DNA of 64,000 bases from Octopus sinensis (GCF_006345805.1 NC_043021.1:15562001-15626000), one strand, 5' to 3'. Positions 1 to 64,000 are shown, numbered from the stretch's first letter. Translations and numbers: made by a program. Notes: generated from the sequence alone by a model not told the origin.

Positions 1-71
1 ATGTCACTAGTAGTGGGGAGGGGGTAGTTAAATTGTAACTGAGATGGAGGTGTCAAACCATACATCTTCAA

Positions 72-106
<35 letters not shown>

Positions 107-395
107 TTGCTTTGACTCAGGTTTGGTCTTATTCATGGTAGGATTTATGTGGGTAGCGGTATCATCTGTAACCTTAGATATCCACAAGTTTTCTATAGTC
201 TTTCAAGTGCTTGGAACCCTCCTGATAATCCTTGCTGTCCCAAAGACACTAACTTTCTGTAGGAGCTCTACTGGGCATTCTATTCCAGTCTTCTTCAGCC
301 ATCTGTCTATATCTTTGCTTACTGTTCTCAATGCACCACTTATTGTAGGCAGCTCTCGTACTCCAAATTCTTCTTATTTCAAATTTTAAGAGATT
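72..395 (-). mobile_element. 3' end of a Dong/R4-clade (RLE) non-LTR retrotransposon, frameshifted, ending in (AAT)n
   Basis: Minus strand gives LKFEIRRIWSTRA, then after a frameshift ISGALRTVSKDIDRWLKKTGIECPVELLQKVSVFGTARIIRRVPST* (stop 203-205). This resembles the R4/Dong C-terminus (IxGALG...LQK..LLGTARI.R.VL). A ~100-bp 3' UTR runs into (AAT)n at 72-105. Confidence 0.75.
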
Positions 396-550
396 GTATA
401 TATATATATATTATATATATATATATATATATTTTTTTTTTTCTACTTTCTATACAATCCTGGAATCAAACGGCCATGGTGGTTTGATAAGTAAGCACCT
501 TGGCTTTATCTTATCTATCATTGTTATGTCCAGTCTATTATCGTCTAACT

Positions 551-596
<46 letters not shown>

Positions 597-1124
597 CACA
601 CGTGTGTATGTACATATATATCCACGAGTACATACATATGTATATATCATGTATATGCATACACACGCACATACATGCAAACATATGTATATATGCACAC
701 ACACACACACACCACACACACACATATAATAAGCTGTATGTTCTAAACAATAATCTGTTGGTAGCAGTCGTCCGTTTCTTATATCTTCGTGTGAGAGGTT
801 AGCATGTGTTGGGCAGCTGATCTTGACAACACTGCTGAGGTTTAATGCTGTCCTTTCTCCACCCATACCTGGAGGACAAACATCAGCTCCATTATGTGTG
901 TGCAGACGATATTTTCATTGGAATGCTTTACCAACAATATTTCTAAATTGTTGGATACATTCAGTTGTAGCCATGGTAACGTCAGATATTAATTATTCCA
1001 CAAGGGCAATTATTGCGACAGATGGTTTCATACATACATGATTATATATGTACAGACACACAACCACACACATAAATACAAATACAGTGTTGCTTTTCCA
1101 TCATTTCTCATAGAAACATGCTAT

Positions 1125-1545
1125 CTCACTGATCATGTTTTGTAAAAGCATATGATATGCTTGAGAAGACCTGTTGAGTCAAGTAAGACCAATATCGTAG
1201 CTGTGACCAGTGACCCCTGACCGGCTTCCATGCTGGTGACATGTAAAAAGCACCATCCATATGTGGTTGATGCCAGCTCCACTGAACTGGCCCCTGTGCC
1301 AGTGGCACATAAAAAGCACTATCCAAACATGATCAATGTGAGACCCACCTGACTTGCTCCTGTGCCAGTGGCACATAAAAAGCACACACTACACTCTCAG
1401 AGTGGTAGGCGTCAGGAAAGGCATCCATCTGTAGAAACATTGCCAGATCAGATTGGAGCCTGGTGCAGCCTCCTGGCTTGCCAGTCCCCAGTCAAACTGT
1501 CCAACCCATGCCAGCATGGAAAATGGACGTTAAAGGATGATGATT
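1125..1545 (+). mobile_element. RTE-type LINE 3' UTR fragment (family D)
   Basis: Repeated GTGCCAGTGGCACATAAAAAGCAC units and a terminus CCAACCCATGCCAGCATGGAAAATGGACGTTAAAGGATGATG, shared with the ORF-bearing copy at 49015-50110. Confidence 0.75.
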
Positions 1546-1742
1546 GTCCATTTGAATAGGAAAAATCCCACAGAATCTTACATTTCGCCAACCCCAGTAC
1601 CCTTTCAACTCAATGATTACACCATGTGTTTCCAGTTTCTGGCAAAGTTTCTAGCGTAAAACCTTTACCACCTGGTCAAGCTTCCATTTCTTATATTCTT
1701 CCTGTGCCATTATTATATTATTATTATTATTATTATTATTAT

Positions 1743-2295
1743 TGAGTGAGAGAGCAGTTCATGCCATCAAAGTGACACTGGGGTAAAATATACGAAGCCC
1801 AATATACCCATCATGACTACCCGTCTGATAAAGGTACACCAGGCACATGCATCACAACCATATGTGCGCGACATGGTGATCTCATATCAAGATAAACAGC
1901 ACATGACCTTGCAGGTGGGGCCCAGTTAGAATTTTCTTCAGGTTGAGTAGCCCATCCCGCTCAAACGGTCCCTGAATAAGGGTTGCTTAGGATGTTGAAA
2001 GAACCACCCATATTTCCAGAGGTGAACTATTCAAACCCCAAAGAATCCCTCTCAACACATGGCTATGATGCTCCCCCACTACTTCTGCTCGTGATCAGAG
2101 ATGCACATATCGTCAGCCACTAAGGGACATGCTCAACTGGTTAAGGTCAAACAACTGACAAGCAAATCTGTGGTATTGAGCAGAATATTTGCTGTAGCCC
2201 ATCTTTTATACCAAGACAAAACAATGTACATGATAACACTTCCAATCAGTTAAGATCAGAAGCCATGAGAGCCACTGCCTGGTACTGCATCAGGG

Positions 2296-2297
<2 letters not shown>
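1743..2297. mobile_element. 555-bp fixed-end interspersed element in (ATT)n (family C), copy 1
   Basis: TGAGTGAGAGAGCAG...GGTACTGCATCAGGGCA with (ATT)n on both sides; the same ends recur at 37467-38022 and 54328-54860. Confidence 0.85.
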
Positions 2298-2344
<47 letters not shown>

Positions 2345-2359
2345 AATAATGCAGCAGCA

Positions 2360-4730
2360 GCAAGCTGGCAGAATCGTTAGCATGCTGGGCAAAATGCTTA
2401 GCGGCATTCCATCTGTCTGCACTTTCTGAGATCAGATTCTGCTGAGGTCAATTTTGCCTTTCATCCTTTCAGGGTTGATAAATTAAGTACGAGTTGAGTA
2501 CTGGGGGGGTTGATGTAATCAAATTAAACACCTCCCCAAACATTTGAGGCCTTGTGCCTATAGTAGAAAGGATTATGATTATTATTATTATTATTATTAC
2601 TACTACTACTACTAAGTTGGTGTTCTTGCAGAATCATTGGCACACATTTCAAATTGCTTAACAACACTTTGTCCGTCTTTATGTTCTGAGTTCAATCTCT
2701 GCTGAAGTCGAATCTGCCTTTCTTATGTTCAGGCTCAATAAAATAAGTACCAATCGGATGCTGGTGGTGGTGGTGGTGAGGGGGGTGTCAATGTAATTGA
2801 CTTACCCCCTCCCCAAAATTGCTGGCCTTGTGCCAAAATTTGAAAGCATTAGGGATGGCAGAGTAATTCAGCATCTTTGCATGAGGTTTACCCAGAATCA
2901 CCCTAAGTGGACTGCCTTACTATCAGGAGGTTCTAATTATTTACCTATTATTTCCCTAATTTCTGTTATCCCTCTGTTACATCCCTCAATGTGCTTAGTA
3001 TCTCCCTTTGACTAATGCAAACCCCACTTTTTTTTTTGTATTTTTCTTTTGTTTTGTTTTTGTGTGCTGTAACCCGTCCTTCGATATTGTCCTCCATGTC
3101 TTGGGCGCTTGTAGCCTTCAAAAAGAAATCATTATCATTATTGTTTTGGCACACTCAGCAAAATACTTAGTGGTGTTTCGCTTGTCGCTACGTTCTGAGT
3201 TAAATTTCTGCTAAAGTCAACTTTGCCTTTCATCCTTTTGGGGTCAATAAATTAAGTACCAGTGATACACTGTGGTCGATGTTATCAATTCATCCCTTCC
3301 CTCCAAAAATGACTGCCCTTGTGGCAAAATTTGGAACGACTATTATGATTACCTCCACCTTACGTAAGGCGGAGGTATTGTTTTCAGTCGCATTTGTTTG
3401 TTTGACCATTGATAAGGTATCTCAAGAACCGCTGGATGGATTCGGGTGCAACTTTCAGGGATATTTGGCCTCATGACTGACCCAAACTGATCAGATTTTG
3501 GGGCCGATCTGGTACTGGACAAAGATTCTGGATTATTTTTCCTGTTTTTTTTTTTTTTTTTTTTTTTTACTTAATTTTTGAGAGCAGTCGGGTTAATTTT
3601 CAGTATTCTCGTTTGTGAGAGCAGTCAAGTTTATTTCAGATATTCTCATTTTAAAAATCATCTCCGGCTAATCATTGAGAGACGTTGGTGTTGCCTTGGC
3701 GGAGGTTTGCACTCTCTGAGTGTTCTTATTATTAGGTCGAGGTCAACTTTACCTTTCATCCTTTCGGGGTTGATAAAATAAGTACCAGTCTTGTACTGGG
3801 ATCGATGTATCAGCTAATCCCCTTCCCATCAACCTTCAGGCCTTGTGCCTATAGTAGAAAGGTTTATTATTATTTTAGGTGGTGAGCTGGCAGAATCATT
3901 AGTGCACTGGATGAAATGCTTAATGGTATTTCACCCATCCCTACGTTCTGAGTTCAAATCCCACCAAGGTCGACTTTGCCTTTCATCCTTTCGGAGTCGA
4001 TAAATTAAGTACCAGTTACATACAGGGGTCGATATAATCGACTTAATCCGTTCGTCTGTCCTTGTTTGTCCCCTCTTTGTTTAGCCCCTTGTGGGTAGTA
4101 AAGAAATAGGTATTTCGCCCATTGCTACGTTCTGAGTTCAAATCCCACCAAGGTCGACTTTGCCTTTCATCTTTTTGGGATTGATAAAATAAGTACCAGT
4201 GAAACACTGGGGTCAATGTAATCGATTCATCCCCTCCCCCAAAATTGCTGCCCTTGTGGAAAATTTTGAAACCATTATTATTATCATTATTAGCACACTG
4301 GACAAAATGCTTAGCAGCATTTCACCCGTCGCTACATACCGAGTTCAAATTCTCCCGAGGTCAACTTTACCTTTCGTCCTTTCAGGGGTCAATAAATTAA
4401 ATACCAGTGAGATACTGGGGTCGGTGTAATCGACTAGTCTCCCCTTCACAAAAATGGATGCACTTGTGGCAGAATTTGAAACCATTATTAAGGTGTTGAG
4501 CTGGTAGAATCCTTTACAACACCAGGCAAAATGCTTGGCAGCATTTTCACCTGTCTTTCAAATTCTGAGTTCAAATTTTGCCAATGTTTGCCTTTGCCTT
4601 TCATCCTTAAGGGGTCAGTAAAATAATTACCAGTTGAGCACTGGGGTCGATGTAATCAACTAGGTCCCCACCCCCACCCCATCCCAAACTTGCTGGCCTT
4701 GTGCCAAAATTTGAAACCATTATTATTATT
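2360..4730 (+). mobile_element. Head-to-tail array of ~7-8 tRNA-related SINE copies (family B)
   Basis: Recurrent GAGCTGGCAGAATCGTTAGC...TTCTGAGTTCAAAT...GAGGTCGACTTTGCCTTTCATCCTTTCGGGGTCGATAAA.TAAGTACCAGT units separated by (ATT)n; B-box-like GAGTTCAAATYC. Confidence 0.85.
3349..3726 (+). mobile_element. Non-autonomous Helentron/DINE-1-like (HINE) element
   Basis: 5' hairpin ACCTCCACCTTA-CG-TAAGGCGGAGGT (3351-3376), sub-terminal GGCGGAGGT (3698-3706), 3' hairpin CACTC-TCT-GAGTG (3710-3722) and an internal T-tract: the canonical HINE layout. Confidence 0.7.
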
Positions 4731-5032
4731 ACTCTCTTTACTCTTTTACTTGTTTCAGTCATTTGACTGCGGCCATGCTGGAGCACCGCCTTTAGTCGAG
4801 CAACTCGACCCCGGGACTTATTCTTTTTTGTAAGCCCAGTACTTATTCTATCGGTCTCTTTTTGCCAAACCGCTAAGTGACGGGGATGTAAACACACCAG
4901 CATCGGTTGTCAAGCAATGCTAGGGGAACAAACACAGACACACAAACACACATACATATATATATATATTGTTATATTTCGGAATGGTCATATTGCCAGT
5001 TTAGCCAATAATTTTTAAACAAATATTTAAAC

Positions 5033-5073
<41 letters not shown>

Positions 5074-5245
5074 CATATATACGACAGGCTTCTTTCAGTT
5101 TCCGTCTACCAAATCCACTTGCAAGGCATTGGTCGGCCCGGGGCTATAGCAGAAGACACTTGCCCAAGATGCCACGCAGTGGGACTGAACCCGGAACCAT
5201 GTGGTTGGTTAGCAAGCTACTTACCACACAGCCACTCCTGCGCCT
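4731..5245 (-). mobile_element. tRNA-derived SINE with central (TA/CA)n microsatellite (family A)
   Basis: Minus-strand head GGCGCAGGAGTGGCTGTGTGGTAAG (A box) ...GGTTCAGTCCC (B box), CORE-like CTTGGGCAAGTG and tail GACTGAAACAAGTAAAAGAGTAAAGAG; ~70 bp of foreign DNA lies in the microsatellite (~4968-5030). Confidence 0.9.
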
Positions 5246-5399
5246 ATTATTATTATTATTATTGTTGTTGTTGTTGTTGTTGTTGTTTTACAATTCAATG
5301 GAGAAATATAGAAGTATAGAAACAGTAACTGGTTCAACACACAATCGTCGGCCAGGAAGTAAGTGCTCTATATTTACTAACTGAGCAGATCTATAATTT

Positions 5400-6130
5400 G
5401 GTGGTGGTGGGTGGTGTGATAATGTAGCCAACGATGGAGATAATGGTGGTGGCAGTGGCGGTCGTTGTCGTTGTTGTAGTAGTAGTAGTATTGTCGGTGG
5501 TTATTGTAATGATTGGGCAGAATCAGCTTAGTGTTGGAGATGTTGGTGGTTATGATGATGATGACAAAACTGGTGAATAAGAGGTGGTGGTGGTGGTGGT
5601 GGTGAGAGGAGTGACAATGACTTACAGCTATGAATTGTTATTGGTAGTGGTAGTAGCAGTAGTAGTAGTAGTAACCTTATTGGTTGTAAATTTACTGCTT
5701 GAGTGAAAGTAGCTTGGTGGTGGTGGTGGTGGTGGTGGCCCTTGTTGGTGGTTACGGTTGAGTGGACTTGTGTTGGAAGGGTGGGTGGGTGACACACACA
5801 CACACACATATGTTGTATGTGTGTGTGTACTAGTCCAGTAAATACATGTGAGTACCACTACTTCCTCCAACACCATCGCGGCCACCACCACTGACTAACC
5901 ATCGCTGCTGCTGCTGCTGTTGTTGCTGCAGTAGTACAGTGACGGCAGCAGGGGGGAAAGGGTGAGGGAGTAGGAGAGGACAGCAGCGGTGGTGGTGGTG
6001 GTGGTGGTCATAGTATTGTTCCTGGTAGTAATAGTACTAGTAGTGACAGCAAGTGCTAGTAGTAATAGTAGTAGTGGCTGTAACAGCAGCAGCAGCATCA
6101 GTGGTGCTCTGTCACTAATCCCTTTGCTCA
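5400..6130. repeat. GC-richer cluster of trinucleotide repeats (GGT, GTA, GCT, CAG)
   Basis: Consecutive (GGT)n, (AGT)n, (CTG)n and (CAG)n tracts read directly. Confidence 0.8.
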
Positions 6131-6567
6131 ATAGACCACATAAACATACATACATCTATTCAGACACATACACACATCTATCTATATACACCACACACAC
6201 ACACACACACCACACACACACACACACACATACGCACACACATATGTGTGTATATGCACTGCTGCTGCAAGCTGTTAACCATCAAACCATCGTTACCGTA
6301 ACAGAGATGCATACCATGTTGCACTTCCGTTCTCTTTTTCGCAGGTGGACTTTACTCCTTTAAATGTCCCGGGTCTGTCAAGCTAATTCGGAGACGTACT
6401 GAGTGCCTCCCCTTATTTTTATCTTTTATAAATTTTTTATAATTTTTTTTTTTAATGACATTTTATTAGGTGGGGGTAGTTTTACTGTTTATAAAATATT
6501 TTGTTTGTGTTTTATATCAAAGAGGACGTGTACATACATACATACATATATACATATATATACATAC

Positions 6568-6603
<36 letters not shown>

Positions 6604-7614
6604 GATGTTATATTTTTAAAGAAAACAGTTGTTTTTTTGGAGCTAAAACAGTCCTAGCTGGAGCTTATTTTTATTGTTCTTGTCATTGCTGTGGTTTAAA
6701 ACGGATATCTTTGTATACACACACACACACAACACACACACACACATTTATATATATATATATATAAATATATGTGTAATAAACATCTGCATACATGCAT
6801 TAAAATCAACAACATCAGCATCATCATTATCAACATCAACACTGATTCCTCATGGAAGACGAAACCGTCTTCAGTAACAACATAACCGCTCTTTTATATT
6901 TCATGGATGGATTAAGGTCAGTTCAAAAATCCTGTAAACTTATCATTATCATTATTATTATTATTAATATAATTATTATTTTATTTGTATGCCACTACTG
7001 CAGTTTAGTACTTACAAAACACGATATATCATTTTAGTAACCCTTTGCACCACCACCCAGCAGCGCCTTTTGCCACCACCACCACCAACCCTGGACCACA
7101 CCCCTTTTCATGCTACCTGAAGCCCCTTTATCAGCACTGCATTAAACCACAGCATGTCTCTCTGTGCCTTTTCCCTTCTCTTTGTCTGTCTCTTCCTAGG
7201 TCTCTCTCTCTCTCTCCCTCTGTCATTCCCTCTCTTTGGTATAACACCTTTCCTTTCACTGTTTCATTATCATTTCATGTTAATAAATATATGTGCATGT
7301 GTGTGTATGTACACGTGTGTGTGTGTCATATCTCTGTAGTTATTTAGCCCCGGGTTCAGTGCTGATTGGGTAGATCCATGATGAGAGACATTCCTATTAG
7401 AACCATCCCCCAACACTAAGACTACGCGAACTAATGTGTCCTTCCTCTTCTTGAGACAGTAGGGTTTCAGAACTTACAGAACATTAGCTGCTATTTCTAA
7501 AAAAGATTATGTGACCATTTAGCTGTTCTTCAATGATTTGAACCTGTATAGGTTTTATACTTTAATGCTAACAGTGTCTAGTTTGTTGCCTCCCAATGTG
7601 TCATATATACTACA

Positions 7615-7780
7615 TATGTATATACACTCAAATCATATATATATATGCATACACACAAACAAGCACACATGTATATACACACAAGTCATATATATATATG
7701 CACACACACATATACACACAAATCAAATATATATATATATACACACAAATCAAATATATATATATATACACACAAATCAA

Positions 7781-7817
<37 letters not shown>

Positions 7818-7950
7818 TGTATGTACACAAATCAAATTATATATATATATACATACACACATGCACAAACACATGTATATATACAAATCAAATAATATAT
7901 ATATACACATATACATACATATACATACATATACACATGTATATATATAT
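7615..7950. repeat. Compound minisatellite (TA)n-CACACAAATCAAA, ~7 units
   Basis: ACACAAATCAAA recurs between variable (TA)n spacers. Confidence 0.8.
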
Positions 7951-8114
7951 GGGTGTAGAAACATTACTTCTCACTGCTGTGGGTTCAGATATAGTCAGGG
8001 TTGATGAGTCATTACATACCAGTAATATACTGCGGAAAGGCCATAAATTAAAGCAGTCCACTTCATTTCATGTCAAAGCATCAATTAGCATTATTCATAT
8101 CAGAATGAACAAAA

Positions 8115-8727
8115 GTTGACTTCTGTCCTTTCGGGGTTGATAAAATAAAGTACCAGTCGATCGCTAGGCTCTTTGTAACTGACTCATTGCTCACCTTGTC
8201 CCAAAATTTGAAACTATCATTATTATTATTATTATAATTATTATTGAAATGTGGTGGATTGCCTGAATTATTGGAACGTCAGGGGGGGAAAAAAATTGCC
8301 TTACTGCATTTGTTTAAATCCAGCTGATGTCAGCTTTGTCCTTTCAGACGTCAATAAAATCGGGTACCAGTCAAGCACCAAGGGTCAGTGTAATCAACTA
8401 AGATCCCTCTCCCCACGCCCACAAAACATTGCTGGCTTTGTGCCAAAATTTGAAAACCACTATTGTTGTTGCCTTTTGTTGTTGTTATAAGGTGACAAGG
8501 TGGCAGAAATTTTGACACACTGGAAAAAGTGCTTAGTGTCACTTCTTCCAATTTTACATTCCAAGTTCAAGTGCTGCCGAGGTCAACTTTGGTTTTCTCC
8601 CTTTGGGTGGAGGGGGTCAATAAAATAAGTACCAGTAGAGCACTGGGCTCAGTGCAATCAACTAGCCCCTTCCCTCTTCCCCCCCTTCCCCCCAAATTTC
8701 AGTTTTTGCGCTTATAGCAGAAAGGAA

Positions 8728-8735
<8 letters not shown>
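8115..8735 (+). mobile_element. Array of ~3 diverged family B SINE copies
   Basis: Same core ...CTTTCGGGGTTGATAAAATAAAGTACCAG... and tails CCAAAATTTGAAA / TAGCAGAAAGG followed by (ATT)n. Confidence 0.7.
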
Positions 8736-8762
<27 letters not shown>

Positions 8763-9555
8763 TCATTATTATCACTGCTACTACTACTACTGCAAGGGTG
8801 TTGGCTAGTTGAGTTGGTAGAGCACCACTGAAGATATTGTGTGCTGTTCAGTTATGTCCCTTTGCAAATCACGCCAGGCTCTACTATACTTTTCCTTCTT
8901 TCCAGAGTTCAATGACCTCTTTCCATTAGCCGTGGATTGACCCTTTCCCACTAGCTAACCCCTTCCATGTAACTGCACCCACCACAAAAAAAAAAACCAA
9001 AAAAAAAAAAAAAAAAAAAAACCAAATATATACAACCCAACATGTATGGCCTTCTGCCCTAGTTAGAAACGTTTCTTAGGGCTGAACCTCAGACAAAATG
9101 CTTTGCAGTAATTAATTACAGCCCCTGTTGTTTCTTCAAATCCAGGTGGTGTCAGATTTTGGGGTTTATTTTTCCTTTCCAGGAGGTTGATTTCATTGAC
9201 TTTGCCGGCCGCTTCTAAGACCAAAACCTGTTGTATTACACCTATGGCTACTACTACTAGCTACTGCTTCACTACACTAAATTTCATTAATAATTTATAT
9301 TTCTGTGTGTCTCTGTGTATATATATATATATGCATATATGCTATACCCTTGAGTTTACACATCCAGACATGTCTTTATTCTTTCTGCCCCATCATCCTT
9401 TATTTTTTCTTGATTATTATATATGTTATATTATATATATATATATATTTATATCATATATAATATATATATATATTATATCATCATCATCGTTTTTTCT
9501 CTTTGATTGTATATCATCATCATATATATTTATAACCATCATCATCATCATTTAC

Positions 9556-9633
<78 letters not shown>

Positions 9634-9924
9634 CATGCATATACACACATAACGTGTATACATTTGTATGTGCTTCTAGTATATACAGACATCTACATAT
9701 ATGTATGTGCATAGCACATACATCTATGTCTATACATAGCCGCATACATAAACACACACACACACACGCTCTCACATACACAGAACCGTATATATTGGTT
9801 ATTCAGCAGAACTACCAAAACACAGCCAAAGACAAATAGTATTTCCCATTGACGTAACTGACCAGGGCCATTCTTGTAGTAGCCGAGTAACTGTCGTATC
9901 AGCACCACCCCAGTCACGCATACA

Positions 9925-9990
<66 letters not shown>

Positions 9991-9992
<2 letters not shown>

Positions 9993-10380
9993 TCTTTTAC
10001 TTGTTTCAGTCATTTGACTGTGGCCATGCTGGAGCACCGCCTTTAATCGAGCAACTCGACCCCGGGACTTATTCTTTTGTAAGCCCAGTACTTATTCTAT
10101 CGGTCTCTTTTGCCAAACCGCTAAGTGACGGGGACATAAAACACACCAGCATCGGTTGTCAAGCAATGCTAGGGGGGACAAACACATACACACAAACACA
10201 CACACACGCACAAGCATATATGACAGGCTTCTTTCAGTTTCCGTCTACCAAACCCACTCACAAGGCTTTGGTCGGCCCGAGGCTATAGTAGAAGACACTT
10301 GCCCAAGGTGCCACACAGTGGGACTGAACCCGGAAACATGTGGTGGTAAACAAGCTACTTACACACAGCCACCTGCGCTC
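9991..10380 (-). mobile_element. Family A SINE
   Basis: Near-identical to 4731-5245. Confidence 0.9.
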
Positions 10381-10411
10381 CTATATATTATATATATATA
10401 CATATATATAT

Positions 10412-10505
<94 letters not shown>

Positions 10506-11510
10506 TTTCATACATACCACATACACACACCATGTACCTGTTTCAGCTCCTTTCTGTACGATATTAGAATATCTCTTAATCTTCTTACTGCGGATATGTG
10601 ACTGCGGAACAAATCTCTCTCTCTCTCTCTCTCTTTCTCACTCTCTCTCTCTCTCTCATTCTTTCTCTCTCTCTCCACAAGTCTTGCCTTGTAGACTTCT
10701 ATCATTTCAGCATCATTACTTTATTGCTTGCTTCTCTCGTATTATGAATGAATGAATGGATGAATGAATGAAATGTGTGTGTGTGTGTATGTGAATTTGT
10801 GTTCGAGTGTATATACTTGTCTGTGTGTATGTGACACATCTTTATGCTTATATGTTTGTGTGTGTATATACTGGGTAACACATTTGTGCATGTATTTTTT
10901 TTTGTGTGTGTTTGTATGAATTAGTCTTTGAGTGTATATATGTCACATGTTTCTGAATGTATCTCTATATGTAAGTGTAGTCATGTACCTAAGTGTTTAC
11001 ATTTGTGTGTGTATATATATACACACACACATATGTATGTATGTATGCATGCAATGGTGGTGCCCCAGCATAGCCACAGCTCGTGAGCTGAAACTAGATA
11101 AAATTTTAAAAAATAATAAAAATGTATTGTATACACACACATCTATTTGCATGTGTTATATATATAAATACATCTATCCAACCATGTATATGTGTGTATA
11201 TATTTGTTTGTGTGTGAGTGTGTGTGTGTGTATATGCTTGCTTGTGTGTGCATGTCTTCACATGTGTGCTAATGTTTGTAGATATTAGAAAATATGCGTT
11301 AGTTTGTTAATATCTTGTAACTTAAAAACCAATCTTGTATTTCTCGATGCCACGAGGAAGCTATTGGGGGAGGAAGAAAAAAACAAGAATTGTGTCTGTC
11401 AGTTTATTATATATATATACATTATATATATACACACATACATACATTTATATATATATATACATATATACATATATATATTATATATATATATAATATA
11501 TACATATATA

Positions 11511-11558
<48 letters not shown>

Positions 11559-11734
11559 CACATATATATATATATATATATAATTTCCATTATAACATTA
11601 ATCAATCTTGTTTTTCAGACTGCTTGTCTGTCTCTACCCTCCTCCTTTTTTAATATGATTTGGCATGAATCTTCATTACTCTCACAGATCAATCCATTAT
11701 TAGCCGTTATGCAGATTTATCATCATCATCATCA

Positions 11735-11772
<38 letters not shown>

Positions 11773-12452
11773 GTATTGCTATCCTATGCTCGCAGAGTCT
11801 TCTTATCTTGGTCAGTTGTTTCATCTTCTTCTTCTCCTCTCCTCGGTGTCTTCAACTCGCTTTCACAAGGTCAAGCAAGTGTGATATCCATTGATTTATT
11901 TATTGTGTGGTGGCCGTGGCTATTATTATATCAGGTAGTATGTGTAACGATCTATTTATATACACAAACACACCCACACACACACATACACACACACACA
12001 TATGCACGTATACACACGCGCGTGTGTGTGTGTATGTGTGTGTGGTGTGTGCCTCTTGCAAAGTTATTTTGATATGGAAGCCACCGCCAGCAGCCCCATC
12101 GCGGCGATTGACGTCATCACCATCGTGGTCGTCATCATCATCATGGTCGTCGTCATTGATGCCATCACCGTTTTTTACTACCAATATGCAATCGATCACC
12201 ATCATTATAATTGTCACCATCATCATCATCATCGTTATCATTAGTCTAGGTAATTAAATTCTTGGACAGTCCAGATAGCATCCCTCTTCCCTTGAACTTG
12301 GTAAATAATCATTTTGTTTGGTCTTCCATAGTTTGTCTTCTTCACTGCTATTATTACTGCTGCTATTACAACTACCACTACTACACTACTACTACTACCG
12401 CCACCACCACCACCTTGCTAACACTATCATTAGCATTTTTACTGTTAGAATA

Positions 12453-13070
12453 GTCTTTTAGTCTTTTATCTGTTTCAGTCATTTGACTGTGGCCATGCTG
12501 GAGCACCGCCTTCAGTCAAGCAAATTGTCTCCCAGGACCTAGTCTTTGTAAATCTTTTCTATCAGTCTCTTTTGCCGAACCGCTAATCTACGGGGGACAT
12601 AAACACACCAACATCAGTTGTCAAGTGATGGTGGGGTGACACACATAATATACATATATATAATATATATATATAGAATATATAATATACATATATATAT
12701 ATATATACATATATATAATACAATATATATATATATATATATTATACATATATAATATACATATAATATATATATGTAAATATATATATATAAATATGAA
12801 AGAATGGAGTTGAAACAACGATTTAACAAAATTCCTTTATTCTCGACATATCCATACTAAGATAATTCATTCAACTACTTATATATATATATATATATAT
12901 ATTATATAATATATACATACGATGGGCTTCTTTCAGTTTCTGTCGACCAAATCCACTCACAAGGCTTTGGTCAGCCCAAGGTTATTCTAGAAGACATTTC
13001 AAGGTGCCATGCAGTGGGACTGAACCCGGAACCATGTGGTTGGTAAGCAAGCTACTTACCACACAGCCAC
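12453..13070 (-). mobile_element. Family A SINE with expanded, interrupted central (TA)n
   Basis: Tail half ~12453-12640 and head half ~12920-13070; unrelated ~80 bp at ~12800-12880 inside the microsatellite. Confidence 0.8.
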
Positions 13071-13299
13071 AACAACATGCCTTCGTTTGTATTAATTTTG
13101 GAAATAACGATGAATTTAGTTGAGTAAACTTGTCGTCATTCAGCTGATGTTAGGAATATGAATGAGAATGGAATTTTCATGGCAGGTTTGGAAGTAGAAT
13201 GTTTCTATTATAGAACTCGGGAGCAGTTTCAGGCAGGTTAATATCAAACAGGAAAATAGAATACAAAATATGAGTGTGTGTGTATATATATATTTTTTA

Positions 13300-13740
13300 T
13301 TTTCATCTAGTTTCAGCTCACGAGCTGTGGCCATGCTGGAGCACCATCATTTCACTCTGGCTATGCTGGAGCAGTGCCTTGAGGGGTTTCAGTCGAATAA
13401 ATCAACTCCAGGACTTATTTTTTTGAGCCTAGTACTTATTCTATCAGTCTCTTTTACTGAACCACTAAGTTATGGGAGATGTAAATACTATCACCAGTTG
13501 TCAAGTGGTGACGGGGCGAGTCAAAACACAAGTATAAACACACACACACACATATAGATATATACATACATACGCACATACATGCGCGCACACACACACA
13601 CACATATATGTACATGATGGGCTTCTATCAAATCCACCCACAAGGCTTTGGTTGGATCAAGGCTATAGTAGATGATACAGTGGGACTGAACCTGGAACTA
13701 TGTGGTTGGGAAACAAGCTTCTTACCACTCAGCCGCACCC
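13300..13740 (-). mobile_element. Diverged family A SINE
   Basis: GCCATGCTGGAGCACC (duplicated), CTAAGTTATGGG, and GGGACTGAACCTGGAAC head. Confidence 0.7.
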
Positions 13741-14104
13741 AAGGATTCATTAGAATCTAGGCACATCAACATGCAGGATGCCAGAAATGGCTAGGTACGA
13801 TAACATAGAATTCACAGTGAGGTAAACAACATTGAAGACATGCCATAGATATGCAAGTACCAAATCCAATTTAAACTGTAGAGCTACCTCCGATGTGGGT
13901 CCTTGGTGTGGCTTAGATGTGTTTACTTGTGGGTGTGTGTGCATATTTTGCATTAAATGAAGAATTAGTGATGAGTTTAAAGTCTATAAATAATAATTGG
14001 GACATGTATGTCCTAGGGTTTATATGCCCCAATATTAGATCATTTTCTATTGCCAATACATGGTGGACTCTTATGAGCTTATAATTATTTTTACAGAATG
14101 GCAT

Positions 14105-14410
14105 TCAAAGTTACCCCAACTGCAGAACGGGGCGCCACTGCATGGTGCCAAAGATTCCAACATCACCATCAAATACAGGACCAAATACTGCAACAGCTTG
14201 GGTTTCAGAGGACCACAGCTCTTTAACATCTTCCCTAAATGCCTGAGAGAATTGCATGGTGTGGATGTGGGTTTCTTTAAAACTAAACTGGATCTCTTCT
14301 TGTCGAGGGTCCCAGATGAACCTACCTCACGACAGGAGACACAGATGCAGGCAGCGGCATCGAACGCCCTTGTTGACCAAGTGCCACGTATCAGAGGTAG
14401 ATTCACATAT
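14105..14410 (+). mobile_element. CR1/L2-group LINE ORF2 C-terminal fragment
   Basis: KYCNSLGFRGPQLFNIFPKCLRELHGVDVGFFKTKLDLFLSRVPDEP...AAASNALVDQ resembles the CR1 tail motif NSF..RGP.LFN.LP...FK.KLD.FL..VPDEP. Confidence 0.75.
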
Positions 14411-14599
14411 TAGTGTAGCTCATTCAGCGGTGGTGCCCCAGCATGGCCGCAGCCTTCAGTATAGACATTTTTAAGGATTTAGAATATTTATAAGTATTTA
14501 TTTGGCTGAAGTTTTAGAGTCTGTAACTTCTGCCGATTAATTAAAGAAAATATATAAATTATATAACTCATCTTCATTATCATGATTTAATGTCCACTC

Positions 14600-14945
14600 G
14601 AACTTTAGGCCTCACTGAGGAAATGACCAGTGACCGAGACCTTTGGAAATATGCTGTACGTGAGAAGACCAGGCAGGACAAGTGAGCCCAGCCCACTTAT
14701 GCATGCCTTTCCTCCCTTGGACACAAAGACCTGTTGAGGCACCAGCCTCGCCTGGCACCTGTGCGGGTGGCACATAAAAGTACCCACTACACTCACGGAG
14801 TGGTTGGCGTTAGGAAGGGCATCCAGCTGTAGAAACATTGCCAGATAAGACTGGAGCCTGGTGCAGCCTTCTGGCTTCCCAGATCCCCAGTCGAACCGTC
14901 CAACCCATGCTAGCATGGAGAACGGACGTTAAACGATGAACAATT
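14600..14945 (+). mobile_element. RTE-type LINE 3' end (ORF stop plus internally deleted UTR, family D)
   Basis: RTLGLTEEMTSDRDLWKYAVREKTRQDK*, then a shortened UTR ending GGAGAACGGACGTTAAACGATG. Confidence 0.8.
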
Positions 14946-16559
14946 TCCATGCAGTTTCTATGAGTCTGGCAGAATTTTCTACAACCAGATGCTCTTCCTC
15001 TTGCTAACCCTTGCTTGCTTCCTACCAAAATAATATACACAAACACAAAGACAATCTTTCAGTTTCTTGTTTGTACCTACCAAATCCACTCACAAGGGTT
15101 TGATTGGCCCCAGGCTATAGTTGTAGACTCTTTCTTATGGCTCTGTGCAGTAGAACTGAACCAAATACTTCATGGTTGGGAAGCAAGCTTATAATGACAC
15201 AGCCACGACTATGCCTTTAATATTCACTATAAATGTAAGTGATCTTTGCTCATGTTCCATGTGTCTATGTATTGGCTCAAGTACATCTTTTGGAGATGGC
15301 AAAAGTTTGCCAGCATTCCTCAATTTGGTCGACCTGAGGCTACAGTAGAAGACACTTGTCCAAGGTGCCACGCAGGGGGACTGAACCTGGAACCATGTGG
15401 GTTCATAAACAAGCTACTTACCACACAGCCACTCCTACGCATTTTATTTGCACTTTCATTGCTAGACTTTGTCAAAGAGTGGTTCATGGATGGTTGATCC
15501 AGTTGGATTAAAATTCAAGTTGAACGAAATGCCCTTAAAGATTTTGCCTGTTGTAGTAATGATTCTGCCAGCTTACTGCCTTATAGAGACCCCAATATTG
15601 GTTTGTCTTTTGTGTAGGTTTGAACCTTAGTTTTTCCAGTGTGCAGACGTTTTTATTGCTTGGAAAAGTGACTATGAAAATGATGACGGTGATGACAATG
15701 ATGATATGTATTGACTTTCTGTATGCATGTCAGGTTGTTTTTTTAACAAGTTTTATAAAGTTGTATATATTTTAACAAATTGTAAATGTTCAAGCTGGTT
15801 GTTTATATTGATTGCTTAACCAAGCATGTGTGTGTGTGTGTTAATAACTTATATTTTTAATATGCTACATGTTTAACATACTGTATGTTTGACATGCTGT
15901 AAATTTAACAAGTTGTGTGTGTTTTCATAGGCTTGAACATTCTTGCCATAATTCCCTCTCTTTTCTATTTATATTGGTTGTATACTGTCAATCTAACGTG
16001 AACGTGACAGTAGGGGGTTACACCACCGCTGTTTAGCCCTAGGAAGCATCGACGCTTCCTGCTGGCTTCGACACATTTTTCCTGTGTCCTTATATACATT
16101 TATGAAGGGGAGACAAACACCCCCAGCAGCCAGGCCTGCATCTAGAGACACGCATGTTTCAGGATCATTGTCCATCATCGGTCTAGGGTAGCAGACGCCC
16201 GCCAGCTGTTGATATCTGTCCCGATTCGCAAATGTATATATCTAATTTTCAGTGAAGTTTATTCACTGATTACCAAAATCAGAAATATGGCTCTTTTTAT
16301 ATTATTATATCCTTAATGCATCCACATCATGCAATGTCCTTTTTTTAAAAAAATTGTTACAGTTCTATGGAGACTCGACATCTGTTTGTAGCAGTAAATG
16401 TGACCACACAGAGGTTCTTTCATGGGATTAAAAGCTGTGTTTTAACAGGTTTTGCGTAGTGCTAAAGGGGTCAGTCAGGTGATGATAAACCAAGTTTCTT
16501 AGGTGGAATATAGTTCCTGCTGAGTTATTTTACTTCACTTCTATCTCATACTGAAGTTA

Positions 16560-16800
16560 AGAGGTGTGACCCAGTGGTCAGAATGTTGCACTCACAATCG
16601 CATGTAGTGGTTTCAATTCCTGACCCAGGCAGTATGTTGTGCTCTTCAACAAAACACTTCCTTTCACGTTAGTCTAGTCCTCTCAGCTGTAAATGAGTAC
16701 TCTTGCAGTGGACCAACATCTTGTTTAGGGGTCATGTGTTGATGATCTCATTCACTTACACTCCATCGAAACCAGGTAACCAGCCTTGTGAATCCTAAAG
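16560..16800 (+). mobile_element. Diverged tRNA-head SINE (family E)
   Basis: GTGTGACCCAGTGGTCAG A-box-like, GGTTTCAATTCC B-box-like, and central AACAAAACACTTCCTTTCACGTTAGTCTAGTCC.CTCAGCTG. Confidence 0.6.
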
Positions 16801-16839
16801 TAAAACAAAGTAAGTTACCTTCACCAATCATATCAGCTC

Positions 16840-17050
16840 ATAAGGGCCAGTTTCCGTGGTGTATAAATTCCCTTCATGGACAGGATGCCAGTCCATCGCA
16901 GTATTACTTATGTTCGCCAGCTGAGTGGACTGGAGCAATGTGAAATGAAGTGCTTTGCTCAAAAACACAACACGTTACCCAGTCCAGGAATCAAAACCAC
17001 TATCTTATGATCATGAGTCCAGCACCCTAACCACTAAGCCATGTGCCTCC
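16840..17050 (-). mobile_element. tRNA-head SINE (family E), inverted relative to 16560-16800
   Basis: Reverse complement reads GGAGGCACATGGCTTAGTGGTTAGGG...GGTTTTGATTCC...TTGAGCAAAGCACTTCATTTCACATTGCTCCAGTCCACTCAGCTG. Confidence 0.75.
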
Positions 17051-17119
17051 TCTATGAATGCTAAGACTTGAAACAGTAATGTTCAGGGGTTGATGCTGTT
17101 GTAGCCATAATATCTCATA

Positions 17120-17230
17120 CAGGTTCAAAATTTCCCCATTACACCTGATGAAGGCTGGAAGGTATATCAGCCGAAATGCTGTTTTAACAACAAACAAGAT
17201 GAGGATAAATATCCATCAAATGTAAATAAT
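17120..17230 (+). ncRNA. Type I hammerhead-ribozyme-like mini-element (Penelope-type) with 13-bp TSD
   Basis: CTGATGA (17145-51), extra A, stem II GGCTG/CAGCC, GAAA (17173-76), stem III ATG/CAT with AUC triplet (17215-17), partial stem I TTACA/TGTAA. ATAATATCTCATA occurs at 17107-17119 and 17657-17669. Confidence 0.7.
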
Positions 17231-17644
17231 GTGAAGGCGTAGGAGTGGCTGTGTAGTAAGTAGCTTGTTTACCAACCACATGGTTCTGGGTTCAGTCCCA
17301 CTGCGTGGCACCTTGGGCAAGTGTCTTCTTCTATAGCCTCGGGCCGACCAAAGCCTTGTGAGTGGATTTGGTAGACAGAAACTGAAAGAACCCCGTCGTA
17401 TATATGTATATATATATGTGTGTGTGTTTGTGTCTGTGTTTGTCTCCCTAGCATTGCTTGACAACCAATGCTGGTGTGTTTATGACCCCTTAACTTAGCG
17501 GTTCGGCAAAAGAGACCGATAGAATAAGTACTTGGCTTGCAAAGAATAAGTCCCGGGATCGATTTGCTCAACTAAAGGCGGTGCTCCAGCATGGCCGCAG
17601 TCAAATGACTGAAACAAGTAAAAGAGTAAAGAGTAAAAAAGAGT
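17231..17644 (+). mobile_element. Family A SINE inserted at the end of the hammerhead element, 12-bp TSD
   Basis: AATGTAAATAAT at 17219-17230 and 17645-17656. Confidence 0.9.
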
Positions 17645-18151
17645 AATGTAAATAATATAATATCTCATAGTTGCAATATCTGGAAACGGGGTAATTTTAA
17701 CAGGTTTATTTGCTTGTGATGCACATACACCTATATGAAGACGAAGCGTTTCATGGTGACCCAATGCCACATTAAGGGCTGTCATTGATTTTTATTCATT
17801 TCCATTTGTTATCTATTAAACTGGCTCTGGTAATCCATAATTGGAAGGATAAGCAATTAACAAATTTACCATTACAACTCTCAGATTCCTTCAATTCAAA
17901 TTAATTTGTCAGCAATGAGATCAACAGTCTTTTAATTAACGTGTTAATATGTAAGCCATAAAAGCATCATAATTACTACTTCAATTAACCAGGTCCAGAA
18001 GGATGTTTGATCCAATCATTAAGACTCTATCCACTCTTTTTATAGCTACCCTTTGAAGACCATTGCAGTATAATTTAAGATGCTATCTGCCTCTTTATAG
18101 CTGCCCTCCATAGATCCCAGCAGTATGAATTTCTGAAATGTTACCAGATAC

Positions 18152-18381
18152 ACTCTCTTTTTACTCTTTTACTTGTTTCAGTCATTTGACTGCGGCCATG
18201 CTGGAGCACTGCCTTTAGTCGAGCAAATTGACCCCAGGACTTATTCTTTGTAAGCCTAGTACTTATTCTATCGGTCACTTTTGCCGAACCGCTAAGTTAT
18301 GGGGACGTAAACACACCGGCATCGGTTGTCAAGCAATGTTGGGGGGACAAACACAGACACACAAACATATATACTCTCTCT

Positions 18382-18434
<53 letters not shown>

Positions 18435-18595
18435 GATGGGCTTCTTCCAGTTTCCATCTACCAAATCCACTCACAAGGCTTTGGTTGACCTGAGGCTATA
18501 GTAGAAGACACTTGCCCAAGGTGCCACGCAGGGTGACTGAACCCGGAACCATGTGGTTGATAAACAAGCTACTTACCACACAGCCACTCCTACGC
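18152..18595 (-). mobile_element. Family A SINE
   Basis: Full head-microsatellite-tail structure. Confidence 0.9.
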
Positions 18596-18992
18596 ATTTT
18601 ATTTGCATTTCATTTGCGCTTTCATTGCTAGACTTTGTCAAAGAGTGGTTCATGGATGGTTGATCCAGTTGGATTAAAATTCAAGGCCATTAAAAAAAAA
18701 ACATTCTTCTAAGTGATTAAAATTCTTCTCTCTGGGTTTCTTATCAAAAGCCATCAAATTTGTTTAGTCCCAAATCAACTCAGATCCAGCAAATATATGA
18801 TCAAACCAAGATTAAGATTATTCCATATTATCTTTCTTTGTTCTTATTATCTTACTTTATTCTATCGGTCACTTTTGCCGAACCGCTAAGTTATGGGAAC
18901 GTAAACACACCAGCATCGGTTGTCAAGCAATGTTGTGGGGACAAACAGACATACAAACATATACACTCACACACACACATATATATATATAT

Positions 18993-19235
18993 GGAACGAT
19001 TCAACATGGAACGCCATGTTGAATCGTTAGCTCCTGCACGCTTTTTTTCTCTCCTTGTTTCTCTCTCCGTTCTTTTCTTTCTGTGTATCTTTCTGTTGAA
19101 GAGCGTAGGCTCGAAACGTAACAGACTTGTTTTATTTTCTATTCCTGAGAGGCATACTAAACATTTTTTTGTTTGTACTAACTACTCCACCTGCCTTCGT
19201 CGTCGTTTGTTTATTTCGTAAACCTTCCCGTTATA
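18993..19235 (+). mobile_element. Penelope-like element 3' remnant with variant hammerhead and inverted 5' junction, nested in a family A SINE (~18850-19320)
   Basis: 15-bp perfect inverted repeat AACGATTCAACATGG-aacg-CCATGTTGAATCGTT (18995-19028); CTGTTGA-A-GAGC-gtag-GCTC-GAAACG (19093-19118); candidate CGTC at 19198-19204; (TA)n on both sides. Confidence 0.65.
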
Positions 19236-19567
19236 TATATATATATATATATATAAATAACAATATATATATATATTATATATATATATGATGGGGCTTC
19301 TTTCAGTTTCCGTCTACCAGTTTCTTTTTTTCCGATATAGTGTATCTAAGACTACATCAACCAGTGTGTCACTATTTGTTGGTAATATGTGATTTGAAGG
19401 AGATCTAACTGTTATTTCTAGGCTTCTTCTTCGCCTATAAAGAAATTCGGTGAGCTGGCAGAATTGTTAGCAAGCTGGGCAAAATGCTTAGCTGCATTTG
19501 GTCCATCTTAACATTTCTGAGTTTGACTTTGCCTGTCACCCCTTCGGGGTCAGTAAAATAAATACCA

Positions 19568-19796
19568 ATTTCTTTACTACCCACAAGGGGCTAAACACAG
19601 AAAGGACAAACAAGGACAGACAAACGGATTAAGTCAATTATATCGACCCCAGTGCGTAACTGGTACTTATTTAATCGCCCCCGAAAGGATGAAAGGCAAA
19701 GTCGACCTCGGCGGAATTTGAACTCAGAACGTAGTGACAGACGAAATACCACTAAGCATTTCGCCCAGTGCGCTAACGTTTCTGCCAGCTCGCCGC
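19568..19796 (-). mobile_element. Young family B SINE inserted antisense into an older family B copy (~19445-19865), 17-bp TSD
   Basis: CAGTAAAATAAATACCA at 19551-19567 and 19797-19813. Confidence 0.92.
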
Positions 19797-20314
19797 CAGT
19801 AAAATAAATACCAGTTGAGCACTGGGGTCAATGTAATTGACTTAACCCTCCCCCGAATATTCTGGCCATGTACCAAAATTTGAAGCAACATTCAGGTATG
19901 TGCACCCAAGTTCCAGAATTCTTCATTCGCCTTCTCCAAGCCATATGTGGTGGTGGGAGGGATGACTGCTGGTTTATAATGAACATCACAGGTAATTCAT
20001 ATGGTTTCAGGTTTAAGGTTTGCAGTAGTTTGAAGGGTGCACAGTCTGGAGGTTAAGTCATAAGGTTGTGCTTTCAATTTCCAAACTGAGAGGCACATTG
20101 TGTCCTTGAATAACACACTTTATTTTACTGAAAATTATTACTAGCACAGCTGGGAGGAGTTAACATTGTAATGGACTGCCATCCCATCCAGGGAGAAAGT
20201 ACTGCACTCTGTTAGTTATACACCACAGAAACCAGTTTTAAGCTCAAACCTAATGATCCTGTAGGGTCGTGATAGACGACACCGTGGTGATCTCAGTCTC
20301 GCTCACAGCATCAT

Positions 20315-20635
20315 AAGCGGAAGTGTAACCTCTCGAAAGAGCTATTCTTCACTCCTACTCCAGAGCATCGGCTGCAGGGTCACTCCGAAAAGCTCTATCT
20401 GCGACGATTTCATCTCAATCGAAGGAGAGGGGCTTTTGTCCGTCCGGGTTGCGGATCCGTGGAATAAGCTGCCGGACGAGATAGTGAAGATGCCGACAAC
20501 CACTCGGTTCAAAGTCTCTCTTGACCAGAAATGACCTGAACTCTTTGCATGAACACCCTCACTGTACATAACCCCATGTCCCCTCACATGGCCTTGCTTT
20601 TTGCTTTTTGAGCCAAAAAATTAACTTAACTTAAG
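20315..20635 (+). mobile_element. CR1 LINE 3' end
   Basis: ELFFTPTPEHRLQGHSEKLYLRRFHLNRRRG, then after a frameshift VRVADPWNKLPDEIVKMPTTTRFKVSLDQK; UTR ends GCTTTTTGAGCCAAAAAATTAACTTAAC. A shorter 3' copy lies at ~23180-23295. Confidence 0.8.
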
Positions 20636-22295
20636 ATCTGTGATACATAATGAAGACTAATGTTTTTATAAGACATTAGTCATTCCAGCAATGACAGACG
20701 AAACCAGATCTATAAACTTCATGTTTTTCTTGGTTAACTCACCATCTTCATTCAAGATGTCCATAACATGTTTGGAGATATTTCTGCCATCACTCTGTCC
20801 TCTTCCTCCTCTATCTGTCTGTTTGTCTCTTCTATAGGATGTTTGCTGCTCGTTGCTTGCCAACTGTTGCTATTGACGCTGGGCCTTATGTTAAACAATA
20901 GGGACTGTATGATAATTTATGAACCGGGATTTATGTCCGGCTTTGTATACGTACTAATTATTGATTCTTGGGTGAGTGTGGGGGGGAGAAAAAAAGAATG
21001 TTTGGTTTTGTGCAGCTGTGAGTCAGCTGTGTGCATGCATGTGATGTGCGTGTGTGTGTGTGTGTGTGTGTGTACATATTGTGTGTGCTTGCCTGTTAGT
21101 GACTAGCTGTAAATTCATACCATGGTTCCAGTGCAGGTATCAGGACGGGGTCGGTGGCTACTAATGATCTTGAATAAATATGAATCAGAGGAAGAAATAG
21201 AAACACATGCAGATGCACACGCACACACAGATGCACACGCACACACATGTGCGTTTATATGCGTGTGCAACACTTCTCTCCATGTATGTACAACTCTTCT
21301 CCACAAACGAACAAAGGAACCTGTTTATCTGCAGTCACTCAGCTTGCTAGAAATAGCAGCTAAATCTCTCCTAAACCACATCTAAGTGTCCTAAAGAAGA
21401 TACAGGGGATAATGCTGTGTAGGATATCATCATCATCGTTTAACGTCCGTTTTCCGCGCTACCACGGGTTAAAAATAAAATAAAATGGAAAAATGGGTGC
21501 AGCTATCCTAACCAAGGCATTTTCAATCACAGGATTATTCAATCTGGTTTGATTTGTAATTGAATAACAATGGCACTTTGTCACAATCAAGTGCACAGGC
21601 ATTTTGTTTACACACACACACACACACGTTTCTTTTATTTGTATCATTCATTGGACTGCAGCTATACTGAAATACTGCCTTGAAAGATTGTTGACCAAAT
21701 CAGAGACCCCCAGTAATTATTACAAGCAAGTAGAGAAAGTGTCAAGCTGTGGGGTCCCCATAGCCCTGTCTCAGCAAGAACTATTTGACCTCTTTAGTGT
21801 AGGTGCCCCGAGAAAAATCTACCCAATACAGTGATATGAGTTGGATGGTTTGACCAGAGCTGCCTCAAGCTCCAGTCTGATTTGGCATGGTTTCTATGGC
21901 TGGATGCCCTTCCTAACGCCAATCACTTTACAGAGGGTGCTGGGTGCTTTTACATGGCACTGACATGAGCGCTGTAACGTAGCACTTGCACAGGCTTCTT
22001 GGTGGGGTGGCCTTAATGCTTCTGCTGTGGAGTATGAGATGAGAAAGAAAGGGAGGGTCAAAACATCATTGTGTGTGTGTATATATATATATGAATAGCT
22101 TTGCGGAAACCATGGTACGCTTTGTTTTCTGACTTTATAATCATTTTATAATCATCTTATAATCATCTCATAATAATGACTTTTATTAGTACCTCAGTCA
22201 ATCTAAATGTATATATTTGTCGTTACCTGTCATAAAAAGCCTTTTTTTATTTACTATATGCATTTTCATTGATTTTTCATATTTTACCCCTATAT

Positions 22296-22341
<46 letters not shown>

Positions 22342-23289
22342 AATGTTATATACAGACCCTCATCAGTTGTTCTATTAATAACATTCTTGTCTGTCTGTCT
22401 GTCTGTCTCTCTCAGATTTAACAAAACTGGAAAGAGTCTTAGTTACTGGGCCATAATCACCATTGACTCTCCTTTAGACGAATTGGTCACGCTAGCTGAA
22501 TATGTCAGTAAAAACTCTAATATAGGAGATTGTTCATTTTTGGAACTTGAAGCCGCACTTTTAAATCTGGTGTTACTTCAAGTTATTTTAAGACCAGCCA
22601 AAGATGTAACAAAAAGAAGATAAAAAAAAAATAGAAAGGAAGGAAGGAAAGAAAAAAAGAAAAAAAGGAAATGGTCGTGGTATGAGTAAGCTGAAGATTG
22701 ATGTAAACAAAAATAGATAAATTTATTTTTTCAGAAATAACAAATAAGGAAATCTAAATTTTTTCTGACATTATTATCATTATAGGAAACACAAGTTTCT
22801 AGACAGCAATCGACTGGATATTTGATAGATTTTGACAGCAACAGTGATATATCTTTTACGTTTATATAACTTGACTTTAAATTGGAAACCTAGTTTTTCT
22901 GCTAGATTTGCACATCATGTTTAGGTTTTAAGTTGAATCACTCTGTACAGTTATCTTCTGTTTGTGCTGAATTTAGAAAGAAAACATATTTAACCCTTCG
23001 GTATTTAAACTGGCCACATATTGCTCAAATATTCTATCTGTGTTATGTTCAAACTGGCCAGATCTAACTTCTCACACCGACCCTACAATGTCATTCTAAA
23101 AACAAAGTGACATAGCTGCAAGATAATGTATATGATTAATTCAAAACAATCTGAATAAATAAGCAATTTAATTTAACTCAAAGTCTCCCTTGACCTCAAG
23201 TGGCCTGAACTCTTTACATGAATACCACCCTGTACATAATTCCATGTCCCCCTACATGGCCTTGCTTTTTGCTTTTTGAGCCAAAAAAT

Positions 23290-23522
23290 TAACTAACTAA
23301 CTAACATTACTGTATTTATTTTGAGATGCTCTGTGTTTTTCTCAATTGTTTTAAATATAACAAAGAATTTAGTAAAATAACTTAGTTATCATTAAACGAT
23401 TGTTAGGAACATAAATTGCGACTAAGGTTTGGTGGAAGATTTTAATTCAAAACTTATGAAAACAAGACATTTGTACTCAGAGCCAGAGCCAGTTTCGGCC
23501 GGGTTGGTAATGAAAGGGTTAA
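23290..23522 (-). mobile_element. TTAA-CCC-terminated MITE (piggyBac-type), inverted relative to the copy at ~24578
   Basis: Ends GAAAGGGTTAA; its reverse complement aligns by eye with 24580-24770. Confidence 0.6.
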
Positions 23523-23609
23523 CTTTATATATTTTAATGAAACAGTTGAGCTTGGCTCTTTCTAACAGGTAAACTCTATTCTAGCCCCGGTTTCAGAGAT
23601 GTACACCTG

Positions 23610-23905
23610 CATCATCATCATCATCGTTTAGCGTCTGCTTTCCATGCTGGCGTGGGTTGGACGGTTCAACTGGGGTCTGGGAAGCCAGGAGGCTGTGCCA
23701 GGCTCCAGTCTGATCTGGCAATGTTTCTACGGCTGGATGCCCTTCCTAACGCCAACCACTCCGTGAGTGTAGTGGGTTCTTTTTACGTGCCACCGGCACG
23801 GGGACCAGACGAAGCTGGCAATGGCCACGGTCGGATGGTGCTTTTTTCGTGCCACCGGCATGGAAGCCAGCCGGGCGGCGCTGGCTATGGCCACGTTCGG
23901 AATTG
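23610..23905 (-). mobile_element. Family D (RTE) 3' UTR fragment joined to a family B half copy
   Basis: (CAT)n-CGTTTAGCGTCTGCTTTCCATGCTGGC... and hairpin units; runs directly into CCGCCGAGGTCGAC. Confidence 0.75.
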
Positions 23906-24317
23906 TTGTTCCGCCGAGGTCGACTTTGCCTTTCATCCTTTTGGGGTCGATTAAATAAGTACCAGTTACGCACTGGGGTCGGTGTTATCAACTTAATCCC
24001 TTTATCTGTCTTTGTTTGTCCCCTCTATTGCATATCATTCTTAATTCTTGCACAAAATTTATTTTTTGTTATCAACATTGCTATAGCCCTTCACTCGCCA
24101 TGCTAAATAGATGGGAGCAACAAAAGGCTCTCCGTGCATTTTCTAGACACACAAGTTGCATTTAGTCAGTTTGTGATTACTTCAAGACTCCATTGGCTTT
24201 TACTTCCTACAGTTTCTCTGGCATTCGCCTTCCTCACCAGTTTGAGAATTTCTCTGTTACAATATTTGATGACAGATGCTATGATATCCATTCCAGAACT
24301 CTACACTGTGTCTTTAA

Positions 24318-24542
24318 CCCTTTAGCATTCAGATTATTCTGTTAAATGTCATATAATCTTTATCTATTCACATTGCTCTGAATTAATTATGAAATATTTT
24401 GTAGCCTCAAGTGTTTGATCATGTGGTAGCTTATTTTTAGAATGACATTGTAGGATAGGTGTAAGTAGCCAGATTTGGCCAGTCATACTATAAAGCAGGT
24501 AGAATATTTTGGCCAAATATGGCCTGTCTAAATGCTACAGGG
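24318..24542. mobile_element. piggyBac-type MITE, 225 bp
   Basis: TTAA|CCCTTTAGCATT...AATGCTACAGGG|TTAA: 12-bp TIR with 1 mismatch and TTAA on both sides (24314-17, 24543-46). Related ends occur at ~22990, ~25340, ~40650 and ~53920. Confidence 0.75.
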
Positions 24543-24769
24543 TTAAACTGGCCATATCCAGCCCAAATGTCTACTTGTTTGACCCTTTTGATACCAACCT
24601 AGCTGAAACCACCTCTGACTCTGTAGTACAAATGTCTTGTTTTCAAAAGTTCTGAATTAAACTCTTCCACCAAACCTTAGTCGTAATTTATGTTCCTAAC
24701 ACTAACTTAATGATAACAAAGTTATTTTACTAAATTCTTTGTTATATTTAAAATTAATTCAAAGAAACA

Positions 24770-25140
24770 TAGGCGCAGGAGTGGCTGTGTGGTAAGTAGC
24801 TTGCTAATCAACCACATGGTTCCGGGTTCAGTCCCACTGCTTGGCATCTTGGGCAAGTGTCTTCTGCTATAGCCCCAGGCTGACCAATGCCTTGTGAGTA
24901 GATTTGGTAGACGGAAACTGAAAGAAGCCTGTCGCATATATGTGTATATATGTATGTGTGTGTGTGTTTGTCCCCCTAACATTGCTTGACAACTGATGCT
25001 GGTGTGTTTACGTCCCCGTCACTTAGTGGTTCGGCAATAGAGACCGATAGAATAAGTCCCGGGGTCGATTTGCTCGACGAAAGGCGGTGCTCCAGCATGG
25101 CCGCAATCAAATGACTGAAACGAGTAAAAGAGTAAAAGAG
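24770..25140 (+). mobile_element. Family A SINE splitting a MITE (~24578-25173)
   Basis: MITE sequence ...AAAGAAAC resumes as GAGCATCTCAAC after the SINE. Confidence 0.85.
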
Positions 25141-25894
25141 CATCTCAACAGAAATATGGTAATAAAAATGTTAATGTCCAAATCAACCAGATCTGGCTTC
25201 TTATACCTTTCAAAGTCATTCTAAAAATAAACCATCATGCCATCAAAACCTCAAAGCTATGAGATAATGCATGATTAATTGAAATTAATGTGAATAAAAA
25301 AAGTATTATATTCAGACAGAGTAATCTGAGTGCTTAAAGGGTTAAATTTGCCCTTCATCCTTTCAATGTGTGATTTCCTTATCAACTCTGAGTGCTGGTA
25401 CAGTCTTATCTCCTTCCACCTGTCACACCCTGGACATTGTGCTGGATCAAGGTCTCAAGGGTTAAGGGGTTGTCTATGTCTGTGTCTCACAACTGCACAA
25501 GCACCAGAAACAATTAGAAAAAGCATGATACACATATTAGCAAATCATCCCTATTTCCAAATGACAGCTGTAGTATTATCTATTCTGAGCAATAGAAACA
25601 AGATAACCCATTGCAAAAACAAAAAAAATTATTTGGGGACAGGCATGCCCCAGACCAGTCCTGATTAGTAATCTGATCTATAATCAGTGCTTGTCTGTAT
25701 CAGTGACCATAATTTTTCTTAATGTGAAACTATATTTTCTAGTGAGTCAGTCGTTTAATTTTTAAAGCAGTAGTTTATATATTGTGGGAAGGGATCTGTG
25801 GTTGTTCTTTCTAGCAAGTTGAATGACCACACTGTTGTTACCTTACCTCTTTGGCTTGTAAGTACATGTAGAGAAATGCATCTTAAGAGAACAT

Positions 25895-26140
25895 AGCATG
25901 GCTTCGCGAACGAAGATCACGAAGGCTGTCCACGTTGCGTGCATGCACGCTCATGACTGACTAGTCCGATATGGGAAAGGCAGGTCCATGAGCAGTGTCC
26001 ACAGACGAAGGTAACATCCAGTGTGGTGTCAGAGGCGGCTTGCGCCTTCCTCCTGTGTCTCTTGTCTTTAAGTGTGTCTCTTTTTTGTCCCTCAAACTTG
26101 CTGACTGCGTTGAAGATCGTGAAGATAAGAGAGCCACCAT
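25895..26140 (-). mobile_element. RTE (BovB-like) LINE 3' end with C-terminal CCHC-type motif
   Basis: TIFNAVSKFEGQKRDTLKDKRHRRK...FVCGHCSWTCLSHIGLVSHERAC...*, then TCTTCGTTCGCGAAGCCAT. Confidence 0.8.
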
Positions 26141-26161
26141 AGTCATTTAAAACACACAAAC

Positions 26162-26192
<31 letters not shown>

Positions 26193-26871
26193 GAGGTGTA
26201 AAGGTGGCTCTGTAGATAAGAAGCTCATTTTGCAGCAACATGGTTTTGAGTTCAGTTCCACTGCACAGCACCTTTCTACTATAGTCCCCAGCCTTTGAAT
26301 GAATTTGGTTGATGGAAACTGTGTGGAAGCCTGTCATGTGTATGTGCATGTGTGTGTGTGTGTGTGTGTGTGTGTCTTTCTGTCAGTGTTAATTTGTTTT
26401 CATCTCAGTTACTTAGCAATTGATCAGAAACTGATAGAAATAAGTACCAGATTTAATAAATATGTTCTATGGTTTATCTGTTCAACTGAAACCTTTCAAG
26501 ATGGTGCCCCAGCATGGCCGCAGTCCTATGACTGAAGCAAGTGAAAGATAAGAGATATGCACTGAACCATATGCACATATACAGTTCTATCCAAGTTTAT
26601 TTGATTTTGTAATAGTAGCACCAGTAGTAACACTAACATTCAGTAGTGTTGCTCTTTCACTGGTCTCAGTCATTAAGCTGCTGTTATGCTGTGGCACCAC
26701 CTTCAAGGGGTTTTTATCAATTATATTGGACCCTGTATGCTGATTGATAGTTATTTTATTGATCTCGGAGATGACCAAAGGGTGAAGTCAATCAGGTGAA
26801 AAGGAAGGTAACTCTGACAGATCAAATTACCACAATCAGCTTGAATCAGGGATTTTTTACTATTCTGTATC

Positions 26872-26912
<41 letters not shown>

Positions 26913-27261
26913 CCTCTCTCCGTTTTTCTTGCTCCCTCTTTCTCTCTCCATCTTTTTCTCTACCTCTCTCCCTCACATGCACACATTCACCCTTACGTAC
27001 ACCCTCACATATGCAAACCCAATACACACACACACACACTCACGCACACACATTTACTCTCAGTGCACATACAGACGCACATGTACATGCTCATCTACAT
27101 ACACATACACACACCTGTAAAAAGAACTTGGAAGGTTGAGCCTCCAACCAGGCCTTTCACAATGCCCTTAAAGCCAGGCACTTTTCAGCTGCCCCTCATG
27201 CATGTATGTATGTATGTATATATATGTATGTATAATATGTATGTATATATATGTATGTATA

Positions 27262-27492
27262 AGGCGGCGAGCTGGCAGAAACGTTAGCACGCCGGGTGAA
27301 ATGCGTGGCCGTATTTCGTCTGCCGTTACGTTCTGAGTTCAAATTCCGCCGAGGTCAACTTTGCCTTTCATCCTTTCGGGGTCGATAAATTAAGTACCAG
27401 TTGCGCACTGGGGTCAATGTAATCGACTTAATCCCTTTGTCTGTCCTTGTTTGTCCTCTCTGTGTTTAGCCCCTTGTGGGTAGTAAAGAAAT
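27262..27492 (+). mobile_element. Full-length family B SINE
   Basis: AGGCGGCGAGCTGGCAGAAACG...GTAGTAAAGAAAT; candidate 17-bp TSD ATATATATGTATGTATA (27245-61, 27493-509), in low-complexity sequence. Confidence 0.9.
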
Positions 27493-28658
27493 ATATATAT
27501 GTATGTATATACACACATACACACACACGTGCCCAATCACTGATTGGAGGGACAGAATCTCCAGCTTCTATATCGATGTGAAAATTCTTGCACCTTTCTA
27601 TATGTAGCAGAATTTGTAAAGCATTGGACAAAATACCTTCCAGTATTTAGGTATGACCCTTTGTTCTGAGTTCAAATCCCAAGAATAGTGTTGATTACAT
27701 TAACTATAACCTCACCACACACACACACACACACACACATGCACACACACACACACATTTTCTGGTTTTGTGCCAATGTTGAAACTGGATATTTCTAAGT
27801 ATTTTGATCTCCGATGACCTGTGAATACGTCTTGGGCATTTCTCTTGAAAACCCCGTGTTTGGCTGTGATATTTAAAGTAAAAATTTTTATACACTTGAA
27901 ATATCTGAAGTGGTAACATGAATTGGAGTATGAAAATAGCCTGAATGCTTTTCCGCGACCAACATGAAAGCTACGTTTCACACTTTGACGAGGAAGGGAT
28001 ATATGATTCAGAAATAATTCTTTGTTAATTAAGCATGAAAGGCATTAAGCAAGTTAATTGTCTCGAACAGACACTGACTTGCGTAGCACATGACTCCACA
28101 GCGAGATACTAATGCTGCAATGCATAGGGTATCACAGAGTTCAGTACGGTAGGTAGCCAGAAGCTAGTCGGAGATAATTACAGTGAGAACCAATCTAATA
28201 AAGGTCTACTGCTGACCTCATAAAATACAATTCATGCTTGCCAAATTGGTTGCCGCTCATCGGACATCTTGAAAGCATGGCTGTACAGTGTTGGGTTTGT
28301 GTTGTGTTGGTTTCTTCTTCTTCTACGTAATATTTTCCCCACAACTGAAACATGTAAACCAAAAGTGAACGTGTAATCTTCTTGCCTCTCCTGGATTGTT
28401 TGTTACGATACCGCCCACCGCCGTTTGCTAGTAATGGCTACAAAGTCACGTAGTGACTGCAGCGGTGGTGATGGTAGTGGTGGTGGTGGTAGCATACCTG
28501 ATTTATTGATCCTTTAGTTTGAAGTTAATGGAGAGTCTGAACGACTGATTGAATGAAGTCAACTGTAACAGGATATTATTTTCTAAATGTGCCTAAGATA
28601 TATATATATATATATGTGGATATATGTTTGTGTATATATATATATATATATATATATA

Positions 28659-29613
28659 GGGAGTGAGAGGGAGAGATTGATAAATGAAGAGATTAGTTAT
28701 GGAGAGGATTAGAGAGCGTGAGCTAGATAGATGGATAGATATACAGAGGGAGATAACGATAGAGAGTGGGCGATAGAGACAGAAAGTAGAGAGGGAGAGA
28801 GAGAGAGAATATGTCATCATAAATTAGTATTATTTACATTACTGTGTTATCTTATTAAATAACTCTGTTACAATATGGGGGAAGTGAAGGTGTAGAGGTG
28901 GTGGTTATGGTGGTGGGTGAAATAGTAGGGGATTTTTATCACCATCTGAATTGGCTGGTTGCTTACCACTTCCACTCATTCATCCACCCCTGCAACCACA
29001 CGCTTTTCTCTCTTCGCTTCTCCTCATTGTCACCTGTACTGAGTCTGGGTTTTCTGCACACCTGCACTCTTCCCACATCTGGTGACCATCATTCCTAATC
29101 CTTTCCTCCTGTGACACTGATCCCCTTATCATGAAATGTTCCTTTCCTGTAAAAATCCAAAAGTGGGGGAGAAATAAACTTGGTTTGTGTCTCTGGTCTT
29201 TTTCTCTTCTCTCTTTTACTTGTTTCAGTTATAAGATTGCAACCATACTGGGGCACCACCTTGAGGAATCTTTTCTTTTAGTCAAATGAATCAACCTTTT
29301 TATTTTTAAGCTTGGTACTTATTCTATCAGTCTCTTTTGGTGAGCCGCTAGATTTGATCGGCCTGAGGCCATAGTAGAAGGCACTTGCCCATGTGGTTGG
29401 GAAGCAAGCTTCTTACCCACACACAGCCATGCCTGTGTGCAAATTTCTGCATATATATATAGATACGAATGTATGTGTGTGTAGTGTGTATGTGTGTATA
29501 TATATATATATAATTAAGGTTCTCGTTTTTGTTAAATAAATAAATAAGTCAACATTCTAATATCCGAAAGCTGATGAACCAACTAAATTGTTTCTCCATT
29601 TTCTTATTTGTAT

Positions 29614-29644
<31 letters not shown>

Positions 29645-30593
29645 TATATAGGGAGTGAGAGGGAGAGATTGATAAATGAAGAGATTAGTTATGGAGAGGA
29701 TTAGAGAGCGTGAGCTAGATGGATAGATATACAGAGGTAGATAACGATAGAGAGTGGGCGATAGAGACAGAAAGTAGAGAGGGAGAGAGAGAGAGAATAT
29801 GTCATCATAAATTAGTATTATTTACATTACTGTGTTATCTTATTAAATAACTCTGTTTCAATATGGGGGAAGTGAAGGTGTAGAGGTGGTGGTTATGGTG
29901 GTGGGTGAAATAGTAGGGGATTTTTATCACCATCTGAATTGGCTGGTTGCTTACCACTTCCACTCATTCATCCACCCCTGCAACCACACGCTTTTCTCTC
30001 TTCGCTTCTCCTCATTGTCACCTGTACTGAGTCTGGGTTTTCTGCACACCTGCACTCTTCCCACATCTGGTGACCATCATTCCTAATCCTTTCCTCCTGT
30101 GACACTGATCCCCTTATCATGAAATGTCCTTTCCTGTAAAAATCCAAAAGTGGGGGAGAAATAAACTTGTTTGTGTCTCTGGTCTTTTTCTCTTCTCTCT
30201 TTTACTTGTTTCAGTTATAAGATTGCAACCATACTGGGGCACCACCTTGAGGAATCTTTTCTTTTAGTCAAATGAATCAACCTTTTTTTTTAAGCTTGGT
30301 ACTTATTCTATCAGTCTCTTTTGTGAGCCGCTAGATTTGATCGGCCTGAGGCCATAGTAGAAGGCACTTGCCCATGTGGTTGGGAAGCAAGCTTCTTACC
30401 CACACACAGCCATGCCTGTGTGCAAATTTCTGCATATATATATAGATACGAATGTATGTGTGTGTAGTGTGTATGTGTGTATATATATATATATAATTAA
30501 GGTTCTCGTTTTTGTTAAATAAATAAATAAGTCAACATTCTAATATCCGAAAGCTGATGAACCAACTAAATTGTTTCTCCATTTTCTTATTTG

Positions 30594-30600
<7 letters not shown>
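28659..30600. repeat. Direct tandem duplication of ~990 bp
   Basis: 28659-29620 and 29651-30600 are near-identical (identical 66-aa ORFs at 28898 and 29886), differ by a few SNPs/indels and join in (TA)n. Confidence 0.92.
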
Positions 30601-30642
<42 letters not shown>

Positions 30643-30699
30643 GTATGTGTAGATATATATATAGGTATATATATGTGTGTGTGTAATATAATATGAATT

Positions 30700-30910
30700 G
30701 TATGCGTTTTCTATGCTTGCATGGGTTGGACAGGTCTTTTCCAACACAGTGTCTTACCATTTGTTGCATTATTCTTTCTTTCATTGCTTGGCTGAGGTTC
30801 AGTTTCCTGAGACCAGACTTCAATATTCCTGTCCATGCCTTCGTACCTCTTTCTCATCTACTGTTTCCTTCCATTTGGATCTCCTGCCACTTCTTTATCC
30901 AACCATTATG
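30700..30910 (-). mobile_element. Old RTE-type LINE 3' fragment with a short 3' end
   Basis: WIKKWQEIQMEGNSR*ERGTKAWTGILKSGLRKLNLSQAM... runs directly into CCAACCCATGCAAGCATAGAAAACG. Confidence 0.6.
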
Positions 30911-31489
30911 ATCCATGTGCATTGCATTAATCTCTCTTTTGCTTATTATAACCAATTCTTCCTATACCCAGTCTATTTTTCACTTCATCTATGTGTTTGT
31001 GTGTCATCATCGTCATGGTATGGCTTGGGCAGTTTGGCAAGAATCCAATTGAGTCAAAGGGTGGCATTGTGCTCCAGTGCCAGCTTCGGCATAATTTCTA
31101 CAGCTGGATATCCTTCATAATGCCAACCCCTTCATAGAGCGTACTGGGTGCTGTTTCCATGTCCCCAGCACTAGTGAGGTTACCATGTAACTTGTGAGTC
31201 AACAAACACAGGGAGGAACAATGCTGCATTCGTGTGTTAGGTGGGGTTAAGATATGAGAGAAGAGGTGGTTGAACAGATTATCCAGAAACAGCTGTAAAG
31301 TAATAGCAGCACTTTCCTATCCATTGCTTGCAAGGTTTTCACCAGTGATCCCATAGATTTTACTTATCCAACTAGCTTAAATCAACACATAGGGCATCTC
31401 AAATTCTCTCCTACCCCGTTTTAGAGCATTCCCATTTATGCTAAATCACTTTGAACTTTCACCCATGATACTTTCAGAGTTTCCTGCTA

Positions 31490-31706
31490 TACTCTTTTAC
31501 TCTTTTACTTGTTTCAGTCATTTGAATGCGGCCATGCTGGAGCACCGCCTTTAGTCGAGTAAATCGACCCCCAGGACTTATTCTTTGTAATCCTAGAACT
31601 TATTCTATCGGTCTCTTTTGCCGAACCGCTAAGTTATGGGGACATAAACAAACCAGCATTGGTTGTCAAGTGATGTTGGGGGGACAAACACAGACACACA
31701 AACACG

Positions 31707-31750
<44 letters not shown>

Positions 31751-31916
31751 TACGACGGGCTTCTTTCAGTTTCTGTCTACCAAATCCACTCACAAGGCTT
31801 TGGTCGGCCCGAGGCTATAGTAGAAGACACTTGCCCAAGGTGCCACGCAGTGGGACTGAACCCGGAACCGTGTGGTTGGTAAGCAAGCTACTTACCACAC
31901 AGCCACTCCTGCGCCT
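31490..31916 (-). mobile_element. Family A SINE ~130 bp upstream of the numb exon
   Basis: Full head/microsatellite/tail. Confidence 0.9.
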
Positions 31917-32060
31917 ATGTTATTATATATTTGTATATCTTTGTATATATTTTGTTCTCTCTTCACTATGTTATATAGACATGTTACAAATTGATTCATG
32001 TTGTATACGTATTAATAAGTCGTCTTTCTGTTTGTCTTCTTTTGCAGGTGGACTAGCCAA

Positions 32061-32195
32061 ATGAAAATGGAGAAACTTAAGCGAAGCTTAAGCTTCCGCA
32101 AGAAAAAAGATCATGTCCCCGAGTGTTCTAAACCTCATCAATGGCTTGAGGACGAACGTAAAGTTCGGGAAGGGACATGTAGTTTTCAAGTGAAG
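32061..32195 (+). CDS. numb: Numb (PTB-domain endocytic adaptor, Notch antagonist): coding part of the start-codon exon 32048-32195
   Basis: Translates to [45 protein letters not shown], matching the recalled Numb N-terminus (human [42 protein letters not shown]). Acceptor TCTTCTTTTGCAG|G at 32047/48; donor AAG|GTAAGG at 32195/96, phase 0. ATG 32067 (aaaATGg) aligns with human Met1. Confidence 0.96.
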
Positions 32196-32310
32196 GTAAG
32201 GCCTGTCTTCGTAGCCTTTCTCTTTTCCTTCTAAAGTATTACATTTCCCATCTTGTTCGTCTGTCCATCTACCTTTTTGCTCTCATTCCTGTACCAGTTC
32301 TCGTGCTTTT

Positions 32311-32352
<42 letters not shown>

Positions 32353-32397
32353 TTTCCTTCTCACTTTTTTCTTTCTCCATATCTTCCTCTTTCTCTC

Positions 32398-32609
32398 ACT
32401 CTCTTTTACTCTTTACTCTCTTTTACTTGTTTCAGTCATTTGACTGCGGCCATGCTGGAGCACCGCCTTTAGTCGAGCAAATCGACCCCGGGACTTATTC
32501 TTTGTAAGCCCAGTACTTATTCTATCGGTCTCTTTTTGCCGAACCGCTAAGTTATGGGGACGTAAACACACCAGCATCGGTTGTCAAGCAATGCTAGGGG
32601 GACACACAA

Positions 32610-32644
<35 letters not shown>

Positions 32645-32817
32645 CATATATACGACAGGCTTCTTTCAGTTTCCGTCTACCAAATCCACTCACAAGGCAT
32701 TGGTCAGCCCGGGGCTATAGCAGATGACACTTGCCCAAGATGCCACGCAGTGGGACTGAACCCGGAACCATGTGGTTGGTTAGCAAGCTACTTACCACAC
32801 AGCCACTCCTGCGCCTA
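32398..32817 (-). mobile_element. Family A SINE ~200 bp downstream of the numb exon
   Basis: Full head/microsatellite/tail. Confidence 0.9.
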
Positions 32818-33048
32818 TCTCATCTGTGTATATATACACACACACACACGCACATCTGTTCATTGTATCTACTTCTTTTCCTCCTTTTCTCTCTCTCGTC
32901 TACCAAAATATCTTTCATAGCTATCATTTCTAATCATGACCCTGTAAAAAAAAAAGGGGGGGAAAAAGAAAGGGTTATGTTGCATGAAACAATAACTTTT
33001 TGAATCATAGATAATTCTAATCCCTCTTTTATTTTGGACCCTTTTAGA

Positions 33049-33150
33049 AACTATAGTGGACCTTATGAGAAATTATAGTGAACCCTAAAAGGAATTACAG
33101 TGGATCCTATCAAGAATTATAGTTCACTCTTTCGTGAATTATAGCAGAAA
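33049..33150. repeat. Degenerate 22-bp minisatellite, 5 units
   Basis: AAYTAYAG at 33049, 33071, 33093, 33115 and 33137 (exact 22-bp period). Confidence 0.75.
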
Positions 33151-33649
33151 ATTACATTAAGCATGGACCCCACACACACACAAACATATAAAAGTTGGGG
33201 CAGGGTTGATTAAACCATTAGGGCCTAGTCAAAGCTAGTTCCAAAATAAATTTGATTTGTCTGTTAAGTCCCCTCCTCCCCTTTGCCTTCTCCTTTGCTT
33301 AATATTCTGTTGTTATCCCTAAAGCTATACAATAACAAATAACAACTCGAAATTTAGTGCATATATATATATTATTAATATTTAGCAGAAGTAACTGAGT
33401 GACTCGAGGTTCAAGAGTTTCGTGTGTTGGCATTTCTCAAATTAGTTACAAGTTTAAGACCTGTGGGTTTAGAGAGCTCTTGATAAATATATTCCCTCTG
33501 GATTGTTCGAGATCAGATCATAATAATAAAAAAAAATTGTCACTTGTAGAATTCAAATAGTTTGCCAGCTATGTATATACTTCCATAAGTCTGTATGTGT
33601 ATATATATATATATATTATATATATATATACACACCACACACACATAAG

Positions 33650-33711
<62 letters not shown>

Positions 33712-34074
33712 GTCTATATATATATATATGTATATATATATATTTACATATATATATATTTACATACATATATGTCTATGTGTGTGTGTATATATATATA
33801 TATATATACACACACATATGTCTAAGTATAACTATATATACATATATGTATATATATCATCGTCAACATCGTTTAACGTCCATTTTCCATGCTAGCATGG
33901 GTTGGACGGTTCGACCAGGGTCTGGGGAGCCAGGGGGCTGCACCAGGCCCCAGTCTGATCTGGCAGTGTTTCTACAGCTGGATGCCCTTCCTAACGCCAA
34001 CAACTCCATGAGTGTAGTGGGTGCTTTTTACGTGCAACCGGCACGGACGCCAGTATGTGTGTGTATATATATAT

Positions 34075-34137
34075 ATATACACACACACACAAGTCTATAT
34101 ATATCTGTGTGTGTATATATATCTATATGAGTGTATG

Positions 34138-34172
<35 letters not shown>

Positions 34173-35236
34173 ATGTATCATCATCATCATCATCATCGTT
34201 TAACGTCCGCTATCCATGCTAGCATGGGTTGGACGGTTCAACTGGGGTCTGGCAAGCCCGAAGGCTGCACCAGGCCAGTCAGATCTGGCAGTGTTTCTAC
34301 AGCTGGATGCCCTTCCTAACGCCAACCACTCCGAGAGTGTAGTGGGTGATTTTATGTGCCACCGACACAGGTGCCAGACGAGGCTGGCAGACGGCCACAC
34401 TCGGATGGTGTTTTTTATGTGCCACCGACACAGGTGCCAGACGAGGCTGGCTGACGGCCACGCTCGGATGGTGTTTTCTTATGTGTCACCGACACAGGTG
34501 CCAGACGGGGCTGGCGGACGGCCATGCTCGGATGGTGTTTGTTACGTGCCTCAGCACGGAGGCCAGTCGTTGCGGTACTGGCTACGATCACGTTCGGATG
34601 GTTTTCTTATGTGTCACCGGCACTGGTACCACAAGGATACAAATTCCATTGATGTTCATCTATTTTGATTTGGTTCGATTTGATTTGATTTGATTCGATT
34701 CGATTCTCACTTGCCTCAACAGGTCTTCACAAGTGTCACAAGAAGGAAGGTATGCACAGGTGGACTGACTACGTCCCAGGTAGGGGCCACGGATTATGGC
34801 TTCACTAGTCTTGCCGGGTCTTCTCACGCACAGCATACTTCCATAGGTATATATATATATATATATATATGTAAATGTCTATATATATAGACAGAGAGCG
34901 AGAGAGATGATTTCTTTTAAAATTGCATCTGACGTAATGTGTGGGTATATACAATTAACGCTCAAGTTGATTTACCACCTAATATTTCTCACTGGTTAGA
35001 GCACTTTTTTTTTGTTGATCCGACCTATAACGGAGCAGTAAACTATATATATGTATGTGTATATTTATTATTCTTAAGCAAGAATATTATTGACTGTGAC
35101 TTCAAAGAATAATAAATTGTTTTTGGAATAATAAATTTATACTCTACGAAAGTATAGAGTAACCCATTAGATTAATGTAAAATAGGTTTTATTATAACTA
35201 AATATAAGGAACAAAACATACATACATACGTATATA

Positions 35237-35269
<33 letters not shown>

Positions 35270-35315
35270 AGTCTATATATATCTGTGTGTGTATATATAT
35301 CTATATGAGTGTATG

Positions 35316-35348
<33 letters not shown>

Positions 35349-36399
35349 ATGTATCATCATCATCATCATCATCGTTTAACGTCCGCTATCCATGCTAGCA
35401 TGGGTTGGACGGTTCAACTGGGGTCTGGCAAGCCCGAAGGCTGCACCAGGCCAGTCAGATCTGGCAGTGTTTCTACAGCTGGATGCCCTTCCTAACGCCA
35501 ACCACTCCGAGAGTGTAGTGGGTGATTTTATGTGCCACCGACACAGGTGCCAGACGAGGCTGGCAGACGGCCACACTCGGATGGTGTTTTTTATGTGCCA
35601 CCGACACAGGTGCCAGACGAGGCTGGCTGACGGCCACGCTCGGATGGTGTTTTCTTATGTGTCACCGACACAGGTGCCAGACGGGGCTGGCGGACGGCCA
35701 TGCTCGGATGGTGTTTGTTACGTGCCCTCAGCACGGAGGCCAGTCGTTGCGGTACTGGCTACGATCACGTTCGGATGGTTTTCTTATGTGCCACCGGCAC
35801 TGGTACCACAAGGATACAAATTCCATTGATGTTCATCTATTTTGATTTGGTTCGATTTGATTTGATTTGATTCGATTCGATTCTCACTTGCCTCAACAGG
35901 TCTTCACAAGTGTCACAAGAAGGAAGGTATGCACAGGTGGACTGACTACGTCCCAGGTAGGGGCCACGGATTATGGCTTCACTAGTCTTGCCGGGTCTTC
36001 TCACGCACAGCATACTTCCATAGGTATATATATATATATGTAAATGTCTATATATATAGACAGAGAGCGAGAGAGATGATTTCTTTTAAAATTGCATCTG
36101 ACGTAATGTGTGGGTATATACAATTAACGCTCAAGTTGATTTACCACCTAATATTTCTCACTGGTTAGAGCACTTTTTTTTTGTTGATCCGACCTATAAC
36201 GGAGCAGTAAACTATATATATGTATGTGTATATTTATTATTCTTAAGCAAGAATATTATTGACTGTGACTTCAAAGAATAATAAATTGTTTTTGGAATAA
36301 TAAATTTATACTCTACGAAAGTATAGAGTAACCCATTAGATTAATGTAAAATAGGTTTTATTATAACTAAATATAAGGAACAAAACATACATACATACG

Positions 36400-36400
<1 letters not shown>
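34075..36400. repeat. Direct tandem duplication with 1176-bp offset, containing a family D RTE 3' UTR (minus strand) in each unit
   Basis: Paired ORFs 34200/35376, 34216/35392 and 34346/35522 are all offset by 1176; only a few differences; junctions lie in (TA/CA)n. Confidence 0.92.
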
Positions 36401-36442
<42 letters not shown>

Positions 36443-36757
36443 ATACATACGTATATATATATATACATACATACATACATATATATACATGTATATATAT
36501 GCACACGCACACACACATATATATACATACATACATATATATACACATACATATATATGCACACACACACACACACACATATATACATATATATACATAC
36601 ATACATATATATATGCATGCATATATATACACACACACATACGTATATGTACACACATACAGCAGTGAATCCTATAAAGAAAATACCACAGGGTGTCCCT
36701 CTGTCCCTATCCCCATTTCTTCACATTACAGTGTATGTGTGTATGTATATATATATA

Positions 36758-36793
<36 letters not shown>

Positions 36794-37466
36794 CATACAT
36801 GCACGCATGGTGCTTAATAAATGTAGATAGTTGAACGGATGGATATATAGAGTGAGTGAAATATATATATGTGTATATTTTTTATAAGGGCAACAAACTG
36901 ATTCCCTATATATATTTTTTTCTTATTTTCTTTATCTCAAAAGTGAGATATCCATCTCTCACCTAAATAAGGTACTGAGGGATTTAAAGGGGGTGTGTGG
37001 GTGGGAAGAAGAAAGAAGAGATGGCAGCTTAATCAATCCAAGAAGGTGGGATTTGACTTCTGGAAATCTGTACTGAACCAGAAAATTTCAATTCCAACAT
37101 TAATCATAGCCTGCTGCATCCACTCACTCATCAATGAAATGGTTTATTAGAAAACATCCGTTCCTTATCTAAAAATAACCTTCAACCTTGAGGAGTACGC
37201 ATATTATGTAGCATTATATGTGCTTCCTTTGGAGATGTGGCAACACTTCCAGCATCATCAGCCAGCCACACCCACCCCTGCTGCTGCTGACACCACCTCG
37301 ATGCCTTTCAGACTTCCCAAGACCCTTTGTGTGGTGTTGTTTTAACTTAATTTACCTGTTTCTTGAGAAGCTCATCTTCTTTTGAGATAATCGCACCTGC
37401 ATTCTCGAAACTAAACAAAAACACAGCAGCAAATGATGATTCTTCTATTATTATTATTATTATTAT

Positions 37467-38022
37467 TGAGTGAGAGAGCAGTGCATGCCTTTTAAGTGAC
37501 ACTGGGGTACAAATATACGAAGCCCATTATACCCATCGTGACTACCCGTGTGATAAGGGTACACCAGGCGCATGCATCACAACCATATGTGCACAACAAG
37601 GTGATCTCATATCAAGATAAACAGCACATGACCTTGCAGGTGGGGCCCAGTTAGAATTTTCTTTAGGTTGAGTAGCCTATCCCACTCAAAAGGTTCCTGA
37701 ATAAAGGTTGTTTAAGGAAGTTGAGCGAAACACCCATGTTTCCAGAGGTGAATTATACAAACCCCAAAGAATTCCTCTCAACACATGGCTATGATGTTCC
37801 CCCACTACTTCTACTTGTCATCAGAGATGCACATATCGTCAGCCACTAAGGGACATGCTCAACTGGTTACGGTCAAGCAACTGACAAGTAAATCTTGGTA
37901 TTGAGTAGAATATTTGCTGTAGCCCATCTTTTATACCAAGACAAAACAATGTAGATGATAGCACTTCCAATCAATTAAAATCAGAAGCCATGAGAGCCAA
38001 GGCGTGGTACTGCATCATGGCA
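37467..38022. mobile_element. Family C 555-bp element, copy 2
   Basis: Same ends as 1743-2297; (ATT)n flanks. Confidence 0.85.
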
Positions 38023-38682
38023 TTTATTATCATTATTATTATTATTATTATCATCATCATTATCATTATTCTTATTATCATTATTATTATTATTATTATC
38101 ATTATTATTATTATATTATTATTATTATTATTATTATAATATTCTTGGTATGTTTGAAATCCATGTCTACGATGATAAGAAGCAAAGTTGACCAAAATCA
38201 ATACAAATAAAAAGCATAAGTAAGATTCTAGTGTTGCTATGAGTGGGGTGGGGTTGGTGTAAGTGTGTGTGTGTGGGGGGCTTGGTGGTCAGTTTCAATC
38301 GACTGAAATGACCCACTCCCTCCACCTATAAAATTGGCCATGCTTCTGGCTGGCTGAATAAATATAATTATAATAATTTAATTGTATCATGGCAATAATA
38401 TATGCACAAACACACATATTTAATTAGATAAAATAACAATTATATTAATGACACTTAGATTATAATTATATTATATAATGAGTTTAGATATAATTGGGGG
38501 GGGGGTTATTATTATTATTATTATTATTATCATTATTATCATTATTATTATTATTATGTGATGCCCATCCCTACTTTCATTGTGTGTTTTCGTCAGCATA
38601 ATTGATGCCATACTGGAGCTCTGCCTTTGTGTCTATATTCTTTGTTCATCTCTAACAACTTACAATAAAGATTATTATTATC

Positions 38683-38715
<33 letters not shown>

Positions 38716-40049
38716 GCAAAACATCTTTGTAACAAAGTAATTGAAACCAGCAGGAAGTAACTTCCTATATTTTATTGAAAGCAAACCAATCAGATTCTAT
38801 GTACCGATATGTTGCTTGTTACTAAACAATGGTGGCTAACAGAACAAGACTGTTGTCTAGTGTTTAGTCTTGGCTCTGTATATACAGATTAAAACTCCAA
38901 TAGTGCAGAGAGGCAATTTAGTTTTGCCTTTCATCTCATTCAAGACTGATAAAATAGCTACCAGCAGATAAATTTGATTTCTCCATACAATCTACTCCTT
39001 CAAAAAAATTAGATTTGTATCTCGTCGAGTCAGCGTCATTGTCATCGTCATCACTTCTGCATTGGCTTTTCCCATATTGTCGTGGGTTGAAAGAGGCTTA
39101 TTGAAGAAGTGTTTGACAGCTGGATGATACCTGTACTTGTTTTTCTAAGCGAGACATTTTTATCCTGCTTGTCTTCACATACCAAATTCCTTTTAGTGTA
39201 ACAAATAACAAATCATATTCCAAGACACAAAAACTCGTTACAAAGGTATGCATCCATCCCGGGTAGAAAAGGTATGAAGATAATAGAGTAAATCATTTCT
39301 AATCAGTTGGTTGGCCTATACTTTTGAATGTAGTTTAAGATGTGTGCTAGACTGGCTCTGTGCTTAACAAGCTCACCATGCGACCAAGCGCTTTTGGGGT
39401 TTGGTCCCACTGCATGGCACCTTGGGTAAATATCTTCTACTATAGTCCTCAGCCAACCAATGTCATATGAGTGAATTTCGTTGATGGAAGCTGAGTGGGA
39501 ATCCATTATATATATGTTTGAAGGTGGCGAGCTGACAGAAATGTTAGCACACCGGGTGGAATACTTAGCGGTTTTTCATCTGTCATTGTGTTCTGAGTTC
39601 AAATTCCTCTGAGGTTGACTTTGCCTCTCATCCTTTTGAGGTTGATAAATTAAGTACCAGTTGCATTAAGTACCAGTCTGGTAGATTTGTATCTTGTTCC
39701 TTTGTAATGATTTGGATGCAGTTGCTAGATTTTTAACCCTTGAGCTATCCAGCACTGGCTATCATCATCATCATCATCATGTGCTTGCTTTCCACTGCCT
39801 AGATTGGACAAACCACTGGTTCAGTTCTTAATGTGGAGTTCCAGCTCTCCAATGCAAGTCAAAGCACCACATCCCACTTGCGTTTATTTTTGACACAGTT
39901 TTCTACACTTCGATGCTCTTTCCCCCATAACAATTGCTTCTATAGAGTGTATTCTGTGCATTATGCCATGGCAGCAGCATGAGAGAGGTCATCATGTTTT
40001 GATAACTAGGAACCGTCTCTTAAAACCCAAGACACTACCTTAACAGAAG

Positions 40050-40480
40050 ATAATAATATAATAATGAAATTATTGTATACAGTGCTCAGGTGCACCACAA
40101 CTTGTCAGAAAGTGCGTATAAAGTATATGCAGTAATGTAGAAATGTCTGGAAAGCGAACAATGTATGAGTCAGATACATGCTTGTTTGTGTATGGAGGGG
40201 AGAAAATCAGGTGTAGTGTTGGCGAATCTCAGGAAGCATGGAAGTTTTGAAGGATGCAGTGCTCCGACAACTAACAACCGATGCCGGCAGTTTGTTCCAT
40301 GCTTCAGCAACTCTCAGCGTGAAAAAATGTTTCCTAAAGTCATGGGAGCTGTGCTGTTTTCTGATTTTGTAAATATGTCCACGGGTGTTAGATGGGTGGA
40401 GTTTGAAAAGGTGCTCAGAGTTATTGTTTGTAAGATGGCTAATAATTTTATGGGTGTCTGCCAACAGACTCATTGAATTA
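40050..40480 (-). mobile_element. CR1 LINE 3' end
   Basis: HLFKLHPSNTRGHIYKIRKQHSSHDFRKHFFTLRVAEAWNKLPASVVSCRSTASFK matches the CR1 tail motif TRGH..K.......R..FFS.RV...WN.LP. Confidence 0.85.
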
Positions 40481-41638
40481 ATGTGTAAGTGGTCGAGTAT
40501 TCCACAGACTCGGCAGAATCAACCTGACATGGTGTATGACCTGGCTGGAGTTTGAAATCAGAATGCATTTACAATTGATTTCTGTCTATCCACTTTCAGT
40601 CACAATCTAATTGGTTGACCCAGGGCTATAAAAAAAAATTACACTTGCTTAACCCTTTAGTGTTCAGATTATTCTATCAAACATATGCTTATTGATTCAC
40701 ATTGATTTGAATTAATCATGCATTATCTCATATCTTCAAGATGTTGATGGTTTAATTACTTAATGTAGAATAACATTGTAGAGTAGGTGTGAGAGCCTGG
40801 ATCTGGTCTGTTTGAACATAAAACATATTAACTATTTTGGCCGGATATGGCTGGTTTAAGCATGATCTTCTCACCAAAATTTACTCTGAGGTTCTTGCAG
40901 CAGCATGACCTTGTCCTAAATGCTTCCATCGACCAACAACAGATGATGTAAAAAAAAAAAACAAGACAACATGGTGGTATGCTTCATATTTCGATAAAAC
41001 GAAGGAGGGAGTGTGTGCGTGGTGGACAGGTTAGATGGATATTATATGCAGCGGATATGATATCAGCATGCACAATATACGGTGGAACTCAGCTCAGCTT
41101 AACTCAGCTCCGCTCTGCACTGATGATGGGGGAATGAAACTATGAAACCACTCTCCATCTACTGATAACAAGATAACAATGGTAAACACCTCATCAGCCA
41201 AACCATTTATGACTCCCTTTCTCCTACACTCTCTCTCCTCCTATCAGACTACCCAATCCTTCTGCCTCTTTCCTTCCCCCTTTAATTTCTCCTTTTTAAT
41301 ATTTCATTATAAAATATTTTACATTACATTATTTATTTCATTGTCTCTCACTGTTTATTTCTCTCTGATATTTAAATGGCATTTATACTACAGCGTTAAA
41401 TTAGCATTTTTTTTTTTTCGGTCTAAATTTATGCCATGACAGAGTGTAGTATGTATTGTTATATCCTCTTTCCTAGTTAAACCTCGCGTACTACAGGGAA
41501 AGTCGATAAAAGTTTCCTTGATAACTTGCCAGCAGTGATGGTCATATAATTGGAAGCAAACAATTAGATTCATCTTAATTATCTCCTAAACTTGTGCCCT
41601 GGATCCTACTTCCCCTTCTTTGTAAACTTTCTATGGGG

Positions 41639-41785
<147 letters not shown>

Positions 41786-42089
41786 CACTTATGTGCGTCT
41801 CTCTGTTGTTTGATTATATAATAATAATATACATTGCATGTGTATGATTTACAAGTGTGTGCTGTGAGGATGTGTTGAGGGAGGTGCCTGGAAAAATTTA
41901 GAAAAGTATGCCAAATATCTCTAATTGCAATGATGATAATGTTGATCTATATTCATTTACTTCTTCACCGGTTAGGCACATCTAAAATTAGAATTGGTGT
42001 CATAAACATCTATAGATTTGTGTATGCATGTGTGTGTGTGAGAGAGAAAGTGTGTGTGTTTATATATATATATATTCATATATAATATA

Positions 42090-42500
42090 GGTGCAGGAGT
42101 GGATGTGTGGTAAGTAGCTTGCTTACCAACCACATGGCTCCAGGTTCAGTCCCACTGTGTGGCACCTTTGGCAAGTGTCTCCTACCATAGCATCAGGTCG
42201 ACCAAAGCCTTGTGAGTTGATTTGGTAGACAGAAACTGGAAGAAGCTCGTCGCGTGTGTATGTGTGTATATATATATGTGTGTGTGAGTGTGTATCTGTT
42301 TGTCTCCCCTCCATTGTTTTCCAACCGATGCTGGTGTGTTTATGTTCCTGTAACTTAGCAGTTTGGCAAAAGGGACTGATAGAATAAATAGTAGTCGCCT
42401 TAGAAAGAATAAGTTCTGGGGTCGATTTCTTTGACTAACATGCTTTGAGGTGGTGCTCCAGCATAACCTCAGTCAAATGACTAAAACGAGTAAAATAATA
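42090..42500 (+). mobile_element. Family A SINE (diverged)
   Basis: GGTGCAGGAGTGGATGTGTGGTAAG head through GACTAAAACGAGTAAAA tail. Confidence 0.8.
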
Positions 42501-42958
42501 CAGCTATACATACACACATGTGTACGTGTGTGTGTGTAGTTGCTAAAGATTGTGTAGTTTGTTCGCGGGTTGTATGTTTTCACAGCAAGATTAAATACAT
42601 GTTTGTTAAACATATCATCTTTGACTTGTGTGTATATATTTATTCATAACCTCACTGCGAGACTTATGGAGTTATAAAGTGTGGGCACATGCGCATGTGT
42701 GTATGTGTGCAATTGCGCGCATGTATATGTGTATGTAAAATGACTACTTCTTGGCCGAGAGTGGTGTCTGCATCAAGTTATAAATGAGACTCCTCCAGTA
42801 ATTTATTGAAATGTCAAAATATTTATTTAAACAAAAAACATACACACACACACAAACACAACCCCTCCCTTATGAGATAGAAAATAAATTTAGAAATAAT
42901 TTTTCTCTATAAGAAATAGACACTTTAAGAAAATAGAATCCAATGGATGCTTGTTTTT

Positions 42959-42992
<34 letters not shown>

Positions 42993-43632
42993 ATTTAGTC
43001 CCAGATCTTGTCTGACTGGTCAGGCATTATGATTAAAGACATTCCAACCCTAACCATCCTGCCTTTTCTCTTTCTCTCTCTCTCTCTCCACATTGTGTAT
43101 GTAGGACTACATTATTCTAGTGTGTCTTTCCTTCAGGCTGCTTTACCCTAGGTGTATCTTGACAGAACAAAATTGTCATCAAAGATATCCCTACCATGAT
43201 CACACACACAGAGTCAACAGATCAGATCTAGAAGTTCTTGGCATGGAAAACGGTCAGTAGTGCTCAAATGATTCAACCTTTGAGCTGATATGGAGACAAT
43301 TATGCAGATAAACAAATTAAATATAACAGCTTGGCTTTTAAAGTAACCCCACTGATGTTGGTGCCATGGTAAAAGGCACACAGTACACTCTGTAAAAGGT
43401 TTTGGTGACCAAGGAAAGACAACATTAGGTGAAGAGTATTCTTTTGTCTTGTTGAGGACCTGATAACCTCTATTGTGGTGCTGCCTTGATAAAACATCTC
43501 TCGGACTCTTCATAAATTGGTTGATTATAGGAAGGGCGTCCATCCATTGAAATCAATCCGAAAGTGAAAAGAATGAGTGAAATATGGTTCCCCAAGTTGT
43601 CTAGGTGGGCAGTAATTCTGAGTAATAACTGC

Positions 43633-43800
43633 GTAGGCGCAGGAGTGGCTGTGTGGTAAGTAGCTTGCTAACCAACCACATGGTTCCAGGTTCAGTTCCA
43701 CTGCGTGGCATCTTGGGCAAGTGTCTTCTGCTATAGCCCCGGGCCAACCAATGCCTTGTGAGTGGATTTGGTAGACGGAAACTGAAAGAAGCCTGTCGTA

Positions 43801-43853
<53 letters not shown>

Positions 43854-44030
43854 CTGTGTTTGTACCCCTAGCATTGCTTGACAACCGATGCTGGTGTGCT
43901 TACGTCCCTGTCACTTAGTGGTTCGGCAAAAGAGACCGATAGAATAAGTACTGGGCTTACAAAGAATAAGTCCTGGGGTTGATTTGCTCGACTAAAAGGT
44001 GGTGCTCCAGACTGAAACGAGTAAAAGAGA
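43633..44030 (+). mobile_element. Family A SINE
   Basis: GGCGCAGGAGTGGCTGTGTGG head; small deletion in the tail. Confidence 0.9.
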
Positions 44031-44489
44031 CTGTGACCATGACAACCAAATTCATGCCAGCATGGAAATGGACATAAAATGGTGATGGTGATTTTACAAG
44101 ACAGTTACACTCTGATTTTCTTTGGTTTTGCTCTTAACTCTTGCTGGTAATACTCATACAATCTCACTCTGTACTGTAGACCAGGTTATGGAATCCTTTT
44201 ACAAGAAGCTGGCCGTGTGAAACACAGCTCATTATCAAGGTGGGCAGTACTACAAAACAAAAATTGATGGTAATTTTCTGTTTGAGGATGCCATTCAGGA
44301 AGTCCTGCTGGACTCGTTATTGCCCACCACCTCAGATTGTCCACCAACATTCCACAGTTGGACTGCAGACTATGCATAGAATGACACGTTACACTGCAGC
44401 CCCACATACAGTCACACTAATCTATTCCTCTACATATAATCACAACAGTACACTGCAGTACTCCTCATGCAGTCACACAACACAGTGTA

Positions 44490-45230
44490 CTCCTCCACTT
44501 ACAGTCACACTTCACTGTAGTCTCCACATAGTCACATACTACATGGTACCCCTCCACTTACAGTCACACTTCACTGTAGTCTCCACATAGTCACATACTA
44601 CATGGTACCCCTCCACTTACAGTCACACTTCACTGTAGTCTCCACATAGTCACATACTACATGGTACCCCTCCACTTACAGTCACACTTCACTGTAGTCT
44701 CCACATAGTCAATACTACATGGTACCCCTCCACTTACAGTCACACTTCACTGTAGTCTCCACATACTACATGGTACCCCTCCACTTACAGTCACACTTCA
44801 CTGTAGTCTCCACATAGTCACATACTACATGGTACCCCTCCACTTACAGTCACACTTCACTGTAGTCTCCACATAGTCACATACTACATGGTACCCCTCC
44901 ACTTACAGTCACACTTCACTGTAGTCTCCACATAGTCACATACTACATGGTACCCCTCCACTTACAGTCACACTTCACTGTAGTCTCCACATAGTCACAT
45001 ACTACATGGTACCCCTCCACTTACAGTCACACTTCACTGTAGTCTCCACATAGTCACATACTACATGGTACCCCTCCACTTACAGTCACACTTCACTGTA
45101 GTCTCCACATAGTCACATACTACATGGTACCCCTCCACTTACAGTCACACTTCACTGTAGTCTCCACATAGTCACATACTACATGGTACCCCTCCACTTA
45201 CAGTCACACTTCACTGTATCCTCCACATAT
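44490..45230. repeat. 59-bp tandem satellite, ~12 near-identical units
   Basis: Unit TACATGGTACCCCTCCACTTACAGTCACACTTCACTGTAGTCTCCACATAGTCACATAC; successive 60-nt lines shift by 1 nt. Confidence 0.95.
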
Positions 45231-46090
45231 AGTTGCACACTACACTATATTCCTCCATGTACAGTCACACTCTACACTTCGCTCTGCAATGCACTCACAC
45301 ACCTCACTGTACCCTCCACATAGTCACACACTAGTGTATCTCTCACATACAATCACTAGACTTTACTCCTCCACCCTCTGACTATACACACACAAAAACA
45401 TTGGATTTATCAGATTGAAAATTACCTTTTGTCAACCGAGCTATTGTTGCTCGGAGATGTTTGTCGAAATTATCTTGATCCTAAATGTCAATATTAAATA
45501 CCGGGACCTCGACGCAGCTTGCTTGTTCGTTAACAAACGATGTTGATTGATCACATTTTGCTCAATCAATAAGATCTGTACAGTCAGCAATGGATTGATT
45601 TGGTATCAGTAATCAACCTTTTACAAAATAAATACACATCACTGTTCTGCTCATTTAAAACAAAATTATCTTGGACTGTCTTTACTTCTTCCTTCTTTTC
45701 TCTGAATTTGTCAACATTTTCCTTTTCTTCTTTATGCTTTGGTTTTATTTTTCATTGTCTTTTTTACATACAAAGAATAGAGAAACAAATATAGTTTCTT
45801 GTTTTTTTATTATTTATATCCCAAATAATAAGAATTGGATTCTTGCAGTTTCAGTCTTATCATTAACATGTTTAAAGTTAATCAGAAATAATTACATGGT
45901 GAGGCAAGAAAACAGTATTAATGAAAGACAACTCTGGGAATGCATCGATGTTATTCTGAACACCTCAGCAAAACACAGCATTTGCTGTACTTACATAAAG
46001 TACTGATGACAACGAATAAAATTTTTTTAAAATTTTAATGTTTAATATTTGGTTTAGAAGTATAAGTAATAAGATTGTTAGTTGTTGCAA

Positions 46091-46160
46091 CAGTAGTTCC
46101 CAGTCTGGGGTCTGCAGACCCCTGGTGGTTCGCAAAGGTAGTACTGGGGGTCCGTGAACT
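46091..46160 (+). mobile_element. hAT (Charlie-like) terminus
   Basis: CAGTAGTTCCCAGTCTGGGGTCTGCAGACCCCTGG...GGGGGTCCGTG resembles CAGNGGTTCCCAANCTGGGGTCC termini; no partner end found. Confidence 0.45.
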
Positions 46161-46198
46161 AAATAAAAAATTTCAAACTGGATTTGATAGAAGTTCAT

Positions 46199-46287
<89 letters not shown>

Positions 46288-46288
<1 letters not shown>

Positions 46289-46584
46289 GAGGCGCAATGG
46301 CCCAGTGGTTAGGGCAGTGGACTCACGGTTGTAGGATCGTGGTTTCGATTCCCAGACCGGCCGTTGTGAGTGTTTATTGAGCAAAAACACCTAAAAGCTC
46401 CACGAGGCTCCGGCAGGGGGTGGTGATCCCTGCTGTACTCTTTCACTACTCTTTCTCCCACTCTTTCTTCTGTTGGCCTGCTCGCTTAGCCAGCGGAGTG
46501 GCATCATTCGAAGGCTAAAAACAATGCGAACGCATTGTGACCAGCGATGTGTAACTACATCTGATGGACTGGTCGGTCACGTGA
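46288..46584 (+). mobile_element. Full-length tRNA-derived SINE (family F)
   Basis: GGAGGCGCAATGGCCCAGTGGTTAGG (A box), GGTTTCGATTCCC (B box), TTGAGCAAAAACAC core, and an end GGTCACGTG followed by (AT)n. Confidence 0.85.
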
Positions 46585-46919
46585 TATATATATACACACA
46601 CACACACACATACACATATATATGAGTTTGGTGGGATATATTATCTGGGTGGATACCCTGTTAACTCTCAGTTGGGTCCCAGATGCCGGCTAACCACAAC
46701 GGTCAGTATCCAGTGCCTGTGTTTACAATGTTTACTTCAGCCAGTTTGCTTCGAAGAAAATCAAATGGATTCTGGCGAAACTGCATTGACAATGTTGCAA
46801 GGTTGCATCTACAACAATGTGCAATCGCTGCAGTGGAAACACATGTAGGTCATTGTAATATGCTGTATATAACTATAAAATAAATACCCTAGATGTACAA
46901 ATTTCCATACTCCTATTTT

Positions 46920-47428
46920 ATCGGTCCACTTATGCATACCTTTCCTTCTTGGGACACAAAACTCTACTTGTGAAGACCTTTTGAGGCATGTGAGAATCAA
47001 AATCAAAATCAAAATCGATCAACATCAATGGAAATTGTAGCTGTGATACCAGTGCCGAGGGCACGTAAGAGAACCATCCGAATGTGGCCGTTGCCAGCAC
47101 CGCCCCGACTGGCCTCTATGCCGGTGGCACGTAAAAAGCACCATCCGATCGTGGCCGTTTGCCAGCCTTGCCTGGCCCCCATGCTGGTGGCACGTAAAAA
47201 GCACCATCCGATCATGGCTGTTTGCTAGCCTCGTCTGGCACCTGTGCCGGTGGCACGTAAAAAGTACCCACTACACTCATGGAGTGGTTGGCGTTAGGAA
47301 GGGCATCCAGCCATAGAAACATTGCCAGATCAGACTGGGCCTGGTGCAGCCTTCTGGCTTCCCAGACCCCAGTTGAACCGTCCAACCCATGCTAGCATGG
47401 AAAGCGGACGCTAAACGATGATGATGAT
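46920..47428 (+). mobile_element. Family D RTE 3' UTR with several hairpin repeat units and (GAT)n tail
   Basis: Ends GGAAAGCGGACGCTAAACGATGATGATG; further fragments at ~48432-48705 (-), ~55255-55575 (+) and ~60130-60315 (+). Confidence 0.85.
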
Positions 47429-49014
47429 AGATATATGGATTTTTGTATGTCCACAAGCTTCCACACAGATTCTGTTACCAAATTCTTAACCTAGGACGAC
47501 TATAGAAGACACTTGCCCTCAGCGCTGCACACTAGGACTGAACTCAACACACTGTGGTTACCAAATGAGCTTCTTAACTACACAGCCATGCCTGTGCCTA
47601 TGGGGTGGTTATGAGGATTCTTTTCCGTTCTTTTCTTCTTTTTGTTTTCCATTTTTCATCTTCTTGACAACCTGTATGGCGTAGTTGGGCTAAAGCGTTG
47701 TTGGTTGTGATGAGAGCTTGAACCAATACAAACACAGAGCAGAAGATACTGTAAACACGAGGAGGTCAATAGCCTGAAAAAAAATGATAATCTTAATAAC
47801 AACTCGTCTACAACATTTTGACATTTAATCAATCATTAAGCTTTGTTTTCATCTAAAATATATCACCTTATCAAATATTTTCATCTCTTGATAAATTCTA
47901 AACTTAAGTACTTAATTTCACCAGCTTCCAGTGTATAACTGATACACCAGAGGGCAGAAGGTGATCTTACATGCAAACTAAAACAAAATGCTCTTGAGGG
48001 ATGGGACCTTTATGAAGTCACTTGATTTGTTAGAAATAGCAACCATGTCTCACAAGAACAGGATAGTACTGGCTTGAGAAGAAAGGGAGTGTGTATATCC
48101 ATGGTAATGTAGTTTTTGATAGACTATACTTTCAGAAAAAAATAAAGGAGGAGACCGGATGGTCTCATGGTCACACCTTCAACGCCTTTGATTGGAGGTT
48201 GCTAAACTAAACCAGGCTTGTTGGCTAAACAGCAAGTCCCTCCATTGTTGATGTCATCATCATCAATACATCCACTTTACATGTGAGCATGGATTGGAAA
48301 TAGCGTTATGGAACTACAGTGGAAAAATCTATATCTGTCTATATATATATATATGCATGCATGTGTATGTATGTATATGCATATATATATGCATGTGTAT
48401 GCATATGTGTGTGTGTATATATATATATATATCATCATCGTCGTTTAACGTCCGTTTTCCGTGCTAGCATGGGTTGGACGGTTTGACCGGGGTCTGGGAA
48501 GCCAGGAGGCTGCACCAGGCTCCAGTCTGATCTGGCAGTATTTCTACAGCTGGATGCCCTTCCTAACGCCAACCACTCCGTGAGTGTAGTGGGTGCTTTT
48601 AATGTGCCAGGGGAGGCTGGCAGCAGCCACGATCGGTTGGTACTTTTTACGTGCCACCGGCACAGAAGCCAGTGAAGGCGGTGCTGGCATCGGCCACGTT
48701 CGGATATATATATATACTGGGAGCTAAACATAGAGGGGACAAACAAGAACAGACAAAGGGATTAAGTCGATTACATCGATCCGAGTGCGTAACTGGTACT
48801 TATTTAATCGACCCTGAAAGGATGAAAGGCAAAGTCGACCTCAGAAGTTGGGGCACCACCTTGACGGTTTTGTTAATAAATTGATCCCAGTACTTACTTT
48901 AAGCCTGATACTTATTCTATTTGGAGTCTTTTGCTGAACTGCTAAGTTACAGGGACATAAACAAACCAACAGCAGTTGTCAAGAAGTGGTTGGAGACAAA
49001 CATACACATATCAT

Positions 49015-50110
49015 TATCATCATCATCATCGTTTAGCGTCCGTTTTCCATGCTAGCATGGGTTGGACGGTTCTACTGGGGTCTGTGAAGCCAGAAGGCTT
49101 CATCAGGCCCAGTCAAATCTGGCAGTGTTTCTACGGCTGGATGCCCTTCCTAACGCCAACCACTCCGTGAGTGTAGTGGGTGCTTTTTACGTGCCACCCG
49201 CACTGGTGCCAGACAGAGCTGGCGAACGGCCACGAACGGATGGTGCTTTTTATGTGCCACCGGCACGAGGGCCAGGCGAGGCTGGCAACGGACACGAAAC
49301 GGGGCGGTGCTGGCAACGGTCGCGAAACGGAAAGTTCTCTTACATGCCACCGGCACTGGTAAACATCTGCAATTTCCATTGATCGATTTCCATTGATCGA
49401 TTTCGATTCTGATCGTCACTTGCCTCAACGGGTCTTCACAAGCAGAGTTTTGACATGCCACCGGCACTGGTAGCACATCCGCAATTTCCATTGATCGATT
49501 TCGATTCTGATCCTCACTTGCCTCATCACGTCTTCACAAGTAGAGTTTTGTGTCCCAAGAAGGGAAGGTATGCATACGTAGTCTGGCTCCATCCCATGTA
49601 GAAGGCCACGGGTTATGGACTCACTTGTCCTGCCGGGTCTTCTCGCGCACAGCACACTTCCAGAGGTCTCGGTCTCTAGTCATTTCCTCAGTGAGACCTA
49701 AAGTTCGAAGGTCGTGCTTCACCACCTCGTCCCAGGTTTTCCTGGTCTGCCTCTTCCACAGGTTCCCTCAACGCTAGGGTGTGGCACTTTTTCACACAAC
49801 TATCTTCATCCATTCTCGCCACATGACCATACCAGCGCAAACGTTCTCTTGCACACCACAACTGATGCTTCTTAGGTCCAGCTTTTCTCTCAAGGTACTT
49901 ACACTCTGCCGAGTGTGAGTACCGGCATTACACATCCATCGGAGCATACTGGCTTCATTTCTAGCGAGCTTACGCATATCCTCAGCAGTCACGGCCCATG
50001 TTTCACTGCCATGTAGCATGGCTGTTCATACACACGCATCATACAGTCTGCCTTTCACTCTGTGCGAGAGGCCTTTTGTCACCAGTAGAGGTAAGAGCTC
50101 TCTGAACTTC
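49015..50110 (-). mobile_element. 5'-truncated RTE-type LINE (~1.1 kb), ORF disrupted
   Basis: FRELLPLLVTKGLSHRVKGRLYDACV*TAMLHGSETWAVTAEDMRKLARNEASMLRWMC...KTWDEVVKHDLRTLGLTEEMTRDRDLWKCAVREKTRQDK*, then the family D UTR and a (GAT)n tail; one stop and frameshifts. Confidence 0.88.
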
Positions 50111-50409
50111 AGGTAGACACATATATATTTTACAAACACACACACACGTGTAAAACACATTCTGACTACACTGTAAAGTGGTTGGCATTTGGAAGGCCCT
50201 TCCAGTTGTAAAAACCATGCCAAAACTGACCTTGCCTGCATTGGTGCCACATAAAAAGCATTCGGTCCACTCTGCAGAGAGGTTGGTGTTAGGAAGGGCA
50301 TCCAACTGTAAAAACCATGACAAATCAGACTCAGTAACCTGAAGTAGTCTTCTCCCTGGCCAGCTCCTGTCAAACTGTCCAACCCATGGAAGGCAGGCAT
50401 TAAACGATG

Positions 50410-50458
<49 letters not shown>

Positions 50459-53339
50459 ACACACACACACACACATATAGTCAGCCTATACATTCTCCCA
50501 ATGTAGAATTTCTGAGACACTTTCTGTCCCAATTGTCCACTTGAGAACTGATGTTCACAAGTTCAAATCCAAGCTAATGGCCACTCACTTACACTCACTT
50601 AACCTTCCTTTGTACTTCTGGAAAAATCTGAAAAAGCCAAGCCACCCCCCCTCTTGCCCCCCTACCATTGTCCTCCTCAGATTAACGAATTACAAAAACA
50701 AACAAAAAGAAATTAAGCACCAGTAAATGATATTAATTTGTATAATGATAATGACATTATCATTTCAGCTGGTATTTTATTTTTGATTTTCTTTGTGTGT
50801 GTGTGTGTGTGTGTGTGTACATAAACATGCATACACAGACATTTACACACTTGTAGGAACAGTCAGACTTAGCAGTCTACAGGTATATTTATCCCATTTA
50901 AAAGTAAGCCTTCTGTCTCTTTAATAATATATATTTATGATTGTGTTAGTGTGTGTGTGTGTGTGCATATATGTCACACACTCGTACATGTGCACACATA
51001 AATTCCGAACATTCTTCACTAATTGCATGTTCTCTTAAAATAACCTGACAAAAACCTCCTCCTTCACACACAATCTGTCCCTCTCTTTTTCTCTGTCTGT
51101 CTCTATCGCTCTTTCTCAATCTGTCGTTTGCTCAGTCTCTCTCTCTCCCTCTCTTTCTCTCTCTCCCTCTCTTTCTCTCTCTACCTATCTCTTTCGCTGT
51201 CCCCGGTCTCCCCCCTTCCCAGTCTGCACTCCTCTTCCCCCCCTCTTTCTTCCCTCTCTCAGTCTGTCATTACACACTGATTACAACAATCACAGCCAAG
51301 ATGTCTTATCTTATTTTCATTTTTATTTCCACTGAGGTAAAAATTAGACATTGTACCCAACACTTCCATATTTAGCATCCCCCCAGTTTTTCCTCAATAC
51401 ATGCAGACATACATATATGCCATCTTCCTGTTCCCAATCTCCATCATCACCTCCTATCATTGTTGTTCTGTAAACTTTCTTCAATTGTGATGTTCTTCCA
51501 GCCTTATACAATTAATTGTATACAATATCATCATCATCGCTATCATCTCCATCATGTTCATCATCACATTCACTTTTCCATGTTCTTATGGGTCCGATGG
51601 AATTAGTTGTGGCAGTTTCCCTACAGCTGGATACCTTTCCTGTTGCCAACCCTCCCTTGTCTCTAAACAAAACAATATCTTCCCATGACCAGCATTTCGC
51701 CCAGCGTTGTAATGTATCTGCCAGCTCATCCCTTTACTGGGATCTCATACAAGGAGAGTTCTACAGCCTTGGTCACTTACACCCCTTGCAAACCGGGTTA
51801 AGCTCTGGCATTATGTGTCCTAGGGCTCAAGACAGACCTACATATGCAATTATATTAATTGTAAAAATTACTAACTATAGACTAAAAGTCTGAAACATAG
51901 AACAATGTGATAATGACTTGTAGGGACACCATATTTCATTATGCAACCATGATATACGACAAAGTATATTTAATATTTTATAAGCCACTACTGTGTTAGC
52001 AGTGCCATTAAATTACTTGTTACGGTTATCTCTACAGATTTCCAACAGAAATTACAGCCTACACTGATTTGTTACATTAGGCGTATTCAGATAGGAAACG
52101 TTGCAACAAATCAGTGTTGGCTATAATTTCTATAGAGAATAACCTTAACAAGAACAATGTAACTACAAGATGGAGTCTCACAAAACTTTACTCGTGGCTA
52201 AAAAAAAAAAAAAAATACATGATTATTAGTTGGTTACAACATAATACATCTAACTGTGAATTAATGTTTAGCGGTGATATTCTTAACCCCTTTAATACCA
52301 ACCTATCTGAGATCACCTCTGGTTCTATGATACAAGTTTCCTGGTTTTAAAAGTGGATCTAAATTAAAACCATCCATCAAAATTTCGTGTTAATTTGTGT
52401 TCTAAAAGCATTATGGCAATGTTATTTCTCTGATTTTTCCGGTATTTTTTGAAATTTATTTAAACAGAAGCAGTGTGTTTTTAACAGAAATATGGTAATG
52501 AGAGGTTCAAGAGAATTTCTACAAATGAACAGTCGAGCAGTATTTTGTCTTTATTGCACTTAAAAGTGGAAATTCAAATTCACAGAAATATGAAGAAGGA
52601 AATGGCAGAAGACCTGTCATTCCTAATTCTGTTAGTATTGGAAAATTCTAATTTCACATTCAGCCGAGCAAAAAAAAAATTAAAAAAAAGAAAGAGAGCA
52701 AAGCTCCAGTTTGTTCATGGAATTTCGTGTTTGACACTCAAATTACATGACAGCTCTGCAAATGCTTGTGGAACCATCAAAGAAGGCTGCTTCACCTGTT
52801 CCATTGCTACAATATGGGTGATGGAACCAATCTCATTTGATATTGTCTGTCTCTGGTAGGAAATATTTGCACCTGTTTTTTAAACTGTGTGTGTATAAAC
52901 AATATATGCATGTGTGTGTCTGTGTGTCCACCACCACTTGACAGCCAGTATTTCATTATGCCTCTGTAACTTAGCAGTTCAGCAAAAAAGAGATTGACAG
53001 AATAAGTACCAGACTTTAAAAAAAAAGGGTCAGCTTAAGTACAGAGGTCAATCAAGGTGGTGCCCCAGCATGGCCACAGTCCAATGACTGAAACAAGTAA
53101 ATCATAAAAGATAGACAAATAAAGGATGAAGCTGGTGTTTGGAACAGGAATTAACATAAAATTTTGATGGAAGATTTTCATTTTGATTGTTTGAAATCAT
53201 GTGATTTATATCACAGAACCAGGAATGGTCTCAGGCAGGATTCTTATCAAAAGGGTTAATAATTTGCTCAAATTGGTTGGTTATTCCTAATTTCTGCAAT
53301 TCTTTTACATTGGTTCTGTCTTGCTGTTGGCTACTCCAG

Positions 53340-53640
53340 TTCTATGCAAATTGTTTACAGTTCCTTAGTTTTTGTAATTAAGTACAAGGCTTTGTCGGAT
53401 GTTCTTAGGAATTTTTTCGTGAACAAGCATATGTTTTTCAAAAGATGTTTCTTCGAAATTCCAAAGGTTTCAGTAATCTCTGCAAAACCAAAAGATTTGC
53501 CTGCACAGGAAGCATGTCTGTTATTGAGATGTCTTGTAAGTTTATTAGGCTTCATATTTTCATTTCGGCAAATAATCATCAGAGAATTCAGCAGTCTGAA
53601 AGTTGCTTTTCGTATCTAAGAGCAAAAGTAGATCCCCATT
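53340..53640 (-). pseudogene. hAT (Buster/Charlie/ZBED5-like) transposase remnant
   Basis: NENMKPNKLTRHLNNRHASCAGKS...KKFLRTSDKALYL resembles the NESMKPxKLKRHLxxKH...NEKALxASY segment; upstream stop and frameshifts. Confidence 0.6.
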
Positions 53641-54134
53641 AAAAAAAGGAAAAAACAGGTTCTCCAGTTCTCCTCCTTTTCACTGTGTGTGTGTGTGTGT
53701 GTGCACTTCAAATTCTTCAACTTCTTAGGGTTCCACTTGCTTTCCAATTCCTGATGCTGTTATCCAGGTTTCCCAGAATCTGTTATTTCCTCCAAGTATT
53801 TTACTGTTCTATTCTTCTTCGATGGATGCAAGAGAGAGAGAGAGAGACAAGCATAATGCATGAAAAGATGTAGTTTGGCTCATTTGGGGACGGGGTCAGA
53901 GGCGTGACTTAACCATTTAACGGTTAGACTGGTCACATCAGGCCCAAATATTCTACCTGCTTTGTGTCTGAAACCAGCCAGGTGCTGCCTCTCACACCTA
54001 CTCTATCTACAATATCATTCTAAAATTAAACAATCCCATCATTGAAATCTTGAAGCTGCAAAACAATGCATGATTAATTCAAAACAATATCAATAAATAA
54101 GCATTTGACTGACATAAGATTATTATTATTGTTA

Positions 54135-54859
54135 TTATGACAGCAAGCTGGGAGAATCGTTAGCATGCTGGACAAAATGTTTAGTGGCTGAGGTCGACTT
54201 TACCTTTCATCCTTTCGGGGTCGATAATGTAAGTACCAGTGAAACTCTGAGGTCGATGTAATCGACTAGTCCCCTCTCCACAAATTTCAGGCCTTGTACC
54301 TTTAGTAGAAAGGATTATTATTATTATTGAGTGAGAGAGCAGAGCATGCCATCGTAAAATATATGAAGCCCAGTATACCCATCATGACTACCTGCATGAT
54401 AAGGGATACACTAGGCACATGCATCACAACCATATGTGCGCGACATGGTGATCTCATATCAAGATAAACAGTGCATGACCTTGCAGGTGGGGCCCAGTTA
54501 GAATTTTCTTCTGGTCAAGTAGTCAATCCTGGTCAAAAGGTCCCTGAATAAGGATGTTGAACAAACCACCCATGTTTCCAAAGGTGAATTATCCAAACCT
54601 CCAAGAATTCCTTTCAACACACGGCTATGATGCTCCCCCACTACTTCTGCTTGTGAACAGAGATGCACCATATTGTCAGCCACTAAGGGACATGGTCAAC
54701 TGGTTATGGTCAAACAACTGACAAACAAATCTGTGGTATTGAGCAGAATATTTGCTGTAGCCCATCTTTTATACCAAGACAAAACAATGTACATGATAAC
54801 ACTTCCAATCAGTTAAGATCAGAAGCCATGAGAGCCACTGTCTGGTACTGCATCAGGGC

Positions 54860-54910
<51 letters not shown>

Positions 54911-55255
54911 CGTTATTATTATTATTAAGGTGGCAAGCTGGTAGAATTGTTAGCATGCTAGACAAAATTTTTACTGGCATTTTGTCCATCTTGACATTCC
55001 GTGTTCAAATTCTACAAAGGTTGTTATTATTATTATGGCAATGAACTGGCCGAATTGTTAGCATGCCAGGCAAAATGTTTATGACATCTTGTGTGTTTTT
55101 ATGTTCTAAGTTCAATTTCTACCTTGATCAACTTTGCTTTTCATTCTTTTGGGGTTGATAAAATAAGTACTACTTGAAAACTGGGGTTGATGTAATCAAC
55201 TAGTCCCCTACCCCAAAATTTCAGGCCTTGTGCCTATAGTAAAACAGATTATTAT
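54135..55255 (+). mobile_element. Family B SINE array with family C copy 3 (54328-54860) nested in an (ATT)n tail
   Basis: B units at ~54135, ~54925 and ~55035; family C has the same ends as the other copies, with a short internal deletion. Confidence 0.8.
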
Positions 55256-57561
55256 TATTGTGCTGGTGGCATGTAAAAAGCACCATCCAAACGTGGCTGA
55301 TGCCAGTGCCGCCTTCACTGGCTTCTGTGCCAGTGGCACGTAAAAAGCACCAACCAATCGTGGCTGCTACCAGCCTCCCCTGGCACCTGTGCCGGTGACA
55401 CATAAAAAGCACCCACTACACATGGAGTGGTTGGCGTTAGGAAGGGCATCCAGCTGTAGAAACACTGCCAGATCAGACTGGAGCCTGGTGCAGCCTCCTG
55501 GTTTCCTGACCCCGGTTGAACCGTCCAACCCGTGCTAGCGTGGAAAACGGACGTTAAACGATGATGATGATGATTATGGTAAAATTGGTAGTGTGTCTGC
55601 CAATACACCTTGCAGTGTTTAGTTATGGCTCTCTGTATTCTGAGTTCAAATCCTTCTTAAGTCACCTTTCCTTTGTGACCTTCTGTAGTTGATAAAGTAC
55701 CAGAGAGCAAAGTGTATTAAACTGCTTTGCTCAAGGAAACAGTGCAGCATTGGGTACATGCAGGAATTGAACCTGAAAAGGTATTATCATGAGCCAAACA
55801 CCTTAACCATAAGGCCACACACTTTTACTTTTGTAAACACATAGGAAGACAAAGGTGTAACTGAGTGGTTTAGAAGTTCACTTTTCAACCATGTGGTTTC
55901 AGGTTCAGTCCCACTGTGCAGCACTTTGGACAAGAATCTTCTGCTATAGCCTCAAGCTGACCAAAATCTTGTAAGTGGCTTTCATAGATAGAAACTGAAA
56001 GAAGCCTGTTGTGTATGTGTATGTGTGTGTGTTATCATATGGTGTAATGTAAATGCATTCTCATGCAAGTCAGGGTTGATGAGAAAAAGGGTATCCAATC
56101 AAAGAAAATCTTGTAAGTGGCTTTGGTAGATAGAAACTGAAAGAAGCCTGTTGTGTATGTGTATGTATGTGTGTGTGTGTGTTATCATATGGTGGAATGT
56201 AAATGCATTCTCATGCAAGAGATGTTGTTCATTTCTAGTCTTCTGTAACATCACATGATAGCTGTAAATGAGTGTCACCGGCATACAAGCAGTGTCCTTC
56301 ACTTCCAGTCTTCTGTGGAAAAAAAGCATGTTTGGCCTTGCTTGGAAACAAGTCAGGGTTGATGAGAAAATGGGTATCCAATCATAGAAAATCTGCCTCA
56401 ACAAATTCTGTCTGACCCATGCAGGCATAGAAAAGTGGACATTAGATGATGATGACGACGACGACAACGTAGTAGTAGTAGTTTAGTGGGTATGTGGTCA
56501 CAAAAGAGTTTAATATTAATTATCAATTATCTCTCTCCCTCTCTCCACATGAAGGTTTTGATTCCTAGACTGGGTGATGCACTGTGGTCTTGAGCAAAGC
56601 ACTTCATTTCACATTGGTCCAGTTCACTCGGCTGGCAAAAAAATAATGAGTAACCCTGCAAAAGACTAACCTCCCATGCAGAAGTGGAATAATTCAGTGG
56701 CCCCAGATGAGAAAGACGAAATATACTAATGCTGTATCATTATTAAGAATACCAGAAATGAAATCTCGTTACAAGTAATGTCTCGTTAAAAGATATCGTG
56801 ATAGGATTTTTTTTTTTTCATTTTTGTATCTTACTCTTATCTTTCGAATATTTTATTTTCTTAGAAAAATAAAACCAACAAAATTAGCAAAATTTTTGTT
56901 TGTATTTTTTTTCTTTTTTTGCTAGATGGTGGAGGTGAGGCATTAAATCTTTTTCTTTGTCATTTATTATAGATCTCACTATACATATCTTAACGAATTC
57001 CTTCACCTGTACATATATATATATATTTATATAAATATAAATAAAGTACATTATTTTTACTCTTCTCTGCAGGACACATTTTCATTATTGGTTTTTGACA
57101 GCTGTCATTAAAAGCTATTTGAAACCCCAATCCCATCTCCTGTCTCATTCGCTCTCTTCCCCCCCCCCCCACGCCCACCCCCACATGCAAAATCACCGGT
57201 AAATATTTGAAGTAAAACAAATAAATGGACAAAAGATATGAAAAATATTAATAGATTAAAAGCTGGAAAACCATAAATTCTAAAAATTTATTTCAGTTTT
57301 AGATTTGTTTTATTTGTCTATAATGTATGTGTGTGTGTGTGTGTGTAGGCATGGCAGTTTAGTCACATATTTAAATGTATTCATGTGGATATATATATAT
57401 ATCAAATGATGTGTGTGTTTATATATTTAGTCTAGTTGTGGTTTACCCTTGGCCAGGTCTTGTACATGTTAACCTTCTTCAGCACTCTCAAAACAACCCG
57501 GAAGGACCCATGTGCTACTGGAATTATGGCCATCCATGATGAGAGACTTGGGATTTATACT

Positions 57562-57795
57562 GCGGCGAGCTGGCAGAATCGTTAGCGTGCCGGGCGAAAT
57601 CCTTAGCGGTATATCGTCTGCCGCTACATTCTGAGTTCAAATTCCGCCGAGGTCGACTTTACCTTTCATCCTTTCGGGGTCAATAAATTAAGTACTAGTT
57701 ACGCACTGGGGCCGATATAATCGACTTAATCCGTTTGTCTGTCCTTTGTTTGTCCCCCCTGTGTTTAGCCCCTTGTGGGTAGTAAAGAAATAGGT
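57562..57795 (+). mobile_element. Full-length family B SINE
   Basis: GCGGCGAGCTGGCAGAATCG...GTAGTAAAGAAAT. Confidence 0.9.
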
Positions 57796-58033
57796 TTCCC
57801 ATTGCCTTCACCAGGCATGAGGGATTTCAGCTCAGAATATAGGGAGTCAGAAGATATACCATAAAGCATATCTGTTGAGGCCCCAAACAGTTCTGGTACA
57901 CTCGCACCCACGAAGGCAATGTGAAATGAAGTGTTTTGCCCAAGAACACAGTGTGCTACCTGATCCAGGAATCGAAACCATGGTCTGTTGATCATGAGTG
58001 CAACACCTTAACTACTAGGTCACATGACTTCAC

Positions 58034-58068
<35 letters not shown>

Positions 58069-58891
58069 TAGTTTTTTTTTAAAGTTATTATCGTGCGACA
58101 TACATACGTAGTAATCATGTAGTAAATATACATGCTCAAATACATTATTTATATATATATATATATATATACGTCCACACAATTTCACTTACGTGCTAAT
58201 TATATGGCACATACTAATTTTAGTGTGTGTGTATATATATATAGGTATAGATATATGCTAATTTTAGTATACATACACAAACACTAATTAAATACACACA
58301 CCCACAAACTCATATTAATCATAAATATGTATATATATATACGCATACAGTATGTGTACATACAAGAAGCATATAATGTGTGTGTCTATGTGTGTATGTC
58401 TTTACATACCATGTGTCAAGAAAATGTTCCCCATAGTAAATCAACTTTGTCACAAGTAAGAGTCACCTGACAGAATTAATCACAGAACCAATTACCAGGA
58501 GTAATTAGAAATGTCCAACTGTTGTCTGCGTATTTGTTTGTAGTGAATGTATGGATGGGAGTGTATGTGGTGTGTCGATCCATTTCGCACCACTTTTCGA
58601 AAAGTTTATGTAATAAATAAATAAAAGTTACCATACAAAATTCAATTACCTTAAAAGGTAAAATGAAAAACAGCAATCGAAAATATTTACTTGGACCAGA
58701 CTTTTCACGTCCTCCTCCACCACCACCATCATCACAATCATCATCATCATCCTTCTCTTCCTTATCATCAGTATTCATCGACCCTATCATCATCATCTCC
58801 ATCACAATAATCACCTGCCATCATTATTATCCCAGACACCATCAACACCATCACTATTATTATTATCATCATCATTATTATTTTTATTATT

Positions 58892-59107
58892 AAAGGTAGT
58901 GAGCTGGCAGAATTGTTAGTACCCCTGGTAAAATGCTTAGCAGCATTTTAGCTGTCTTTACGTTCTGAGTTCAAATTCTGCTGAGGTCAACTTCGCCTTT
59001 CATCCTTTTGGGGGTTGATAAATTAAGTACCAGTTGAGCACTTGGGTCGATGTAATCAACTAGTCCCCTCTGGCCAAATTTCAGCCTTATGCCTTCAGTT
59101 GAAAGGA

Positions 59108-59155
<48 letters not shown>

Positions 59156-59872
59156 TTATATAAGATAGTTAGCTGGCAGAGTCGTTAGCATGCTGGGTGA
59201 AATTCTTAGCAGCATTTTGTCCGAGTTCAAATTCTGCTGATGTCGACTTTGCCTTTCATCCTTTCGGGGTCAATAACTTAAGTACCAGTCAAGTAGTGGG
59301 ATTGATATGGTTGACTTTCCCCATGCTCCCTCCCCACCCACTCAAAAATTTCAGGATTATTATTATTATTAGCATAATCATTAGTGTGCTGGGCTAAATG
59401 CTTAGTGGTATTTCATCTGCTGCTACATTCTGAGTCCGAATTTCCGCAGAGGTCAACTTTGCCTTTCATCCTTTCGGGGTTGATTAAGTAAGTACTAGTT
59501 ATGCACTGGGGTTGATGTAATCGACTTAATCCCTTCCCCTAAATTTCAGGCCTTGTGCCTACAGTAGAAAGTATTATTATTATTATTAAGGTGGCAAGCT
59601 AACAGAGTCATTAGCACAGCAGGCAAAATGCTTAGCGGCATTTTGTCAAAGTTGACCTCAGCAGAATTTGAACTCAGGATGTAAAGGCAGACAAAATGCC
59701 GCTAAGCATTTTGCCTGCCTTTACATCCTGAGTTCAAATTCTTCTGAGGTCAACTTTGACTTACATCATTTTGGGGTCAATGAAATGAGTACCCATTGAT
59801 CACTGCAGTTGATGTAACCAACTTACCCTCCTCCCCTGAAATTGCTGGCATTGTGCTAAAATTTGAAACCAC

Positions 59873-59911
<39 letters not shown>

Positions 59912-60120
59912 GGCGCCAGGCTGATAGAATTTTAACTATGCTGGATAAAATGTTTAGAGGTATTTCATCTGTCTTTACCTTCTGAGTTCAAATTCTGCCG
60001 TTGTCAACTTTACCGTTCATCTTTTTGGGGGTCAGTAAAATAAGTACCAGTTGAACGCTGAGATTGATGTAATTGACTACCCCACCCCCACCATTTCCAG
60101 ACTTGTGCCTATAGTAGAAA
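58892..60120 (+). mobile_element. Head-to-tail array of 5 family B SINE copies separated by (ATT)n
   Basis: Units start at ~58892, ~59165, ~59380, ~59588 and ~59910. Confidence 0.85.
59645..59760. other. 116-nt near-perfect fold-back hairpin inside a family B SINE
   Basis: 46-bp arms (59645-59690 / 59715-59760, 1 mismatch), one A/C mismatch, 8-bp inner stem CAAAATGC/GCATTTTG and a 6-nt loop. Confidence 0.93.
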
Positions 60121-60495
60121 GAGCTGCCAAACTGGCTCGTGCCAGTGCCACCTAACTCACTGCTGTGACAGTCACACATAAAAGGCATCCAGCCTGTAGA
60201 AACCTTGCCAGATCAGATTGGAACCTGGTGCAGCCTCCTGGCTTTCCAGTCCCCAGTCAAACCGTCCAACTTATGCCAGTATGGAAAGCAGACATTAAAA
60301 AATGATGATGATGATGCAGCGAGCTGGCAGAAACATTAGCACATCTGACAAAATGCTTAGAGGCACTTGTTCCGTCTCCTAGACTAACCCTCTTTCTGAT
60401 TAGTTGGGTTATGGCCTCTCCATAGGCAAAAAATGGTCAGGAACCACTGCTCTACAGTAAGAAATTTGTTCTTCTCTGTTCATCTACTGTTCCTT

Positions 60496-60720
60496 ATTTC
60501 TTTATTGCCCACAAGGGGCTAAACATAGAGGGGATAAACAAGGACAAAAGGATTAAGTCGATTACATCGACCCCAGTGCGTAACTGGTACTTAATTTATC
60601 GACCCCAAAAGGATGAAAGGCAAAGTCGACCTCGGCGGAATTTGAACTCAGAACGTAACGGCAGACGAAATACTGCTCAGCATTTCACCCGGCGTGCTAA
60701 CGTTTCTGTCAGCTCCCTGC
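60496..60720 (-). mobile_element. Full-length family B SINE
   Basis: Reverse complement of the family B unit. Confidence 0.88.
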
Positions 60721-60771
60721 CTTTTTTTTTCTTTTTTTTTTTTTGCTTCTTAATTAGGCTTTATTTTTTTC

Positions 60772-60924
60772 TCTCGACCGGACGGGGCCCTGGGACGATG
60801 GGATCCTAGGGCCGCAATGAGCATTCAAGGTGTCGATGTTCACTGAGTCCTGCAATTCACATCAGTTCATGTGGATAGCCGTGCTCTTCATCAACAGACG
60901 AGCCGAGTGATCCTCTGTCCAGGG
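60772..60924 (-). pseudogene. Near full-length 5.8S rRNA pseudogene
   Basis: Reverse complement CCCTGGACAGAGGATCACTCGGCTCGTCTGTTGATGAAGAGCACGGCTATCCACATGAACTGATGTGAATTGCAGGACTCAGTGAACATCGACACCTTGAATGCTCATTGCGGCC... carries the 5.8S motifs GGATCACTCGGCTC, GATGAAGA and GTGAATTGCAG. No flanking 18S/28S seen. Confidence 0.9.
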
Positions 60925-61270
60925 ATTTGATCCCCCTTCCAGGGATTTGATGCCCCATCCAGGGATCTGATCCCCCGGCTGTTCACTGAGTTCTGCAATT
61001 CACATCAGTTCATGTGGATAGCCGTGCTCTTCATCAACAGACGAGCCGAGTGATCCTCTGTCCAGGGATTTGATCCCCCTTCCAGGGATTTGATGCCCCA
61101 TCCAGGGATCTGATCCCTCGGCTGTTCACTGAGTTCTGCAATTCACATCAGTTCATGCGGATAGCCGTGCTCTTCATCAACAGACGAGCCGAGTGATCCT
61201 CTGTCCAGGGATTTGATCCCCCATCCAGGGATCTGATCCCCCGGCCTGGGATTTGATCCCCTGTCCAGGG
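60838..61270. repeat. 143-bp tandem repeat (x3) made of the 5' half of 5.8S plus ~20-bp TCCAGGGATTTGATCCCCC subrepeats
   Basis: GTTCACTGAG at 60838, 60981 and 61124. Confidence 0.92.
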
Positions 61271-63379
61271 AGATTTACTGTTTCTGTTACACATAAGCAT
61301 ATGACTTTGTATGTTTGTTGGTGTGTTTGTATCTGTGCACACATGCATGTTCGCACACTATGTTTCCTTTCAGGCCACCTGTCACCACCACTACCTTTAC
61401 CTCCACCCCCAGTAATCTACACCACCACCACAACCATCATCATTATCATCATCATCATCATCACCACCAAGGCCCGACATGGAGGTTGCCTCAATGCCAG
61501 CCATTCTATTAATTTAAGCTCTGCATAATTACAAATATACGAATAATTACTGTACCTTTAATTTCATTTCTTATCATTTGCCTACCTTCAAAAAAGGCAA
61601 TTTGGTAAACAGGAAAACCTGTCTTTGAAGATTCTTAACCAGATTTCTCTTAAGAAGTCTCTTGTTTCCATTGATGTAGACAAAGAGAAAACAAGTAAAA
61701 ATGGAAAAAAATGTAAAACAAAGACTTCAATAATTGGTGCCAATAGAAATACAATTCGATGGGATTTATTGATTTTTTTTAAATATTATTTTTTAAACTT
61801 TTTCTCTTTGCTTTTTTTTCTTTGTTTTAGATCAGCCAAATCTAGTTTATTTATTTGATTGTTTATTTATATATATATATATATGTATGTATATTCTTTT
61901 TGTGTGCTAGAAACAAAAACACAAAATGTTGATGTCGATATATCATTCCTGGGCATAACGAACATAAAAGTAAATTTGAAAAGAATTTTCAATCACTTCC
62001 ATATTATCTGTGTGTGTATGTGTATGTACATACATACATATATATATATATACACACACACACACCACACACACACACACACACATACACACACACACAG
62101 ATAGTCCAAAAGGTATTAGCAACATGTGTGTATGTGTGTATATGAGAAAGAGGTGGCTGGCATATATATGTACGCATACACATACGCATATATGAGAGAT
62201 GTATACACATGCACATATATACAAAGGCACAATACATATATACAAGCATATACATGCACACAATACATACATGTACAAAACATTTATATACACACACACA
62301 TACATTATACATGATGCATTCTTAGTCATATATTAAGAGGAACTTGCTACAAATGTTGCTTCTAGCAAATGTTTTACACAAATATCATCATCATTATCAT
62401 CAACATCCTTATTTTTTTAAAAATTTCTATCATCATCATCATCGGTAAGAATAGCATTTTAGATATAAATTCCATACACACGCTCACATAAACGTAACAC
62501 GTTTTGCGTGTTACCAGTTTAAATAGTGTTTCATATACAGTTTTATGGCTGCCACTGTTTTTAAGAACCTACACATTGAAAATAAATTTACTGCTGTCTA
62601 TATATATATATATATAGAAAAATAAACTCCACCTTTTTTTTTTATATCATTTGAAGTTGTATCTCTTTATTTTTAAAAGCATTTCCTTAAAACTGGTGAA
62701 GTGGGGTAGGATAAAAAATATAATAAAAAGACCTTTGGTTATTTATTCATTTCTTATCTGTCCCCATTGTTTCGGATCTTTCTCATCTTCTTTGTTTTAT
62801 GTGATAGATGGGAAAGAGAGAGAGAGAGAGAGAGAGATGAGATCTTTCTAGAATAGTTGCGCTGTTTTGGTTATATATTGGGCATTGGTAACAGTTTGGG
62901 TGGTGGTGGTGGTTGTGTGCTAAGTTGATAATGGATCGATGCATTTAAAAAAAAAATGCTGTGAGGTTAGTAACCTCACAGAATAAATGGCACTCCCCGC
63001 TCTTACTGCTGCCAGCCACCCTATGCCCAAATATGGAATAAATGGACAGCAAGAAATTTTTGAAGTCTTAAAAAAAGAAACTTTCAAATGGTGTTGGGCT
63101 GGAATGGAACAGAATGAAATGCAATGAGGTGGAATCAGATCAAGAAAGAAACATGTGTAGTGATGCATTTCAACTACTGCAGTTGTAGTGAAGCCAGAAC
63201 AAGTTTGAATAAGTTCAAGTTAGTTTTTATAGTAATCATAATATGAAAAGATAGACGTAACTCTTGTACTGTAGAACTAAAAGTAAAGTTTTATGGGAGG
63301 GGGAAGCTTAGTTCCTCTTCAATGGTAGTTAGTTCCTTACTGCCTACAGTTCTATTGTAGTGCCTTTAATTCTATAGTG

Positions 63380-63725
63380 GTATTTGGCCGTTGCCAGCCT
63401 CGCCTGGCCCCCGTGCCGGTGGCACGTAAAAAGGCACCATCCGTTCGTGGCCGTTGCCAGTGCCACCCTGACTGGCCTCGTGCCGGTGGCACGTAAAAAG
63501 CACCATCCGTCCGTGGCTGTTTGCCAGCTCTGTCTGGCACCTGTGCGGGTGGCACGTAAAAAGCACCCACTACACTCACGGAGTGGTTGGCGTTAGGAAG
63601 GGCATCCAGCCGTAGAAACACTGCCAGATCAGACTGGGCCTGATGCAGCCTTCTGGCTTCACAGACCCCAGTTGAACCGTCCAACCCATGCTAGCATGGA
63701 AAGCAGACGCTAAATGATGATGATG
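63380..63725 (+). mobile_element. Family D RTE 3' UTR fragment
   Basis: Three hairpin units; terminus GGAAAGCAGACGCTAAATGATGATGATG. Confidence 0.85.
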
Positions 63726-63764
63726 TATCTGCTATATTATAGTACTACCTTTAGTTCTATATGG

Positions 63765-63995
63765 CAGCGAGCTGGCAGAAACGTTAGCACACCGGTCAAA
63801 ATGCATAGACGTATTTCGTCTGTCGTTACGTTCTGAGTTCAAATTCCGCCGAGGTCGATTTTGCCTTTCATCCTTTCGGGGTCAATAAATAAAGTACCAG
63901 TTTCGCACTGGGGGGTCGATGTAATCGACTTAATCCCTTTGTCTGTCCTTGTTTGTCCCCTCTATGTTTAGCCCCTTGTGGGCAGTAAAGAAATA
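63765..63995 (+). mobile_element. Full-length family B SINE
   Basis: GGCAGCGAGCTGGCAGAAACG...GCAGTAAAGAAAT. Confidence 0.9.
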
Positions 63996-64000
63996 TATTA

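What the first reader, a model, noticed from the sequence alone, without database searches (positions are those of the whole stretch)
60772..61270. Orphan 5.8S rRNA copy whose 5' half has become a tandem repeat with palindromic subrepeats
Seen: a near full-length 5.8S on the minus strand followed by an A-rich run, with no 18S/28S nearby. Upstream of it are two more copies of its 5' ~85 nt in a 143-bp period, each separated by ~20-bp units containing the mini-palindrome GGGAT-ttg-ATCCC that overlap the 5.8S 5' end. Several departures from recalled 5.8S motifs look like CpG decay (CGATG to TGATG, AACG to AATG) and are shared by the copies, while unit 3 keeps one CpG that units 1-2 lack. Inference: a retroposed or captured 5.8S that decayed and then amplified; if dispersed copies exist it would be an rRNA-derived repeat family. 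It is antisense to numb, so the pre-mRNA would carry sequence complementary to 5.8S.
Basis: partly seen in the sequence, partly recalled or inferred. Interest (0 to 1): 0.7.

Follow-up and report, generated by a model that had tools for sequence, protein, structure and literature searches.

The report
Decayed 5.8S rRNA retrocopy, locally amplified
This is a dead, reverse-transcribed copy of 5.8S ribosomal RNA sitting backwards in an intron of the numb gene of a cephalopod; it lost most of its CpG sites and had its front end duplicated in tandem, which is tidy to dissect but an ordinary kind of genomic fossil.

Summary
Rfam finds one full-length 5.8S on the minus strand (60768-60926, 85.4 bits). 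TRF finds a 143-bp repeat in three copies, and there are ten 20-bp subunits. No 18S, 28S or ITS sequence occurs anywhere in the 64 kb.

I recovered a canonical cephalopod rDNA unit (L006: 18S-ITS1-5.8S-ITS2-28S) as a reference. Homology to it starts at the first base of 5.8S and stops 3 nt before the model's 3' end, where an A-rich tail begins. Of 14 substitutions, 12 are C>T or G>A at CpG (Fisher p = 1e-6), and 11 of 20 CpGs are lost.

The 20-bp units are not ITS1. They are 5.8S nt 1-19 copied head to tail, and the "mini-palindrome" is simply the junction between two units. Different units carry different decay products of the same CpG, so the 20-bp array formed early. The 143-bp duplication is late, because its copies share almost all decays (2 differences in 143 between the two nearest copies).

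Best reading: a LINE-mediated processed pseudogene of mature 5.8S rRNA, decayed under gene-body methylation, with local tandem amplification. I found no evidence of a dispersed family, but the source genome could not be searched. It lies antisense in a numb intron. This is a new member of a known kind, of low to moderate interest.

The parts
60771..60928 (-). Full-length 5.8S rRNA pseudogene (5.8S nt 1 to about 3 nt before the 3' end)
   Evidence: RF00002 85.4 bits. 91% identical to the 5.8S of the canonical rDNA unit L006 4092-4248; 12 of 14 substitutions are at CpG.
60722..60770 (-). A-rich tail: A7 T AAAGCCTAATTAAGAAGC A13 G A9. It contains an AATAAA hexamer 15 nt before the A13 run.
   Evidence: Sequence. 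No similarity to the ITS2 start of L006/L007 (p 0.98-0.99). The 24-mer is unique in the window.
60980..61071 (-). Partial 5.8S copy 2 (nt 1-91: one 20-bp unit plus 72 nt)
   Evidence: TRF 143-bp period; blastn to L006 4092-4182 at 89%; RF00002 33 bits, below threshold.
61123..61214 (-). Partial 5.8S copy 3 (nt 1-91); keeps one CpG (CCGCATG) that is lost in copies 1 and 2
   Evidence: RF00002 40 bits.
60929..60979 (-). 20-bp unit array between copies 1 and 2 (an 11-nt partial unit plus 2 units)
   Evidence: Units are 16-18/20 identical to 5.8S nt 1-20.
61072..61122 (-). 20-bp unit array between copies 2 and 3 (an 11-nt partial unit plus 2 units)
61215..61276 (-). 5'-most array of three units (the first is 22 nt). 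The array begins directly at 5.8S nt 1.
61277..61282 (-). Candidate target-site duplication, left copy (AACAGT)
   Evidence: Identical hexamer abuts the far end of the adjacent SINE (and sequence). Weak: only 6 nt exact, 9/12 when extended.
60486..60491 (-). Candidate target-site duplication, right copy (AACAGT), directly after the SINE end ...GAAATAAGG
60492..60721 (-). Full-length tRNA-derived SINE in the same orientation, abutting the A-rich tail. It is not part of the 5.8S copy but bears on its insertion history.
   Evidence: Alignment with five other full copies defines its ends. More than 25 copies or fragments occur in the window. It is 6.4% from the local consensus.
32064..32195 (+). 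numb coding exon ([45 protein letters not shown]) with an AG acceptor and a GT donor. It sets the host gene's orientation.

Best explanation
This is a processed (RNA-mediated) pseudogene of mature 5.8S rRNA, inserted in antisense orientation into the intron that follows the first coding exon of numb in a coleoid cephalopod.

**Inferred sequence of events**
1. A 5.8S rRNA molecule carrying, or joined to, an A-rich 3' tail was reverse-transcribed into the genome, most likely by a LINE enzyme through target-primed reverse transcription.
2. At insertion or soon after, its first 19-20 nt were copied head to tail at least four times. This could be reverse-transcriptase template jumping at the RNA's 5' end, or early replication slippage.
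3. The copy sits inside a gene body, which is where cephalopods methylate DNA. It lost 11 of its 20 CpGs by deamination while hardly changing elsewhere.
4. Recently, a 143-bp block (3.5 small units plus 5.8S nt 20-91) was duplicated twice by unequal exchange or slippage.
5. A tRNA-derived SINE lies against the tail. It probably inserted into the tail, but the order of events is unresolved.

The copy cannot function as rRNA, and nothing indicates that it has any function.

**Shown:** identity, boundaries, substitution spectrum, origin of the units, and the relative order of the two amplifications.
**Inferred:** the enzyme, methylation as the cause of decay, and how the 20-bp array arose.
For: **Identity**
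- RF00002 full-length hit at 85.4 bits.

**Boundaries**
- Against the canonical rDNA unit L006 (18S 935-3799, 5.8S 4093-4251, 28S from 4699), and against L007, whose 5.8S is identical, blastn homology is limited to L006 4092-4248.
- Nothing else in the 64 kb matches 18S, ITS1, ITS2 or 28S.
- The flanks show no ITS similarity (p 0.5-0.99; p 0.23-0.95).
- An A-rich tail starts right after ...GTCGAGAG.

**Decay**
- There are 14 substitutions plus one 1-nt insertion. 12 of the 14 are C>T or G>A at CpG nucleotides: 12/40 CpG positions changed against 2/117 non-CpG positions (odds ratio 24.6, p = 1.1e-6).
- CpG count fell from 20 to 9.
- Rfam marks broken helix pairs, and the score drops from 117 to 85 bits.
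- Window CpG observed/expected is 0.47.
- Octopus methylation is concentrated in gene bodies (PMC9476566).

**Origin and timing of the units**
- Ten units are each 16-18/20 identical to 5.8S nt 1-20.
- Unit junctions join nt 19 directly to nt 1. The first unit abuts the flank.
- The units carry TG, CA, AA or intact CG at the same CpG position.

**Late 143-bp duplication**
- Copies 1 and 2 differ at 2 of 143 positions.
- All CpG decays but one are shared by the three copies.

**Single locus**
- There is no other copy in the window.

**Available enzyme**
- L1-Tx1 and other LINEs are recently active in Octopus vulgaris (PMC13282606).
Against: - No clear target-site duplication. The only candidate is a 6-nt AACAGT, and it works only if the adjacent SINE is counted inside the insertion.
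- The tail is not a pure poly(A). It contains TAAAGCCTAATTAAGAAGC between pure A runs, which looks more like a short foreign 3' end or flanking DNA than a mutated A-run.
- 5.8S rRNA is not normally polyadenylated, so the source of the tail has to be assumed: a surveillance-polyadenylated rRNA, or a template switch from a polyadenylated RNA.
- The reference 5.8S comes from another assembly whose organism name the tools did not show. The window's own rDNA was not available.
- The source genome could not be searched, so copy number is unknown.
Confidence: 0.75

Rival explanations
1. It is one member of a dispersed, lineage-specific retroposon or satellite family derived from 5.8S rRNA, SINE-like with an rRNA-derived head. 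The shared decays would have been inherited from a master copy rather than acquired in place.
For: - The structure (repeated head, body, A-rich tail) is retroposon-like.
- The 20-bp unit contains GGATCAAATCC, which by my recollection resembles the Pol III box B consensus GGTTCGANNCC (not tested).
- No published 5.8S-derived mobile family turned up, so such a family could simply have been missed.
Against: - It occurs only once in 64 kb, while the neighbouring SINE occurs more than 25 times.
- No exact match to two diagnostic patterns in JGI metagenome contigs, and none to the unit-junction pattern in IMG/VR contigs.
- No close ORF turned up in the 5.8-billion-protein collection, which does hold cephalopod Logan, ENA and JGI contigs. 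This negative is weak: the ORFs are short, and the window's own species seems to be absent.
- 5.8S is a Pol I product with no known internal promoter.
Confidence: 0.07
2. It is a DNA-level orphan rDNA fragment, a piece of the rDNA array moved by ectopic recombination or captured during break repair, rather than an RNA-derived copy.
For: Such fragments do exist in cephalopod-type genomes:
- L004: decayed 28S, ITS2 and 5.8S together.
- L008: 5'-truncated 5.8S followed by ITS2.
- L001: 5.8S with ITS flanks but no 28S nearby.
Against: - All of those carry ITS sequence. The window copy has none on either side.
- Its limits match the mature RNA to within 1 nt at the 5' end and 3 nt at the 3' end.
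- It is followed by an A-rich tail.
Confidence: 0.08
3. The 5.8S copy, its tail and the SINE arrived together as one composite insertion. Either the LINE enzyme copied SINE RNA and then switched template to a tailed 5.8S RNA, or a read-through transcript of a 5.8S-plus-SINE locus elsewhere was retrotransposed using the SINE's 3' end.
For: - The only candidate target-site duplication (AACAGT, 61277-61282 and 60486-60491) brackets the whole composite. It does not bracket the 5.8S part alone.
- Both elements have the same orientation, and the SINE is full length and starts exactly at the end of the A-run.
- Non-CpG divergence of the two parts is not distinguishable (2/117; about 8 non-CpG differences in 234 SINE positions).
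Against: - The hexamer match is weak (roughly p of 0.01-0.03 once junction offsets are allowed, my estimate).
- CpG loss is higher in the 5.8S part (11/20) than in the SINE (5/18), which suggests the 5.8S part is older.
- A SINE inserting into an A-rich tail is a common event and explains the same hexamer.
Confidence: 0.1
4. It is an assembly artefact: rDNA reads were misplaced, or the tandem copy number was collapsed or expanded.
For: Short tandem repeats are error-prone in assemblies, and the reads were not available to me.
Against: - The copy differs from functional 5.8S at 15 positions in a mutational pattern typical of long residence outside the rDNA.
- The three repeat copies differ from one another at specific sites.
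- Both junctions run into unique or SINE sequence.
Confidence: 0.03

Closest known systems
Orphan 5.8S rRNA pseudogenes outside the rDNA arrays (human RNA5-8SP genes)
   Same: Isolated, diverged 5.8S copies with no 18S or 28S nearby. The RNA5-8SP2 and RNA5-8SP6 gene names appear in the literature (PMC8954558).
   Different: This one is in a cephalopod. It has boundaries matching the mature RNA plus an A-rich tail, and its 5' end has been amplified into a two-level tandem repeat. I did not examine the structure of the human copies.
LINE-mediated retrocopies of small non-coding RNAs, including chimeric retrocopies made by template switching (for example U6-L1). From my own knowledge, not tested here.
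   Same: A full-length small RNA is copied from its exact 5' end and followed by an A-rich or foreign 3' segment. The AATAAA, 15 nt, A13 layout of the tail fits a short polyadenylated 3' end joined to 5.8S.
   Different: The source is a Pol I-derived rRNA. Target-site duplications are not demonstrable. The foreign 3' segment would be only about 25 nt long.
DNA-level scattered rDNA fragments (human: PMC8954558; cephalopod loci L001, L004 and L008 fetched here)
   Same: rRNA-derived sequence dispersed outside the rDNA arrays and decaying.
   Different: Those fragments carry ITS or neighbouring rRNA sequence. The window copy carries none.
Tandem repeats born from rRNA genes or retroposons (5S-rDNA-derived satellites, minisatellites inside SINEs). 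From my own knowledge.
   Same: A repeat unit built from part of an RNA-gene-derived sequence, with a higher-order structure (20 bp nested within 143 bp).
   Different: Only three large copies at one known locus, so it is at most a nascent minisatellite. I found no published 5.8S-derived satellite or SINE.

Membership tests
Functional 5.8S rRNA gene (Rfam RF00002) | Scores above the family's gathering threshold over the full model | tested here: met
   85.4 bits against 42, model positions 1-154
Functional 5.8S rRNA gene (Rfam RF00002) | Lies between ITS1 and ITS2 inside an 18S-5.8S-28S unit | tested here: not met
   No SSU or LSU hit in the window. No blastn similarity to the 18S, ITS1, ITS2 or 28S of L006/L007.
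Functional 5.8S rRNA gene (Rfam RF00002) | Conserved helices and sequence intact | tested here: not met
   Non-standard pairs are flagged in the Rfam alignment. The score is 85 against 117 bits for true copies. 11 of 20 CpGs are lost.
Processed (retro)pseudogene of a small RNA | Boundaries coincide with the ends of the mature RNA, with no precursor or spacer sequence | tested here: met
   Homology covers L006 4092-4248, against the Rfam 5.8S span of 4093-4251. Flank tests are non-significant.
Processed (retro)pseudogene of a small RNA | A-rich tail at the 3' end | tested here: met
   A7...A13 G A9 directly after the 5.8S end, although interrupted by 19 nt of mixed sequence
Processed (retro)pseudogene of a small RNA | Flanking target-site duplications | tested here: inconclusive
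   Only AACAGT (6 nt), and only if the SINE is counted inside the insertion. No match immediately after the tail.
Processed (retro)pseudogene of a small RNA | A reverse-transcribing LINE able to use tailed RNAs is present in the genome | not testable with these tools
   The source genome was not available. The literature reports active L1-Tx1, CR1, RTE and Dong-R4 LINEs in Octopus vulgaris (PMC13282606).
SINE or dispersed retroposon family with an rRNA-derived head | Many dispersed copies sharing diagnostic substitutions | tested here: inconclusive
   One locus in 64 kb. No matches in JGI metagenomes, IMG/VR or the protein collection. The source genome was not searchable.
SINE or dispersed retroposon family with an rRNA-derived head | Internal Pol III promoter (boxes A and B, or 5S-type) | not tested
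   5.8S is a Pol I product. GGATCAAATCC in the units resembles box B only by my recollection.
SINE or dispersed retroposon family with an rRNA-derived head | LINE-derived 3' tail recognised by a partner LINE | tested here: not met
   The tail is A-rich and unique in the window. The adjacent SINE is a complete separate element with its own head.
DNA-level orphan rDNA fragment | Carries adjoining spacer or neighbouring rRNA sequence | tested here: not met
   Contrast with L004 and L008.
Satellite or minisatellite DNA | Head-to-tail tandem copies | tested here: met
   143 bp in 3.0 copies at 96% matches; 20-bp units in ten copies
Satellite or minisatellite DNA | Long arrays or several genomic loci | tested here: inconclusive
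   Only three large units here, with no other locus in the window. Genome-wide status is unknown.

The most novel reading that the evidence does not exclude
The locus may be the founder, or one member, of a lineage-specific 5.8S-derived retroposon or nascent satellite.

In that reading, the head-to-tail copies of exactly nt 1-19 record the reverse transcriptase jumping end to end onto roughly 20-nt 5'-terminal fragments of 5.8S rRNA during insertion.

The numb pre-mRNA would then carry about 340 nt that are roughly 90% complementary to 5.8S. That stretch could pair with rRNA or feed small-RNA or RNA-editing pathways.
Probability: 0.07. Interest if true: 0.6.

Novelty: new member of a known kind. 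Interest (0 to 1): 0.25.

Why it matters
As it stands this is a genomic fossil with no sign of function. It has three modest uses.

1. **A read-out of germline CpG deamination.** The ancestral sequence is known almost base for base. The copy therefore measures CpG decay inside a cephalopod gene body: 12 CpG changes against 2 others. This fits the published gene-body methylation pattern.
2. **Evidence on retrocopying of rRNA.** It shows that mature Pol I-derived rRNA can be retrocopied in cephalopods.
3. **A small natural record of how a tandem repeat is born.** Units that start exactly at RNA nucleotide 1 hint at reverse-transcriptase template jumping.

It would matter more only if dispersed copies exist. 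I found no description of a 5.8S-derived mobile family or satellite.

Tried and rejected
**Units as the ITS1 end: rejected.** The units match 5.8S nt 1-19, and the flank shows no ITS1 similarity to four references.

**Cuttlefish 5.8S as reference: misleading.** Using L001 made only 12 of 22 differences look CpG-type. Ten of those differences vanish against the closer reference L006/L007, where 12 of 14 are CpG-type, so most of the non-CpG ones were lineage differences. My interim inference that the 5.8S copy is clearly older than the SINE weakened for the same reason. I now call the order unresolved.

**Searches for other copies that found nothing:**
- six-frame ORFs of the element against the protein collection, which returned only true rDNA;
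- exact look-up of two window ORFs spanning the junctions, not on record;
- two pattern scans of JGI metagenome contigs and one of IMG/VR.

**Species identification failed.**
- The numb exon matches only short unnamed ORFs at 79-95% identity.
- The closest contig shares 89% identity in the exon and nothing outside it.
- Accession strings are absent from the literature.

**Target-site duplication search.** Only a hexamer emerged, plus an 8-mer (ACAGAAAC) shared with the SINE head that fits no insertion model.

**RNA folding of either strand.** z-scores of -2.5 to -3, which is uninformative for rRNA-derived, palindrome-rich sequence.

**tRNA scan of the window.** Nothing found.

**Weak miRNA-family hits at 62.0-62.3 kb.** These are TG/TA microsatellite artefacts, all below their thresholds.

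Full report
**1. The observation**

Rfam's 5.8S model (RF00002) matches 60768-60926 on the minus strand over its full length, at 85.4 bits against a gathering score of 42. It is the only gathering-level hit in the 64 kb, so no 18S or 28S is present. Two sub-threshold 5.8S matches lie just upstream on the same strand, at 33 and 40 bits.

TRF reports a 143-bp period with 3.0 copies and 96% matches at 60837-61261, plus 20-bp sub-periods. The 20-mer occurs nine times at up to 3 mismatches, with 0.01 expected. A 34-mer from the 5.8S part occurs three times, with 0 expected.

**2. Getting a proper reference**

No eukaryotic DNA collection was available, so I translated the element in all frames and searched the protein collection. 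This returned ORFs that gene callers had placed over cephalopod rDNA.

A second search used the six frames of a true cuttlefish 5.8S. Two of its hits (P0043, P0044) share the window's lineage-specific residues (GYP, DPIVPGPRPVER). Their contigs are as follows:
- **L006** (NCBI assembly GCA_024449705.1) is a canonical unit: 18S at 935-3799, 5.8S at 4093-4251 (117 bits), 28S from 4699.
- **L007** (a Logan contig) has an identical 5.8S followed by 28S.

**3. What the copy is**

blastn of L006/L007 against the whole window matches only L006 4092-4248, which is 5.8S from its first base to 3 nt before the model's end. It matches once in full and twice for positions 4092-4182. Nothing in the window matches 18S, ITS1, ITS2 or 28S.

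The 60 nt upstream of the array and the tail downstream show no similarity to ITS1 ends or ITS2 starts (p 0.5-0.99; p 0.23-0.95 against cuttlefish and ENA references).

After ...GTCGAGAG the functional sequence continues GCGG. The window instead continues A7 T AAAGCCTAATTAAGAAGC A13 G A9. Mature-RNA boundaries plus an A-rich tail indicate an RNA-mediated copy.

Dispersed rDNA fragments that I met in other cephalopod-type contigs all carry spacer sequence:
- L004: decayed 28S, ITS2 and 5.8S.
- L008: 5'-truncated 5.8S followed by ITS2.
- L001: 5.8S with ITS flanks.

The window copy is a different kind of object.

**4. Decay**

Against L006 the full copy has 14 substitutions and one 1-nt insertion, giving 91% identity.

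| Position class | Changed | Total |
|---|---|---|
| CpG nucleotides | 12 (all C>T or G>A) | 40 |
| Other nucleotides | 2 | 117 |

The odds ratio is 24.6, with Fisher p = 1.1e-6. CpG dinucleotides fall from 20 to 9.

With the more distant cuttlefish reference only 12 of 22 differences looked CpG-type. Ten of those differences are absent against the closer reference, where 12 of 14 are CpG-type; most of the extra non-CpG ones were lineage differences, not decay.

Rfam flags broken pairs in conserved helices, so the copy cannot be functional.

The window's CpG observed/expected ratio is 0.47. In Octopus bimaculoides methylation is concentrated in gene bodies and largely absent from transposons (PMC9476566). 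Decay driven by gene-body methylation is my inference from these facts.

**5. The 20-bp units**

Read on the minus strand in register, there are ten units between 61276 and 60909. Each is 16-18/20 identical to the first 20 nt of cuttlefish 5.8S, AAAACCCTGGACGGGGGATC. L006 has AAACCCTGGACGGGGGATC.

Unit junctions join nt 19 (…GGATC) directly to nt 1 (AAAT…). The first unit abuts the flanking DNA.

At the CpG of GGACGG the units carry several states:
- CA in u1, u4, u7 and u10;
- TG in u3, u5 and u8;
- AA in u6 and u9;
- intact CG in u2.

At least four units must therefore have existed while that CpG was still intact, which means the small array formed at insertion or soon after.

The repeat phase starts exactly at RNA nucleotide 1. 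This is what end-to-end template jumping by a non-LTR reverse transcriptase would give (a property known from R2; my knowledge, not tested). Early slippage is equally possible. All ten units share one extra T (AAATCCC), which either was in the source RNA or arose before the first duplication.

**6. The 143-bp repeat**

Each period consists of 71 nt of units (one 11-nt partial unit plus three full units) and 72 nt of 5.8S (nt 20-91). The break lies after GTGAACA.
- Copies 1 and 2 differ at 2 of 143 positions.
- Copy 3 differs mainly because its unit array is one unit out of register.
- Within the 5.8S part the three copies differ at only two sites. One of these is the CpG kept by copy 3 (CCGCATG against CCACATG).

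All other decays are shared, so this duplication is late.

**7. Surroundings**

*The neighbouring SINE.* Directly after the tail, in the same orientation, lies a complete tRNA-derived SINE at 60721-60492. Its ends are defined by alignment with five other full copies, and one copy (19568-19797) shows a 15-16-nt target-site duplication. The family has more than 25 copies or fragments in the window.

*Candidate target-site duplication.* The only candidate for the 5.8S element is AACAGT. It occupies the last 6 nt before the first unit (61282-61277) and the first 6 nt after the SINE end (60491-60486). This fits either a SINE nested in the tail or a composite insertion. It is weak evidence.

*Relative ages are unresolved:*
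- CpG loss is 11/20 in the 5.8S copy against 5/18 in the SINE.
- Non-CpG change is 2/117 against roughly 8/200.

*Host gene.* A numb coding exon with an AG acceptor and a GT donor lies at 32064-32195 on the + strand. No further numb exon is detectable before 64000 (numb-like hits). The element therefore lies about 28.6 kb into the downstream intron, antisense to numb.

**8. Is it a family?**

- Within the window there is only this locus.
- The junction pattern has no exact match in JGI metagenome or IMG/VR contigs, and the decayed-core pattern has none in JGI metagenome contigs.
- No close ORF exists in the protein collection, although that collection does contain cephalopod contigs.
- These negatives are weak. 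The window's own species seems absent from the collection: the best numb-exon contig is 89% identical in the exon and unalignable outside it.
- Literature searches found human 5.8S pseudogene names and scattered rDNA fragments, but no 5.8S-derived SINE or satellite.

**9. Verdict**

This is an orphan processed pseudogene of 5.8S rRNA with CpG-driven decay and two rounds of local tandem amplification. It is a new example of a known kind. It is neatly informative about mutation and repeat birth, and there is no evidence that it has any function.

Noticed in passing
window 60492-60721 (-); also 27261-27493, 63763-63995, 19568-19797, 57567-57792, 3884-4108, with clusters at 2.3-4.7 kb and 58.9-60.1 kb: An abundant tRNA-derived SINE of about 230 bp. 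Its head is GGCGGCGAGCTGGCAGAAACGTTAGC, it has a box-B-like GTTCAAATTCC, and it ends ...GTAAAGAAATA with no poly(A). The copy at 19568-19797 has a 15-16-nt target-site duplication. Several copies are arranged in tandem or nested clusters.
   Followed up: partly
window 61277-61290 versus 60697-60709 (minus strand): The 5' flank of the 5.8S array (TAACAGAAACAGT) shares the 8-mer ACAGAAAC, 11/13 overall, with positions 13-25 of the adjacent SINE head (TGACAGAAACGTT). Shuffle p is about 0.01. It fits no simple insertion model.
   Followed up: partly
window 60742-60765 (-): The tail contains AATAAA followed 15 nt later by an A13 run. This is the layout of a polyadenylation signal and cleavage site, so the tail may be the last ~25 nt of a polyadenylated RNA joined to 5.8S. 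The 24-mer is unique in the window.
   Followed up: partly
window 34216-34668 and 35392-35829 (+): Two ORFs about 1176 bp apart share identical first ~110 residues ([39 protein letters not shown]...). This indicates a recent segmental or tandem duplication of about 1.2 kb.
   Followed up: no
window 14605-14916, 23652-23954, 33597-34130, 49062-49382, 55315-55608, 60181-60316, 63352-63684 and others: A second interspersed repeat family recurs on both strands. It can be recognised by the ORF motif ...[18 protein letters not shown]....
   Followed up: no
window 62004-62305 and 59650-59750: Sub-threshold Rfam matches to mir-297, mir-466, mir-3149 and similar families fall on TG/TA/AT microsatellites, in both orientations. 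They are composition artefacts, not miRNA genes.
   Followed up: yes
L002 1587-1744 and 2153-2319 (ENA ERZ17090069; same in L003): An rDNA-like contig carries a tandem duplication of about 580 bp. The duplicated block is the 3' two-thirds of 5.8S plus the start of ITS2 (repeat blocks 93-100% identical), and the second 5.8S has a scrambled 5' part. This is another case of partial 5.8S duplication, here at the DNA level.
   Followed up: partly
L001 (Acanthosepion pharaonis CAHIKZ030002123.1) 1443-1560 (-) and 3273-3430 (+): An intact-looking 5.8S (117 bits) has ITS-like flanks. A 5S rRNA gene lies 1.7 kb upstream on the other strand, and no 28S occurs within 3.2 kb downstream. A protein-coding gene model has been annotated over it.
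   Followed up: partly
L004 (A. pharaonis CAHIKZ030000428.1) 1-3662 (-); L008 (ENA ERZ21867824) 4308-4421 (-): These are decayed DNA-level rDNA fragments: 28S, ITS2 and 5.8S with a 10-nt deletion in L004, and a 5'-truncated 5.8S plus ITS2 in L008. They lie inside large contigs. In the cuttlefish assembly some are annotated as 'unnamed protein product'.
   Followed up: partly
L006 935-3799: The 18S rRNA of this cephalopod-type rDNA unit spans 2865 nt against an 1831-position Rfam model, which implies large expansion segments.
   Followed up: no
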